A stretch of 64,000 nt of DNA from Blasia pusilla. Its lineage: Eukaryota. The notes beneath the pieces are model-generated. The model made no database searches. It was not told the origin of the DNA and worked only from the letters and a program-made list of their open reading frames with translations. This document shows, piece by piece, positions 1-64,000 of this stretch. How positions within the stretch are numbered: the first letter of the stretch is position 1; the number at the start of each line of letters is the position of its first letter. The stretch is taken from NCBI GenBank assembly GCA_050084515.1, contig CM114271.1, positions 5,084,001 to 5,148,000 on the forward strand, given 5' to 3'. A program made the position numbers and the translations under genes.

Positions 1-70
1 ATGCTGGTATCAAAACTAAAATGGTTACTTTCTGCATATAGGTAGGGTTGACTAGAAACATATGTGACAT

Positions 71-387
71 TATGGTTGCACAAAAACGGACAAGTTTGTC
101 CCTAGGACAGATACGGAAAAACAAATTTGGACATGTCCATAGACATGGATTGGAAAATACGGGGACCACACTTATAGTTCATGATGGAAGGCAACGCAAG
201 GGAGGGCAACGCAATAAGGAGGTAGGAGGAGGAAGAAACGAGAAAGTGCAGATCATGAAAGCAAGTGGGGGGACTAAGAAAGAAGGGGGAGATAAGGCCC
301 ACACGGACAATCCATTCTATAGCACCGATGTAAGTCCACGGACATGGAAATGTCCACGGACACGTAATTTGTCCATATGCAACCTTG
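71..387 (-). mobile_element. hAT-type MITE, copy 1
   Basis: Termini tatggttgcaca...tgcaaccttg. Perfect 8-bp TSD tgtgacat at 63-70 and 388-395. Reverse complement of copy 2. Confidence 0.85.
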
Positions 388-1223
388 TGTGACATGGTTA
401 TGAAAAAAGTGGTATAATTTATATACTTGAGTGTAAAGTGAGGGCTATTAAGAAGTTATGGAAAATTTGAGCAAGGGAATTTAAGGGTTCTCTTCCATAG
501 TGGTAAGTTTGCTTGCTAAGCTCCTGATTATAATTCTAAACATAGATCCAATAGCTTTATGCATACTTACAAACACGAAACAATTTACCAACAACAACAA
601 TAGCCACATATAACTATGACCATATGCATTTTATTTTATCAAATTATTTAACCTTATGCATATGCATATTAACAACTTTAGATTTGGCCCCTCCCTACTC
701 CACACTCGTGACTACTTATTATATAATTTTAGAGATTAATTCAAAATCAACTCCATACTCACACTCTATAAGATTACAATCACCAAACATACTATTTGGC
801 TTGACAATAACTTATAAAATATGAATTTTTGGAAAATTCATATTTTCTTACTTTTAAAAAAATCCTTCTTTAACTAAAAAATAATTTTTATTCTAAGAGT
901 GAGATTACAAATAATTTAAACTTGAGAAAAAAAAATCATCTATGTGCTAAAAGTTTTGGGGCTCTAAGCCTCTTCACACGAGTGGTTTACATTCAACCCT
1001 TAGTCTATTAATACACTTTTGTTATCTCTTTTTAATTTTTTTGGTCTCACCCCTCTCCTTGTCCCCTTTCTTTTTTATTGTATGGGTAAGTTGGACCCCT
1101 ACTTTCCCCATGCCAAATGTTAAAGTTAGCGGTTCGTGTATACAACAAAGGCCCTGCATCCACTGCGTATATTTTCGGAAAAAAATTTCTTCCTTCTTTT
1201 CATATGTGAGATTTGTATTTCTC

Positions 1224-1553
1224 CAAGGTTGCAAGTGGACAAAGTTTGTGTCCGCGGACATATCCATGTTCGGGGTCTTACATTCGTGCTATTGAAGAAT
1301 TTGTCCATGTGGACCCCACCTTCCCCTTCTTTTTCATTCCCTCCACTTGCCTTCAAGTTCCATACTTCCCCGTTTCTTCCTCCCTCGATATCCAGTCCCT
1401 CCCTCCTTATTGCCTCACTCGTCCTTACCCTACCTTCCATCATAAGCTATAAGTGTGGGGCCCACCTCTTGTAATTCATATTTGTGGACATGTCCAAACT
1501 TGCCCGTGCATGTCTATCCCAAGGACAAACTTGCCCATTTCTATACATCCATG
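1224..1553 (+). mobile_element. hAT-type MITE, copy 2
   Basis: Starts caaggttgca, degenerate right TIR tatacatccatg. Perfect 8-bp TSD tatttctc at 1216-1223 and 1554-1561. Confidence 0.85.
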
Positions 1554-2419
1554 TATTTCTCTAAACCAAAGTCTTATTTCGTTAACATAATGTGTTGTCT
1601 TTACGTCGATTTGGATAATGGTGGATCCTCCTTAAAGGGTCTGGACGGAACTGGTGGTCTGTTCACAAGTTCGCTTAAGGGGGTCTTGCTCTACCCATAG
1701 GGGACTTGGGAATCCATTCAATCTATACACGCCAATAACATGGACATATACATGAAAAAGTGTGGCCTCTAACACCTATCATAACAAAATGAGTGTTATG
1801 TCATAGTTGATAATTTGGGGGGTTGGAAATATGAAACTAAGGATTGTAAATATCCGTGCATATGCCTCACCTATACCCATACCCATAAGTTATTCCTTAC
1901 TCTATTTATTTCCATTGCAATATCCACTATCTATCCAACCCATCTATTTCTCCACCACCATATCTACTATCGTATTCCATATCCGCAACATACTCTAAAA
2001 ATATATATATATCAAAAACTATCATATGCACATTCAGAAAGATCTTCCATTGATAATAATAGTCCTGAGTATCATTGGTATGATTATTACATCTCCCACT
2101 TTTGTATACAATTTTTTGCAATAAGCTCTTATTCATATACTACGATTTTTATTTCTAATTGAAAGATAACAACTATGTGTCTTTTCCTTACATGAAACAT
2201 TAGATTTTTTTGCTAAATGAATACAATTGATGTTATTTAAAGATATGAAATTTGGATTTAAACATTCTAAGCCTACATATACAAAGAGATTATTAAATGA
2301 AATATATTTGCATCTTGCTATGGTTGCTCATCTCGATTTCTCTTATGTTTAAAACCATGCAACTTTAGTTGTTTCTTATAAGCCCAACGTACTACAACAC
2401 TTCCAAATCTCAATGTGTA

Positions 2420-5400
2420 TCCAAAAGTTGATGTTGTATTAAGGGCTCTTCTTGTTCCCTTAAACCAATTTACATCAGTATATTCCTATCACTATAAAGG
2501 CTTTGGGAATAAATAGTGAAGTCCAAAATTAATTCTAAATTTCATGTACCTCAAGATACACCTCATTGCATCAATATGGAATTTTAGTGGTGATTGCACG
2601 AATTGAATAACTAAACAACCACATAATTGAGATTTGACCCTTGTGATAGTCAAATAGATCAAGCTTTCAACCATATTATGATGGGTGTTAGGATTACTTA
2701 TCTCATCACCTTCATCTACTCTTAGCTTCACACTCTAGTCTTATGACATTAAGACATGCTTGCAAACTATCATGTTGAGCGCAATAAATTTATCAACATT
2801 ATATTGGCATCAAAGTAGCCACGTATCATCTCCATCATAGAAGAACTCTATACTAAGAAAGTATTTGAGCTCTCTTAAGTCTCACGATTCAAATTTGTCT
2901 TGAAATATATTGGCCTTTGATCCTTTTTTTATCAAATTCTCACTACTCTTAGCCATAATTCTATCATTAACATATATAATGATGATAATCAAATATCCTT
3001 CATACTTTAAGTAAATAGAGTGAAGAATATGAATTGTAAATTACTTGTAAATTCCCAAAGATCCTTGGATTTTAGCTTAACAATTCATATTCTTCATGCT
3101 TCGAATATTGTAAATTACTTGTAAATTCCCAAAGATCCTTGGATATTCGAAGCATGGAAGTTGAATGAGGAATAAAATACTCTACTCCATTGTCTCTTGG
3201 GATATCTTATTGATAAATTATTCCATATCTTCCATCTAGACCTTTATTTGCTTCACTAGATATAATTTCTTATAGTCTCAACCTTACACACTATAGACCT
3301 CTAGACTTTTAAGAGTTGATAATTGAAACTATAGACCTCTATTTGTGTTGTTGGATAATGCTCCTCAATCATACCTTCCCCATGATTCTGGATTGGCAAG
3401 CTAATATGGTTGTTTATGTCATAACTTCATTTCATCAAACCCATATCTCTACAAGAGAAAAACTACCTAGTGGAAGGATAATAACACCCAAACCCCTTAG
3501 AATATATAATATAGCCCAAGAAGATGCATCTTTTTGCTTTTCTATATAACTTCTTGTGGGTTTCATTTGGAATATAAACAAAGCACTTTTGACCAGATAT
3601 CTTAAGAAATATCTCAAGCTGGTTTTCTACAGATGCTTATTATATTGTTTTGAATATATTGTTGGTGTAGGCATTTAATTTATGAGATGTTTTGCACACA
3701 AATTATTTCTACCTAATACACCTTAGGCACACTCTTCTCGTTCAACATAGCCTTTTATGTTTCTGCTATATATCAATTCTTCCTCTCTAATATTGTGATT
3801 TGGAATATAAATTTATGTAACTTGCCTATTGATGCCATGTTAAATATAATAGGAAGGCATCAATTTTACCAAATTTAAACTCTTTCTCCATTTGATATCA
3901 AATTCATAATACAATGTCTAGATTGCTTCTCTACTATGTTCTTGAAATTATGAAAGATCTTAAATACATTTGATTTTTCTTTCAAGAAGTACATCCATAT
4001 CCTTCTGGAAAAAATAAGGAATAAGGGATACAAACTACAAATTTCCACTCGAGCTAGGATGATATATTATTCACGTATTTGTATGAACATATTTGTATAT
4101 AGCATTTCCAAAATCATTAATATCAAAGGATGGAAGGATAAACAAAATTTAACCATATGATTAATTCAATATTATATACCATCTCGGATCATAATAATTG
4201 TTTGGAGTCTTAATGAGTCTTCATATCATTTAATATCCATAAATCAATCTATATTCTTATGGGAGAGTGCCTTCTTGATTTGCAAACAACTCTCTGCTTG
4301 ACACATGGCAACTGGGCAACAAAAAATTGTTTCACATACTACGGGCACCAAGAAAAAATTTGAATTTATGTGCAGGATCAATAATCTTTTCCCTTCATGA
4401 CCTATACACTATCTCTTCAAACACTATTTATTTCGCATGTATTGCACGAGCACCTCATCTATATTATTATGGGAGAGGGCCTTCTTGATTTGCAACACTT
4501 TTCTACTTGACTCGTGGCAACTGGGCAACAAGAAAAAATTTCACATGCTACGGGCAGCAAGAGAAATTTTGAATTTATGTGCAACATCATTAATCTCTTC
4601 CCTTCATGGGCTATACACGTGGCTTTTCAAACACTTTTTATTTTGCGTGCATGGCACAGGCACCTTATCTATATTATTATGGGAGAGTGTCTTCTTGATT
4701 TGTAAAAACACCTTTATATTTGACACGTGGCAATGGGCAGCAAGAAAATGTTTCACATGCTACGGGCAGCAAGAGAAAATTTGAATTTATATGCAACATA
4801 ATTAATCTCTTCCTTTCACGGGCTATACACTAGCTCTTCAAACACTTTTTTATTCCGTATGCGTCGCGCATGCACCTTCTCTATATTATTATGAGAGAAT
4901 GACTTCTTGATTTGCAAACACTTCTATACTTGACACGTGGCAATTGGATAGCAAGAAAATGTTTCACATGCTACGGACAACAAGAAAAAGATTGAATTTA
5001 TGTGCAACATCATTAATCTCTTCCCTTCACATGCTATATACTAGCTCTTCAAACACTTTTTTTATTTCGCGTGCATCACACAGACACCTTATCTATATTA
5101 TTATGGGAGATTACCTTCTTGATTTGCAAACACCTCTCTGCTTGACACGTGGCAACTGGGCAGCAAGAAAATGTTTCACATGCTACGGGAAGTAAGAATA
5201 GAATTTGAATTTATGTGCAACATCATTAATCTTTTTCTTTGACAGGCTATACACTAGCTCTTCAAACACTTTTTTATTTCTCATGCATTGTACGGGCACC
5301 TTACTAGTGTTCTGTTCTTCACCACTAGTGCTTAGGCTCTTTGATTCCATTATGTGATTCATGGTCAAAACTTGCTTATCACTTTGATACCATTCAACAT

Positions 5401-6250
5401 AATTCTATTGTGGAAGCACTCACGATTTAATATCATTATATTTCTTAAATAAACTTTTGGTGTAATGATATTTGAACTTGTAGTAGTTGGAAGATCTATG
5501 TGGTTGATAATATGGATTGTGGGCATTTATTCTTTTCTCTAACAAATTTGTTTCAATGATCTTTTTGTGTTTAAAAAAATATCTTAGTAGCCTTAATTCC
5601 AAACCTCGAGCCAAATCTTCCAAAAAAATTATAATTATCGTGGATTTTTATTTCCACAGGATTTTTATCTTTTTGTCCTCCTTTATAATATGCGTGTTTC
5701 TACAAACTACATGAAGAAACACTTGGCTTCAATCGGATCTCTTAAATGATTAGAAATAAAATTCAAGTGTTGGGATTGTATCCATAATAAATATGGATGT
5801 TTGGAAAAAATATGTATTCCTCTCTTAATCCTCTAAGCGTGATCCTTATAAGATCATCATCATATGTGACAACCATAATTTTCCTAATTGATAAAAAAAT
5901 ATGTTTAATACTTAGGATGCAATCTAAAAGACTAAGATCATTTCCTTATTTTCATTAATTGTTTCTTCCATTGTAATTTCCTAACTCTAGTATAAAATTC
6001 AGAAACTTTAGCTCGTGAATCTCTCACATCCTTTGGCTTTAATGCATCTTGAATATGACCTATTATAGATGCATCAATTATAATTGATAGCCGTTGATAG
6101 CCTACCTTACCCTCTTGTTCCATGCTTTGATATCTAGATCTATGTTGATGGAATCTCTAATAGGCTTCAATTTGTTGCCCGTGAGTTGATCCATAATTCA
6201 TGACCTATAAATAAATTCTTGATTCTTACCTTCCATGGATACTAATTTAT
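2420..6250 (-). mobile_element. Degenerate Ty1/copia relic (gag about 5750-6240, integrase about 3650-4060, RT about 2420-3150), interrupted by the Helitron array
   Basis: Minus-strand peptides: GHIQDALKPKDVRD..TRVRKLQWKKQL (copia gag), WMYFLKEKSNVFKIFHNFKNIVEKQS (integrase), SLIYLTITR..VIQFVQSP..HIDAMRCILRYMK (RT end). Order gag-INT-RT is copia-type. Confidence 0.8.
4248..5307 (+). mobile_element. Head-to-tail array of five ~211-bp non-autonomous Helitron units
   Basis: Units start TCTATATT at 4248, 4458, 4668, 4880 and 5092. Each ends in a cgtgca-n-tgcacg-like hairpin. The array ends CTAG (5304-5307) and sits between A4247 and T5308. Confidence 0.85.
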
Positions 6251-7781
6251 CCACTCCAATTTCTCTCCAATGATTGAAGAAATGGATTGAAAATTGAACA
6301 ATTTTTAAGAATGTGAAAGTTTTGAATCATAATTCTGTATATTTTTTGGGCATAAATACATACTTTTGGTCTATTTTTCAGTGGTTTTATGGGATTGCTA
6401 TTGGAGAAAATCATTTAAAAAATATTTCAGCAAAATTGATATTTTCAATGAAACAAATGTCTTGGTGTTTTCTACCTCGAGCCAAAAATTATAAACCCAC
6501 CAAATTTTCACAAAATTTGAAATGTACTTAAAAATAGTGCCAATAGAAATTTGATACACCAATCATTTATACGATATTTTGATTTTCTCATATTTTGTTG
6601 GTCTCGAAACAAGCATTTCTACCATTCCAAGTGTACTTTTCCCCAATAGATCATATTCTTCTATTGCTCTTGTTACAAATATATTACTCACCTGATTATC
6701 CTTCACACACTTCAAATTTGTAATACCATGTAAGAACTACCAACTATGCAAAGTTTGCAAAGTGTACGCACCCACACATAACACTCACACATAGAGGATA
6801 GACAACTAGCTTTTGTAAAGAACACGAATGAAAATATGTACGAATAGAACAAAAGAGCCTTATTTATTTGTATAAATGTCCAGAAAAGAAGTGTTTGTAT
6901 TGGAATCCTAAAAAAAGGCTTATCACCTCATCCTAGATAATTTCCTTGTGCACACAAGTCATCTCAACCTACAAAGCTTACTTTTCTTACCTATTATTAC
7001 AGTGAACTACTAAAGTTATCTCAAGCTTGAGCATATATCAACACTTCATATGAATATACTGCAACATAAGTATTTATACGTACTAATTGACTTGTTATCT
7101 CATCAAAGAAAAAAAATATGATAACACCAATTTCTATGTTATCTCTTACACTCTTACGATAAATCATATAGGAGAATATTATTATTGTGTAGCAACATGA
7201 TGTTATTTGCTCTTCTCCATTATCTTCATATTTTGGATGAGAAATCTTCCCATCAAGTGTTCGATGGGAAAAAAAAAACTGATCATTACTAGAAAATTTC
7301 AAAATAAACAAACTTATGAACTTGCAAATATCAGTAGAATTACAATATTATCCATGCATCAAAGTCTAAATTAAAGAATTGGAAAATACACATACTCCCT
7401 TCACTACAAATCTTATTTATCAAGCTTGCCTTGAATATAAACCATAGTATGTATAATATCAAACTCCTCAACACAAAATAATTAATATTGAAAACATCTA
7501 TAATCAATATTAAAATTGGAATAAATGAAAAGGACAAAGAAGTACTTAACTATGATTCCATCTACCCATGGATACTCTATAGTATATACGATAGTTGGTC
7601 AAGGGTGAAATTAAGTTGTGATATTAATTGAAATTATCTCATCTTCATGATTTCCTTGCAAATACATTATTTGAGATCTTAAGACCATCTAAAAAACTCA
7701 TATTAAAGCTTTTGGAAAGATGTGGTGGTGGGTGTACATTGATAACTAGTACTCAATCCATGAGACCTTCACAACCATATT

Positions 7782-8466
7782 CAAGGTTGCACACGAACAA
7801 ATTATGTATCCGCATACATGTCTATACGTACACGGGTACCTGCGGCTCGCACTTGAGCTCGTCTGCCTCGCCCACAATGAAAACCTCGGCTTGACAGCCC
7901 GCACCCATTTTGTAGCGTGTATTGGCTCGCCCTAGGTCCGTAGGGAGGGTCCAACCCGCCTTTCCGCGCGCAAGATTATATATATATACAAATTCTGTAT
8001 CCGCATATACGTCCATGTCTATGGAGTTACGTTCACACTATTGAAGGACTTGTCCATGTGGGTCCCATCTCCCCCTTCTTTCTCATCCCCCCCACCTTAC
8101 CTTCATGATCCATATTTTCTCCTTTCTTCATTCTCCCACCTCTACGCCCCCCCCTTATTGCACCACCTACCCTTGCCTTGCCTTTCACCATGACCTATAA
8201 ATATGGCTCCACCTTTTACGATCCATGTCCGTGGACATGTCCAAACTTTTCCGTAGTAGGGATGGACTTGTATATTTTTGTGCAAGCATGGCCCTGGGCC
8301 CCGTGAGGGTTAGGCAAGCGCTCATAACCCGCACAACTATTTGATCCTTGCCTTGATAAGCCCACACCCGCGTCCTAAGCTTACGCGCGCCATTAGGGTG
8401 CCAAAAAATGGGGGAAGGGGATCCGTTGGGCATGTTTGTGGACATGTCCGTTTCTGTGCAACCTTA
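7782..8466 (+). mobile_element. hAT-type MITE, longer variant (copy 3)
   Basis: TIRs caaggttgcaca / tgtgcaacctta. 8-bp TSD accatatt / accataat (one mismatch). Internal similarity to copies 1 and 2. Confidence 0.85.
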
Positions 8467-9256
8467 ACCATAATCCTCTTGTACATATGTGATATTGTAA
8501 AAATAGTTCTAGACGTTGGTATGTATTATCCCATTGTTACGTCATAAAATTCATCTATATAAGATCTCAATGGAATATTTTAACATTAATAGGATATCGA
8601 ATATATATATTACCAATGATACATGTATGGCTATGGGAGGTACCAGACGAGGAGTTAGTATCACGAGTGTTGCACCTTTTTGATATGCCCTACAAAATTT
8701 ATGCATAAAAATGGTTTCTTTTTGTAAATTTTTGATGACCTTAATCCACATCCTACCACAATTCACCTTTGTAAACTCAATAAGGAGGAATCTAGTGAAA
8801 AATTCTAAGTATGGCATATTCTAATACAATCTCCATGTGGCATTAGCATATGTATCTAGTAATTTGACATACATGAGTTGATCCCCCTCCCCACAAAGGC
8901 GCAAGCTTTACTTTTTTTGTAGAAAGGGAACAAATGAGAAAAATATGGGAAATAGCATACTTGAGATAATGAGATGAATGTCTATTAGCTATATATGTAT
9001 ATTTTGTGATTAATTACTAATGTGTCAACTCCCAATAAGCCTCGAAATTCTAATCCAAGTTTTTTCGTAACTTGATATTTTCCATATCTATGGGAAATCG
9101 CAAGTTCTTTTGCAATAAATTATTAAAATTTATTAATGTATAAAAAATCAAACTACATAATTTTACAATATAGTTGCATAATTTATATAATAGATATAAG
9201 TGCTATGTCGCTTACTGATCAAATATCATGGGCATGACTTTCTAAAATATCTCTAC

Positions 9257-9852
9257 TGTGACATCTTAGTTAGCCAACATATAGAGTTCTACTATATTGA
9301 TAACGTCGAAGATGTTTGGGCATAACGTTGCCTCAAGAATTGAGAGGATACTATAGACAATTTTGTTGCATCAGGGTTGTCGTTTAGGAAAATTCCCCTC
9401 TTTTGCTATTTTGGGTCGCGTAACACGTTGATTCACTTAACAATCACTCAATAACCTATGTGTGCAAGTAAACGATTTTAAGGCCATTTTTGGGGAAAGG
9501 CTTTTTACTCTTCCTAAGAGTATAAGAGAGAGAGGTATGGCTTTCTCAAACCATCCTTCTCATACTAAGCTTTTGGAGCATTTCTATTGCTAGGTTTTGT
9601 TTGGAGCTAGTGAGTTAGAGTGTGAATTCCCTCATTAGAGGATGGATATGTCTTGATATTACGTGTAGATTTGAGAATGGAGTTGGCCTTATGAATAATT
9701 TTAACTTTGATATTGTTTCGTGGTCTTGGTGTACATGCATGAATGTATTCATTTGCGGATGGATCTACTCATTTGTTGGAAGAACAATGTTATATGTTTG
9801 TGTAGATGTGATTCGCAATGTGAATTGTATAGTGATGTCTGAGTGCACAACA
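9257..9852 (+). mobile_element. Degenerate solo A+B terminal unit, split-repeat retroelement subfamily 2
   Basis: TG...CA ends, 596 bp, the same length as 18397-18992 and homologous to its reverse complement. 4-bp TSD ctac/ctaa. Confidence 0.7.
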
Positions 9853-10519
9853 CTAATACACTACCCATTGAGACCGTGCTTGCATCCACACATGAGTATC
9901 ATTGAGGTTCCTCATCTCACTAGTACGATGAATAATCATAAGCAAATTGCGCTCTTAACCATAGAGAAAAAAGTAAGGGGAAAAGGATACCTACTTGCTA
10001 AACCTATAGCCCACTTCCAATCACAAAAAAATTTAGCTCTAATCTCCTACGCAACCTCTCTATAAGCCATATTTGTAGAAAACCCTCTTCAGCATGTGGA
10101 AAATTTTCCATATTAGACCGTACACCTTAAGATGACCTTACGATTGTTGTATTGTGCTCAATTAATGTTTGATCACTCGAGATCTAAAACCAACTAAAAA
10201 AATCAATATTTTTGTTCGTCAGTATATTTACTAATACCTAAGATTCATTCAAAATTCAAATTCAATTTAAGAATTCATACTCTACTCCTTTACTCACTTT
10301 GTGTGAAAATTTAACCAATTATATTGACTCCAATAAATTATTGGCCATATTCCAAAAATAATGGTTGTCCCACTCCATAATAGTAAAGGCCATACAAAAT
10401 CCAAACTCTATTTGTAGCCTAAAACGATAATTTAGAGTGGGTGAAATTATGGAGTCAAAGCATAAAAAGATGTTCAGACACTACCACATACTATGAATAT
10501 GAAAAAAAAAAAATCTTAC

Positions 10520-13500
10520 ATTCATATACATGTCATACCTCCAAGATTATACCCAAAGCAAGTTGTGTGTCTCTTTGACTCTAGAATGCCCCAACTCCTT
10601 ATGGGCATGCGCTTTATATATAGTGTGCTCTGTATGAAGGATGAGGCACTAGTCATATTCTACTATCCTCGTAACACTTGTGCCCACTCCCTTTAGAACT
10701 ATTGGGCTTACTATAGGATCTATTTTTCTATCTAGCGCCAATGTGCTTGCTATGTTTCCAATTCATAAATACTCCAAGATTTCTTTATCCTCATGGATCT
10801 TAATCACCTATCACCTTCTCACCAACCTCTAGATCTAAGGACTTTGCATTTAACCTTGATGTTTAAGACAATGCTACAAAGCTATCCCTAAGGCTCTTCA
10901 TGACAACAAAATCCAAGTTGGAAAATGCATGCCATTTAAGCACAAGCTCTTCATCCCTCTCACCATACCAATCATCTCCAATTGCATCTCGATGATTCGA
11001 GTATGGGTCATGATTCGTCCCATCTAAATCATGATTGAATTTCCTATGTCGATGTACCCTTATAAATTATACTTGTGCAACAATTGCTATCTTCTTCGTG
11101 ATGTTTTTAGACTCCATCAACTAATTAATTTGGTAGTTGGTGATTACAAATGGCAGTAAAGGAATTACCAAATAAGTAACATCTAAAATATGTGAGAGCC
11201 CACCATCTAGCTAAATAGTCATTTGCATCCTTGTACAAGTTCTACTTTGCTCTTTAGCGTTATTTGAGCGGCTAACATAATCTGATACAAACTCTCTTAT
11301 CTTTATCATTATACAGAGTGAGGATTTCTCCAAGCCCTAATATACTTCAATATGGGTATAGCTAGAAAGGATGTCTCCCAATTGGACTACTTGGGGATAA
11401 GTTGGGACATAGATATGTCCTTGAGCAATTGGAATGCTCTCTCTTACTCATTCTTCCAGTTCCACGTATGATCCAACTTTGTTAACAACATAAGGGGCTT
11501 TGCAATTGTGATGAATCCCTGAATATACCATTGATAGAAGTTTTCCAATCCCATAAATATACAAATTTGACTCATATCCATTGAGCATAGAGTGTGTGAG
11601 ATGGCCCCTACCTTTATCTGCTATATATCAAGTCCTCTTAGGTATATCATGTGATCCAAGTAGTCAATCTAATCATAGAAGAACTTGCATTTTTCTATAC
11701 GTAGTTGCGACACATATAATTGCAATACTCGAATCACCACTATGAGGTGTTGCTCCTACATACTCTCAACCATGGTGTTGAAGACTATGACATCATTACT
11801 TTTAACATCTAGAAAAATCCAAACCTTCAAAGATGTATCTATGACTCTATGAAACTTTGGTAGGGCATTTTTAAATCCAAGATCTAGAAGAACCACCATT
11901 GGTAGAAATAATACTCATACCTAAATCATGGGGTAAATGTATAAAAAAAGCACTCTTGTGACTCCTTATGACCTAATGTATTCAGCGCCACTACTCTCTT
12001 GTCAATTTGGGTTCAACCTTTAACTCCCAAGTCTCTATTGTGGTTACGGTAGGACTCTCCAATATTGGGGTTGATTAGTATTGTGAAACTTTTGAGTAAT
12101 AATGATACTCAAAAACTCACCTCTAACTAACTTAAATGTCTCTAGTCTTGGCGCTCCTCGGTGATCAAGATTATCCTCTGTGCTAAGTACAATGATTGCC
12201 ATCTCTCAATGTAGTTAGATCACATCCCAAGAAGCCCATAGGTGTCTATCATGAGCTCCTTTGGTTTATGAATATCCTCTAGCTTCACCCACCTAATCAT
12301 TGCATATATCACCTTGATAGGCAAGGGTCTCAGAAGTGCCTGAGATGAGATCCATCTGGATTGTGTTCGACGTTGCTTAACCACTTCGAAATTGATAATC
12401 CGCGTCAAGTAGTTCAAGTCCACTTCTTGACCCAAAATATGACATTTGTATGCTTATGAAAATTATGGCATTGTCATCATACCTATGGGAAATCCCATCA
12501 TGCACTCTTGTTGGTTGTATAGAGCGCCAACACATAAAAAATGCCTTCTTATCAACATTGGACTTCACAAACTATTGTGCTTGATCATCTGGATCCAAAA
12601 TCAAGCCGGGGCTACCCTCCTTGTAAGCATAAGAGGCAAGGAAAGTCACCAACATGGGTAGTGTTGCATGTGGCATATCTATCCTATTGACTATTATCAA
12701 CAACCATTGATCCTCATATTGCAATGCTTGCGATTGACATCCATAAACAAAAATAGAATCCTCCAACAATCATGACACTCTTGGATATACCCTCTTTGAA
12801 ACCTCATGTGGCAGCAAGTTCATCCATCATATGCATATATAATGTGCTAACTAACATTGGTTGTATCCCAAAATAATCCAGGTTTGATATATATGCAAAC
12901 TCGATGTACACTCCTTACCACCTGTGCCAAAGAGTTGTTTGACAATAATACGCTATTGAGATTGTATGTTAGGGAATGAGATTGATGCTCATACAAATGT
13001 CACAAAATGCGCATCATTTCCCAAAAAAACATGGCTTTGGGGTCTCCCAAGCCACTTCTGCATCCAACACTCAAGTAACCCCGACATGGACAACGTGCAA
13101 TCATGAAATAGGCAATACCAATCTGGTATAGATCTTCCACCCCCGATAGAGAGATACCCTTTGGCAAAGAAATCTAATAAGCGCATATTGTTTTCATTGA
13201 TAATGGATTTACAAAATGTGGCTTCTATTGAGCTACAAGTTGAATTCAGACTCATCTTGCTCCACATATAAGCACTAATGTACGTGAAGACTTGCGTGTA
13301 TCATTGTAGCCAAACTAGAGATTATCCCTCTAAAAAGATCCAACGCTCTTACACGCTTCTTTGAAATTTTCCATATAATTAGTGTGCTTTCCAAAGGTAA
13401 CAATGTAGCACTTCCAACCACCTTGAGCTCCTTTGATCCGTTTGGACTTGGTGCAATGGTCTCACTCATTCTAGGTTGTATGCACAAGCTTAATTTCTGA

Positions 13501-14370
13501 CACTTCGTTAGAGCAACCTCTCCTCCATAAACATATGCGGTCATCATGACACAAGGGATAATCACTAGTTTAGGTTACCATAGGTATATTATACATAGGG
13601 GTATCCTTCTCATAAACATGCAACTAAATCAAAACCCCTATTTAGATGATGGCGGTGTCGAATATCAATAATGTTTCCATGTCTTGTGGTTGTTGTTCTC
13701 ACACACCGTACATAAACTTTATTGGAAATAAAATAACCACTCCATTATCAGACGACCATCTTGGCCCATAGGATCGAAGCTATCATCTCCAAGTTATTTA
13801 GGGTGAACCCCATTGAGTATAACATTACTCCACCAACAAAGATAACATTACTCCACCAACGAAGATATCGTCACTATTGTCTTGGCCCACAACACTGACT
13901 CATCTGTGGGATGCTTTAGTCTAAACCATATCAATATCTCATGTTGCCCAAAATCAACTCAAGTTAGGCCCAAACATATAAAACTTGCCTTCCCTACTAT
14001 GAAGGGTTGCAGTCTTGAACCCAAGAAGATACATTGCAATAAACAAATTTGAGCTTATGGCCTAACCAAATGAAGTATGTCACCTTTGTCATATCATTTA
14101 TCATCGAGCAAGAGTATGTAGCATGCCTCGATAGGGAAGCTATGTATGTAGTTAGGTGTTGAGGGTCAAGGAGTGACGAATTGATCTTCCTTGGTAAGCT
14201 CCGTGCAAATGTCATCCTTTAGAAGCTTTGTTGGAAGTTCTTGATTTGTTATGGACCTATTGTACAAGTTGAGGTGACATGTATGTATATTTCAACTTCT
14301 TCAAGCCTTGGGAGCCTTGAGAGGGGTATATCCCGATGGAAGGCTTGAATATGTTCATCTCCCCTTAATT
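10520..14370 (-). mobile_element. Old degenerate copy of the DNMT-carrying gypsy element (PR-DNMT-RT-RH-INT N-terminus)
   Basis: Colinear with about 40000-44080. GLENFYQWYIQGFITIAKPL (RT/RH linker, about 11500), integrase Zn-finger region at about 10540-10680, DNMT motifs at 12400-13360. Confidence 0.8.
12400..13360 (-). pseudogene. DNMT3-like C5 cytosine methyltransferase relic (second copy)
   Basis: VRALDLFRGI (motif I); IARCPCRGYLSVGCRSGLGDPKAMFFWEMMRIL (motif IV); IVNRIDMPHATLPMLVTFLASYAYKEGSPGLI; GQEVDLNYLTRI (motif X). Confidence 0.8.
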
Positions 14371-17300
14371 AAGCCTTCAAAGCATTAGTTAGGGCAATAT
14401 GGTGCTTACATATATTAGACCTAGATTCCTTCATGTTGAGGGTGGGTTTGGCTCCACTTTTCCTTATTGTTTTTTTTAAGTGGTGTGTTTCACATCTCAT
14501 TTTCAATGTGGAGAGATCCATGCAATCATTGCAACGTCCTGCAATTATATGTTGTTTGCAAATCTCCCTAGCCACGAGATTGTTGTAAACTACCTTGCAA
14601 TTGTGAGTTGCAATACAATCGCAAAAAGTGACCCATATATCAGTCACAATCAATTTTCAAACCACAATTGTAAACCAAAAATGATGGACGTACACCCCCC
14701 TTCCACCCTCTTGTCCCTCAGTTATGACTTCTCACCCCATGATTAAGCCTTCTCTCTACTAGAGTTCTTCCCTCTTGATTTGACAAAGCCCTTACCATTC
14801 TATTTTTCTTTTCTTTTCTTTTCCTTCCATGGATGAAGGGAGAGACCCCTTCTAAAGTGGTTTCAAGAACCCATTGGAGGAGGATACATTTTTTTGGAGG
14901 AATAGTTAAGATGGGTGTTACTCGGACTGAGACTTCAAGGAGTGACCTCGATAAGATGTTGGATAGATGGTGGCACGTGCTATCCACAAATGCATGTTTG
15001 GACACTCATCCGAATGAGTTCCATTTTCACTATCTTTCCAGTGTTCCCATCAAAAATGTTTATCTACACGGGGATAAAGTGGCAAGGATGGGTGGCGGTG
15101 AGAGAGTACATGGTACAAATGTTCTTGTTGAGGCGATCGCAACACGTTTTATGGAGTAGTTGTATGCAAGATGTGGGGACGTGAGGACTCTCATGTTGAA
15201 GAGTTAAGGGACCCCATCTATAGATGAGGCAAAGAAGTTGCTTCACCTTGTTTGTAAAAAAATGTGTGAGAAACACATACCTATGGTAAACCTTTGGAGT
15301 GAAATGACCCAACCATGCATATCGTCATAGGATCCAAAACTTCAGTACATCCACGTTTCAAATGGCGCTCACATCTCTATGTAAATGATGGGCAAAATGA
15401 TGAATAGGTTAATCTCAAATTGCTGACACATAGTGATGTTGGTGGGGAGGAGGGCATTGAGGTCGACTCTTAAGAGAGTAGAGACAAGGGAGACATGGGT
15501 GTTGGAGATGCAAGCACCCAAAAATTGTGATATTCCTTTGTGGGCTGTAATTTTGCAGCGTGAGTCAACCCTTGTCAAAGATCCGCACAATTTGAGGGTT
15601 GATAAGAAGTAGATGGTGGAGGTGCAACATTCATCTCTCAAGTGTAATCAAGTCAAATGGGACATATTATTTTGGCTTGGACAGAGGAGATGCATTTTTC
15701 TATGCATTGTAATTAAGTATTCCTTATAGTATTTTCATATTATTTCAGAATACCAATGCAAGATAGACTTAGTTAGTGGAATTATATGCAATAAAAAATT
15801 CCTCATGTTGATGGGGAAAGCCCTCATGTAGACCTTTGGTTGGATCCAATTGTGGAATCCAACCCTTTTGGATGATGATGCCCCCTACAAGGAGGAGGAG
15901 GAGGAGAAGGAGGAGGAGCGGACGGGAGATGACAATATGCTTGAGAGGCACCTTATGGAGCAATTGGCTACCCTCAAATCGAGTAGGTCCTCTCGAGCAA
16001 CGTGCCCAACGGGGCTTTAGGGTATGTCTGTAATAGATACCAAAAAAATAGCTATTTTATTTAGTGGGGATCCTACTCGTGGGTAGTCGCGATTCTTGTT
16101 GCATATTATTGTATACTTTGGAAATATTTTTTTATATAAATGGAAATTTGCAAATTTTGCAAATTTTCAAATGTGGATATGAAATGTGACTTGTATTTTA
16201 TAAAATAAATAATATTATTAAAAAAGTTATACTATTAAAAATGAATTCATGGCTTCTATGCAATTGCTATGTGAGTGATAGTCGTATATCAATCACAAAT
16301 TTATGACTATATTAAGAGTACTTGATTGGTTTCATATGGCTTACTCACGGTTGTCATGCTACTTGTCATGAGTGTTTTGCAACTATTTTGCGACTTGTGA
16401 ATATAATAGAAAAAAATTGTAGAGCCGTGATGTAATTGCAAAGTTTGTTAAGTATTGCAAGAGTGCAAGTGTCTTGCGACTATAGTAAGAACGTAGAGCT
16501 AATGTTGTGTGGGAGAGGAGGCACTTTGTGATGAAGATTGTAGACACAAGCGTCAATCTAGGTTGGAGTAAAACAGAAGAAGATTGGTGAGCACATCTTC
16601 TTGCAGATAGGGATCGAGGATGATGCGTATCTCGTAGGATGGGGCCAATTATACCATATGGGAATCATTGAAGAGAGTTGAGGGAGATTTAGACTAAGAT
16701 TTTGGGATGATGTTGAAGAGAGTTCAATGTAATTTAGAGTTAGAGTTGATATTGAAAATTTTGTAACTCGACAACCAATACTTATAGTGTAGTTGTCTCT
16801 ACAACGATGGGCTTCTTCTTCTTGTATGTCTTGAGATCGATATACACTCTCCCCAAGTTAACACCTTGTTGGGAATAAAATGTTGTTAATGTCTAGGTCC
16901 ATCCCTTTGAAACTCTCTTATAATGTTTTTGCAATTCCAAGGTAAAGCCATGGAATCCATCCATATCCCTCAAAATGCAGGATCGTATTTTCCCTAATGG
17001 CAGTTGGAAAAATCACTCTAGTTATGCCTTTCTTATAGCTATGTTAAAGTCATTCTTAGAATTGACCCTTTGCCTCTTGGCACTATCGCTCAACTCCGCT
17101 CGATTATCTACTACCCCTTAAGTCTCAACCCCACTAAATACATCACTCGAAAGAGAAAGATAGGAAGATTTTATACACAAATAACAAAAGAAAAATGGAA
17201 CTAGGTATGTCCACTAGAAGAAATCATGAGTTATATGACTAGATTGAGTCATATATTATGGTAAACGACGAAGTATGACTCATTACCATTAGAGTCATAT

Positions 17301-17784
17301 AAACCAAGTCATTTAGATGTAATGACACTAAGATTATCGATACATTATATGACTTGAGTCATGAGGTAATGAATTATTTATGTATGACTGATGAGTCAAT
17401 ACATATATTGACACGTTGGCATCTTGAATGGCAATATGACTTCCATGTAGGACACTCCTAGCTTGACACGTGTAATGGCTAAGTCATAAAGGCCCATACC
17501 ATGATGACTAGGATGTCGATAAATAAATAATTGACCTAAACGTGTCTCCATACATATTTGACATGTGGATTAATTGCCTCATTTATATATTCCATGTCAC
17601 ATGATGACGAGGATTTTCACGGACAAACCACAAATGGCCACGTGGAGTTTTTCAAATTACTATGTGACACATGGAGGAAATTATAGAGCCATATGTGCAG
17701 ATGAGGAATTCCTTCAAATGTGTACTTTTCTAACACATATCCCTTGTTGTATAGTTGGTAAGTTGTAAAGTCATACGTATAATT

Positions 17785-17990
17785 CTTGTTAGTCATATAT
17801 ATAACTTTGTCAATCATATGCATGACTCTGGTAGTTACATGTATAACTTTTTCAGTCATATGCATGACTGTGGTTGTCATATGTATTACTTTGTCAGTCA
17901 TTTCCATGACTCTGGTAGGCATGGATATGAATATGACTAGAGTAATTTAATATGACTTTTTCAGTCACATGTTTATATATATCATGGTGG
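17785..17990. repeat. ~42-bp tandem repeat (about 4 units) in the CACTA subterminal region
   Basis: Repeated tttgtcagtcatatgcatgactctggtagt..atgtataact. Confidence 0.7.
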
Positions 17991-18078
17991 GGAGTCATAT
18001 GTGTGGTTATAAATTTTTTAATTGAAAACTACATGCATAAGATGTTTGACTTTCATAGTCATGAGAATAACTCAAATG

Positions 18079-19764
18079 TGTCGTGCGCATACACATCGCT
18101 ACACATCATACATGGTTGTCACCAAACACACACACAAACACGTACAATCCCATGTTAACTCATGGCATCCAAACAACGAGACAAGAAGTACCAAAATATC
18201 TCGAATTAAAGTAAGATCCGATCTCTCTCTACACAATCTCACACCATAGCTCTCAAAGGTGTGCACTCTCTCTCATGTCAAACCAAACCCACTCTCCTAA
18301 TGAGAGGCTTGGGTTACACTCACAAGGCAAGCGACCATAGCTCTGCCCCCTCATGCCAAGAGGTTCAATAAAGAGAGAATGAGCTCTCAAGCTCTCTGTC
18401 TGCGCATACATATCGCTACACAACATACATCGCTGGTCACATCTACACCACACAACATTGATCTTCCCCACACATGTACAAAAATCAACTCATACATATA
18501 CATGGAGATCACAAAAAAAAAGAGTAGTAAATACGGCACACCCGGCCTAAAACTCCACTCCTCAATCTACATCGACATATCGAGCCTCGTCCACCTTGTG
18601 CTATCAAGGAATCCGGACGCTAGCACCCTAGTCCTATCTCACACACATACAAGGGAGGTGCTCCAACGGCCCAACATGAGAAAGATGGCTTAGGAAAGCC
18701 ATCTTCCTCTCTTATATAGGGTTGGGAAGAGCCAAAAGGCTCTTCCCCTAAAAATAGCCCTCCCCTTGGTAACCTGCACGCACAAGTTACCAGGGGCGGG
18801 TGACCTGGTCAACAAGTCACCCGGCTGTAAAAGACCTCAACATGAAAGTTGACAGAAACGACGTTCTTGACACAATCAACCTATCCTCAACCTCATCCGA
18901 CACCGTGGGACAAAGTTACACTCAAGATAGTCCGCTGGCTCCTACGCCCTATCCACGATAGATCTCGGCTTATCGGCTACTCAGATGTGACATCTCTCTC
19001 CTTGGGATATATATACCCCTCCCCTCTCCCAAGCTCTCTCAATGGCAACCTATTCTCCCAAGTCACCTCCTTGGCTCTTCACATGATGTAGGAGGTCAAG
19101 GGTCACTTACCAAAAATAGAAAGACGATCATATACTCAAAATGGTACTTACCTAAAATAATAAGTTTCTCAATATGGCTCCAAATGAGCCAAAACGAATG
19201 GGAAACCTGCTCTCTCAGGTTTCCCGGGGCCTCAGCAGGTCATCCTTGACCTCCTAGCATGTCCTCCACTACTCTTGAAGACGCTCTACTAGATCTCACC
19301 GATCTATCCTAAAGGACGTGACAACTGTCGTGCGCATACACATCGCTACACAACATACATCGTTGTCACTGAACACACACACAAACACGCACAATCCCAT
19401 GCTAACTCATGGCATCCAAACAACGAGACAAGAAGTACCAAAATATCTCCAATCGGCCCTCTACCTGGTGGTTAGGTCCCTCTAACTCCAGATAGCCATC
19501 TATCCCTACCTACCATGACATATATCTCTCAGACTCTAAGAGCAAGAAGGCCGGGTGCTCGTGTGGCTCCATCGTTAGTCGCCTTCTTTTCATCCATGTC
19601 AGAGAAAAAGTCGGGATCGAATCCTCAATATGGCTCGAAATGAGCCAAAACGAAGGGAAACCTGCTCTCTCAGGTTTCCCGGGGCCTCAATAGGTCATCC
19701 TGTCCTCCACTACTCTTGAAGACGCTCTATTAGATCTGACCGATCTATCCTAAAGGACGTGACA
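18079..19764 (-). mobile_element. Internally deleted split-repeat retroelement (subfamily 1): partial A1-3'UTR-B1-A2-B2
   Basis: On the minus strand: A1 5' part 19625-19764, 3'UTR 19454-19624, B1 19326-19453, 2-bp spacer, A2 about 18208-19323, B2 18079 to about 18207. Perfect 4-bp TSD aatg at 18075-18078 and 19765-19768. Confidence 0.88.
18397..18992 (-). mobile_element. Solo A+B terminal unit, subfamily 2, nested in A2 of the 18079-19764 element
   Basis: TG...CA ends, perfect 4-bp TSD tctc. One terminus is homologous to the B end (tgcgcatac..atcgctacacaacatacatcg). Confidence 0.85.
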
Positions 19765-20559
19765 AATGGTACAATACATGACTTGAATAGTGGTTTGAAT
19801 GACTGAAAGTGTTATTAATAGTTTGTTTCTAAAAAATTACATTAGTCAATTTATGCTCCCCGTCCAAATCTTGGGGAATCAATTTTTGGATATGGCTACT
19901 CTGATCAACCTTCAAGAACAATTCATAAACCATAGAAATGTCTTTCCAGAGACAAAAAGAAAATAATTCATAATAATTTCCTCCTCATCAAACATAAGTT
20001 TTAGAACACTCCATAAATCTAAAGTTTGGAAAACATGGACAAAAAGAAAAAGAAAAAAGTTAATTGAATGTAAAACACGCATTAATGAACTACTTTCTTT
20101 AAGTTAAACTCTTACCAAATAATGATAGATCTAACTACAACTCCAAGTGTGTATTGGGAAGGGTTATTATTTGTATTCGACTCCAATAATTATTAATCGT
20201 GGTGGATGGTATCCCTAAGTTTTACTCTTACCATGCGAGGAGCAATTACAACCTCTTTCATATGGAACTTGCCTTGACCGCTCAAACATGAAACTACTCT
20301 TGATCCCAAGGCATTCCAACTAAGCTTTGGCTGCACAAGGTGAACTTTATCTCCCAACTTTAGCTACAAACATGCCAATTCACATAAAAAATTTAGATGG
20401 ATATGAACTCTCTTTCACAAGAATGTAGAATTTGAAACACTCATTGATTGCCTTTGTGAAGGTCCATCCACCAGCTGGAAAATACCATTCCCACCAGGTT
20501 GGGTATTAGAATTAAGATAGCATCCTTGCCGTATGATATTATCTTAATCATACCACCAG

Positions 20560-20678
20560 GGAGTTGTATAGAATGAGAAAGCAGAGGGAGGTTTAGGGTT
20601 TAGGGTCCTATATGGACAAGTCCTTCCATAGGATAAATGTAAGTCCACGGACATGGGCTTTGTCAACATGCAACCTTG
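20560..20678 (-). mobile_element. Truncated fragment of the hAT MITE family
   Basis: atgtaagtccacggacatgg...tgcaaccttg matches about 328-387. No TSD seen. Confidence 0.6.
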
Positions 20679-23600
20679 CTTATTTGAAATAAACATTTTT
20701 AGGAAGATTTCATAGTAACTACTTCCAAGTCCATTATATATATATATATGGAAAGTATGGTTTTCCAAGCAAGTCATTTGAACATGACATGGTCATTCCT
20801 TATCTTGGACATGAGGATTTTAGGTAAAATTTCCTATATTCGCTCTCATAGTCACTCCCTTATTAGATTTAAAAGTTGATGGGGAGATTTTAAAGAAATT
20901 ACATCAAAGTCCATAATAGGTTTGGGATATGCTAATATCTTATATACCAGCATGGTGGTTGCATATAATGGCCATAAAATCTCTATGATATCACTCCATA
21001 GATTTCTACGACATGGTGGACATAAAAATTGTCCTTTAAGTTGTTATTTGTAAACTCGGGTCTTTTTCAATGCTCCAATCATTTTTCTTACTCTTTACAA
21101 TAATCTTTCTTTCATCAAGATGTATGCGCTACCCATCTTGCATAGCACCTAGAATCTATTACCGTATTAGACATCTCCATATCAATCCTATATGTCATAT
21201 ACATAGATTTTCCCAAACAAAAGATCTTACTTGGATAAGCGTCATCCCCTTTATTTATGAAATCCAAGTTTCTCTTGATTGATATAGAACTTAATACGCA
21301 TTAGTGCGCTTTGAGTTGCAATCCTCTTGCCCTTGACCATACAATGTACAAAGTGTATGTTAAGGAAGTGTGCACTAGTATGATACCAATATCATGTCAA
21401 ATGATAATAAAATATGATAGTGGAAGCCTAATAGTAGTTGGATTGATCCTTTCAAGATAACCAATGGACATGAAAATCTAAAAGAAGGGGGAATGCACCC
21501 TTGTATGAGCTTGTATCCTTATTGGAGCAAGAGAGGATTTAAAAACCTCCAAATTACTCTCTCTATACAATATAATCGACTACAAAATGTGGGGCAAAAG
21601 ACTTCTCCAAACATTTATAAGATCCTTCCATGGAAGGATGGCACTATAAGGTACTGAATTACCCCACAATTTCAAATAAGATATATTTTACGTGCAAGAA
21701 AGCAATATAACAACATACCAAAAGCAAATTAAGGATTAAGGGTCCATAAAAATTCCCCAGCTTTAAGATACACAACATATAGAATGAAAGTAGGAAAGGT
21801 GTAAACAATTGTTTTATGTTAGAATTTGTTCTTAAAAACTCTCATAATTGAAGTAATAAATTGTCATCCACTTGAAAATAAATAATGGAATTTAGAGTAA
21901 TTAAAATTTGCTATTATAATTACATGATTTAAAATAAAATTTTCATGTCCCTAGTGTGAGTTGAAAATGGAAACGAAATTTTTTTTTTTAAATGATAACA
22001 AGGCATCTTAAATCGAACCCCTATCTTATGAGAAGTTTATGTTATAGATCTCAAGTCCTATCACCTCACTCCCCTACCATGTTTAATTGCTATAGAAAAT
22101 AAATCCATTATAAGGGACCAACTAATTAACTACTATGAAAACTTTCCATGGCATTCTACTTCTCCTCTACAATTTTGTTCTCTTTCACAGACAAGTTCCT
22201 AGCTCCTCTTTTATCCATGGAAACTACGAGCAATGGTTTCATTAATTTTTCTACTCACCAAAGAGAACCATGTCTCCAAATGAAAAAAATAGATGTAAAG
22301 AAAACCTGCCAAAAAATATTCAGAATGTATGATATGAGAAAAATTTATGTCCCATCATGATTGTGTTATTAATATTACTAGCAAATATGTGTGTCACGTA
22401 CGGGTTAAATAATGGGCTAGATAAAGATGGGTAATTTGAATACTCATCATTACCGTGATCCTCCTACTAGAAAGATCCATCCCAATCCCATACTTGAATA
22501 ACCTCCAAAATTGACCCTAACTGAATTAAGCTCTAAAGTCCGCTTTGTGCCCAAATTGACATGTGTCAAGATGTGATTGGTTGAAATTTCCACATGTGAA
22601 GCCTTTGAAAATCAAATGGGCATTTTGCAATAATAATACTTACCCTATGTTCTCCTTAGCGAGCAAGTTTTGAACTCCTCTTTTATTCATAGAATCTATG
22701 TAATTGTTTCATTTATTTATGTATTAAGATGAGAAAATCATGTTTTGGAATGAAAGCATTATACACGAAGGAAACCTACCCCAAAGTCTTCAAAATCTAC
22801 ATACTAATTGGAGGATGCTCCTCTATTTGACACCTGCCATTAGATTTCTAAAAAAATTATTTTTGGTCACAGATATTGGTACGGAGAATGAATTAGGGGA
22901 CGCAAAGATTTTATGAGCTCGTCATGATCTATTTTGACATTGGATAGGGTCTAATCATAAATTTCCAAATACTTTATATTTTTCTATTTTAAAAGAAAGT
23001 ATTCTACATATCAATGTTTTTCCTAAGTTTTGATGGTCGAATTGAGAATTCTTCAAATTTTCCAATTATGACGCTGTAGGAGTGAAAATTTATTACGGAT
23101 CGTTGCGATGCATTGATCCCTATTTAATTTTCCCTTCCCAACTGATTCTAGCGTGATCCCGTGCTATGCAAAAATGACAATCATTTATTAAAAGATTTTT
23201 TTTTGGTTAATTCTGTTATTACACGTTACATCATTGGAGGAAAAAAAATTTGAGATCAAACAATGGAAGAAGGGTTCTTCTTCTTCTTCTACTTAATCTA
23301 TATTATTAAAATAGGTCGGGGTTTCATAATCCTTTCTCTAATTACTACACATTTGCAATTTAGCTTCTTCTCCTCATAACACCACGTGTAATTTATACTA
23401 TAAGATTTGTAATCTACGTGTCCTCCGTGATGACACGTAGATTTTTCAACTCCTTCCCCTTAGGACACGTGTCTAAGGGAATTCGTTTTCGTTGGGTTTG
23501 AACGTTATTCACTCACAAGCACCGATTATTAAATTTTTAAATTAATTAGGATGTTTTCACTAGTAGGAAAAAAATTCGTCCCCTCACGATCGTGTTGTTA

Positions 23601-23929
23601 TTATCGGTAACTCGGTGGGTGGGTATTTTTTACATTCTCTGAACCAGATACTCGTGTAAAATGGTACAGTCGAGGTTCGAGTGTGGCAGTAATTGTAGTG
23701 TTTCAGAACTCGAGGACTTGATAAGTCAGAACACGTATGTGAGACAAGTTGAGGCTCACTACGGTGAGTAACTATTAATTAATTCATTAAGTGTGGCGTA
23801 AAAAGAGGGCCCTCTCCTGTTCACACCACGAATCCACGACGGGGCGCAAAATGATGGGTCATTGCGTTCTACTCAGAGAAGAGTCCAGAATACTAAAAGA
23901 TTAAAGCTAATCAATCATTTAGTTTAGAA

Positions 23930-25200
23930 TTCATAATCATACAAGCTATGATGGGCTAAAGCGTGTTACTTTATGAACTCGTGCACCGTTGCAATCCAAT
24001 GATAGAACAGAGGGCTTCTCATGAGTCCAGTGGAAATCATTAACGGCTAATTAAGTTTTTTAATTCTACCGAGCGGTGGCCTTCAGGTTTTCACTCTTTG
24101 AGTCCCCTCTTTTTAATTTCCTATGGGTTTTCCATCACTCGTTTTTATCGAAGTGCATCTTCACCGAGTGACACTGTGAAGGGAGAGGAGAGGAAAGTTT
24201 GAAAAAAAGGATGTAAGAATCACATAACAAATTATATTGTAAAGTTAATAAATAATGATTAATTCTCGAGTTTATATGATAGGAGAAGATGTTTATTACA
24301 TTTCCTAATCATACGATCTATCCGTGTTACTTTGTATCCTCGTGCACTATTCTCACCAATGATAGAAGATTACTCATCCCATTTAACCCTAAATTAATAA
24401 TTTAACTAACTAACTAACTAGTTAACTCGACGGAGTGAGTAACGAAGTTTACTATGTTTCCTAATCATGCGATCTATCCGTGTTAATTTATCGGTACTCG
24501 TGCACTATTGTTACCAACTCATTACTCATCTATTCCCTCCAAGTCATTGATTGATAGGGGAAGCGCCTCCATGTCCCTTAAACTCCACTTAAAATTGACC
24601 TTGTGAAAAAGACGAAAAGGAGAAGAAAAAGAAAACAAAGATAGGGGAGTTTATGCAAATGAGTGACTAATGATTAATTATAACAGTATATTTGATTTGC
24701 TAATCATATGATTTATCTATCCATTCTTCTCCTTGTGCGCGTGCACTATTCCTTGTAAATCCACTGGTGGAAAGGAAACCACTACCAATTAAATCGTTTT
24801 TTACTGGAGAATCGACCACCAAGAGATGTTGGAGGACATGGAAATATGGGGAAGAAAATTAGGTGAGTAATGATTACTTATCTAATTTCTCGATTATGAA
24901 AAAGATATTTACGGGATTTCCTCGTGATTAGAATTACTCTTTCACTATTCCTTACGAACCCAATGGTCGACGATAGGCCTCGTGTGCCATTTAAACTTAC
25001 TATTTAACTCCGCCGAGTGAAGATGAAAACGGGATTTTGAATGAAAGTATACATAAAGTAGGTGATAATGATTAACTTGAGAATTTCTGTTACGGAAAAC
25101 ATAATTAGGAGATTTCCTAATCAGTCGATCTATCCATTGCTTACCAACCCAATGCTAGAATCGACCTCCATGCCAATTAGATGGAACGAAGAGGAGAAGA
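23930..25200. repeat. Degenerate tandem repeat, about 6 units at irregular 150-370 bp spacing
   Basis: Recurring ctaatcat.cgatctatccgtgtta...ctcgtgcactatt...ccaatgatagaa at about 23935, 24305, 24460, 24700, 24920 and 25116. Confidence 0.65.
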
Positions 25201-28200
25201 AAGTTGGGGAGGGTAGATTAGTTAGGTGACTAATTGTAGCTTAATTAACTACCCCATTCCTCTGATGGGGAACTAATGTGGAAAATATGTATTTTTTTTT
25301 CATGTTTGACTCGGGCATAAATATGAGTTAGTACAGCCCATTGAAAGTACAAAAGAAGGGGATTCAGAGAGTCATTGCGTGTGAAAAAAGTAAACTTCCA
25401 CTGCATACAAATGTCAAATAATTTTGTTCAGTGAGTAACATGTAAAAATGAGTACCTTATCATTTGTTTGGAAATAGGAAAGAGTTCAGAGGCATTTTTT
25501 AAATGAAGAAAATTTCATCTCTTAAAGCAAGTGTTCACTTACCATAGATGAACCTCCAATATGGATGTTAAAATTAATCCAAATTATTACTACTTACTAA
25601 AAAAATGTTTCAAAACTGAAGAAGATAAGAAATTTGTTGAACTACATAACGTTTCAATCCGAAAGGAAAGAAAAATCCGTTTTAAGCCGGAAGCTATATA
25701 GATAGGTTTGAAAGACGCTTTATGCTATCCTCTCCCAAAAAGGTATTTCTTGTTATGCCACTACTTTAATTTCACCCAGCCATGATCCCATGACCTCCTA
25801 AGTAACAGGAAAATTAGAATGAAAACGACGTGAGTGCTTGTAGCAACGCAGGTAGCGGATAAATCGTACGCCACATAATGCGAAAACAAAATCCACCATA
25901 ACCAACGTAACAAAACGAAAAGATGTCACCCCTTCTTTTGGACGAAAACATCGTACATTAAACGTACCAGTTCAATTACCCCAACCAAATAACTACATTA
26001 GTAGGAATTGTCGATGGATCTTGGACTTGATTTATTCGTGTGTATCACCACTCCACCAAGAGTAATATGTCTGGTTTGGCCAAATGATATTTTAGTAATG
26101 CGTCAGTTTTGGCCAAATGACTTTTTTCAGAAAATGAAAAAGAAAATCTTAGAGAAAGAGGATTAAATGATATAACATTTCGACCCGTAACCCAGATCTT
26201 GCCTCCTACATGAGCGGAACGCCATGTTCAAATGTGAACCTCCAAGGATGGTGGGGCGAGCTACGTGGCAGCACGCAGAAAAGTCCGTTAACTATGTCCA
26301 GACTAGCGATGCTTGAGTCCGAACTGGCGATCGCTAGGTCCAGCTACCTTAGAGTAGGAGGACGGGACCCCGCACGCGGAATGAGGAAGCCAGATTTTCA
26401 GACTCAGATTTAGAGGAAGCCCTACGTGTGGCCGAACCTAGTTGCCCGCCTTTCAATAACTACAACGGAATTCCGCGCCTTCGCGGGGCTGTAGTTGTAT
26501 TTATCCTGCGGGAACACATGATGAGTGGTAACGGATTCGTTAAAATTACGGGTACCGGTCAACTGAATCGTGTGGAACGGGAGAAGCAGCGATTTGCTCG
26601 TGGAAAATGGGGGCCGAGGAAGCGAAGGCGAAGAGGATGGGGGGAGGGTCGTGGGGTGTTGGTGTTTTCGAGACGATTTGCGCGGGGAAAGGACGATGAT
26701 GATTGAGGAATTTGATGGGGGGTAGGTAGGACGCGAAAAAGGAAGTCGGGAGGAAAGAAGCAGATAACTACTGTTCAGCAGGTGTCGTAGAGGTTTTCGT
26801 TATTCGAGACGATGTGGAGTAAGTAAGAGGAGTCGACTGTCTTGTACAGCAAGATCCGTGCGAAGAGACTGCGTTGCAGTCGGGGACTCTGGGAGGGAAC
26901 GAATAGGCGTTTGAATTATTGGAATGTTTAGAATGCGAGAAGAGGAGACCCCGCGAAGAACGGTGAGAAGAGAAGCGAAGAGAAGAGAAGAGAAGAGAGT
27001 AACGAGCGCCCCTGAGATTGGGAATCTGGGAGGTGCTAGCGTAATCTACCGCAGTTGGAGTGGGATGACTGCCGAGCCGCAGGGTAGAGAGAGACTGTTG
27101 TAGGATCACCAGGCCATTGAGAGCCGCTTGGAACTCAATATCTGCGACCGCGTTGGCCTGGCGAGCGAACAAGAGCTGGATTAATGGCTAGGTAGGTAGG
27201 CAGTTGCGGAGAGAGGCACAGCACGAACGACATTGAACATAACTATTGTCGTAAGCGGTGATGTGAGCATTCCAGCGGATAAGCCGCTTGTGATGGCGAC
27301 CATCGGCTGCGTCGACCTATGTCCTTGTTCTCGTAGTTGTCACGTTCATGACCAGACTTACGAGGCGCTGCCGTCGTGATCTTAGATGTTTTGCCTCGGG
27401 CTTGACACACACATCATAGTAAGATGAGATCTTTTTCTTCTTGCCTTCATCCGTTCTAGCTAGCGAGAGAGAGAAAGAGAGAGTTGAACATTCGAGTTCT
27501 TGAGGCGTCTTACCATTTAAAAATCGAGAGAGATACAGAGAAGTGGGGCGGCTGAAAAGGCTTTCGGAGAACCTTTAATAGGTTTGTTGATCATCGAATG
27601 AGGAAGTAGAGGATCCGGCGGAAGTTACCAGAGTAATTGTCTATCATTTCCCCACAGAAGTTGGGAATTGCGAGATCCACAGCAGATTCGTGCAAGTTCA
27701 AGCTGGCCTGGTCCAATGCTAGCGTGCCTGGTTTGCAAACAGTCAGGGAACGATGTGGGGGACGTTCCACACGATAGCGCAGCAAAAGGCATCACCTCCA
27801 AACACGGCATCAGGCTCTTCACTTTTCAGGTTTGTTCGTAGTGCACATGGAGAATTGAAGTTAAGAAGAATCAGAAGACTATCCGACACATTCAATACTA
27901 TGAGTAGTGGAAACCGGGTGTCAAATTTACGGAGACAGGAATATGTTCGAAAGGTCATGTCAGACAATTGGAGGGCCGCCATGGAGAAAGCTTAGCTGGT
28001 GGTCCGTCAATCACCGATGTATAGCCACTTGAGCCATTTGTTTATCTGCAAGATTTTTGTCTTTTCCTAAATTTGTCCACTTGGCCGAAGGGAATACATT
28101 TGAATTCTGTCTGAAGTTATATTTTGACATTCGTCAGTTTGAATATCCAAGCCAGTCGTGGAGTATCAGATTCCTCAAAGCAAGTTTGTACAGATACCGT

Positions 28201-28293
28201 CTTCTTCAAACGATTGAAATACGTGAGCTTGCAGAACAGAGTCGTGCGAACGCCGTCTCTCTACTTCTTCCTCACAGCTAGCTCTGTACTGAT

Positions 28294-28294
<1 letters not shown>

Positions 28295-28343
<49 letters not shown>

Positions 28344-28345
28344 GA
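28295..28345 (+). repeat. (GA)n microsatellite immediately 5' of the putative BRX-like start codon
   Basis: About 25 GA units, seen directly. Confidence 0.95.
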
Positions 28346-30890
28346 ATGGTCCAGAGGTTAGAACCCGAGTCCAACTGGGAACCAACATGCTATTCCTTTT
28401 GTGCTTTGGGACAATTCGAGAAGCAGGTAGGATGTTCTGTGGACTTTAGGAAGGCCTTCGCGACTTGTAGCCTTCGAAAATCCGAGTTTACATCGCCTGT
28501 CCATTCACCTTGATACATCATGTTGATCGATTGTCGATTTCCAGTGGAGTTTGTTTCTCATTTTATCAGTTTTTTTAATTCACATCATGGAGCTCTTTTC
28601 GTGTTAGAAGAAGTCTAAAGCCTTGCCCTGGCATGGCCATCGAGTTGGGTGAGCTAGAATTTTCGTCAGACCTAAATTGAGTTTGTCTTGTTGGATGCTC
28701 TGCGGATTAGTGCTCTCAGCTTGTGACTCCCTGTGCTCATTAATTGCCAATTTTGTTATCGCAGCTCAAGCAGATGGCCTCCAGATTCTCTGCAGGGGCT
28801 TTGTACAGACACTGTCGACCGGCTTGCACGCAAGTGTCGAGGCATGATTTGCCTAATGGCAATCCCGTCGTGCATCCTTCTTGCGATGAAAATCAAAGTC
28901 CACAATTCTCGTTGAAGAGCTACAAGATGGACGCCCATAGTCCCGTTCGTTATAACCCAGGAGCAACGCCTGAGAATAACGCGGCTTACAAGCGTGCGCC
29001 GTTGAGAAATGTTAGAATCCTGCAGCGGAATCTCTCGGATACGGCTTTGAGCGATGATGGATCGATGCGTGGAACAGCAAGTCCTGTTATCAAGGCGGTG
29101 GACAGTGAGTGGGTTGCACAAGTTGAACCAGGAGTTTACATCACATTTGTTTCATCTTCGGACGGATTTAACGACCTGAAGAGGATCAAGTTCAGGTCAG
29201 CTCCTTACCTCGACCTGTCTAATCGCCTTGATAGATGTGAATCCTCTGTTAGAATCCCTTTCACCACGATTGGCTGGAAAACTCTTGCGTCTAAACACTT
29301 CTATGTACAGACATTTTTCAACCAATTCCTGTAAGCTTTTTCCAACTGAGGAAGTTCTAATATTTTAGCCCCACGGTATAGAAGCCGTATTAAATTAGCA
29401 TGAGTGGGTCGCATTAGAGTGTTTATGGTCAGTAGTTGTTTTTATGAACAAGGTGACGTTTCGAGGATCGGCGAAGAGTATATTCCATGTTTTTTCATAT
29501 CAGTCTTCTGCGTGTGATTGTGCAGCCGCAATATCTTCAGCAAACAACAAGCTGAAGGCTGGTGGACTCAAAACTGTACGTTGGTACGGGAGTTATACAA
29601 CGTTCGTCCGCCGTCCTCGACCGCCGACGAAGATGTAAGTGGCCTCTTCGTTCTGCGCTCTTACCTCACACGGCAGCCTGCTGCTCGAGGTTATGTACCT
29701 CGCAAGTATCATATGGACTTGTCATGCCTAGTCTTTCTTGAAGGGTTACATCTTGTACCTTCTTGAACTCCGAGGTGACTCAGCTGATTTCGTTCTGAGA
29801 AAGGAACCGACAATGTTCTTTTATTGGAATTTTGCACGTCCCTTCTACTCTCACTCTCAATGGATTTCGGCAAGCTTCGAAATTCTGGCCACTCGCATTC
29901 CTGCAAGTCGACATTTTGAGTGCTTCCACCGGTGCACTTTGACTCCTTGGTGAAGTTCACTTAGGAGGCAAAGTGTTGGATCGCCGATAACGTGCGATTC
30001 AACACGATATTGAATCATTGGAAAGTGTCTCTTTGTTACTACTGACTCGTGTAAGTATGAAAATTTGGGTTCGTCTGATTACGAAGTCGCTCCTACATGC
30101 CGAGATGCAGTTTGCTCCCCACTTAAAAATTTCTTACGTTTTCATGCTGGAGCACTAACATAGACGATGCCGTTATGATGAGTCGAAGCGTGAGAATCTA
30201 CGTTGGAGTCAGCATTCTGACATCTTGAATTTTCAATGGAGCAGCGTTTTTCCTCTGGTTACGCTACTCCAGATGCCTACAGCACAAGAAGTCCTTGCCA
30301 ATCGCTGAATGGAGACTATTCACTCACTAGGAAGAAGTCTACGGCGGATACGCGGAGCAACGGTTCCCAAAGAAGTGACTATGGAAATAGCGAGTGGGTT
30401 GAACAAGATGAGCCCGGGGTGTATCTTACCATCATATATGTTCCAGGCGTTGGCAAACAGCTCAGACGAGTGCGATTCAGGTTATTCCTCCCCTCATCTC
30501 TCACGTAAACTGATAGTCTTTACCTGCCCAACCTTTCCCTCTGCACATGTTATCATTGATTGTGTTAAAGGGACCATCCCTCAGTCAACGGAGGATGATT
30601 TCCTTAGGCAATTTACCTTGGAGCTAGAAGGAATATTCACGTCTCCTTAGTCCGATATCACTCATTGAACAGGTCTTTACAGAGGTCCACGAGTGGTCGA
30701 ATAGCGGGGTACAATTATTCCAAATCATTGCTGAAGCTTATGTGGTATTGTTCTGATCCCATCTTTGTATCGTGGGTGATACAGCCGAGAGAAATATTCT
30801 GAGTCAGAAGCGACGGCATGGTGGGGGCAAAACCGCCAAAGGGTATACTCACAATATATCGGTAAAATGTCAGCGTTTCAGGGCAAATAG
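28346..30890 (+). CDS. BRXL: BREVIS RADIX-like protein with two BRX domains; exons 28346-28426 (tentative), 28765-29195, 29526-29634, 30245-30480, 30785-30890
   Basis: LKQMASRFSAGALYRHCRP (BRX N-terminal motif); EWVAQVEPGVYITF..NDLKRIKFSRNIFSKQQAEGWWTQN; EWVEQDEPGVYLTI..KQLRRVRFSREKYSESEATAWWGQNRQRVYSQY. GT-AG introns preserve the frame. The first exon is least certain. Confidence 0.92.
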
Positions 30891-33800
30891 AACCGTTCTC
30901 ACTTGACAATTTGTCCAGGTATTGAGCATCATCTTGAATCGATTTTTTGCCAGTATTTTACTGCTCTTGGCAGTGGGCCTCGATTTTGCGGTTGTGGACA
31001 TGAAATGTTCATCTCCCCAGGAATGCAGATGTTCCTAAAGAAGCAAAACAATGGGTCCAGACTCAATACGGATGATCTTCACCTTGCAACGCGGCTGTAC
31101 TATATTTATTTGAAGTCTATACAATTCTCGAGATACTTGAATTTCTGCAAAGTTCTCCGAGGTCGCCAGCGAATGGTGACACTACTGAAAATCTGCTTGG
31201 CTTTAGAAGAAGAGGATGTGGAGATGAGAGTGGTACTTCCACCGAAGAATCGAGCCAGTAATGAATGCTTGTCCTGTTCAAGCAGTGGATAAGAGTGCTT
31301 GACTCTCAGGTTATGTTCCGGGGGGAGTCTGGACTCAGTCGTTACCACAGGCCAGTGTGGTCGTTGGACGACACAATATGAACGCGACTTAGCAAGTGCC
31401 GTCACTACTTATACATATCAGAAACATCGGATCGGGAGTTCTCGTGTAGCTGCGAATGCAATTATCCGACAGATGAGAGTCCAGTGGCCTTTTAATGACC
31501 CTCCTATGGTCTGAAAGAGTGAGAGTCGTCCTAGGCCAGTACAGATGTTGAAGGCTATCTGGAGAACATCAGCTCTTGTGAGTGTGACAACTGTTATACC
31601 CCCGACTTAAGAGTGCACTTCAGGAGACTTAGTCAAGACACAGCTTTGTAACTGCGTCTGGGTGTATGGAACTTCACGGCAGCTAGTATTCTTTAGAAAG
31701 AATACAGAGGGTTGTAACAGCTTTAAGTTAGATAATGCACTTAGTCTGTAGTTTTGGTGATGGCGTGACAATCCAAGTCGTTCCATCACTATGTGCCTGT
31801 GACATGGCAGATTCTGGTCATTCTAACCGAGTCAAACTTCGCTGATGGTGTAGCCACAAATTATGCAACCCTGGTAATGTGAGATGAGCTCCTTGCTCGT
31901 TATCTACCAGTGAAGTTGCCCCAGATTCTTCGTAACCTTAATTGAGATAGTTGAACTGTAGTTTTCATTCACTGAGTCTTTGTGCATCCCCGGAGGTGCG
32001 ATAGGAGCATGATATATTACTTCTTCGCTTTCTACCTGTGGGACTGCAAGACTCTGTTTAGAAATTTTCTCGCTAGATCGACAAAATCTCCTGTAGAATT
32101 CGGTTCTCTCTAGAGGCTACATGCTCTTGTCAGGTAGGAACTTCACTTGGTTAGGTTGAGAGCACCATCTACCTGAAAATGAGTGAGGACAAAATGTGGG
32201 ATCTCGGTTCATATATTCACAAAATTTATGAAGTGATTGCCAAGATTCCCTTATCAGTAACTGAGGGCTGTAGGGAGGTAGACAGATTCATCTTTGCTGG
32301 TTCTCATTATGATCTAAGGTGAAAAAGTTGATGTTTTCAGATTTATCTGAGCAAGGATCTCATCAGTACGGTTTTGCTTGATTGAATTACCACGTAAAGC
32401 TCTTCTTTGCAGTGTTTTGTCTGTATGGAGTCTTCAATGTGGCAGTGATTTAGGAATCTCACTAAGGATTTCCATGGGTAGACATTTACTGCCCATGTAA
32501 TGCACTACACTAGTTCTTTCATGTTTCCTCTGCAGAGGCATTCAGTTTGTCGCAAGTTCTTACCTTTTCCTCTACCCTATGGCACTTCCGGGTAGTAGCC
32601 GATTTCAGATCTGTTGAAGAATGTCGAGCGTGATCAATTGCAGGATTTTTCTGGACCAAAGCAGCATTTCCGTGTGCTTACTGTGCATGCTTCTCGCGGA
32701 AGGTTGTTGTGGGACAACCAATAAAACCGCCTTTGGTGGTCAGGCTAAATTTTTTGAAGGCTGTGTTAACAAGTGCATCTGTTTGCTGTGACATTCCTCC
32801 TCTTCGTAGCCGCCCCAGACTTGAGGCAGTCGTGAACTCTTTCAAAAGGACTCGGTGTTTACCGAATTGGGTTCTCCTTGCTCGTGGACACTTGCAACCG
32901 GGACCTCAGATTGACTTTGGGCGAGACAACTGGAATGAATGTTCACCACGGCTCTACCAAAAGTTCCGAAGAGACGGTTTCCACTCAAATCATGCTAGAG
33001 GAGTTGCCCAGTTACTTGCAGCCCAATGGATTTCGGACGTTTGTTGCAAAATTCGAGAGCGGATACATCACGGATACTTCCATCCACCTGATCTCAGAAA
33101 ACATGTATCTGTCTACACCATGTGTACGCAAACGCGCAGGTGATAACATTTGACCTTCCGTGGTCTGGGTTTAGCTCGTTTCCTCGTCCTTCAATCCATA
33201 ATAGTTGTCTACCACAAAGTCGTCCTTCATTCACTCATTGGGGTCAATTTCTTTCGCTGCTGGTCATAAAATAACTGTTTCCTGAGACATACGCGGAAAC
33301 TGGGATGAAACACAAAACTGATCTGATCCTTCTTTTATTCACTCACGAATACCATGTGTCTCTGCTGCAGGTCATGAGGGAACCGAAACGACGAGAAACA
33401 AGGAAGATACGATGAAAACTCACGCATTCTGTATCTTCTTTAATACGCTCACGAATCCCGTGCCTTTCTGCTGCAGGTCATAATGAAACTGTCACGACGA
33501 GAAACCAGGGAAATACGATTTGAAACGACTTTTTGCGTACCACTGATCCTTCTTTTATCTACACTTTCTGCTGCAGTCGTACCGTAATGTGGCAGTTGTC
33601 CCGTCAACCTTATTCGATACCGCCCTCGACGGTGCAGATTGTGCTTCTGGATGGAGTGGTTGCACGCGCAGATGGCAGGCGCGCTTGCGTTTGCTTCGAA
33701 TTTTACGACAAGCTCCATCCCCATTCAAATCAGCAGAATACACTGAATGCCTGCAATTGGAACCTCATGGAAAATTGTCTTGCTGCTTGTTTGCCGTCCG

Positions 33801-35788
33801 GGACTCTGATGGATGGAAGGGACTACACGGACTGATGTAACTTGTGCCTTATGCAATGGTAAAGGGAAGAAAAGGGTATTAATATGCGGAGATTGCCATC
33901 TTCGATTTCCAAAGTCACCGTTGCCTACCTATCTTCTTGAAGATATAGTGTATAGATAAGATACAAATGCAAGTTACACGAGCACATTATCTTCGTTTAT
34001 ACTAGTGAAATGGACTGCAAAGTACTTGTAATGAACATTGTGAATGACACATTTAAAATTGGCTAAGAGTTTAAAACATGAGAAGGTGCATTATGGATTG
34101 AATTAATGTGTTGTAAGTGTGAGCAAAAGGATCATTAGTTGAATAAATCATACATATATCAACAATGTATACCTTTGAATTGTTGTACGCAGGTGGCAAG
34201 CATGGATTTGAGTAAAAATATTCTCACTATGAAAGTAATAGGTGGTAAATAGCAAAAAGAAAAATTGCATATGAGTGAGATTGGAAATGATTTTATGTGT
34301 ACATGTGCAGTGCAAAAAGTAAGTTGGATAAGGTAAAGAGCAACATGAAATTTTATGACGGAGTTTGAAATGAAACATTCAATGTAAATAAATCAAAGAA
34401 AATAAAAGTGGGTGGTGATCACAATGATTGTAAAAGTATGCTCACAAAGACACTTTTGCACCCAAGTTTGAGTGTTGTTGGTAGAGACCTTATGAAAATA
34501 TGCCCAAAAAAATCCTGGGAGAAACAAAAATTGCTAGAAGTTATAGGAAGACAACTTGAAAATCTTCAAGTGTACGTGAAGTAGGTAAAGAGAGCATTAT
34601 ATGACCCTTTCCTAATCAAATACATTAGATGTTACTCCATCTTCTATGGTAATCACTTCACCCTCTACAGTCACGAAACATGGATTGAATCAAATCTAAC
34701 TGAAGTGACAACTTTTGGACTATTTTCTAGTAGAGGATGTATGTGCTTTTCAAAATAAAAAATCTGATCTCTTACCTGTTTTAATTGCTTCTTAATTCAC
34801 TCAACTCGGAATACTAATCCTGGTTATCCTCTAGTGCAAAATTAACTTCTGTAAAGCTTGGAACAATTAAACAAGAATTGGTTAGATGTTTAAAGTTTGA
34901 TTTGAAACAAGACTGTAAAGACAGTAGAACATACATCATGAATTGCATGAAAAAGTATGCAATACAATGGTAAACACATTGGATTCTTGTGTTTCATTGA
35001 GTGGATATATCAAACACTAAATTATGAAATGCAATAAGAAAGAGAATTTAAGAAAAAATGAATATATAATTTAGTATGTGGAAAAGGTAAACTTAAAATA
35101 TTTGATAAAATATTGAATGATGTGCACAGAGGTATAAATGAGTGAAAATTATACACTTGTATTAAGTATATGTATTGTAGTATGAGAGTTCGAAAAAATA
35201 ATAGATATATATATATATAAGAATATATGCCTAAGAAAGCATATATGAACTGAAAAACCATCATAGTCATGTCTATAACTAAAAGGAATGCTTTGAAAAT
35301 CTATGGAAAGCATATGGGAATATAAAAAGTGTCCAAAAGAGAGCCAAAAGTGGGAAGTAACGTTGTGAAAATGTTGAAGGCATATGCCAAAAGGAAGAGC
35401 ATCATGGTGACGTCCACAACTGCACAAAAACCATGTGATGATCAAGAACATACAACAATATCAAAACTCAACATGGAGAGCATGGAAAAAATTGAACATA
35501 TTTAAAATGGAATAGCTAATGACATAATATCTATACTTGGATTTGGAAAGAGTCCTAAATGAACTAGGCACACTTTCGTTTGTTTGGTGACCCGATAAGA
35601 AGGTTTGGCTCAAAGCTATCCTTTGGGACAATGGGTATGGCTAGAACTTCTTCTAGGCTTTGTGAAGTTTGAGGGAAGGAAGAGGTAGTAGCATGTGTAT
35701 TGCCATTTCTAGGAGTTGATGAGACAACGATAACATCCTCAAAATCAAGAAACAAGGAGGTTATTGGTGATTTTCTAGGTCAATAGGA

Positions 35789-36304
35789 TGTCACGTCTTT
35801 TAGGATAGATCGGTGAGATCTAGTAGAGCGCCTTCGTGAGTAGTGGAGGACAGGCTTAGTAGGTCGAGGATGACCTGATGAGGCCCCGAGAAACCTGAGA
35901 GAGCAGGTTTTCCCTTCGATTCGGCTCATTTGGAGCCATGTTGAAGAACTTACTATTTTAGATAAGTACCATTTTGAGTATATGATCGAATTATTATTTT
36001 TGGTAAGTGGCCCTTGACCTCCTACATCAGGTCAAGAGCCAAGGTATGACTTGGGAGAATAGGTTACCATGGAGAGAGCTTAGAGAGGGGAGGGGTATAC
36101 CTCAAGGAAAGAGAGTTTGAGAGCTCATTCTTTCTTTGTTGAACCTCTTGGCATGAGGCGTCGGAGATATGGTCTTGCTTGCCTTGTGTGTGTAACCAAA
36201 GCCTCTCATTAGGAGAGTGGGTTTGGTTTGACATTGAGAGAGACATGTGAGAGTGCACACATGTGAGAACTATGGTGTTGTGAGAGAGATTGGATCTTAC
36301 GTTA
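35789..36304 (+). repeat. Terminal repeat A1
   Basis: Direct repeat of 45571-46089. Followed by a GA-rich tract, not by B or a TGG primer-binding site. Confidence 0.9.
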
Positions 36305-38189
36305 CAAAGAGAGAAAAAGAGAAAGAGAGAGTGAGAGAGTGAGAGAGTGAGAGAGCTTCATGGGGGAGCTCACTTGTCACTCGTTTTTTTCCAGTTTAGG
36401 GACTGTTTTCCCCATTCAACGGCTCATGGGAGTGCTCACCGGAGCAAGGGCTGATTTGATTGTTCTTTGCATTTGTCGATTTTTCGTGTGGAAGAGTGGT
36501 GCGCAGAAGCGCTCCCCAATTTTTGATAGGGATTGATTATGGGGGCGGGTTGCCCCATGCCGGTGCTCTCGAGAGCACCATGTAGCTTTCTGATTTGTAT
36601 TTTTACAGGTTTTACATTTTGGTTGGGAGAAATTAGCGCGGAAGGGCTGCCAAATTTTGTGTAGGAGAAAGAGACATTGGGCTTTACGACAATCCCCATC
36701 AGTTTTTACTGGAATGTCCAATTCCAAATATTTTTTTGACGCTGTTGTAGATCGTGAATCTATGCACGTTGTGCAAAAACAGTGCACAATTTGGAGTTGT
36801 GAGTAAAAAGTTATGGTCAATCTTGAAAAATTGCCATTGCTAGGTGATTTTTAGGGTTAAATTGTTCAAACCCTAAACTAGTTGCCACGCTGGCGGCGGC
36901 TGTCACCTTCATAGTCATCGTCACCGGTAAATGGTCAACATCACCATCAACGGTCTATCATCATCATCAACGGTCAACCATCACCGTCAATGGTCCACCG
37001 TCCGCTGGCCACCGTTGGCCGTTGCTGTTGCCCAGCGTTGCTCAAAGCCGCATTCGGCCGTTGTCCACCCTTTGGTTGCCATTGCCGCCATTACAGAGTG
37101 GAGGGTCTTCCACGACGTTTGTTGATTCTCTGACTTGCGTCGCCACCATGTACTTTGTTTTGGCCGCCACCGTCATCGAAGTTTTGTCGTCAACCAGTGA
37201 CGGTAGATGACCTCCAATTATGGTTTTTGAGTTTTTATTTCATGCTGCTATGTTGTGATTGGTAGCTGCTCCACGATGATCGAGTACCGTGCTATGACGC
37301 TCGTAGCTGCAATGCGCCGCCGATTGCCGCGCCGTGCCGTCTTGATCCCGGAGTCACACGTCATTGGGGACCAGAGTGTGGGTTTATTGTTGATTAAGGA
37401 GGGTATGGCGCCAAGTGCCACATCCCACCATCGGGGGCCGTGCCATTTGTAGCCATTCTGTGCCGCCTGCAATGCCGCACTGTTCCGCTGGAACTGCACT
37501 GACTACTGAGGAGTTTTGAGCAGCATTAGTACGAGAGGAGTATGACTTGCTGATTGGAGGATTTGTCTCCACGATCGAGTTGGGGTTGAGATTTGCAGTT
37601 GTTGAGGAGCGACATCGACATGTGTTCAGGTTACCCATTCTGGTCCTTTACCCTGCACGCGTGAGGGATTCTGGGATTTGGGTAGTTAATTTGGGGATAT
37701 TGGGTTGTGTGGATGCTGAGAGCATCATTTATGTATGTGGTTTAGGGCACATAGACATGTGTGGGATGTCCGGAGTTGAGGGTAGGTTGTCGATGAGATG
37801 ATAGCCTGGTCGATTTTCCGCACCACGCCGCTTGTTGCCGCACGTTACACGTCTCGGGGAGGGAGAGTGTAGATGAGTGCTCCATGTTTGGGATGAGTGA
37901 TTGAAGGATTAATCGCGAGGTTGAGAGTGATCGTGTGAGAGGGGCACGAGGGCCATCACGGCGTCCTTTCAGGATTTTGAGAGGCGAGGTAGTGGACTTG
38001 AGAGTAGCTCTGGAGGGTTTACCTGGAGTGGTGCGAGGTTTTGAGGGTCTCCATATGAGAGATCACCTCGATCTCCTTCTATATCATCTTCAAATGAGGG
38101 GGAGCGTGTAGGGGAGTTTGTGAGCACATCGCCACACATTGTGACCGGTCCTACCAGTTGGGCGTACGAGATGGACGATCGGGGTAGAG

Positions 38190-39612
38190 GACCGCGTAGG
38201 TTTTCAAGTGTAGTAGGCACGATTGAGTTGCACAATTTCATAGCAGAGTTTAGGAGTTGATGCGACTCCCAGCGAGCCAAGAACTCTAGAGAGGTCAACC
38301 CGTTTACAACATGGAACGGTATGTTCTAGCATTTAGAGGGGGCGCCCATGGACGATTACCATGAGTTCTCTTAGAGATATGCACGTGAGATCGAGGCGCG
38401 GAGGCTCTACTATGACCCACATTATATGTCATGGACACAACCGTTCTCAGATGAAGAGGAGGAGTTAGTAGAGGCTACTTCCTCTTCCACTAGTGACATT
38501 TTAGGAGGGGTCACTCGCACGGGAGCAGTTGCACCGTCTAGTCGGGTTCGTCCTAGGTTCAACCCTCTAGTTGAGTTCTTTGCTGAGTTGAGGGCAAGCT
38601 ACCAGGGGTATGGACGGAGAAGTTGCAGAGCATCCACGACTTCCAAAGGCGCCCGGGTGAGAGCTTGCGTGAGGCTTACACTCGCTTGCGCCGATTGATC
38701 AACGTCACTCAAGGGGTGACAGAGGCTCAGACTATCCAGTCATGGTACGCGATGATGGACCGGACCCTGCGCACACGGGTGCGGGAGGGGGTGCTTCTTA
38801 TGAACAACTCCCCTATGTTGAGAGATGTTTTTAGGACCGCCAAGAACATTGAGCGCAACATGGCGGAGGAGAGCGTAGCCACCATGGGTTCTGGGCGAGA
38901 GCTGTCACGATTTCCTGCACTACCTGTGCAGCAACGTGGACTACGAGATAGGTCGAGTGTGGCACCACGAGCTCAAGGAGGATACCGGGGGGCCGTGCCA
39001 CAGAGACCTACGCCTTCATATGCGGCTCAACAACAACCGCCTACTATTACTTGTTGGTCATGTGGTGAAGCCCATCATCAGCGTGATTGCACTCGTCAGG
39101 GTCATGGATATGTGCCTCAATATGGAGGAGGAGATGGTGCTGCACTAGGAGGTTATCAATGTGACTATTGTCAGAGGTATGGTCATACACGCGCCAGGTG
39201 TTTCAGTTTACATCTTGAGTTACGTCCGGACCGAGGGCCAGAGAGGGCACCAGAGCGAGTAGTCAGTCCGGGTGGGCCTAGAGAGCGTGCACCAGGTTGT
39301 CCCGTTGGGGGACGAGGAGCTGGAGTTGCCCCACATGATGGTGGAGTTGCCCATGGAGGAGGTAGAGTACCACCACCTAGACGCGCTGAGGGAGACGTTG
39401 GATGTGAGGCTGGGATGGCTGCTCAGATATCGCAGCTACAAGAGCAGATTTGCCGTTATGGCATTGAGGTTACCGATGCCGGATCCGTGGCATTGACATC
39501 ATATGGAGCAGCCAGAGATCTGCAAGATTGTGGTTGGATGTGCGGGGTTGCCCATATGGAGGCAACCGTAGTTGTGGCGCGTGGAGCAGCCGTAGAGTTG
39601 GATCCACAATGA
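38190..39612 (+). pseudogene. gag: gag with two CCHC zinc knuckles
   Basis: FQRRPGESLREAYTRLRRL (retrotransposon gag), CWSCGEAHHQRDC, CDYCQRYGHTRARC. In-frame stops upstream. Confidence 0.85.
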
Positions 39613-40079
39613 GGGAAAGCCAAGAAACAGACTAGGCTTCCTCAGTCTTTCATGTTGTCCGAGGCAATGAGGACCCCATCGATGGGTCCTGATTAGAGTT
39701 TGTGGAGAGTTGGTGATGTTGTTGGTATGCATGCACGGAGGGCGATGGGAGAAGCGAGTGCAACGACTCCTATTGTTGATGTTCAGAAGGGGCATGTGTC
39801 GAGCATGTTTTTGGAGGCGGCCACCATTGTGTACCACCCTCCTTTATTTTTTGCTTCCGATGTGATGACATTGGGGGATACGCCCGCGGAGGCTTTTCGG
39901 CTGGCCGCTACTCTACGTGGGCGTGGAGTTGGAGTTCTTGCATCACATTCAAAGATGATTGCAGAGGAGTTATGGACATGCCCTTGGAGCGGATGCTCAG
40001 GCCGTCCACGTCAGATTTATGGCAAGCTGCGGCTGCTAGGATGGCGGAGATGCCCGCTAGACCCGCAATAGAGCATGCC

Positions 40080-40500
40080 ATGGCTTCTCCTGGTGTTGTG
40101 TTGTTGGATAACCGAGGAGAGGTCTTCCACTTGGTGAGTCCCGGAGGTAGAGCTTTTAGTCCGCAACGCGTCTTGTTGGATTCAAGAGCACAACCCTTGA
40201 TGTTGGTGATAACGTCATTCAGAGGATTGGGCTTGATGAGAGCCGATGTGGAGCGTTTTCCATTCCGGATATAGACATCCTTGGGTGGAGCGAGTACCAC
40301 ACAGTATATCACCCGACAAGAGGTCGTGGTGAGGATTCGCCCGGGACATCCTACAGATGAGTCCGTGGCGCGAGCCAAGGCAATAGTGATTGATGCACGA
40401 GTCCTACGACGTCTTGGTTGGTGGAGCAGTGTTATACCCGATGGGGTTTTCCCTGGATTACTGGGAGGAGTCAGCATCCTACAGACTAGGATGGTAGTCA
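40080..40500 (+). pseudogene. Retropepsin-like aspartic protease
   Basis: RVLLDSRAQPLML (D-S-G motif with G>R), in the expected position after gag. Confidence 0.7.
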
Positions 40501-40889
40501 AATGATGGGCGCCTTAGCTCATTACCCGTTCGATTCACAGGTGCAGTGATCGAGCGACGGCCAAGAGAGGTGGCGACCTTAGCAGCATTTAGCAGTGCCA
40601 TCACGTTGCCTAGTGATTTGATTGAGGGACATGTCCATGCAGACGATACTCCCGTTCCTAAAATTTCTATGGAGAGGAGTGTTATGGTAGCCGCATCATT
40701 CCGTGGAGGAGAGGTGCCGTTGTGGGGCTCGACTGAGGAGCTTCGACGATTGGCAGATGAGCACGTGCATATCACGTGGAGCGAGGCGTTTGCACCGGAG
40801 CGTGACGGGTCTGAGGAACCGAGGTAGCAGGGAGTGCTACGATGACACCCTTGGATACCACACCCATTGTGTGGTGTATCCCGGAGGAG

Positions 40890-41850
40890 GGTATTTGAGT
40901 GTTAGATCTCTTTGGAGGGATTAGCACCGGGTTAGCTGATGTTTTGCAGGCAGGAGTGCGAGTGTAGCAGTACCTGTAAGTGGATAGTGATGATGTTGCG
41001 AGGCCCATCTCACTACGACATGTGGCGCAGTTATGCCTATGTTTTCCCGACTTATTGTCTCCGTCCGTGGTATAGGAATACCAGAGTTCCCTATCGAGGG
41101 ATATTTCGTTGCTGGGGGCGCAGGACTTAGACCGGTTAGGCACCATTGATTTGGTCATTGCCGGTTGGCCATGTCAAGGCCAATCGAGTGCTGGACGAGG
41201 CAGTGGGTTGGCTAACACTTGGTCCATGTTGTTTTGGGAGATGTTGAGGGTCTTACGACAGTTGCAGGAGCACCAGTCTCGTTCTCTAGCCTACATTCTG
41301 GAGAATGTGCCAATCTTAGGAGACTCGAGGTCACGGGTGGTGACGAGTGCTCATCACGTGCGTGCCTGGATCGGCCCAACAGTGTTCTTGGATGCGGTGA
41401 GTGTAGGTTCTAGAGCCCATCGCCCGCATCTATGGTGGACCAACTTGGTGCCCCATGCGGTGTTACGAAGGGCGTATGCGAGAGTGGAGCGCCCCTCCCG
41501 TTTGTTAGTGGATTCCATTCTGGATCCAGGTCGTCGCTCACACGCAATGAGGCAAGATGATCGACCACCATTGATTTTGGTCAACAGGGTAGGCAAGCCG
41601 CGGGCAACCTTTCCCACGTTTGTGAGTTTTCCGCTTCCTATGTATACAAGGAGGCCGGTCCTGGCTTGGTTTGGGATGACCAAGTTCAGAGGTTGGTGGA
41701 GCCCAACGTCGACGAGAGAGAGCAGGCGATGGGATTTCCCACACGAGTGACGGAAATACCGTCAGTATTAGAGGTGTCACGACGCCATGTCTTGGGTCAG
41801 GCGATGGACCTGAACTAATTGACATGGATCTTCAGCTTGGGACTGGCTTA
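40890..41850 (+). pseudogene. DNMT3-like C5 DNA cytosine methyltransferase domain inside pol
   Basis: Motif I VLDLFGGISTGL (40899). Motif IV DLVIAGWPCQG (catalytic Cys 41172). Motif VI LENV (41301). Motif VIII region FLDAVSVGSRAHRPHLWWTNL. After a 1-nt frameshift at about 41633, motifs IX/X EREQAMGFP..SRRHVLGQAMD. Several in-frame stops. Confidence 0.93.
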
Positions 41851-42202
41851 GCAACGTCGGATGAGATCTCGACAGATCACAGCGGTTGCGTTGGTGAGCC
41901 CCATGCCTATCGAGACGATGGAGGCAGTGGCTAGGGGCAAGACCTGAGGAGATCTACACACCATGGGAGATCTAGAGAGACACCCTTGGACTTCTTGGGA
42001 TGTTTTGTAGGTACGCCAGGAGATGATAGCCACAACATCGAGCGTGGTTCCGGGCACTGCACATGGAGGAGATCAGAGTTTGCAGTTGCCTGTAGAAGAG
42101 CCGCCGAGTGTTGTTGTTCGAGACGGGGTTGCACCATAGCAACCACCGATACCTGCGTCGGAGAGTCCTACCGTAGTCACGATGGAGACTTGAGATCCAG
42201 AT

Positions 42203-43630
42203 ATGGGCCCTAAGTTGACAGGAGGAGAGCAGCGCCGAATACATTTGTTCCTCACGAGTTATAGGAGCTACTTTGTGTTTAGCATGGAGGATTTGGGTAT
42301 GCTAAAGGGACCAGGGATCCGCATTGAGTTGTCGAGTGATACGCCGATCTTCCAAAGACCCTACAGGTACAGTGATATGGAGAGGGCTCTGATTGAGAGT
42401 AGGAGCCAGGACTTGGTTGGAGCACGACTAGTGGAGATGTCGCATGGGGAGTATGCATCTGCCACTGTCATGCTCGCCAAGAAGGATGTACATGGCAACT
42501 GGACGGATAGGCGGATGTGTGGAGATTATCGACCTATCAATCGGCAGATAAAGTTCGATAGGTATGCCATGCCCACCGCTGAGGAGATCTTTGATGCAAT
42601 TGGTCACGCAAAGGTCTTTAGTTCATTCGATTTGCAAGCCGGATACCATCAACTGCCTATCAGATTGGAGGACAGGCAGAAGACGGCATTTTGGGGCATC
42701 GATCCTCATGGGAAGGATTATTTGTACCAGTGGCAGTTCTTACCATTTGGGTTAAAGAACGTCCCGGCTGAGTTTCACAGGGTCATGGATAGGATCTTCG
42801 CTGGTATGGATTTTGCTAGGTGTTATATTGATGATATTGTATTCTTTAGCGCCACGATTGAGGAGCATGAGCGACATCTAGAGGAGGTGTTTTGATGATT
42901 GCAATTACATGGGTTGAAGCTACATCCAAGCAAGTGCAAGTTCTTCTACGGCCATATTGAGTACTTGGGTCATACGATATACCCAGAGGGCTTTGGTGTT
43001 TAGGAGAAGAAGGTAAAGGCTATCTCACGCATTCCACGCCCTATAGATGTGAGCCGTGTTCGCGCATTCATGGGATTGCAAACTTTTATCAAACGGTACG
43101 TCAAGGGATTCAGTTTGATTGCGAAGCCGTTGACCTTGCTAACCAAGGTGGATCACGAGTGGCACCGGGGGGATGAGTAGGAGCGAGCATTTCAATTGCT
43201 CAAGGACAAGTTGACGTGTGGGCCCATCTTGAGGAGATCGATCAAGGGTCATCCTTTCCAGTTGCACACAGATTGGAGTATGTTGGGGCTTGGAGCGGTG
43301 CTCACCCAGATGATGATGAGCGTAGAGAGTTCGTGGTGGCTTACGCTAGCCGCTCGAACAACACTGCAGAGGCAAAATACAGCTCGTATGAGGGTGAGTG
43401 CTTGGCTGCAGGGTGGGCTGTCTCACATTTCAGGTGTTACTTATTGGGCAACCCCTTTACCATCATCACTGATCATCAACCACTGAAGTGGTTGATGGAG
43501 TCCAACAAGCTTACAGGGAAGCTTGCGAGATGGGCTCTGTTGTTGCAAGAGTATGATTTTCAGGTGGTACAGAGATCTAGGACGCTCAACCAAGATGCAG
43601 ATGGGTTGAGTCGTAACCCATGCCCGAGTC
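42203..43630 (+). pseudogene. pol: Ty3/gypsy reverse transcriptase and RNase H
   Basis: RMCGDYRPIN, FDLQAGYHQ, LPFGLKN, YIDD (about 42824). RNase H: LHTDWS..LGAVL, EGECLA, TDHQPL, DADGLSR. Stops and frameshifts present. Confidence 0.95.
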
Positions 43631-43971
43631 AGCGAGATGCGATTAGAGCTCGATGGCATGGAGAGAGTGATGAGGAGTCCGTGCCAGGATGGCACGCGTC
43701 AGCCTATTTAGGCATGTTGGCTATGGAGAGCCAGAGTGTGGAGACTTCGATGGCGAGGTCTAGTGGAGAGTCCTTGGATCCCGAGGCCAGTGAGGAGACC
43801 ACAGGTGGTCGAGATATTCATGATGACGGAGTAGTCTTGGAGTACCTTCGTACTGGTAGCGTTGCAAGCACCGTGGGTGCTAGAGAGCGGGATCGGATCC
43901 TACAACGGGCTAGACGGTTCCGGTAGGAGGGAACACATGTTCTGAGGGTTTGGGAGGATGGTAGAGTACGT

Positions 43972-45060
43972 GTGGTGCCGCATCCTTTGCAGAGAGCACG
44001 AATAGTGCAGCATGCCCACGAGGAGTTGGGTCACTTTGGGGTGAAGCGGACGTACAACTTGCTCCAGATTCAGTATTGGTGGCGAGGCATGCAGATTGAC
44101 GTTCAACAGTTTGTTGCTAGGTGCATGGTGTGTGATGGGGTCCGAGCATTGTTCAATGCTTCGACTCCACAATTGCATCCATTACCGATCATGGGCTTAG
44201 GTTATAGATGGAGTTTGGATTTCGCACGACCTTTGAACTTTGACGGAGCATCACAGTCGTTATATGTTGGTGATGGTCGAGCACTTCTCGAAGTGGATCG
44301 AGTTGGTTGCATTGCCTGAAAAAGCGAGTGAGGGAGTAGCTTATGCCTTCCTTGACAGAGTGCTGAGTCATTATGGCGCACCGGCTGAGGTGTTGACAGA
44401 CAAGGGTACCGAGTTTCACGGTGAGTTCCAGGCCTTGTGTGATCAGGCGCTGATCGGCCACCGCACGACTTCGCGAGATCATCCTGAGGCGGATGGATTA
44501 GCGGAGAGAGTTGTGCAGACGATGAAGAGGGGTTTACGCAAGTAAGGCTTGCAAAGAGGTCACCTAGGAGATTGGGACCTCCAGTTGCCATGGTTGGCGA
44601 TGGGATACAGATTTAGCAGGCATGCATCCTTAGCGTTTTTTTCACCTTACTTGCTACTTTATGGCCGAGAGCTAGATTTACTTGCGGCCATTGGTCGAGA
44701 TGCAGGTGAGGTGCTGGACCTTGATGACCCAGATGTATGGATGCGAGCATGTTCTCATAGGGCTGAGTTGTTTTGGAGAGTGATGCCCATGGCGTTTGAG
44801 AACTTGGCGATTGCGCAACATCGGGATACGTTGAGGTATGCGACTATTCGGGGTGGTGGTTATCGACCAAATATCCGGAGGTTTCATCAGGGAGATTATA
44901 TCTACTTGCAGCAGACGGCATCGACGACGTTGGATGTGACTGCAGGGCGCACTATCCTGAGACTCCGTGACGTTTTGCCATCTGGTGTTGTCTTGCTAGA
45001 GGGACGCGATGGTATGGTATGGAAGGACCATGTGCATAATTGTGCGCCATGTCACCTTCC
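43972..45060 (+). pseudogene. DDE (rve) integrase
   Basis: HHCC finger HEELGH..CMVC. Catalytic SLDF, LTDKGTEF, GLAERVVQTMK. Confidence 0.93.
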
Positions 45061-45109
45061 TAACATTGATGGTACAGTAGATCCGAGCTTAGAAGAAGTT
45101 CTTGCAGGC

Positions 45110-45256
45110 TGGCATTATATGTTGTGTGGTTCTGCCCGTGGTACGACCACGATACTAATATGTGATGGATGTTTGAGAGGTTGGCATATGGCATGTGTGA
45201 CGCCATCTCTTAGTAGGGTTCTTTGGGGACGATGGATGTGTCCCAGATGTATATAG
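45110..45256 (+). pseudogene. PHD finger at the integrase C-terminus
   Basis: YMLCGS..ILICDGCLRGWHMACVTPSLSRVLWGRWMCPRC matches C4HC3 PHD spacing (first Cys>Tyr). In frame with the integrase and ends at the pol stop. Confidence 0.88.
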
Positions 45257-45440
45257 AGGAGATACTAGGTAGGTTTCAATTTCGACTTTTTTTGTGACGT
45301 GGATGATAGGAAGGCGACTAACGATGGGGCCATATGAGCACCCGACCTTTTGCTCTTAGTGTTCTAGAGATGTATGTCATGGTAGGTAGGGATAGATGGC
45401 TATCTGGAGTTAGAGGGACCTAACCACCAACTAGGGGGCG

Positions 45441-46215
45441 ATTGGAGATATTTTAATACTTCTTGTCTCGTTGTTTGGATGCCATGAGTTAGCATGGGAT
45501 CGTGGGTGTTTGTATGTGTGTTCGGTGACAACGATGTATGTTGTGTAGCAATGTGTATGCGCACGACAACTGTCACATTTTTTAGGATAGATCGGTAAGA
45601 TCTAGTAGAGCGTCTTTGTGAGTAGTGGAGGACATGCTCAGTAGGTCGAGGATGACTTGTTGAGGCCCCGGGAAACTTGAGAGATTAGGTTTTTCCCTTT
45701 GTTTCGGCTCATTTGGAGCCATGTTGAAGAACTTACTATTTTAGGTAAGTACTATTTTGAATATGTGATCGACTTTTTATTTTTGGTAATTGGCCCTTGA
45801 CCTCCTACATCAGGTCAAGAGCCAATGAGGTGACTTGGGAGAATAGGTTACCATGGAGAGAGCTTGGGAGAGGGGAGGGATATACCTCAAGGAGAGAGAG
45901 CTTGAGAGCTCATTCTCTCTTTGTTGAACCTCTTGGCATGAGGCGTCGGAGATATGGTCTTGCTTGCCTTGTGTGTGTAACCCAAGCCTCTCATTAGGAG
46001 AGTGGGTTTGGTTTGACATTGAGAGAGACATGTGAGAGTGCACACATGTGAGAACTATGATGTTGTAAGAGAGATTGGATCTTACTTTATTGGAGATATT
46101 TTAGTACTTCTTGTCTCGTTGTTTGGATGCCATGAGTTAGCATGGGATCGTGCGTGTTTGTGTGTGTGTTCGGTGATAGCGATGGTATTATGTAGCGATA
46201 TATATGCGCACGACA
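45441..46215 (+). repeat. 3' block B1-(ac)-A2-B2
   Basis: B1 45441-45568 repeats as B2 46089-46215. Junction gcacgaCA-ac-TGtcac at 45561-45576. Confidence 0.9.
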
Positions 46216-46588
46216 AGGGAGAGGAACAAAATCAAGCAACTTCCCATCATCTTGTGTTAGTTTAATATGGTCAAGCGAATGAGTTGCTTTAACATATGAT
46301 AAGTCAAGGAGCATGGAAATTGGCAAATGCATTTCATGCCTATGTTTTTGGAGTTGATCCAAACATATTCCACCAAAAATAAGGTCCGATAGCCTTGTGG
46401 CATCTTTCCTTGTTAGGGACGATTCTTTGAAATCTACATTTATGAAGTGCAAGGCTTCTTTCTCGATTCCCGCAACAAAAATGGATGAAATAATTTGTGG
46501 TTAGATGAAGCTCTTATTTAAGTGAAAGTATAAATGCGAGAGCACAATAGTTTCAATGTAAAAGAGGATACACTGACCTAGTGCTCGT

Positions 46589-47224
46589 TGTCACATATTT
46601 TAGGATAGATCGACGAGATCTAGTAGAGAGCCTTTGCAAGTAGTGGAGGACAACCTCAAGAGGTTTAGGATGACCTACTTTTGCCACGTATAACCTGAGC
46701 AGGTTTCCCCTTCGTTTCGACTCATTTGGAGCCAAATAGAAAAAACTTACTATTTTGAGTAAGTTTCCACATTGAGTAAAGTTGACTTTAAATTTTTAGA
46801 AGTGACCCGCTATAATAGGTCAAGAGCCAAGGAGGTGACTTGCGAGCATAGATTACCGTGGAGAGAGCTTGGGAGAGGGAAGGGGATATACCTCCAAGAG
46901 AGAGAAAGAGAGTTTGAGAGCTCATTCTCTCTTTATTGAACCTCTTCGCATGAGACGGCGGAGCTATGGTCCTCCTTGCCGTGTGTGTGTAACCCAAGCC
47001 TCTCATTAGGAGAGTGGTTTTTTTTCACTTGAGATAGAGAGAGATCGAGTATGCACATTTATGAGACCTTATTGATGGAGAGATCCACTTGATTTAATTA
47101 GAGATATTTTGGTACTTCTCCTCTCGTTATGTGGATTCCAAGAGTTAGCATGTGATCGTGTGTGTTTGTATGTGAATTCGGTCACAACGATGTATGTTGT
47201 GTAGCGATGTGTATGCACACGACA
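46589..47224 (+). mobile_element. Solo A+B terminal unit, subfamily 1 (diverged)
   Basis: tgtcac...acgaca, colinear with 45571-46215. TSD not clearly preserved (tcgt/tgat). Confidence 0.8.
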
Positions 47225-47269
47225 TGATCCATCTTTGTGAATTCTATAAAAATTGGAGTTCCACACCCG

Positions 47270-48774
47270 TGTTGTGCGCATACACATCGCCACACAACCC
47301 ACATCGCTGGTCACATCTACACACCACACAACATCGATCTTCCCCAACATATAGGTAGATCTACACATAAAAAAAAAATAACACTCACGCATATACACCG
47401 AGATCCCATAATCGTCCCCAAAAATTTGAGTAGTATAAACGGCTCACCCGGCCTAAAACTCCACTCATGAATCTACATCAACATATCAAACCACATCCAC
47501 CCTCCGCTATGAGAGAATCGAATGCTAGCACCCTAACTCCTACACACCCATACACGTATATGCAAGAGAGGTGCTCCTAAGGCTCAACATGAGAAAGATG
47601 GCTTGAGAAAGCCATCCCTCTCACTCTTATATCCTTGGAAAGAGCCAAAAGGCTCTTCTCCCAAAAATAGTTGTGGGTTCGAATCCGACTCCTGCCAAAA
47701 AAGGTCATAAATGGGTGAGAAAAAATGGAGAAGAACTTTCACCTTCATGGAAACTCAGTTCAATCACTCCGCCATCAGAGTGCGGATGAATGCGGAATGT
47801 GTTTACCCAATGATCTATTAAATATAAAACCATGCTTGCCGTGACGATCCACAGGCTCTAAAATAGGGATGTTATGGGGGCCAGTAGATTAGCTTAGGCA
47901 ATATAACCAATGTTTCCAATGAAAATAGAAACTTTCGGCGAGCTCCCGCGCTTCAAATGCAGGGCCCGAGCACTGTCAGACAAAAAAAGGGTCCCAAACT
48001 TTGTTTTGTCGGACATCACAAAACCAAAAAATTGTCCGACAAAACATAGGGCTGAGGACTTTTTTTCCAATGATTCACAACGACTTCTAGCCCTTGTGTT
48101 GGGGTGACGTCTCCCAAATAAAATCCTTGGTTTAGGCCGGCAGGATGGTTGACCCCAAATGCAGGGGTAGACCGTGCTCTCCACGGCCATGGCTGTCGCC
48201 TCCACCACGATCTTTATGTTCTATAGGTTGAGACTTAATGTAGCTTGTTTTATGAACCATCAATTCTAAGTTTAGAGTAGCTATTAGGATTTTTTGAAAC
48301 CGATCCTAGCTTATAGATTTTATTCAAAAAATATGCTTGTATGACTTTTGGTTATTACACTCCCAATGGTAACCTGTGTGCAATATTACCGGGTGACCGT
48401 TGACTTGGTGAACGGGTCACCTGACAGACTAAAACCAAAATAAGGAAATCGCCACAAACAATGTTCTTGATGCAACAGAACTTTTTCCAACCTCATCCGA
48501 CATCTTGAGACGAAGTTACATCCAAACAGCTCGATGACTCTCTATACCGTCGATGTGATAGAACTCTATCTACGTCAAAATAAGATATGACAATTATGGT
48601 GCGCATACACATTGCTACGCTACCCACATCGCTGGTCACATCTACACACCTCACAACACCCATCTTCCCCAACATATGGGTAGATCCACACATAAACGAA
48701 ATGCACTCATGCATATACACTAAGACCCCACAACCGCCCCCCTAGTTGGTAGTTGGGTGCCCCTAACTCCATAT
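47270..48774 (-). mobile_element. 3' end (3'UTR-B1-A2-B2) of a subfamily-2 split-repeat element
   Basis: B2 47270 to about 47410; A2 to 48592 with a ~690-bp insert; spacer at; B1 48595 to about 48733. Then ccgcccccctagttggt, matching the 3'UTR motif upstream of B1 at about 45425-45440. Confidence 0.8.
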
Positions 48775-50660
48775 TTTCATGATTTTTAGGATAGATCGGA
48801 GAGATCTAGTAGAGCGCCTTCAAAGATATTGGAGAATAGCTCAAGAGGTCGAGGATGACCTTCTGAGGCCACGGGTAACCTGAGAGAGTAGGTTTCCTAA
48901 GTTTCTCCAAATAGAGAAACTTACTATTTTGAGTAAGTTTCTATTTGGAGTATAGTTGACTTTATACTTTTGGAAGTGGCATTTGACCCGCTACAGGAGG
49001 TCAAGAGGCAAGGAGGTGACATGCGAGCATAAGTTATCGAGGAGAGAGCTTGGGAGAGGGAAGGGGGTATATCTCGAAGAGAGAGAGCTTGAGAGATTTA
49101 CAAAGAGAGAATAAGAGAGTGAGAAAGTTTCAATGGAGGACCTCACTGGTCACTTGCTATTGGTGCAGGTTGGGAATTGTGGTCCCCGTTCAATGGCTCA
49201 TGGGAGTGCTCAGTGGAGCAAGGGTGCCTTTGGATGTGCTGTGCGATTGCCGATTTTTTGTGTGGAAGAGTGGCGCGCGGAAGCGCTGCCCAATTTTTTA
49301 TAAGGATTGAGTATGGGGCGGGTTGCTCCATTCTAGTGCTCTTGGGAGCACAATGTAGCTTTCTGGTTTTTTTGTTTACAAGTTTGAAGTTTTTGTTGGG
49401 AGAAATCAGCGTGGAAGCGCTGCCAAATTTTGTGTAGGAGAAGAGACGTGGGCTACACGACAATCCCCGTCAGTTTTTATTGGAAGGTTGAATGAAGAAT
49501 CCAATTAAATGAGGTCATACATCGGAAAGTTGTGCACATTGTGGAAGAAACAATATGCAATTTTGAGTTTGGAGCAGAAAGTTGTGGTTGATTGAGCAAG
49601 CTGCCATAGCCACCATGCTACCGTGTGAGTGAAATTTCCAATATTCCTTGGTAATTTCTTGAGTGGTAGAGAAAAATAAAAAAAATCATTGTTACCTTGG
49701 TGGATAGGACAAGGGCACCGGCCCTTGGAAGTAGAAGTTGAGTGGAAAAATTATTTGAGGAGAGTTGACCCACCAATTATGGAGAATGAGTCAATTTGTA
49801 AATTTGTCAGAAGGGGGCAGTCAAGTTAAGCAATTTTAGTTGAGACCCAGTTTTCCCGCGGTGTATTTTAGTAAGAAGACAAAATTTGGTGGGGGGGGGG
49901 GAGCCGCATCCTCTTCCGGGGATGCCGCATTGCCACTGTGAGTGGGGTTGCGCTGCCGTTGTCAACTCTAAACCCTACGTCACTACCTTTAAGCTTCCGC
50001 CTTTGCTGTTCCGTCTAAGCCAGCTGCTGTCAACGTCGGACCAGTTGTTGTAGCCGCTTGACTCTTGTTACTTATTTTAATAAATGGGGCTATTTTGTGG
50101 TCCGACTGAGCCTCTGTCTCCCAACACCCTTCACCATTCCGGAGGGCAAGTGACCTTTAAGGATTGGTGGGGTCCGAGTATTCATCATGCTTTGCTATGT
50201 CGTGATTTGTAGCCGCTCATTGACAATCAAGTACTTTGCCGTGATGCCCGTAGCCGCAATGCGTCGCCAATTTTTGGGCCATGCCGCTCGTGGCCGCACT
50301 GTCTCGATCACGGAGCCGCATCATCATTGTGGAGCAGATTATGTTTTTTTGATTGAGGAGGATATGCCGTTGAGTGCCGCACCCCATTTCTAAGTGCCAT
50401 GTCGTCTGTAGCCGTTACGTGCCGCACCGTACCGCTGGACCTGCACCGCACATCGAGCAGATTTGAGCATCATCAATACCAGAGGAGTACGACTTGCTGC
50501 TTGGAGGAGTAGTCTTCACAACCGAGTTGGGGTCAAAGTTTTTCAGTTGCTGAGGAGCGACATCGACACTTGTTGTTAGGTTATCCATTTTGGTCATTTG
50601 CCCCATACGTGTTAGGGATTTTTGGGTATTGGGAAGTTATTTTGGATAGTCTCACAAGAT
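48775..50660 (+). mobile_element. 5' fragment (partly deleted A1 plus leader) of a subfamily-1 element
   Basis: Homologous to 35789 to about 37700. A is followed directly by the ttacaaagagaga leader. Confidence 0.8.
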
Positions 50661-52599
50661 CCGCGTACGTCTCTGGGATGTGAGGCATACGAAAGAGGGC
50701 CTTTTCGGCACTCGGTTTGAGCCCACTTAGGAAGATCACCTTTTTTGTATGTTCGTCCATGGAAAGTGCACTCATGAGTGCACTAAAATCTCGCACATAA
50801 GCGCCAAGTGATCCACTCTGGCGCAACCTCACCACCTCCATCCCATCACGATACTCTTGATATTCCGGAGTGAATCAGTTCCCAATCAACTCCTTGAAAT
50901 CTTCCCAACTCAACATTTTCCCACGACCTAGATGTTCTTTACGGTGAGCCGTCCACCAATGGAGAGCATGATCCTTCAGAAACGTGACCGCTCTGATCAC
51001 TTTGTCTTGTTAAATCCGCCTTTGCGCCGAAATAAAGTTCGAGTTTTGTTAGAAACTCGCTCACTTTCCGAGAACGCCCCATTCTTGTGAATGGCGTTGG
51101 AAAATTAGTCTTACAAAGCTTCTTGCCAGAACTAGAGGCTCCATTTGACTTGAATTCCGGTATCACCTTGCTCTGTTCGGCCATCTGGTCCGCCATCACC
51201 TTCATCAATCCCATCATTTGGATATAAAAGGCCGGATCGTTTAAGTTTGGACCCGAAGGTCCCGCGGAAAGATTTTCGGTTGGAACATCCTCATGTCTGG
51301 GACTCGGCACTTCGGGAGTCGCAAATTCCACCTCTGGCTCTCGGTCCGTCATTGATTCGTCTCTCGGCTTCTTTGCTTTGACTCGCGGTTTCCTCGGTTC
51401 TTCGCCTTTGGTCGCCATTTGCGAGTCGTCACTTTCTCAGATCTCCTCCTCGCCTCTTGCATTCCTCCTCGGCATCGCGATCTTTCGGCTACCTTGAATT
51501 CTCCCCAAACGTCCAGATCTTTAACGCCCCCAAGTTCACGCTCATCAAGGAATTGCTCTGATACCACGTGTCGTGCACCTACTCTCCTTGAACGTTAATC
51601 TTGTTTGTTGCGGAAGCGTGCGTTCAGTAGATCACGCTCTCAACGCTGATCTGCATCCAAACACGCATTTTGGTTAGTCGGGTCTTGGATCAATCAGCGG
51701 GATTACTTTCCGAGTTCTTGTCTCGGACTCTCATCAAGCTCAACCTTCCTAGTTTCGCGGTTTACAACACGGGAAAATCTCGAAAGACTTGGGACAGACT
51801 TTCTGGTCGGTTCAGGAACCTGAAACGGCGTTTCGCGCCTAGCGGTTCCAACTGTCCGATGGACATCCAATGAGTTCCTCACCAAGACTCGCACGAAGTG
51901 AATCTCAGGTTGGAATCCAAGTGTGGCGTACAAAGTCCACTCCCTTGGATTAGGTTTGGGTTTCGGGTTTCCGCGCCAAACTCCGGTTCCATCCCGTGCC
52001 TCTGAAACGCCGTTTGGCGCCCAAAGTGGGGATTCGTTTCCCGAGACATCTCGGAGAGGGTGCTCCCTTACTAGTACTTCTGGGGATCTCCGGGGGCCCC
52101 CTACATTTAGGGAAAGACACCCGGGCCTCTCCAATTGGCCCTCAACCTGATTGCTCTCTCAATCGTTTTCGGCCAATATCTCAGTTTGTACTTATGTGTT
52201 TGCTAAGATCTTTAGTGCGTTGGAAGCGTCTCAAGATCAGCTTTCCAACGCGCCCTTAGTTGTCCCAAACGCATCTTGGAGCTCAACGTTATGGTCCTAA
52301 ACACAGTCAGATTCTCCTAAACGCTAGTCGTGTTCCAAATTGGTTCTCACCTCTTTGGCAACCAACCTCCCAAGACTCAACTCATCTCAAGTCTCGGCTC
52401 GCGTTTGGTCTAGGTTTCCTGGTTGCGACCACTAACGCATGAAACGCACAACTCTATTCCGTGTTTCGTCTCTTAGACTTTTCCAAGAGACTCTTCCAAA
52501 CGCCTCTCCAAAGCGCAAACCTCGCAGCGTGAGTTCCTTTGAGTTCTGACATTTCGCTTGGCGCCTATTTGGTGTTGTTTGGTTATGAGGGTCGCGACA
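50660..52599 (-). mobile_element. Conventional gypsy (chromovirus family) 5' fragment: LTR 51569-52599, tRNA-iMet PBS, truncated gag
   Basis: TG...CA LTR of 1031 bp. PBS TGGTATCAGAGC on the minus strand at 51555-51566. gag peptides VSEFLTKLELYF and LRQSGSLGAYVRDF..FLSGLKP. Confidence 0.88.
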
Positions 52600-52660
52600 A
52601 AGCTTCACTGAATTCCCAATGAATTGGAATTCATATAATTCAAAAAACCCAGATCCTCTC

Positions 52661-53314
52661 TTACCCGCTCGAAAATTGGGTGGGTGCCTTGACCAGCCAA
52701 CTTGTCTGAGACAGAAGTTGGCAAATCGACTGGGAACTCGTCGATCCGATAGAGGTGGATGTCTTCCGCCGGGCTTGCAGACGAGAATGACCACTCTCCG
52801 GCTTCTTCGAAATGTCCACCATCTCCACGCTGGCGGTCCTCATGACCTCATCGTCCGTGATTTGAACTTCTGGCGTTTCCACTATGTTGATTGTGTCCCC
52901 GGACTTCATCGGGGACATTTCCCGCATCTCAACACTTTTGGTTAGATGGGCAGGGCTGTCATCAATGGCTATCGCTTTTTCCCTCCTCGCTTTAGCCAAT
53001 TCTACTCTCCTCACCGACGCGTCCAGACCCTTCTTTTCTCTCTTTTCGTCGGCAATCCTTTTCTTCAAGGCCTGCGACGTCTTAGCCTCTGCGTTTTGTC
53101 TATCGAGCGCCTCTTGAACACATCTCGTAAGAAGCTCCTGGTTGTGCATCTCCGCTTCCCTTTCCTGCTCCTCGATTTCCTGTTGCCTAATTTCATTTTC
53201 CGAATGAGGCCCTGGAGATGCTGACGTAGGAGTCCTAATGGACTTCGGAGTGAAGCTCCCAGACTTGTTTGCTTGTGATTTTTTCCTCGTCATTTTTTCC
53301 GGAAATGCCTCCAC
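52661..53314 (-). CDS. Hypothetical charged, coiled-coil-like ORF, divergent from the MULE transposase and probably part of that element
   Basis: 217-aa open frame, E/K/R-rich helical stretch, no recognisable domain. Confidence 0.35.
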   Translation of the reverse strand: MEAFPEKMTRKKSQANKSGSFTPKSIRTPTSASPGPHSENEIRQQEIEEQEREAEMHNQELLTRCVQEALDRQNAEAKTSQALKKRIADEKREKKGLDASVRRVELAKARREKAIAIDDSPAHLTKSVEMREMSPMKSGDTINIVETPEVQITDDEVMRTASVEMVDISKKPESGHSRLQARRKTSTSIGSTSSQSICQLLSQTSWLVKAPTQFSSG

Positions 53315-53379
53315 CTATGTCCACGATGAATCGCTTGATCAGTCGCCTTGCTGATATCAAGATGAGTCGCCTTGATGGG

Positions 53380-53480
53380 TAGCTCGAATCGTCTCGCGAT
53401 CGTTCAGTCGAACCGTCTCGCTCTCGTTCGGTCGAATCGTCTTGCTCTCGTTCGGTCGAACCGTCTTGCTCTCGTTCCCT
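53380..53480. repeat. ~23-bp tandem repeat (4 units)
   Basis: tcgaa(t/c)cgtct(c/t)gctctcgttcgg repeated. Confidence 0.8.
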
Positions 53481-53697
53481 CGTATCGACTCGCGATGACT
53501 CGCCATGTGAAACGCCCCTTGGTATCTGATTAGCTACTGCGCGGGAGAGAGAGGAATGGAGTCACGAAATGAGAAACCGGAAATGAGCGATTTCTGCCCT
53601 ATTTATACTTTTCTAGCCGTTGGGCTGACCGTTGGGTCCCGTCGTCCTTTCGACGGCGACGTGCCGGAGGTTACGGAAGTCCGGACGTGAAAAATGG

Positions 53698-54310
53698 CAA
53701 CCAGTCGGAGTCCGACAGGTTGCACGCCTCCGCCGTCCTGGGTACATCGCCATGTGCGCGAGCAACCCGTCGGTCTCCGACGGGTTGAGCGCCTCCGCCG
53801 TCTTCGGACAAGAACGCGAGGTACCCGCGCAACCCGTCGGAGACCGACATGTTGTGGGCCTCCGCCGTCTTTGGACAAGAACGGGACGTACCCGCGCAAT
53901 CCGTCTGAGACCGTTGGGTTGCACGCTTCCCTTGTCAAGGGTTAACAACGCGGGCTTCCCGCGCAACTCGTCGGAGTCCGGCAGGTTGCACGCTTCCTTC
54001 ATGTAAGCACCACAAGGCGAGGCCCTTGCGCAACCCGTCGGAGGGCGACGGGTTGCACGCCTCGCCGTCTTTGGGCAAATAGGTGCGGCACCCGCGGAAC
54101 TCGTCTGGAACAGACGGTTTGCACGCCTCCAGCATCTTTGGGCAAGAAGGAGCGGTATCCGTGCAACTCGTTGGAGAGCGATGGGTTGCCAGCTTCGACC
54201 ATGTTTGCGTTTGAAGGTAAGGCGAAGCGGGCAACCCGTCCGAAGCCGACGGGTTGCAGGCTTCGCTTAGCTTGGGTTAATTGTTGAGTAACCAGGACTC
54301 CGACGGGTTC
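53698..54310. repeat. ~67-bp minisatellite with a 25-bp palindromic core CAACCCGTCGG-NNN-CCGACGGGTTG
   Basis: Cores start at 53698, 53763, 53830, 53897, 53964, 54031, 54097, 54164 and 54232. Confidence 0.9.
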
Positions 54311-54566
54311 CAACAAAACGAAGTGTGCTTCGCAACCCACGTCTCTGCTTCCCAAATCCGGTAACACATTGCAAGAGAATTGAATATGTTGCAAGAGAAT
54401 TGGATCCATTGTGTCAGACAATGTCACCTACCGAATTCATCTTGTCAGTAAAAATCTATCAGGAGTATCTGTATTCCTATTCACTATAAATTAAAAATTC
54501 TCATTCTCATTCTCATTCTCATTCTCTTTCTCATTCTCACCCTCCTCCCGTACGAAATTTCTGGGA

Positions 54567-57150
54567 ATGGATAATTATGTGAAGCTCACTTGTGGCAGTC
54601 ATCTGGCGGCCCTTCCTCAATCAGAAATCATTCAACCGCAAGCTCGTGAGTCTTTCATAGCAGTGGATGAAAATTTTCTCTCTATTCGATTTCTTCTCCA
54701 AATTGGAACCATCTTTGTATCCAAAGATGTTAGGGTGGACGGTACGGAAGACATAATAGGTGAGACGGTCCAGCCAGTGACCTCAGACCGTAAAGTATGG
54801 AATCTCCTACCTCTAGCAAATGGTCAATACAGAGTTTACGGCCTGCCCCTGAATTCCTCTGTTTCCCAAGTAGACGGTCTAGAATTTCCTAGTGCTCCGA
54901 GCTCTACGTTTGCAACTCCAAGCTCTGTAGATCCGACTTCGACTCCAACTTCACACGCTCGTATCAATGTTGTTCTTCCTGAAGAGATTCCGGATGTTAT
55001 CAACCTCAATGGATCTGTCGGACACCAACCGGGCCCTCTGTCCGCCTACTAGTTCCTCTTGCGAGTATCAGGCAATAGTTTGCTTTCGTCTCTGGCCTTG
55101 AAAATGTTCAAGCACATTCTTGTCGACGAGCTGCCGCCCACGTACGATGGTAATTGCATTTTTGAGTTGCCTCCACTTGCCGCTCCTGCTCAAAAGAAAG
55201 ATGGAGGACGCCTGAAGGGTATGGGCAGAAAGTCTGATTGTCATCGATGGTGCAAGCTTCAACGGACTAGTGCTTCAATTCCAGATGGTCCTTGGATTGT
55301 CTCCCGCCGCCAATGCGTGGGAGCCTTGGAGTGTAGAAGTCCAGCATGCCCGTATCTAGAGCGCAACGGGCAAGTCAATACATCGCAATTCACCCCTAAG
55401 AATGCAGAAACTCCATACGAGGTCGGTGCCACCATACCGCCGGGAGGCCATCGATGTCCTCATTGTCAGGCATCGCCCTTCTGCGTTGGAGCGTGTCCTG
55501 CATACATATTTTTCATTGTCCACGACTTGGGCTCCACGCCGTAGTACACAAGGTCGGGCAGTTCATGTTGGCTCCCACACTCATCCTCAGAACCGATGTC
55601 TGAGAGACACATCAAGGAGGATGTGGCGAAGAAAGTTGCCGAGGTCTACAGAAACTCTCCGGGTTCAAAGCCCAGAGTGATCAAGCTCACAACGGCATCA
55701 CAAATTTGTGAAGAATTGCTTGGAATCCCTAGACAGGGCAAGATCATGGCGGCTGAGGAGAAACAACTCTGGGAAAATCTCGCATTTCTCGCTGATCCTG
55801 AATGCTTCCGGAATTTGCTGCGTCAAATACGACTGATGGAAAGACGGCCGAAATGGATGCCATCGCCAGAATCAAGGCCAACTCCAGATTTCCATTCATT
55901 TGAGATGGCGTTCATGGGCCAAGGAGGCGAGGATCCGGGCCTATGTCTTCAAAATGTCAACCACAGGTCCGTCGAGTGGCCTCGATCTTGTAGATCGAAT
56001 GAGGGAAGGGGAAGATCTTTACGGCAGCTGGGTAAGCTTTGATATTTGCTACAGAGTGCTGAACGGATGGTTGACGATAGATGCTCACGTTTATGACCAT
56101 ATGGAGAAGGGACTCAAAACTATATTTTTCTGTGAAGTAAAGGAAGAAGACGTTGGCATTTTGAAGATGTGCTGGTTACTCTTATTGGAGGTGGTGAAGG
56201 AAAACAAAAGGCCACCTCCGGAAATTTATGGGTTCATGGCAGACAATGCACAACCTGGGTGGATTGCTATCCAAGAAGTGTTCTGGGGTGGAGAGGTTTA
56301 ACCGGAGAGGGAAAGGTCGGATGCTTTCCATTGGCAACAGTCTGTGACCGAGTACACCAAATCTTGCATCAAGGAGAATAAGAGGACAGAGCATGTCACT
56401 CTACTCCAACGCTGCAAGGACAACAAAACCTTGAAGCAAGGGCATGGAATGCAGGAAGAACTTCATGGGTGGTGGAGGAAGCATGCGATTGAGGGGAAGT
56501 ACAAAGAGTTGTGCTCTTGGTTGAGTTGGTGGACTGTACGTAAGAGACAATGGGGAAACTTCATGCGGTAGGTGAGTTCACTATTTTGTCTTGTCAAGCT
56601 CACGCTGAGAATTTTTTGTAAAGTTGTAGCTCAGGGTGAGAAGCGTGGGAACTATAGGGATTTCAAACCGAAGAAACCAAGCAAGCCGTCGGATGTGACG
56701 GGTTGCCCGAGTGTGCAACCCGACGGAAACCGACAGGTTGCATCTTGAATTTTGGTGCAACCCGAGTGTGCAACCCGTTGGGTCCCGACGGGTTGCAGAG
56801 TCATTCATGGGATACCTCGGCCTTGCAACCCGTCTAGTTCCGACGGGTTGCAGTAGGTGGGTTTAAGGTTACAACACGTCGGGACCTGACGGGTCGCAGA
56901 GTCGTTCATGGGATGCCTCGGGCCTGCAACCCGTCTGGTTCCGACAGGTAGCTTATGTCTTTGACTCATGAGTTATTTTCGTTCCCTTCTAACATTGCCG
57001 TCGTTGCAGGGATTGAACGTTCATGAAAATGCCCTCTGCCCCAACACAAGTGGAGCAGAAAGTGTTCATTCCTCCTGGAGGTCGTCACAAGCATGCCAAC
57101 AAAATTCACTTGTGGAGGCATGCCAACAAGACCAGGCAAGAGCAATGCTA
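54567..57150 (+). pseudogene. Mutator-like (MULE) DDE transposase with an N-terminal GCM/WRKY-type Zn domain; intron about 56570-57009
   Basis: QCVGALECRSPAC..CPHC..C..C..HVGSHTHP (GCM-like). SFD (56041), FMADNA (56242), DAFH ((C/D)xxH, 56320), NTSGAESVH (E at 57058). Stops and frameshifts present. Confidence 0.75.
56681..56950. repeat. Six more copies of the CAACCCGTCGG-NNN-CCGACGGGTTG palindrome in the putative transposase intron
   Basis: Copies at about 56682, 56716, 56771, 56826, 56872 and 56927. Confidence 0.85.
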
Positions 57151-57319
57151 TAGTCTGCAACATCCCATATCTTCCTCACATAAGTCATAACAAAAGGAAG
57201 GGGGCCGTCGATCTACGAGCTCTATGTCAGGGCGGAACCGGAACACCTCCGCTGGTCCAACTCCCAACGTCGCCAACTCCATGGCGGAAAACAATGGAGT
57301 CTGGCTCACCCTAGTGGCC

Positions 57320-59070
57320 ACCTCCAACAACGTGGTTGATAGTGGCTCCACCTGAGCCGGCATAGGAGTGGTCTCTCCAACTCCTCGTGATTTTGATGCA
57401 CTTTTCCCACTCGTGGGCACTACTAGTCATCGAAGCACCATCGACGGTATATGAAGTGCTTCCAACAATGTGAACGACTGGGGAATCCTGGTTTGCCGCC
57501 CATCGATCCCCTCCTATGGGTCAATCTCACCCCAATCACCACCAGAGCAGCCTGAACCTGAGCCACACTACACCTAAATCCCATCCCCATAGAATCCTCA
57601 TCAACATCATGATATGATGTCCAAGTGGCGCCATACTAGCTACTCTCAGCTCCATGCCTGCCCTTAGCTACATCATTGTCATGGCAACAATCCTCTGCTC
57701 CAACTAATCGATGCGAGTAAGGAGCGTTGCATTGGCTGCATGACCTCCATCTCTTGTGACTAGTGATGGCACTCTACCACCCCAACCATCCACTACTCGA
57801 TCTCCACCAACTCTCTCGCCCCCAAGTCTTGTGCCTACCTCTGGATGTACCTCCCGACAAAGATCAAAAAACCTATCCCTATTGTGACCATATCGGTGAC
57901 AATGATCACACAGCAACTATGGAGGGGCCATCCTTGGTGGCTCTTGAGCAATCGAAGGCACCCTTGGCCCTCTACCATGTTGTGGGCAGTCCCTCTACCT
58001 ATGTGGCCCACCAGACATCCAACAAGCCAACCTTGGTCCCTGTTGGGTAACATATGTCGGTACGGGTTGATGCCTCATCATCTCATGATACATGCCCTGC
58101 TCTTTGGGCCCACCGGCCCACTCCCATCGTACTGGTGCATGTTGGGGTAAATGTGGGTCTACTCCTACTTGTCGACCCATTCAATCCCACGAAAATCTTG
58201 TGGTCATTACTTGCTCCTCACTCATGTTGAGCTCTACCCACTCAGACAACTCGAAGACCACCTTTAATGTGGGCTTCGCTTTGTGAAGCAACATCACATC
58301 CCGAACTCTCCTCCGTAGCTACTCGTCCAACACCCCGTACCAATACTAAACTGGCTACGCCTCAATCACTCCATATGTCATAATGATCAATCTCCGCATG
58401 CGCATGAAGGCCTCTCTTAAAATCTCACCCGATCTTGGCTGAAAATCCTATAGACTCTTCTGCTTGTCGGTCCGCACGTCCTAGTAGTTTCTTCCCAACT
58501 ATAAAAAGAACTCCAATGTAGGTCTGAAACTCGGTGGTCCTCTACCACGAGAGGTCTCCGTCACCTTGTCACTCTCACTGCCATCCTCTCCATCTCGTTC
58601 TCGGGTTGATGGTGAAGGTCTCTCCGCTCTTACTATCCCATCATTCGCCTCGCGGCCACTAGTGGACACATATCCTGGAGCCCAAAACACCCTCCAAGCA
58701 TCAATCTCTACATAGTATAGAGATCGGAACTCCATGTAATCATCCATCAATGGACCCTCCAAGTATTGGAACAACCCGTTCCATGCCATGAAAGGGTTGA
58801 AAACATGTCGGGGCCCGTATCTCGTGGAAGTCGCACCACGTGTCAAACTCTTGGATGAAGTCATCTAGATCTATGGTGCCTACCACACCCGAGAAACGAT
58901 GCATGCCTTGGTGGCCCATATCGTCCATCTCTCTCCACGTATCATTGTCCCCGTCCGCGATCTCGTCACCAAACCCGATGTTTAGTGATGACAATCTAGC
59001 CGCGGATGGAAGTTGGCATGGTTCATGACTAGAAACCCCACAATACCTCATGCCACTCCGTGGTACTCCA
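57320..59070 (-). mobile_element. gag-region relic of the split-repeat/DNMT gypsy family
   Basis: HRFSGVVGTIDLDDFIQEFDTWCD, FNPFMAWNGLFQYLEGPLMDDY and CDHCHRYGHNRDR align to about 38190-39600. Confidence 0.8.
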
Positions 59071-59079
59071 CTACCACTA

Positions 59080-61620
59080 CTCGTACTACCCCTTTCTTTG
59101 TTTAGTAAGTCACGCTCTCAATGCTGATCTGCATCCAAACACACATTGTGGTAAGTCGGGTCTTGGATCAATCAGCGTGCTAACTTTTTGAGTTCTCGTC
59201 TCGGTCTCTTATCAAGCTCAACCTTTCTAGTTTCGCGGTTTACAACACGGGAAAATCTCAAAAGACTTGGGACAAACTTTTGGTCGGTTTAGGAACTTCC
59301 TGGTCAGTTAAGGAACTTCAAATGGCATCTCGCGGCTAACAGCTCCAACTTTCCAATGGACATCCAATGAGTCCCTAACCGAGACTCGCACAAAATGAAT
59401 CTTCGGTCGGAATCCAAGTGTGGCATGCAAAGTCCACTCCCTTGGGTCAAGTTTGGATTTTGAGCTCCAACGCCAAACTCTCGTTCCATCCCATACCTCT
59501 GAGACGCCGTTTGGTGCTCAAAGTGGGGATTTGTGTCCCAAGACATCTTGGAGAAACTCCTCCCTTACTAGTACTTCTATGGATCTCCGGGGTTCCCTAC
59601 ATTTAGGGAAAGACACCCGGGCCTCTCCAATTGGCCCTCAACCCGATTGTCTCCTAGTCGTGTTTGGCCAATATCTCATTCTGTACTCATGCGTTTTCTA
59701 AGATCTTTGGTGCGTTGGAAGCGTCTCAAGATAAGATTTCCAATGCGCTCTATTTGTCTCAAACGCATCTTATGGATAAACGTTATGGTCCAAAACATAG
59801 TCAAATTCCCCAAACACTAGTCATGTTCCAAAATTGGTTCTCACCTCTTTGGCAACCAACCTTCCAAGACTCATCTCATCTCAAGTCTTGGCTCGTGTTT
59901 GGTCTAGGTTTCATGGTCGCGACCACTAATGCATGAAATGCACAACTCTGTTCCGCGCCATCATCGTAGAGTGAGTCCACTTGAGTTCTAATGTTTCCCT
60001 TGGCGCTTATTTAGTGTTGTTTGGTTACAAGGGTTGCGACACTCACCCCTCCTTAGAAGGTTGATGTCCTCATCAATGCAAACCTTTTTTAATGTTAAGT
60101 TCTGGGAAGCCGATCCCTTAACACTGAATCACGTTCTAGTAGCTAAGCCGCAATTCCTCTTTGGCTTAAGTGTTAGGTTGTTGCTTGCACCACTTAGAAT
60201 TATTAGCTTCTTCACTTCAATTAGCCTAGACCAGTTTTGCAAAACTAATCTAAACTATCAAAATAAGCCAACTAAGTCTACACACTAACACTTCACTCAC
60301 TATTTGTAAACAATTGCCTGCTTACCTAGCCAACTTGTACTACTTTTGGGTCACTCGTATTCTACTTAGGCGCATCACTAAGTTCCACTCATGCAACATG
60401 AATGAGATCACCACAAACCCCAAGACAGACTAATCTGCCCCACCGACGTTAGGGCGGGTCCAAATGCTAGTACTTCAACACCTGGTCGTGATCTAGATGT
60501 CTTATCCAAATACAAGCTCTCACCTCAAATACTCATTGTTTAGCCTCCTTGACTTACATCCTAAGCATATGAAGAACTACTCATTGCCATGCACTACCAA
60601 ACTCAAAATCAAAATCACAAGCATCGAATCTCCAAATCCATGCATTCTTTATTGCAACAACTAAATATTTCTAGTTACAACAGGTTATCGGCCCAAGCTT
60701 CCCGGTCATAAGTTCCGTCCTTTGCTTCACCATGTACTAACGTATGTGCCTATCTTGCATCCAATTGAAGTCTCACAACGCTTCTTGCGCGTGTTCAAGA
60801 TCCGCCTCCGCAATCCAAGTCGCCTCTTTCACATGGTAGCCTTTCCACTTGACTAAGTAGCCGTACTTGGCGGCTCTACGTCTGGAATGCAGAGTGGTCT
60901 CCACCTTGAACTCTGGTTCCTCATTTCTGATGATCGGTTGTGGTCTTAACACCATCCTTTGTTTTGGATGAACATTGTCTTGAAGACACTTCTTCAATAA
61001 TCACACATGGAAAGTCGGATGAATCTTGAACTAGTTTGACAACTCCAATGTATACACATTCTCAAACGGCTTTGCCTTGATCACATACGGTCCAACATAC
61101 TTGGCTGAAAATTTTCGGATAATTTGTTCGGAAGAGTTAGATTCTTTACACTCAACCACACTTGTTCCCCAACTTGGAAACTCACTTGGCGCCGACTTTT
61201 GTTAGCATGCTTCACGTATCTGAGTTGAGCTTTGGCAAGACTTTTCCTTGCTCACTCTTGTTGTTCCTGCATTTCCACTAACAAAAATTTCACCGTTGCT
61301 TGACGAGTGTGTGCCGATATAGTGCCCCTCGAAAGAGCCAAGTCAAAAGGCCCTACTGGTTCTCTTTGATACGCCAGAAGAAACGGAGATTCTCCAATTG
61401 CAAAATGCTTGGTGGAGTCGTAACAATACTCAGCCATACTTAGCCACTTGACCCAATCTCTTTGGTCCGCACTCACGTAATTCCTTAAGTACTGGTTCAC
61501 GACCGAGTTTACTTTTTCCATTTGCCCATCCGTTGTCGTGTCGAGAGTCTTTCTTTGAGTAAGGGCATGCCTTCTAGTTGCGGCAGACGTGGTCAATGCA
61601 AGGTGAACTCTCTGAGAAGT
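59080..61620 (-). mobile_element. Chromovirus 3' fragment: integrase C-terminus, chromodomain, PPT, 3' LTR (about 59080-60041)
   Basis: TDGQMEKVN..QYLRNYV, YVGPY..IHPTFHV, chromodomain FKVETTLHSR..YLVKWKGY..ATW. PPT aaggaggggtgag at 60042-60054. LTR homologous to 51569-52599. Confidence 0.9.
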
Positions 61621-61778
61621 TCTCCTTTTTCAATACAAAATTATTATGTATAATCTCCATTCTCTCACGATAGGTATCACAAATGGAATTGCCGAGGCAA
61701 TCACTTCTTCGTAACATCGGATCTTGAAATTCCTAACTATAAAATCCCTATAAAATATTTTACGCTTGTACACGAGGA

Positions 61779-64000
61779 TATCACGTCTTTTAGGATAGAT
61801 CGTGGGATCTAATAGAGCGCCTTCATGAGTAGTGGAGGACACGCCCAGTAGGTCGAGGGTGACTCTTTGAGGCTCTTGAAACCCGAGATAGCGAGGTTTC
61901 CCCTTCGTTTCGGCTCATTTGGAGCCATTTTGAGGAACTTACTATTTTAGGTAAGTACCATTTTGAGTATATGATCGACTTAATATTTTTGGTAAGTGGC
62001 CCTTGACCTCCTACATCAGGTCAAGAGCCAAGGAGGTGACTTGGGAGAATAGGTTACCATGGAGAGAGCTTGGGAGAGGAGAGGGGTATACCTCAAGGAG
62101 AGAGAGCTTGAGAGCTCATTCTCTCTTTGTTGAACCTCTTGGCATGAGGCACGGAGCTATGGTACCTTGCCTTGTGAGTGTAACCCAAGCCTCTCATTAG
62201 GAGAGTGGGTTTGGTTTGACATGAGAGAGAGTGCACACCTTTGAGAGCTATGGTGTGAGATGGTGGAGAGAGAGATTGGATCTTACTTTACAAAGAGAGA
62301 ATGAGAGAATGAGAGAGTGAGAGAGCTTCATGGGGGAGCTCACTGGTCACTCCCTGTTTTTGCAGGTTGGGACCGTGTTCCCCGTTCAGCGGCTCATGGG
62401 AGTGCTCACCGGAGCAAGGGCTGCTTTCATTACTCTTTGCATTTGCCGATTTTTCGTTTGGAAGAGTGGCGCGCGGAAGCGCTGCCCAATTTCTGATAGG
62501 GATTGAGTATGAGGGCAGGTTGCCCCATGCTGGTGCTCTCGGGAGCACCATGTAGCTTGCTGATATGTATTTTTACAGATGTTACATTTTCGTTGGGAGA
62601 AATCAGCGCGGGAGCGCTGCGGAATTTTGTGTAGGAGAAAGAGACATTGGGCTTTACGACAATCCCTGTCAGGTTTTACTGAAATGTCCAATTCTAAATA
62701 TTTTTTGATGGTAGCGTAGATCGTGAAGCTGTGCACGCTGTGCAACAAACAATACACAATTTGGAGTTGCGAGCAAAACGTTATGGGCAATCTTGTAAAG
62801 CTGCCATTGCTAGGTGATTTTTAGGGTTAAATCGTGCAAACCCTAAATCAGCCGCCACACCGGCGGCGGCCGTCGCCATCATAGTCACCGTCAACGGTCG
62901 ATGGTCAACCATCACCGTCAATGGTCAACCGTCACAATCAACGGTCAACCGTCACCATCATCGGTCGGCCGTCACCATCAACGGTCAACCGTCACTGTCA
63001 AAGGTCCACCATCCATTGTCCACCCTTTGGGTGCCATTGCCGCCATTACGGAGTGGAGGGTCTTCCATGACATTCGTTGATTCTTTGACTTGCGTCGCCA
63101 CCACATACTTTGTTTTGGCCGCCACCGTCATCGCAGTTTCTTCATCAACCAGTGAAGGCAGATGACCTCTGGTTATGGTGTTTGAGTTTTGATTTCATGC
63201 TTCTATGTTGTGATTGGTAGCCGCTCGCGACGATCGAGTATCGTGCCGTGACGCCCGTAGCCGCAACACGCCGCCGATTGCCACGCCGTGCCGCTCGTGG
63301 CCGCACCGCACCATCTCGATCGCGGAGCCGCACCGTCATTGTGGAGCGAGTGTGGGATTATTATTGATTGAGGAGGGTATGCGCCGAGTGCCGCATCCCA
63401 CCATCGAGGGCCGCGTCTTTGTTCGTCGAGCCGCCTGCGTCGCCGCAACGCCGCACCGTTCGCCGGGACCGCACTTTGTCTATCGAGGAGTTTTGAGCGC
63501 ATCGATGGAGGAGGAGTATGACTTGCTGATTGGAGGAGTTGTCTCCACGATCGAGTTGGGGTCGAGATTTGCGATTCTTGCCGAGGAGCGACATCGACAT
63601 GTGTTCAGTTACCCATTCGGTCCTTTACCCTACACGTGTGAGGGATTCGGGATTTATTTGGGGATATTGGGTGTGTGGATCGAGAGCATCATTTATGTAT
63701 GTGGTTTAGGGGACATAGACTTGTGTGGGATGTCCGGAGTTGAGGGTAGGTTGTCGATGAGATGATAGCCTGGTCGATTTGCCGCACCACGCCGCGTGTT
63801 ACCGCACGTTACACGTCTCGGGGAGAGAGAGTGTAGATCGAGTGCCGCATGTTTGGGATGAGTGATTGAGGGATTCCTCACGAGGTTGAGTGATCGGGTG
63901 AGAGGGGCACGAGGGTCATCACGAGTCTATTCGGGACTTTGAGAGGCGAGGTGGTGAACCCGAGAGTAGCTCTAGAGGTTTTACGCGGATTGGCGCGAGG
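61779..64000 (+). mobile_element. 5' end (A1 61779 to about 62291, plus leader) of another subfamily-1 element, running off the window
   Basis: Colinear with 35789 to about 38040. A1 is again followed directly by the leader, without B. Confidence 0.9.

Follow-up and report, generated by a model that had tools for sequence, protein, structure and literature searches.

The 64,000-nucleotide stretch of Blasia pusilla DNA that was analysed (hereafter the window) contains a Ty3/Gypsy element on the forward strand at positions 35789–46215. A methyltransferase domain is located after the gag and protease regions of the element, and is followed by reverse transcriptase (RT), RNase H, integrase, and a PHD finger. 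The repeats of the element are arranged in the order A-coding-B-A-B with TG...CA ends, rather than as two equal long terminal repeats (LTRs). The LTR-like terminal repeat A1 (35789–36304) begins with TGTCAC and is 93.4% identical to terminal repeat A2 (45571–46089) over 516 aligned bases, with a K2P distance of 0.0695. Repeat B1 (45441–45568) is positioned directly upstream of A2, with an internal B-A junction of the form CA-NN-TG, and is 91.3% identical to repeat B2 (46089–46215), which forms the 3' end of the element and terminates with ...CGACA, where the similarity among three copies stops. The B-A-B order recurs at 19452–18079 on the reverse strand, and an A-B pair is present at 46589–47224. 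A candidate target-site duplication consists of AGGA before the TG end (35785–35788) and AGGG after the CA end, which are alike in three of four positions, and a related internally deleted element at 19764–18079 is flanked by a perfect CATT/CATT target duplication. No initiator-tRNA-type primer-binding site was found beside A1, and the window contains four matches to the motif, where five are expected by chance. The same domain order recurs in another, older copy at 13421–10145 on the reverse strand.

A1 is followed by a long leader (36305–38185), which starts with a GA-rich simple repeat, has no coding assignment, and is 84% shared with a second 5' copy at 61775–64000. No protein match was found upstream of position 38186. 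The decayed gag (38186–39972) was delimited by a tblastn alignment to residues 9–573 of the Marchantia protein P0012, to which it is 39–45% identical; it is split over two frames and interrupted by five stops. Two CCHC knuckles of gag, near 39070–39200, are visible as CWSCGEAHHQRDC and CDYCQRYGHTRARC. The aspartic protease region (40005–40400) has a 40% match to residues 665–772 of ORF1 from the relative L075. The active-site triplet of the protease is DSR in the window and DSG in the intact relative. The protease piece from the window had no Pfam match even at E-values of up to 1, and Asp_protease_2 matched the intact relatives P0021 and L075 with 22.4–22.7 bits, just below the cut-off of 24.3.

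The decayed RT and RNase H region (42149–43734; RVT_1, 70.7 bits; RT_RNaseH, 93.9 bits) is 57–67% identical to its relatives and contains stops and a frame change. The integrase (43927–45060) is composed of an H2C2 zinc-binding domain (Integrase_H2C2, 62.9 bits) and a DDE core (rve, 42.8 bits), and is 65% identical to residues 698–1034 of L075 ORF2. The C-terminus of the integrase carries a PHD finger (45122–45250; PF00628, 34.3 bits), for which the nearest solved structures are the PHD fingers of CHD4, DPF2/3, KDM5A/B, PHF21A, ATXR5, AIRE, BAZ2A/B, and UHRF1. PF00628 is precomputed in nine of twelve long relatives. The zinc-knuckle gag, the protease (recognized by tblastn and the DSG/DSR triplet), RT, RNase H, and DDE integrase follow the domain order of Ty3/Gypsy elements. 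A DIRS-like identity was considered and rejected, as the element has the rve and Integrase_H2C2 domains and target duplications, and no tyrosine recombinase; only the repeat layout is DIRS-like.

The C5 cytosine methyltransferase (DNMT) domain is coded at 40887–41833 on the forward strand, between the protease and RT, as the original prediction had placed it. With the stops read as X, the domain matches PF00145 with 41.2 bits and an E-value of 1.8e-10 (gathering threshold 22), and it is 35–64% identical to 41 database proteins (BLASTP, E-values down to 1e-110). Judged by these scores, both sets of matches are far beyond chance. Motifs I, IV, VI, VIII, IX, and X are arranged in linear order, and the segments quoted in the original prediction are present in the sequence, in a single frame. 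Motif I (GI*VLDLFGGISTGL) and motif IV (GTIDLVIAGWPCQG) are in the frame of 38301, which from about 40887 onward also contains LFWEMLRVL, YILENV (motif VI), and VFLDAVSVGSRAHRPHLWWTNL (motif VIII). Motifs IX and X (EPNVDEREQAMGFP and RHVLGQAMDLN) are shifted into the frame of 38300, which is used past a frame change near 41609–41669 and up to 41815. Motif VIII of the window copy reads R-P-H, and that of the majority of relatives reads RxR.

The family profile compared with the PDB reached its highest scores with DNMT3A (79.8 bits, E-value 1.3e-21), DNMT3C (73.4 bits), and DNMT3B (71.4 bits), and scored lower with DRM (36–47 bits), DNMT2 (31 bits), and bacterial enzymes (26–29 bits). DNMT1 and chromomethylase were absent from the 52 PDB matches of the profile. 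The DRM chains were aligned by motifs I–IV only, within the C-terminal half of DRM, as is expected given the permuted order of that enzyme. Motif VIII has the form AHRxR...W.NL in the family profile, as seen in the alignment of DNMT3A. The best 50 fold matches of a structure model of the relative P0004 are DNMT3A/B chains only, with TM-scores on the target of 0.70–0.76 for catalytic-domain-only chains and 0.37–0.52 for longer chains, and an identity to human DNMT3A/B of about 20–22%; the model is mediocre, with a mean pLDDT of 62, and of below 50 in the target-recognition region. From these sequence and model comparisons we infer that the domain, which is non-permuted and intronless, is of the DNMT3 type, and that its closest characterized enzymes are DNMT3A/B/C.

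Animal DNMT3A and DNMT3B contain PWWP and ADD reader domains, which are positioned N-terminally to the catalytic domain. As noted in the original prediction, neither is evident here: Pfam matched no PWWP or ADD domain in nine ORF pieces from the window or in the eight relatives scanned. Protist and algal DNMT3s have been reported without companion domains (PMC12344493). The domain from the window thus shares the catalytic fold and motifs with host DNMT3A/B and with plant DNMT3 and DRM. It differs from DNMT3A/B in having no PWWP or ADD domain and in belonging to a polyprotein, and from DRM, which is permuted, in its linear motif order.

Five in-frame stops (40896, 40965, 40977, 41073, and 41816) and a single frame change, located between 41609 and 41669, interrupt the DNMT domain of the window copy. 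The whole element has accumulated approximately seven frame changes and more than 20 stops. The pattern indicates that the window copy is an old, inactivated pseudogene, which decayed after its insertion. Because of the five stops and the frame change within the domain, and the more than 20 stops throughout the element, this copy is unable to make an enzyme. The stops and the frame change in the domain, the PHD finger linked to the integrase, and the membership of the domain in the gag-protease frame are absent from the original prediction.

In relatives of the window element, gag, protease, and the DNMT domain form one frame, closed by a conserved TAG (42137 in the window), and the sequence from RT onward continues in the same frame. 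A homologous stop with the same frame on either side is found in the window (TAG CAA CCA, 42137–42145), in L075 (TAG CAG TTA), in L076 (TAG CAA TCA), and in 20 of 21 Sphagnum-like loci, in which TAG or TAA is followed by CAA CCC or CAA CCT. The stop is missing from basal relatives such as P0037, in which the frame is fused. In tobamoviruses, the motif for type I stop-codon readthrough is UAG-CARYYA (PMC5382211). The contexts CAA CCA, CAG TTA, and CAA TCA resemble this motif, and the polymerase is in the downstream frame in both systems. The differences from tobamoviruses are the retrotransposon context, the Sphagnum-like CAA CCC, which agrees in five of six positions, and that the readthrough is predicted here. 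The conserved UAG-CAR-YYN stop looks like a site of programmed readthrough. Since the UAG that closes the frame looks leaky and the DNMT domain is the last one before it, the domain would be made together with Gag, and only a minority of the molecules would be fused to RT. The position of the domain at the close of the Gag-protease frame predicts high expression relative to RT. The proposal in the original prediction that the methyltransferase was packaged with RT should be refined accordingly.

With proteins clustered at 50% identity, the family profile matches at least 514 clusters (E-values of 1e-30 or lower), and the named relatives are from Marchantia, Calypogeia, Sphagnum, and Scenedesmus. 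The best 150 of 10181 matches from the profile scan are members of the element family only, and three word-based protein searches also returned only members of the family. None of the proteins matched in these searches was listed under the name of Klebsormidium. Two domain orders occur in the family, and are separated by a single branch of the unrooted DNMT tree. The order in which DNMT precedes RT, in frame with the protease, is present in 29 tree rows, which include Marchantia proteins and the intact L075. No terminal repeats were seen in L075 and L076, the contigs of which seemingly end before the repeats. We found no papers describing such a family in bryophytes or green algae in the literature searched. 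The spread of the family, the selection in intact relatives, the leaky-stop design, and the PHD finger of the integrase go beyond the papers searched.

The catalytic Cys and the ENV motif, to which the original prediction had tied its reading, are retained in the full-length relatives (n = 172): the Cys in 170 and the Glu of ENV in 172. RxR is present in 168. The full set of five catalytic residues checked is found in 158 of the 172 relatives spread over more than 500 clusters. The dN/dS values of the DNMT domain among three intact loci, compared pairwise over 332 codons, are 0.14, 0.10, and 0.12, rather than near 1, the value that the original prediction associated with neutral cargo. Shifted-frame controls for L074 and L075 gave 0.97 and 2.42, and the differences at the three codon positions number 20, 9, and 50. 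In the same elements, dN/dS is 0.21 for the part of gag-protease just upstream of DNMT and 0.06 for ORF2. These ratios indicate that purifying selection acts on the DNMT domain of intact relatives. Of the 66 DNMT regions from metagenomes that were examined, 63 contain stops. In a weak set of 17 decayed Sphagnum-like copies, dN/dS is 0.65 on terminal and 0.36 on internal branches, with shifted-frame controls of 0.43–0.52 and 0.46–0.63. Of the 66 regions, 20 gave gapless copies, and the set of 17 was obtained from these by removing L070, which was out of register, and the near-duplicates L007 and L010.

The arrangement is not new: the same kind of element, a Gypsy element whose Pol includes an intronless Dnmt3 that is not rearranged, has been published as KnitGypsy-Dnmt3 of Klebsormidium nitens (de Mendoza et al. 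2018, PMC5890265), and the window copy is a further example. Compared by description only, the two share a non-rearranged, intronless DNMT3-type domain in the coding region of a Gypsy element and the A-coding-B-A-B layout, the latter according to the legends of Figs 1e and 4c of that paper. Purifying selection is also common to both, with a reported Ka/Ks of below 0.2 for KnitGypsy-Dnmt3 and 0.10–0.14 in the relatives of the window element. The acquisition is treated in PMC5890265 as specific to the Klebsormidium lineage, whereas the host here is of the land-plant type, and relatives occur in liverworts and peat mosses. A leaky in-frame stop after DNMT and a PHD finger are not mentioned in the text of PMC5890265 that was searched.

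The elements SymbioDIRS-Dnmt3 and SymbioLINE-Dnmt of Symbiodinium, described in the same paper, also encode a DNMT within a retrotransposon, with two coexisting domain orders, and SymbioDIRS-Dnmt3 has the A-coding-B-A-B layout. However, the Symbiodinium elements have a tyrosine recombinase or an endonuclease, whereas the window element combines a DDE integrase with TG...CA ends and a four-base target duplication. SymbioDIRS domains were reported to methylate CG in yeast (PMC5890265), whereas catalysis by the family of the window is predicted. Modules that read chromatin or methylation have been captured by other retrotransposons, such as the chromoviruses and CopiaMBD; the chromodomain at the C-terminus of the chromovirus integrase is thought to guide integration, and PHD fingers are described as widespread in retrotransposons (PMC6673714). 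The window element differs from chromoviruses and CopiaMBD in that its reader is a PHD finger, and in that the same element contains a writer, the DNMT.

We consider it highly probable that the element at 35789–46215 is a dead copy of a Gypsy lineage with a DNMT3-type enzyme, of the same kind as KnitGypsy-Dnmt3, the intact members of which would use the following mechanism. Most ribosomes would halt at the UAG and produce Gag-protease-DNMT, and a minority would read through the stop to add RT, RNase H, integrase, and the PHD finger. Because most ribosomes would halt at the UAG, the methyltransferase would enter the particle fused to Gag, from which it would be freed by the protease. The enzyme would then act de novo on the new double-stranded cDNA or on the DNA at the insertion site, a hypothesis already raised in PMC5890265. 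The PHD finger would direct the integrase to chromatin with a particular state of the histone H3 tail; judged by its nearest solved relatives, unmodified H3K4 is the predicted ligand. The window copy itself, being a pseudogene, carries out none of these steps.

It is possible, but on balance unlikely, that the enzyme of intact relatives targets host chromatin instead of its own cDNA. It might then place gene-body-like CG marks on the body of the element or its neighbourhood, or interfere with host silencing. If the DNMT is made at the level of Gag, in excess over RT, most of its molecules would be free of reverse transcription, which is in line with a target outside the cDNA. In addition, the Klebsormidium copies have CHG and CHH methylation, as do silent transposons, and the role of their enzyme was left open in the 2018 paper (PMC5890265). 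The sequence gives nothing that separates the two targets, but the fusion to Gag and protease favours packaging into the particle.

A methyltransferase that is neutral cargo or a pseudo-enzyme throughout the family, kept by linkage alone, appears very improbable. The decay of 63 of the 66 genomic copies examined agrees with such cargo, as does the replacement by Glu of the Pro before the catalytic Cys in 74 of the 172 relatives. The Klebsormidium domain also produced no methylation in yeast, a result that its authors considered inconclusive (PMC5890265). Nevertheless, the dN/dS of 0.10–0.14, which lies between the values for gag-protease and ORF2, and the five intact catalytic residues in 158 relatives argue against it. 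Still less probable is a DNMT2-like RNA methyltransferase that modifies the RNA of the element or its tRNA primer. DNMT2 chains were indeed matched in the PDB profile search, and a canonical primer-binding site was not found, but DNMT3A/B/C outscore DNMT2 by 40–50 bits, and both the 50 best fold matches and the form of motif VIII point to DNMT3A/B and DNMT3A, respectively. It is hardly credible that part of a host DNMT3 gene merely happens to lie beside the transposon, or that the window copy alone captured it; nothing in favour of this reading was found, and it is refuted by the recurrence of the DNMT-before-RT order in the 29 tree rows and in the older copy at 13421–10145.

A lineage of Gypsy elements equipped with a DNMT3-type enzyme presents a paradox, as the transposon carries the type of enzyme that hosts use for transposon silencing. 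The window locus adds nothing functional to this question, because it is a wrecked copy. A bolder proposal, which we regard as unlikely, is that methyltransferase-carrying Gypsy elements, rather than being a peculiarity of Klebsormidium, form an old lineage that is very large and extends across green plants and algae, in which the clade of the window element, liverworts, and peat mosses makes the enzyme at the level of Gag by programmed UAG readthrough from a highly repeated, transcribed family, and could then provide a real and overlooked source of de novo DNMT3 that shapes bryophyte methylomes. The size and age of the lineage are suggested by the at least 514 clusters and by the split of the two domain orders on one branch of the tree. 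If the proposal were true, Marchantia, with its apparently open gag-protease-DNMT frames, would be a tractable system in which to test how DNA methylation benefits a transposon that carries it out. If the Marchantia copies are active, the target and purpose of the enzyme would be testable in a genetic model plant.

Copies related to the window element are transcribed in the sense direction. All three RNA sequencing runs contained matching reads (4631–4811 per run), which covered all 30 bins, and the first mate mapped to the minus strand approximately 10–30 times more often than to the plus strand. Only 17–26 reads per run are at least 99% alike to the window copy; the reads come from other copies, which may be defective themselves. 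At 35789, the start of A1, a break is seen in RNA reads whose flanks are unlike, and the RNA depth drops after 46142, inside B2.

The methyltransferase domain of the Ty3/Gypsy element (35789-46215, plus strand) occupies positions 40887-41833. Reading of 38300-46200 in three frames places the peptide segments quoted in the original prediction in a single plus-strand frame that starts at approximately 40887. This frame contains motif I (GI*VLDLFGGISTGL), motif IV (DLVIAGWPCQG), the segment LFWEMLRVL, motif VI (YILENV), and motif VIII (LDAVSVGSRAHRPHLWWTNL); motifs IX and X (EPNVDEREQAMGFP and RHVLGQAMDLN) lie past a frame change near 41609-41669 and end at 41815. With X in place of the stops, the stretch reaches 41.2 bits against PF00145 (E 1.8e-10, cut-off 22), which bears out the predicted C5 methyltransferase, and the 224-residue open piece of the domain matches 41 database proteins with E-values down to 1.7e-70. 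It is thus confirmed that the resemblance to C5 methyltransferases is not due to chance. Nevertheless, the window copy is a dead pseudogene. Its methyltransferase domain is broken by stops at 40896, 40965, 40977, 41073, and 41816 and by one frame change. Aligned to the Marchantia protein P0012, the first reading frame contains 15 stops and requires five frame changes, and the second, aligned to the intact metagenome locus L075, contains at least eight stops and requires two frame changes. The terminal repeat units A1 and A2 differ by a K2P distance of 0.0695 (24 transitions and 10 transversions), which corresponds to an insertion age of roughly 3-7 million years, assuming plant substitution rates of 5e-9 to 1.3e-8 per site per year.

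A family profile built from eleven relatives was searched against all solved structures. DNMT3A scores highest (79.8 bits, E 1.3e-21), followed by DNMT3C (73.4 bits), DNMT3B (71.4 bits), DRM (47-36 bits), DNMT2 (31 bits), and bacterial enzymes (29-26 bits); neither DNMT1 nor chromomethylase is among the 52 solved-structure matches. The DRM chains are matched through motifs I-IV alone, placed in the C-terminal half of the chain, and the permutation is thus present in DRM and absent from the element family. The predicted model of P0004, a database relative, has a mean pLDDT of 62, with values of 80-90 in the catalytic core and below 50 in the target-recognition region. Its best 50 fold matches are all DNMT3A or DNMT3B, with TM values on the target of 0.70-0.76 against catalytic-domain-only chains and 0.37-0.52 against longer chains. 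Therefore, the earlier description of the domain as DNMT3-like and not permuted stands, based on profile and predicted-fold matches; no outgroup methyltransferases were returned by sequence searches or among the best 150 of the 10181 proteins from the family-profile scan.

Downstream of the methyltransferase, Pfam identifies RVT_1 (70.7 bits), RT_RNaseH (93.9 bits), Integrase_H2C2 (62.9 bits), rve (42.8 bits), and a PHD finger (34.3 bits). A gag with two CCHC knuckles and an aspartic protease are located upstream, as identified by tblastn with P0012 and L075; the active-site triplet of the protease is DSR in the window copy and DSG in L075. An unusually long leader of approximately 1.9 kb (36305-38185), which opens with a GA-rich simple repeat, separates A1 from gag. 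The leader also occurs in the copy at 61.8-64 kb and lacks any protein match.

The repeats of the element differ from two equal LTRs. Unit A1 (35789-36304, plus strand) occurs a second time as A2 (45571-46089, plus strand; 93.4% identity), and the 128-base unit B is positioned on each side of A2 (45441-45568 and 46089-46215, plus strand). The B-A-B order recurs on the minus strand at 19452-18079. The element starts with TG, ends with CA, and is flanked by AGGA/AGGG, which fits insertion, by a DDE integrase, of an element whose true 3' end is B2. The internal B1-A2 junction has the form CA-NN-TG (CA AC TG at 45566-45575 and CA GT TG at 19330-19320), in which the two element ends meet with two additional bases between them. 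It is reminiscent of a circle junction and may be relevant to the copying of the A-B-A-B layout. No initiator-tRNA primer site was found beside A1; a perfect match to the probe at 51555-51566 (minus strand) is probably part of a different LTR element located at 50-52 kb.

A 2018 study by de Mendoza et al. describes KnitGypsy-Dnmt3 of Klebsormidium nitens, which carries intronless, non-rearranged Dnmt3 domains within a Gypsy Pol, has a Ka/Ks below 0.2, and has repeats in the DIRS-type layout A-coding-B-A-B, yet Gypsy domains (PMC5890265). The window element likewise combines a non-permuted DNMT3-type domain, Gypsy proteins, and the A-coding-B-A-B layout and, compared by description, is a member of this published kind. 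That some DNMT3s reside in streptophyte and dinoflagellate retrotransposons was restated in 2025 (PMC12344493). The literature searched contained no description of a DNMT-Gypsy family in bryophytes or chlorophytes, and some details of the family beyond the window locus may be new.

In the intact loci L075 and L076, the gag-protease-DNMT frame extends for up to 1369 codons and ends with a single TAG, after which an RT-RNaseH-integrase-PHD frame of 1047 codons continues in the same phase. The stop contexts are TAG CAG TTA in L075, TAG CAA TCA in L076, and TAG CAA CCA in the window (42137). The homologous site in Sphagnum-like loci is TAG or TAA followed by CAA CCC/CCT in 20 of 21 cases; in plant viruses, UAG-CARYYA serves as the type I readthrough signal (PMC5382211). 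In Marchantia, ORFs P0012, P0014, and P0010 stop within the same region, and basal relatives such as P0037 have a fused frame without a stop.

A complete family-profile scan, counting one protein per 50% cluster, identified 10181 proteins at E<=1e-3; of these, 2549 reach <=1e-10 and 514 reach <=1e-30. Named relatives come from Marchantia polymorpha, Calypogeia fissa, four Sphagnum species, and Scenedesmus. Among the 92 collected relatives with both domains, which are not an unbiased sample, the order is RT-RNaseH-DNMT-integrase in 80 and DNMT before RT in 12. A FastTree was built from 111 full-length DNMT domains, with 127 partial domains and 63 short DNMT-only proteins excluded. The two orders split across one of its branches (support 98), and the window domain groups with liverwort and Sphagnum rows (support 100). 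Given the recurrence of the arrangement in relatives, chance adjacency of methyltransferase and element, or capture by a single copy, has a negligible probability. Of 172 full-length relatives, 170 retain the catalytic cysteine and 158 retain all five of the residues checked. In 74 of the 172, the cysteine is preceded by glutamate instead of the usual proline (GWECQD), and motif VI frequently reads ENT or ENA; most cases of either variant are in the RT-RNaseH-DNMT-integrase group.

Neutral cargo or a family-wide pseudo-enzyme would agree with the stops in 63 of 66 metagenome copies examined, and a branch-wise test on 17 decayed copies carried little information about selection. However, the dN/dS of the DNMT core in three intact loci (332 codons) is 0.14, 0.10, and 0.12, compared with 0.06 for the second frame and 0.21 for the 284 codons immediately upstream of the DNMT. 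The least saturated pair has codon-position differences of 20/9/50 and, in shifted frames, ratios of 0.97 and 2.42. We consider loss of function throughout the family very unlikely. An RNA methyltransferase, given the ranking of DNMT3 structures over DNMT2, is more improbable still.

The 2018 article proposed that retrotranscribed DNA is methylated by the element itself; in yeast, Symbiodinium DIRS-type domains methylated CG, and the Klebsormidium domain produced no methylation, a result its authors call "inconclusive" (PMC5890265). In intact relatives, Gag-protease-DNMT would be translated from genomic RNA, and a minority of ribosomes may pass the UAG and append RT, RNase H, integrase, and PHD; the arrangement of the two frames is shown directly by the sequences. 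The methyltransferase could be packaged as a Gag fusion, freed by the protease, and act de novo on double-stranded cDNA or the insertion site, by extension of the published hypothesis to these Gypsy-type members. The PHD finger, whose nearest solved relatives are those of CHD4, DPF2/3, KDM5A/B, PHF21A, ATXR5, AIRE, BAZ2A/B, and UHRF1, may tether the integrase to chromatin. Most of these fingers read the unmodified H3 tail. Host chromatin, rather than element cDNA, as the target of the enzyme is a less probable but sizeable alternative.

Three RNA-seq runs from one study and one species label contain 4631-4811 reads each that are at least 88% alike to the element, and cover all 30 element bins, with a depth of 17-65 over the four DNMT bins. 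The first mate is approximately 10-30 times commoner on the minus strand, which indicates sense RNA, given usual stranded libraries. Only 17-26 reads per run are at least 99% alike to the window copy, and the RNA therefore originates from other copies. The family is highly repeated, since 265,900 contig pieces of one DNA run match the element. In all three runs, approximately 45-116 reads match only the short pieces 45105-45140 and 45406-45438 and run on, on both sides, into unrelated sequence that is uniform (agreement 0.87-1.0); these fragments are carried by an abundant transcript from elsewhere.

The window is a nest of elements of this family. Another, far older element with the same domain order (13421-10145, minus strand) retains traces of DNMT, RT, RNase H, and integrase, with approximately 38% protein identity to Marchantia P0005, a GC content of about 39%, a CpG observed/expected ratio of 0.37, and mutated catalytic motifs (LDLFRGI, ARCPCRG, LNSV). 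An internally deleted relative (19764-18079, minus strand) consists of a partial A, the end of the coding part, and B-A-B, the A of which carries an insertion of about 600 bases; CATT stands on either side as a perfect 4-base duplication. Directly after the window element is a lone A-B unit (46589-47224, plus strand), as expected from A1/A2 recombination of another copy; its flanks show no matching target duplication. Further 5' parts, at 61779-64000 (84%) and 48784-50645 (71-78%, both plus strand), are identical to 35789-38038 to the extents indicated. A gag at 58928-57238 (minus strand) shares 41-62% identity with that of P0012, with no methyltransferase detectable beside it. The BRX-domain ORF at 28744-29331 (plus strand; PF08381, 42 bits) is a plant-type host gene fragment in the GC-richer sequence at 26-34 kb.

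Follow-up and report, generated by a model that had tools for sequence, protein, structure and literature searches.

Structure and coding content of the element

The window, that is, the whole stretch of 64,000 nucleotides analysed here (positions 5,084,001 to 5,148,000 of contig CM114271.1 of Blasia pusilla), carries on its plus strand a retroelement, named element 1, which extends from 35789 to 46215. Using blastn of its parts B1, A2 and B2 against the window, its order was found to be A1-leader-body-B1-A2-B2. The 5' repeat A1 (35789-36304, +) begins with TGTCAC and is 92.9% identical over 519 bp to A2 (45571-46089, +), the 3' copy of A. The second repeat, the 128-bp B, is present as the internal copy B1 (45441-45568, +) and as the terminal copy B2 (46090-46215, +; its blastn match to B1 starts at 46089/90), both of which end with CGACA and are 90.6% identical (E 2e-46). 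The element is flanked by AGGA as the 5' target-site copy (35785-35788, +) and by AGGG after the end of B2 (46216-46219), which match at three of four positions. The sequence directly 3' of A1 is ACAAAGAGAG... and contains no TGG, and directly 5' of A2 there are the end of B1 and 2 nt.

Between the repeats lies a decayed pol (40023-45253, +), which was recognised with Pfam and with tblastn of the proteins P0035, P0036 and P0040. It is composed of a protease (about 40023-40674), a DNA methylase (DNMT, about 40842-41866), a reverse transcriptase (RT, about 42200-43312), an RNase H (about 43282-44235) and an integrase (H2C2 and rve) with a PHD finger (about 44240-45253), all on the plus strand. 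The tblastn with these three proteins, which are long database relatives, gave the order protease, DNMT, RT, RNase H and integrase plus PHD and assigned everything but the 5' 3.7 kb (leader/gag), and the pol is colinear with integrase-bearing proteins. In the plus-strand ORFs of element 1, Pfam detected DNA_methylase (PF00145, E 1e-10), RVT_1, RT_RNaseH, Integrase_H2C2 (E 3e-17), rve (E 7e-11) and the PHD finger (E 2e-8), and there was no match to a tyrosine recombinase (Phage_integrase) in 20 such ORFs. In the 5' 3.7 kb of the element (leader/gag), no Pfam domain was above the cut-off. The body contains numerous stops and frameshifts. No intact pol was found beside mapped ends in other copies either, those of the metagenome loci L005, L006 and L013 being decayed; every copy read is decayed, and no active copy is known.

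With regard to classification, the pol order protease-RT-RNase H-integrase with an rve core, as well as the TG...CA ends with a short target-site duplication (TSD), are those of the Ty3/gypsy elements. The third feature of that group, an identical LTR at each end with the primer-binding site (PBS) and the purine tract (PPT) inside, is replaced here by A only at the 5' side and by B-A-B at the 3' side, with the PPT before B1. As for the DIRS order, element 1 has the split direct repeats, and the tyrosine recombinase was not found in the 20 plus-strand ORFs scanned.

Repeat layout and integration ends in other copies

The same layout is found in two other places of the window. The first is a short, internally deleted copy (18079-19764, -), in which positions 1 to about 160 of A1 are followed by 170 bp of the body end, B1, A2 and B2, and which is bounded by the TSD CATT/CATT. 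Nested in its A2 is a solo A'-B' of a second subfamily (18397-18992, -; TGTCAC...GCAGACA; TSD GAGA/GAGA). The second is a 3' end of this subfamily 2 (47270-48774, -) with the order body end-B1'-A2'-B2', consisting of a G-run (48742-48737), B1' (about 48733-48595), the spacer AT, A2' (48592-47420) and B2' (47419-47270). Its A2' is long and includes a tRNA T-arm-like stretch at 47650-47730 (-), possibly a SINE-type insertion; ARAGORN predicted no tRNA gene in the window, this stretch included. Two further 5' ends are present in the window, the A1 of element 2 (48775-49095, +; about 75% identical to element 1) and the A1 of element 3 (61779-62289, +), an element that is truncated at position 64000, where the window stops. 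Blastn against the window revealed no match to B 3' of A1 of element 1, of the A match 48783-49095 or of the A match 61781-62290. In addition, an old solo A-B, 77-79% identical to element 1, is located at 46589-47224 (+) and has no TSD (TCGT and TGAT, two of four positions). The window also contains a distant Gypsy pol fragment from RT to integrase (10276-12499, -; about 66% identity to element 1), for which no terminal repeats were recognisable in a search for direct repeats in window positions 1-18100, and a tandem array at 4248-5273 of about five units of about 212 bp, which are 61-83% alike.

As a stand-in for a genome-wide tally, metagenome sequences were scanned with a DNMT alignment, which gave 52 loci; these were analysed by self-comparison and by mapping with the parts of L005. 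Complete 3' ends consisting of the body tail, B1, A2 and B2 are present in five of them (L005, L013, L016, L043 and L045), so that together with the three in the window there are eight complete B1-A2-B2 3' ends from three families. The 3' end of L006 is cut after A2, and that of L022 is rearranged (part of A2 followed by B2). At the 5' side, A is directly followed by the leader in 15 metagenome loci, of which 13 are independent, identical insertions (L002 and L005, L031 and L032) having been counted once. Neither B nor A-B stands in front of A at any of the 16 independent 5' ends of window and metagenome in which the A start is present. Three independent 3' ends have a single B (L010, L051 and L014, the last being the same as L017). 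Among these, L051:5553-15251 is a complete A-body-B without A2-B2, with the perfect TSD ATTA/ATTA. Such copies may be products of a different cut or deletions between B1 and B2.

The 4-bp TSDs at the A start and the B end are perfect in six of the eight testable copies, namely CATT in the short copy, GAGA in the nested solo, AAGG in L005, TCTC in L013, CACA in L022 and ATTA in L051; the two others are element 1 (three of four positions) and the old solo (two of four). The element ends are TG...CA, inverted over 7-8 bp, and A1...B2 is bracketed by the TSDs as a single unit. Moreover, the identities of the A pair and the B pair within an element are similar, 92.9 and 90.6%, 92.1 and 93.8%, and 85.8 and 91.5% in three elements, and thus both pairs look renewed at each insertion.

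These data bear on a rival explanation of the layout, in which an ordinary LTR element, with A+B or A as its LTR, underwent a rearrangement or a tandem insertion or received a nested B-A-B mini-element. The solo A-B at 46589-47224 and the single-B ends would agree with it. However, the layout recurs in eight complete 3' ends of three families, B is absent from all 16 5' ends, the TSDs enclose A1 and B2 together, and the A pair and the B pair have diverged to the same extent, which makes this explanation very improbable. The split-repeat layout is therefore confirmed as real and recurrent. In these respects the preliminary description is borne out: it had reported the layout A1-body-B1-A2-B2 in element 1 (now found by blastn in the window, and seen in five metagenome loci as well), in the copy with the TSD CATT at 18079-19764 and in the subfamily-2 end, as well as A followed by leader without B at 35789, 48775 and 61779, and it had named complete A+B at both ends, with a PBS, in most full-length copies as the sign of a rearrangement, whereas B stands at none of the 16 5' ends and the layout is systematic. 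The combination that it had stressed, a PAT/Ngaro-type layout with an rve integrase and 4-bp TSDs, likewise holds.

Priming sites, junctions and transcripts

Within A1 there is a TATA-like box (36096-36099, +), and after it a stretch, here called X (36124-36139, +), which is a putative transcript start and self-primer. Directly 3' of A1 (36304-36320, +) lies ACAAAGAGAGAA..., which by its complementarity to X is assigned as a decayed PBS of the self-primer type; of its 17 positions, three are mismatched against X of A2 (CTCATTCTCTCTTTGT, 45909-45924, +) and four against X of A1. The intact version is present in element 3, where the 16 nt after A (PBS ACAAAGAGAGAATGAG, 62290-62305, +) are the perfect complement of X in the A of the same element (62115-62130). 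This 16-nt pairing was reached by none of 2000 dinucleotide shuffles of A and by none of 2000 shuffles of the leader, and an RNA starting from 62115 is predicted to fold with its 5' end paired with the PBS, according to the MFE structure as well as the centroid (z = -4.1). In the A1 of element 2, the whole stretch from X to the A end is missing and the promoter part is fused directly to the PBS (ACAAAGAGAGAAT), which could be an aberrant product of reverse transcription or a later deletion.

In the metagenome loci, the PBS is a perfect 17-nt complement of X in L005 and L033, and in L006 a single position is mismatched. In 8 of the 13 independent metagenome 5' ends, the site of best complementarity has a constant position within A, the others being decayed or deleted. 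X begins 26-28 nt past the TATA box in both families. The sequences of X and PBS are CTCATTCTCTCTTTGT and ACAAAGAGAGAATGAG in the window family and AACATAGTTCTTTGAGT and ACTCAAAGAACTATGTT in the metagenome family, so that both sides differ together, a co-variation which rests on two lineages, as the 5' ends come from two families only. A complementarity that is perfect, correctly placed and co-varying suggests that the PBS directly 3' of A is a putative self-primer site of the Tf1 type.

For the plus strand, the G-run purine tract AGGGGGCG (45433-45440, +), which adjoins B1, is a putative primer site. A G-run adjoins the start of B1 in all 12 copies concerned (element 1, the short copy, subfamily 2 and nine metagenome loci), in the form AGGGGG(G)CGA and variants thereof, with at least five G in 11 of the 12; the tract is short, with 6-7 purines. 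The earlier statements on priming thus need a partial correction: the lack of a TGG PBS after A1 and of a purine tract before A2 stands, the lack of any PBS and of any PPT does not, and priming other than by tRNA is supported. Because the PBS abuts A and the PPT abuts B1, the tips expected from reverse transcription are the B start and the A end, not the A start and the B end. Minus-strand priming after B and plus-strand priming at B|A were also considered and were dropped, as the PBS and the purine tract are located elsewhere.

The junction of B1 and A2 (45564-45576, +) reads CGACA-AC-TGTCAC, a near-palindrome with a 2-nt spacer, which is proposed as an internal integrase site. All nine B|A junctions have the form CA-NN-TG with a 2-nt spacer, NN being GC in three, AT in three, AC in two and GT in one, and the palindrome is perfect over 16 bp in L005. 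In the DNA contigs of run X1, no indels are listed at B|A. The variants of NN would be the expected deamination products of a CAGCTG core. A staggered cut after each CA of such a site would give two 3'-processed ends with 2-nt 5' overhangs, which is the usual substrate of an integrase.

The joint between A2 and B2, in contrast to the B|A junction, varies among the copies. In element 1 (46085-46095, +) it is CTTT-A-TTGGAG, which can be read as a U5 tip followed by a U3 tip. A direct joint, give or take 1 nt, is found in element 1, the short copy, the solo, L005, L016, L043 and L045. In L022, the A end is followed by CTCAAAGAA, which corresponds to nt 1-9 of the PBS, and by 6 nt of filler, and in L013 by 17 nt of filler resembling nearby A and by CGA, the 3 nt with which the purine tract ends. 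Among the subfamily-2 joints, 8 nt of the purine tract are kept in one copy, the B2' of the 3' end at 47270-48774 starting with GGGGACGA; in the nested solo the tract is absent and about 5 further nt of the B start are missing. The DNA contigs of run X1 contain many A-to-B joints with 1-14 extra letters (C, CA, TATT, CTTTT and others). Inserts derived from the PBS and the PPT are typical of the junctions of retroviral 2-LTR circles. Judged from its sequence, the A2|B2 joint looks like joined cDNA tips.

Three stranded RNA runs with the same species label were mapped to the 3' region of element 1. In all three, reads pass unbroken from the body end through B1 and B|A into A2, and more than 85% of them share one orientation, the sense one provided that the libraries are conventional. 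Reads over the A|B joint are scarce (6, 6 and 8 per run) and have no strand bias, the first mate being on the plus strand in 10 of 20, whereas its share in the neighbouring bin is 14% (P = 1.7e-4). A genomic RNA in which B1-A2 is included, and which usually stops before B2, would agree with this. In the mapped reads, neither 5' nor 3' transcript ends pile up anywhere and the depth does not change abruptly at X, such signals being blurred by the RNA-seq fragments and by the indels of this copy. A drop in depth past 46019 was considered as a transcript end and rejected, being an indel of element 1 against the family. Apart from this, each RNA run has about 50-60 reads, their first mate on the plus strand, that cover no more of the element than a 36-bp piece of the PHD region (45105-45140) and continue into unrelated sequence on both sides; they look as if derived from an antisense transcript of other origin with a fragment of the element inside it.

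With these observations, a replication in the manner of PAT and DIRS elements can be weighed, in which the integrase would replace the recombinase, the RNA would run from inside A1 to inside B2, and B1-A2 would be the template or splint that restores the tips. As they are described (PMC4157794; PMC7192593), PAT, Ngaro and VIPER are defined by just this layout, in which the internal B|A block equals the two outer ends put together, and some of our RNA reads do span A2|B2. However, such a replication would leave the self-primer PBS at A1 and the purine tract at B1 without a role; it would have the joint inherited through the RNA, yet the joint varies and contains remnants of PBS and PPT; and sense reads over the joint are depleted. 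Furthermore, those elements of the DIRS order have a tyrosine recombinase, for which the 20 ORFs gave no match, whereas the element here has an H2C2 plus rve integrase, TG...CA ends and 4-bp TSDs. PAT-like, Ngaro and VIPER elements are not known to generate target duplications of the integrase type. We therefore regard this manner of replication as unlikely.

A proposed replication route and its relation to known elements

Considering the positions of the priming sites and of the TSDs together, we think that the element probably belongs to a Ty3/gypsy-type lineage in which the ends made by reverse transcription differ from the ends used by the integrase. Starting from the observed anatomy, the TSDs, the complementarity of X and PBS with its co-variation and the variable joint, we infer where the transcripts begin and end, which intermediates arise and how the steps follow one another. 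Transcription would begin within A, about 27 nt past the TATA box, and the first 16-17 nt of the RNA would fold onto the PBS adjoining the A end and prime the minus strand, as in the self-priming of Tf1. The plus strand would be initiated at the G-run purine tract adjoining B1, and with canonical strand transfers this would lead to the cDNA [B.A]-PBS-body-PPT-[B.A], in which the LTR of reverse transcription is B+A. The integrase would then recognise the near-palindrome CA-NN-TG at B|A inside the LTR instead of the cDNA tips. By a cut in the upstream LTR, a processed A start and a processed B end would enter the target with a 4-bp duplication, and the true cDNA tips, the A end and the B start, would be joined in a 2-LTR circle before integration, by end joining of the host after integration, or by a polymerase jump. 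The product, A-PBS-body-PPT-B-A-B, would be the sole arrangement that can be recopied. This route is the simplest account and would cover the layout as well as the TSDs, the spacer of 2 nt, the fact that the A and B pairs have diverged equally, the variable joint with its primer remnants and the solo A-B form.

The polarity of the product needs a separate consideration. A symmetric cut, or a circle, predicts the mirror form A-B-A-body-B as well, and this form was seen at none of the 16 independent 5' ends with the A start present, so that the choice of the upstream site is not accounted for by the proposal. For the same reason, random cutting of a 2-LTR circle is rejected as it stands. The fixed polarity would be explained if the integrase nicked the upstream B|A and the plus strand, having arrived at the A end, jumped to the freed complement of B and copied it through, resulting in a linear DNA ending with B-CA-NN that would undergo the ordinary processing. 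This would also turn the 2-nt spacer into the normal 2-nt overhang and would account for the PBS letters and the filler at the joint. However, it is pure inference, no intermediates of it were observed, and a template in trans would have to be kept at the opposite end of the molecule; we give it a low probability, comparable to that of the PAT/DIRS-style replication. Returning to the preferred route, with an LTR of B+A cut at its internal site, the chances seem about even that insertion through a built-in palindromic site, with the tips joined in every cycle, is obligatory in a streptophyte lineage of integrase-bearing LTR elements, which by its logic would stand between LTR elements and the DIRS, PAT and Ngaro elements and would be a natural instance of integration from a joined LTR junction.

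Parts of this route have counterparts in known systems. As in Tf1/sushi elements and the plant Tcn1 chromoviruses, a tRNA PBS is absent, and the sequence after U5 would complement the start of R; those elements have ordinary LTRs and a chromodomain, whereas the element here has split repeats and an integrase with a PHD finger. For the moss Tcn1 clade, which is related to Tf1/Sushi, self-priming has been predicted (as stated in Neumann et al. 2019, PMC6317226). The integrases of foamy virus and HIV-1 are described to cut the palindromic LTR-LTR junction (PMC1180852, PMC1905944), and the B|A junction is like that of retroviral 2-LTR circles, as described there, in being a symmetric CA...TG site of two abutting ends, which here too would be cut internally by the integrase. 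The retroviral site comes into being only by the joining of the tips, and its part in vivo is under debate, while the site here would already be contained in the LTR and would have to be used. If the route is true, the palindrome on which the integrase acts is an internal one, and the cDNA tips must be joined by the cell or by a polymerase. It would thus offer a natural system to test whether joined LTR junctions, a long-debated substrate, feed integration, as well as a stepwise path from LTR elements to split-repeat elements with a recombinase.

The nearest description is that of KnitGypsy-Dnmt3 from Klebsormidium nitens, to which the legend of Fig. 4c in de Mendoza et al. (2018, PMC5890265) ascribes DIRS-like repeats and Gypsy domains. 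By the wording of this legend, it agrees with element 1 in its defining features, a C5 DNMT domain within a Gypsy-type pol and DIRS-like repeats, and it differs in its host, Klebsormidium nitens as against a liverwort-like one, the comparison being one of descriptions. Section 9 of that account gives no PBS, PPT, TSD or mechanism. Besides this account, taken without its figure and supplements, the literature searched describes no integrase-bearing split-repeat elements, and it contains no treatment of the priming sites, TSDs or integration route of such elements. The combination of DIRS-like repeats, Gypsy domains and a DNMT is thus, going by that legend, already known from Klebsormidium, and is found here in a bryophyte-like host.

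The elements are very abundant, 1.3 kb of the element being matched by 107,085 contig records from a single DNA run, and LTR finders will split them or set their bounds wrongly in annotation; the mis-calling of their ends expected in the preliminary description is supported. With respect to the host range, Gypsy elements with a DNMT, described in Klebsormidium, also exist in liverwort-like genomes and are transcribed there. The nearest named relatives of the DNMT are from Marchantia polymorpha and Calypogeia fissa, with 59-63% identity, followed by Sphagnum; judged by these relatives, the host is probably a liverwort or another bryophyte. The DNMT is located before the RT in element 1 (window 40842-45253), P0035 and P0036, and between the RNase H and the integrase in the full-length relative P0040; given the order in P0040, the DNMT domain has either moved or been acquired twice.

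Follow-up and report, generated by a model that had tools for sequence, protein, structure and literature searches.

To our knowledge, every textbook retroelement with a DDE integrase inserts by the tips of a linear cDNA, and circles are treated as dead ends. Elements of the DIRS order (PAT, Ngaro and SymbioDIRS-Dnmt3) are laid out as A1-internal-B1-A2-B2, with an internal B|A abutment that repeats the outer ends; TOC1 of Chlamydomonas is another DIRS-order element with split direct repeats. In the retroviral 2-LTR junction 4 bp lie between CA and TG, and the circles of IS3/IS911-type transposons have abutted ends, with few bases between them, that serve as the substrate of a DDE enzyme. The integrases of PFV and HIV-1 are reported to cleave the palindromic LTR-LTR junction (PMC1180852, PMC1905944), and for Tf1/Sushi self-priming is documented, with the plant Tcn1 clade predicted to use it as well (PMC6317226). 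DIRS-like repeats plus Gypsy domains have already been noted for KnitGypsy-Dnmt3 of Klebsormidium (PMC5890265, legend of Fig. 4c); the main text of that paper contains neither 'circular' nor 'target site', and describes no 2-bp palindromic join, duplications or priming sites.

The window analysed here (64,000 nt of Blasia pusilla, contig CM114271.1) contains several copies of an element with such repeats (Table 1). Element 1 is a degenerate Ty3/gypsy retrotransposon (DNMT-RT-RNaseH-DDE integrase-PHD) arranged as A1-internal-B1-NN-A2-B2, with TG…CA termini and 4-bp target duplications. The Ty3/gypsy Pol order RT - RNase H - integrase is present in element 1 and in its relatives with long ORFs, which encode PR-DNMT-RT-RH-IN-PHD or RT-RH-(DNMT)-IN-PHD and combine PF00145 with RVT_1, RNase H, rve and PHD; a DNMT match is absent in three junction-bearing relatives (L047, L038 and L059). 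No protease match was obtained for element 1. Searches for a tyrosine recombinase gave no Phage_integrase match at E<=5 in 20 ORFs of element 1, and none at E<=0.001 in seven long ORFs from five relatives. The named protein matches come from Marchantia, Calypogeia and Sphagnum (liverworts and a moss).

Table 1. Features of the element family in the window (positions are those of the 64,000-nt window)
Feature	Position	Strand	Remarks
Element 1: left target-site duplication (AGGA)	35785..35788	+	3/4 positions match AGGG at 46216-46219
Element 1: A1, 516 bp, TGTCAC start	35789..36304	+	93.4% identity to A2
Element 1: candidate self-primer site in A1, CTCATTCTTTCTTTG	36124-36138	+	
Element 1: primer-binding-site position adjoining A1 end, CAAAGAGAGAAAAAG	36305..36319	+	degenerate in element 1
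Element 1: internal region	36320..45416	+	reading frames broken; domain matches
C5 DNA methylase (PF00145)	41076-41747	+	E=1e-10
RVT_1	42194-42892	+	
RT_RNaseH	43177-43923	+	
Integrase_H2C2	43927-44316	+	
rve	44237-44542	+	
PHD	44546-45253	+	
Element 1: conserved block GACCTAACCACCAACTAGGGGGCG, polypurine-like G-run at its end, adjoining B1	45417..45440	+	same block before B1 in L009-type loci
Element 1: B1, 128 bp, end …CGACA	45441..45568	+	91.3% identity to B2
Element 1: 2-bp join spacer AC	45569..45570	+	within 45561-45576 of the first-pass annotation
Element 1: A2, TGTCAC start	45571..46089	+	
Element 1: candidate self-primer site in A2, CTCATTCTCTCTTTG	45909-45923	+	
Element 1: B2, end …CGACA	46089..46215	+	A2|B2 joint at 46089/46090
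Element 1: right target duplication AGGG	46216-46219	+	
Element 2, internally deleted	18079..19764	-	A1/A2 96.9% identical
Element 2: A1[1-143]	19764-19622	-	
Element 2: 3' UTR plus B1	19625-19326	-	
Element 2: spacer GT	19325-19324	-	
Element 2: A2, two pieces	19323-18993 and 18400-18207	-	
Element 2: B2	18206-18079	-	
Element 2: target duplication, perfect 4 bp	19765-19768 and 18075-18078		AATG on + strand
A-B unit, 596 bp (TGTCAC…GCAGACA), third subfamily, nested in A2 of element 2	18397..18992	-	4-bp duplication TCTC on + strand
Third-subfamily element, 3' end	47270..48774	-	upstream side truncated by A4 copy starting 48775
Third-subfamily element: G-run and B1	48741-48595	-	
Third-subfamily element: spacer AT	48594-48593	-	
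Third-subfamily element: A2	48592-47420	-	
Third-subfamily element: B2	47419-47270	-	
Solo A-B unit	46589..47224	+	77% identity to A2-B2; A|B joint position same; no recognisable target duplication (TCGT vs TGAT)
Further copy, runs past window edge	61778..64000	+	A 61778-62290, PBS 62291-62305, internal region
A4, diverged copy	48775..50645	+	about 75% identical; A, PBS-like CAAAGAGAGAATAAG (49101-49115), internal region start

The TG…CA termini and short target duplication are those of Ty3/gypsy elements. Two identical LTRs as outer ends are not seen: the left unit is without B, and B precedes the right unit; if the LTR is B-GC-A, the integrated copy would be a shifted LTR-int-LTR. The split direct repeats are shared with the DIRS order, of which neither the recombinase nor the duplication-free integration was found; the C5 methyltransferase in Pol, and DIRS-type repeats together with Gypsy domains, are shared with DNMT-carrying Gypsy elements of the KnitGypsy-Dnmt3 kind. 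The first-pass annotation had proposed a hybrid of DIRS-like circle formation and DDE integration. Its premises hold (DIRS-like repeats and a DDE integrase, no tyrosine recombinase found), but the join fits an internal position in an LTR (B-GC-A) better than it fits a DIRS-type circle join.

Both insertion ends do abut head to tail inside the element. All three joins listed by the first-pass annotation (right end, 2 bp and left end, with spacers ac, gt and at) were placed at the positions it gave. In element 1 the right end …CGACA, two bases and the left end TGTCAC… follow each other at 45567-45572 (+), with B1 terminating …GCGCACGACA at 45568, the AC spacer at 45569-45570 and the TGTCAC of A2 starting at 45571. 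The second join (19323-19326, minus strand) has the B1 end at 19326, the spacer GT (reverse complement of 19324-19325) and the A2 start at 19323. The third (48592-48595, minus strand) has a B-like end at 48595, the spacer AT (48593-48594) and then TGTCAT; this B-like end reads …GCGCACCATA, its CA mutated to TA, and BLAST similarity to the first copy stops 11 nt beyond the join. It is a genuine join of a third subfamily, whose B1 and B2 are 84% identical over 146 nt.

Related metagenome loci were found with a four-protein alignment. The spacer is 2 bp in 13/13 independent joins (GC 8, GT 2, AT 2, AC 1), i.e., three window copies plus 10 independent metagenome loci at 36-50% protein identity to the query, among which seven distant loci have joins defined by motif, with no view of A1 or B2, and the contigs may be chimeric (L047/L048 looks so). 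The joins of these 10 relatives are located downstream of pol. Variable or 4-5 bp spacers, which the first-pass annotation had named as a sign of tandem insertion, do not occur among the 13. When joins are defined by homology, all six that can be scored (three window copies, L009, L021 and L056; L016/L015 was left out, its join being deleted) have exactly 2 bp. As homology of the flanking segments is what defines the join, chance falls far short of explaining it. A scan for ACA-N(0..10)-TGTC over 64,874 nt downstream of pol in 36 loci gave 14 matches at N=2 and 0-8 at any other N (about 4 expected), an enrichment at spacer length 2 only. We note a second ACA-AC-TGTCAC in L038, 520 bp past the first join.

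The first-pass annotation had derived the spacers from AT, giving CAATTG. This does not agree with the counts: GC is found in 8/13 joins, and therefore the ancestral site is GACA-GC-TGTC (core CAGCTG), from which AC, GT and AT derive via G>A and/or C>T. The palindrome is 10 bp long, and extends to 12 bp in L045 and L047.

The join is part of the transcript, with sense-strand RNA that continues without a break out of the internal region, across B1 and the join, and on into A2. In two RNA runs chosen by species label, the bin 45524-45587 has depths of 139 and 262 and B2 has depths of 19 and 13; the low B2 depth may stem from reads assigned to B1. No indels at >=10% were seen at the join in 4/4 sequencing runs. 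Near 45909, where transcription is predicted to start, the RNA runs flagged no accumulation of read starts. Depth rises near 45716 and drops near 45972; since this profile is noisy and reads are clipped by a family indel at 46019, it does not fix the RNA 3' end.

Insertions are bounded by the TG of A and the CA of B, with flanking 4-bp duplications that are perfect in four cases (element 2 CATT, L009 TCTC, L020 TGTG, and the nested unit GAGA) and match at 3/4 positions in three more (element 1, L053 and L075); none is recognisable around the solo unit at 46589. Elements 1 and 2 have split direct repeats (A1…B1-A2-B2), as do L009, L056 and the third-subfamily element, and A2 always matches the A1 of its own element. 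B was found upstream of an A preceding the internal region at 0/12 left ends, so that the permuted form A-B-NN-A-int-B is seen at 0/12, versus about seven copies of A-int-B-GC-A-B. The copy at 61778 has no B upstream of A nor directly following A, and in a diverged relative at 9869-13913 (minus strand) no terminal repeats were detectable. A-int-B and solo A-B copies can equally derive from the full form via B1xB2 or A1xA2 recombination, and are therefore no proof of direct products. An apparent tandem in L047/L048 (a second internal region after A2, 99.9% identical, with A copies only 80% identical) was set aside as a possible assembly chimera. Splicing out of the internal region was rejected as the origin of A-B units, the boundaries being without GT…AG. 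Schemes in which the LTR is A+B, A alone, or a giant int-U5 LTR were also rejected: none of them reproduces an A1 without B together with a B2 inside the target duplication.

Candidate priming sites lie where A ends. In the window family the 15 nt adjoining A (62291-62305) match the reverse complement of A positions 338-352 at 15/15; this A site is kept in 5/6 window A copies that were searched, and A4 gave no match. The L009-type family has its own 11-mer adjoining A, different in sequence and complementary to A positions 168-178 (11/11 in L016 and L053, 10/11 in L075). Shuffle controls for the window-family and L009-type matches reached the observed match in 0/300, 0/300 and 2/300; for element 1, L009, L020 and L011 shuffles equalled the observed complementarity in 237, 243, 233 and 61 of 300, i.e., it is not significant there, and the search in L047 found none. 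The tRNA-iMet PBS motif has zero matches in the element; the sole perfect match, at 51555-51566 (minus strand), is part of a different LTR element. Scans of the window and of 23 loci found no tRNA genes. A GA-rich tract after A1 was considered as a polypurine tract and rejected, since the L009-type family does not conserve it and a self-primer site is the better fit for its first 15 nt.

At the other boundary, a G-run (4-8 G) lies 12-200 nt upstream of the join in 10/10 metagenome loci and marks the start of B in the families that have B, with B2 having its 5' edge at -4 to +11 nt from the G-run end in the five A|B joint types examined; the run is short for a polypurine tract, and a long purine tract is absent before B. 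The B-GC-A join is exact, unlike the A2|B2 joint, which differs in 3/3 L009-type copies (+17 nt, +7/-10 nt and about -2 nt) and looks like ligated cDNA ends. Neither the A end (…CTTACTTTA or …CATTTTC) nor the B start (ATTGGAG… or CGAGTTG…) carries CA/TG. With a self-priming-type site at the A end, a G-run at the B start and an imprecise A2|B2 joint, ordinary reverse transcription should therefore make an LTR of the form B-GC-A.

In one joint reading, which we hold with moderate confidence, the lineage may well be a bryophyte-type DNMT- and PHD-carrying Ty3/gypsy, a relative in kind of KnitGypsy-Dnmt3, and the join its att site, for which integrase cleavage at the palindrome appears the best explanation. 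The two priming sites, the enzyme with its cut, and the circle or concatemer are our inference. The …GACA-3' of the B end and the 5'-TGTCA… of the A start, abutting around an ancestral GC, would form the palindrome GACAGCTGTC. Plus-strand synthesis would start at the G-run just before B and minus-strand synthesis at the Tf1-like self-primer site just after A, and the resulting cDNA would be [B-GC-A]-internal-[B-GC-A], its tips being the B start and the A end rather than TG/CA. As the predicted tips are not TG/CA, the element seems to need a cut at its internal palindrome; the DDE integrase would make this cut after the CA of each strand, releasing TG…CA ends that would be, much as the first-pass annotation had described, 3'-recessed CA ends with 2-nt 5' overhangs. 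It is solely this mismatch between predicted cDNA tips and insertion ends that suggests cleavage by the cognate integrase.

Two products would be possible. If a linear or 1-LTR-circle cDNA were cut in both LTRs, the result would be A-int-B, a dead end because it would be without a 3' U3-R. If the tips were joined first (in a 2-LTR circle or a head-to-tail concatemer, with an A|B joint), one cut would then give A-int-B-GC-A-B, the only form that would keep a whole 3' LTR and be able to replicate; a circle or concatemer would be required for this form only, and its topology is conjectural. The circle envisaged by the first-pass annotation, with a single B-A join, would when cut there yield A-int-B and not the observed A-int-B-NN-A-B, so that its interpretation overall is supported in part. 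What counts against the att-site model is that a two-site circle cut once at random should yield the permuted A-B-GC-A-int-B and A-int-B-GC-A-B equally often, and the permuted form was seen at none of the 12 left ends; fast collapse through closely spaced long A repeats might explain this absence, which is an ad hoc assumption. A stronger proposal, which we put forward tentatively and regard as possible rather than probable, is that the clade never integrates by cDNA tips, that its internal att palindrome (GACA-GC-TGTC) would be cut restriction-enzyme-like by the DDE integrase, and that replication-competent daughters would arise only from tip-joined cDNA, linear cDNA yielding only the dead-end A-int-B.

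The alternative that survives best, although we find it improbable, is that the join is never cut and acts as a DIRS-like splint: B1-NN-A2 would be an internal template by which reverse transcriptase regenerates the outer ends, a linear cDNA A…B would be inserted tip-first by integrase, and A-int-B and solo A-B would come from later recombination. The A-coding-B-A-B layout is that of DIRS-type elements (PMC5890265), A1 and A2 of one element are the most similar pair (96.9% and 93.4%), as expected if the ends regenerate in every cycle, the join is transcribed, and the absence of the permuted form (0/12) needs no added assumption. However, PBS-type complementarity exactly at the A end and a G-run exactly at the B start predict tips there and not at TG/CA, a variable A2|B2 joint (3/3 L009-type copies differ) is unexpected if it is template-copied, and no known mechanism halts synthesis exactly at the CA/TG of the join. 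The DIRS order also works with a tyrosine recombinase and leaves its target unduplicated, unlike the window family with its DDE integrase and 4-bp duplications.

Much less probable is a transcription-factor site, in which CAGCTG would be a CANNTG E-box in the U3 part of the LTR and the ends would be trimmed by another route. The site does lie upstream of the predicted transcription start, and CANNTG is what every TG…CA abutment with a 2-bp gap will read, but this leaves unexplained the base-exact coincidence of both insertion ends with the site halves in every copy with a target duplication, as well as the palindrome's extension to 10-12 bp by flanking bases; C>T decay affects the site in old copies just as it does its surroundings. 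Least credible of all is that the join arose as a functionless structural accident in one odd ancestor, either through unequal crossover or when a solo or short A-B unit landed next to a full element, since, for all the nested and adjacent copies in the window and the fact that 2/3 window copies are one subfamily, the spacer is 2 bp versus the family's 4-bp target duplication, the same exact join recurs in 13 independent copies, which span at least four subfamilies whose A sequences are unrelated, and in relatives at only 36-50% protein identity, A2 always matches its own element's A1, and the spacer-length scan is enriched at 2 only.

Among described systems, KnitGypsy-Dnmt3 (Klebsormidium nitens; de Mendoza et al. 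2018, PMC5890265) resembles the window element in having a Dnmt-type C5 methyltransferase inside a Gypsy-type Pol, as far as the published description allows comparison, and differs in its host, the protein matches of the window element naming liverworts and a moss. The repeat layout with Gypsy domains is thus known; the join itself and what we deduce from it were not found in print, and the literature searched (PMC5890265 without its supplements, which may show more) gave no account of a 2-bp join or internal att site in Gypsy-type elements. If confirmed, the att-site reading would explain the DIRS-like repeats of Gypsy-type elements, noted but unexplained in print. PAT, Ngaro and SymbioDIRS-Dnmt3 have the same arrangement of repeats, but they use a tyrosine recombinase and leave no target duplication, whereas the window family has an H2C2 plus rve integrase, TG…CA ends and 4-bp duplications. 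LTR-finding software will misannotate elements of the A1-int-B1-NN-A2-B2 layout.

The likeness to Tf1/Sushi and Tcn1, as described in PMC6317226, lies in a primer site adjoining U5 that is complementary to a stretch within the LTR (11 or 15 nt in the L009-type and window families), with no tRNA-type PBS; those elements differ in having ordinary LTRs whose tips are the integration ends, and a chromodomain rather than PHD plus DNMT. The IS3/IS911 elements are DNA transposons without reverse transcription, and resemble the window element only by analogy. In this plant lineage, which is widespread, transcribed and very abundant, the predicted cDNA tips would be without integrase ends, the real insertion ends are joined inside what would be the LTR, and the scar of the replicating form resembles ligated tips; if confirmed, this would be a second route of retroelement integration.

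The retroviral 2-LTR circle junction is likewise a palindrome made from abutted ends (U5/U3 in retroviruses), and its internal cut by retroviral integrase gives processed ends, according to the studies cited above on PFV and HIV-1. It exists only in unintegrated circles, whereas the abutment of the window element is encoded inside the element, transcribed, and has a 2-bp spacer; the joint of ligated tips in the window element would be A|B and not the B-GC-A join, unlike the retroviral circle junction. If the att-site reading is confirmed, the lineage would let the cleavage of LTR-LTR palindromes by integrase, a matter of long debate, be studied in a natural system, and, if true, end-joining would be obligatory in a retroelement life cycle and the old 'circle junction' model of retroviral integration would be realised in nature.

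The DNMT-carrying Ty3/gypsy element has the layout A1-internal-B1-NN-A2-B2, where A and B are repeat segments and B1-NN-A2 is the join, which reads GCGCACGACA-AC-TGTCACATTT on the plus strand (45559-45580). By self-BLAST of the window, the 128-bp segment B (3' edge at 45568) is repeated at 46089-46215, 47097-47224, 19453-19326 and 18206-18079, and segment A (about 516 bp, from 45571) at 35789, 46589, 61778 and 19323, with partial repeats at 19764 and 48775. B, 2 bp and A are abutted in two copies of a single subfamily. The alignment of a third copy to the first reaches just 11 nt beyond the join; its B1 and B2 share 84% identity (146 nt), and it is a genuine join belonging to a separate subfamily. 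Self-BLAST and this B1/B2 match thus bear out the first-pass annotation, which had described abutted B1/A2 ends with a 2-bp spacer in three window copies.

Joins, elements and other features of the window
Feature	Position	Strand	Remark
Join copy 1	45569-45570	+	spacer AC; self-BLAST of window
Join copy 2	19325-19324	minus	spacer GT; self-BLAST of window
Join copy 3	48593-48594	minus	spacer AT; reads …CCATA-AT-TGTCAT
Copy 3 parts	B1 48741-48595, AT, A2 48592-47420, B2 47419-47270	minus	B1/B2 comparison
Element 1	A1 35789-36304, internal region, B1 45441-45568, AC, A2 45571-46089, B2 46089-46215	+	
Element 2	19764 to 18079	minus	A1[1-143], B1, GT, A2, B2 retained; internal deletion
Solo A-B unit	46589-47224		
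Nested A-B unit	18397-18992		596 bp; 4-bp duplication
Tandem array	4248-5273		about 5 copies of 210-212 bp unit
Tandem array	53683-54148		7 copies of 67 bp GC-rich unit, internal inverted repeat
Host gene fragment	27320-27574	minus	weak PIH1 N-terminal match
Host gene fragment	28744-30505	+	three BRX-domain exons; host is thus a plant

The internal region of element 1 has disrupted frames with Pfam matches to C5 DNA methylase, RVT_1, RT_RNaseH, Integrase_H2C2, rve and PHD; a domain search of this element gave no tyrosine recombinase match even at E<=5. A perfect 4-bp duplication flanks element 2, and element 1 is flanked by AGGA vs AGGG. A1 and A2 of the same element are the closest pair (96.9% in element 2, 93.4% in element 1; 78-92% between A copies of different elements), as expected of repeats renewed at transposition. 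A much older family relative (9869-13913, minus strand) shares 62-71% nucleotide identity across DNMT, RT, RNase H and integrase; terminal repeats were not detected in it.

Searching with the DNMT fragment retrieved 41 proteins, several of which unite the methylase with RT, RNase H, integrase and PHD; those with named hosts (Marchantia polymorpha, Calypogeia fissa and Sphagnum) show 42-68% identity. We scanned metagenome contigs with a 4-protein alignment, which gave 80 loci; self-comparison covered 32 of these and the search for B and A segments all 80. Locus L009 (the same locus as L052) has A1, B1-AT-A2, B2 and a TCTC duplication, L056 has B1-GC-A2-B2, L021 has B1-GC-A2, and the join is deleted in L016/L015. 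The strict motif GACA-NN-TGTC has 23 matches in all 583,444 bases: 8 belong to a coding motif with no relation to the join, 5 fall at other sites, and 10 lie 0.28-2.3 kb 3' of pol (L001, L002, L009, L052, L035, L038, L045, L047, L048, L059; L048 and L047 are one locus). At 13 independent joins the spacer is GC (8), GT (2), AT (2) or AC (1), and every non-GC spacer is derivable from GC by G>A and/or C>T, the direction expected at methylated CHG sites (CAG/CTG) of plant transposons. The ancestral join site therefore has GC and is GACAGCTGTC (TGACAGCTGTCA in L045 and L047), so that the earlier description of the spacers as near-variants of AT (CAATTG) does not hold.

Since the strict motif fixes the spacer at 2, a second scan used a shorter motif with spacers of 0-10 nt over 64,874 nt 3' of pol in 36 loci. 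It peaked at 2 nt (14 matches), with 0-8 matches at each other length (expected about 4), and all six scorable homology-defined joins have 2 bp; the proposed check of spacer length across copies thus came out in favor of a constant spacer. L047, L038 and L059 have the GC palindrome but no Pfam DNMT match; the join is thus independent of the methylase. Two domain orders occur in the clade: DNMT 5' of RT (the window, L002 and the related sequence P0035) and DNMT between RNase H and integrase (L035 and the related sequence P0040). L038 has a second end-to-end motif (…CAATACA-AC-TGTCACGC…, at 11818) 520 bp past the first join, which hints at serial TG…CA units in tandem with 2 bp between each. In L047/L048, one locus present in two samples, a repeat of the internal region at 99.9% identity follows the join and A2, with just 80% identity between the two A copies; full elements are here either truly arranged head to tail or joined by a chimeric assembly.

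The canonical LTR limits were predicted from priming signals. In the window family, the 15 nt adjoining the A end at 62291-62305 (CAAAGAGAGAATGAG) match the reverse complement of A positions 338-352 without a mismatch. Of the 6 window A copies searched, 5 retain this A site; it was not found in the diverged copy starting at 48775. In the family of L009 and like loci, a different 11-mer (ACTCAAAGAAC) adjoining A is the exact complement of A 168-178 in L016 and L053 (10/11 in L075). In shuffle controls of 300 trials each, 0, 0 and 2 trials equalled these PBS matches; the complementarity was not significant by this test in element 1, L009, L020 and L011, and none was found in L047. We infer from the sequences that it is the signature of Tf1-type self-priming, with the U5 end at the A end; such priming has also been predicted for moss Tcn1 elements (PMC6317226). 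Immediately 5' of B1 lies a conserved block with a terminal G-run (…CCAACTAGGGGGG); a run of 4-8 G is found 12-200 nt 5' of the join in 10/10 locus joins, and B2 starts -4 to +11 nt relative to the position after the G-run in B1. Priming of the plus strand by the G-run would put the U3 start at the first B base. With the PBS at the A end and the G-run at the B start, the canonical LTR would be B-GC-A, whose predicted tips (ATTGGAG…/…CTTACTTTA, or CGAGTTG…/…CATTTTC) lack TG/CA.

Two rearrangements touch these sites. The deletion in element 2 (19622-19625) brings the 3' UTR up against A position 143, the two overlapping by about 4 bp; it takes out the predicted transcription start and PBS, so the deleted state would not be copyable by the proposed route. 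In L021 (3361-3876), past B1-GC-A2, the A end runs straight into an inverted A[1-178] that turns at the 11-nt self-primer/PBS complement, which resembles what snap-back at the priming site would produce.

Host-species DNA contigs are extremely rich in this family. On the sense strand, stranded RNA reads run unbroken from the internal region into A2 by way of B1 and the join. Depth drops near 45972-46099 and is low across B2; reads are clipped by an indel of the family at 46019. No indel at the join reached at least 10% in any of four runs. In one RNA run, 54 reads carry heterogeneous sequence 5' of the A start, i.e. left ends and flanks. RNA reads gave no read-start pile-up at the predicted transcription start. 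The only pile-up flagged was at 46095 (run X22), where 13 RNA-library molecules start 5-6 nt into B, just past the G-run position; they may represent strong-stop material of the plus strand, or noise.

Because the insertion ends lie inside the predicted LTR, a cut at the palindrome would be required. B is followed at once by unrelated sequence in seven loci (L010, L012, L020, L026, L027, L053, L075), with a perfect TGTG duplication in L020 and one matching at 3/4 positions in L053 and L075; among the 12 A copies lying 5' of an internal region, B is upstream in none. The integrase of the element is the obvious candidate for the cut at the palindrome, and we give its cutting there an even chance. 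Anatomy, conservation and cis-signal geometry are direct observations; priming sites, cutting and topology are deduced. Cuts after CA on both strands would give ends with CA-3'OH and overhangs of 2 nt. Linear cDNA cut twice would yield A-int-B, and tip-joined cDNA cut once would yield A-int-B-GC-A-B, the sole form able to replicate because it alone retains 3' U3-R. The three window copies agree on the A2|B2 joint to within 1 nt, and the three L009-type copies all differ (L009 carries 17 additional nt, L056 carries 7 additional nt and lacks 10, L057 lacks about 2); an exact B-GC-A join next to an inexact A|B joint is the pattern expected of ligated cDNA tips. The main difficulty for cutting is the permuted form, seen at 0/12 left ends vs about seven full-form copies; a second is that A-int-B and A-B are also derivable from the full form by recombination.

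A DIRS-like splint, in which the join is never cut and only serves as an internal template for reverse transcriptase, accounts for the layout and for the missing permuted form, but we consider it unlikely, as it leaves the primer-site positions and the variable A|B joint unexplained. That the palindrome is an E-box is very improbable, since this gives no reason for the insertion ends being the two halves of the site. An accidental tandem insertion is scarcely credible, being contradicted by the 2-bp spacer vs the 4-bp duplication and by 13 independent joins.

Elsewhere in the window, a perfect tRNA-iMet-type PBS motif (51555-51566, minus) adjoins direct repeats at 51622-52097 and 59100-59594 (about 7.5 kb apart, 82-90% identical). 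The feature resembles an ordinary LTR retrotransposon that probably inserted into the diverged copy starting at 48775.

In the literature searched, we did not find the 2-bp GC join and its conservation among subfamilies, the 4-bp duplications, self-primer site and G-run geometry of these elements, or the inference of an att site internal to an LTR. For KnitGypsy-Dnmt3, a name not met in other literature searched, a figure legend states DIRS-type repeats with Gypsy domains, and the main text of that paper mentions neither circles nor target sites (PMC5890265). The finding makes a nonstandard integration route directly testable; integrase cleavage of palindromic LTR-LTR junctions has been published for PFV (PMC1180852) and HIV-1 (PMC1905944).
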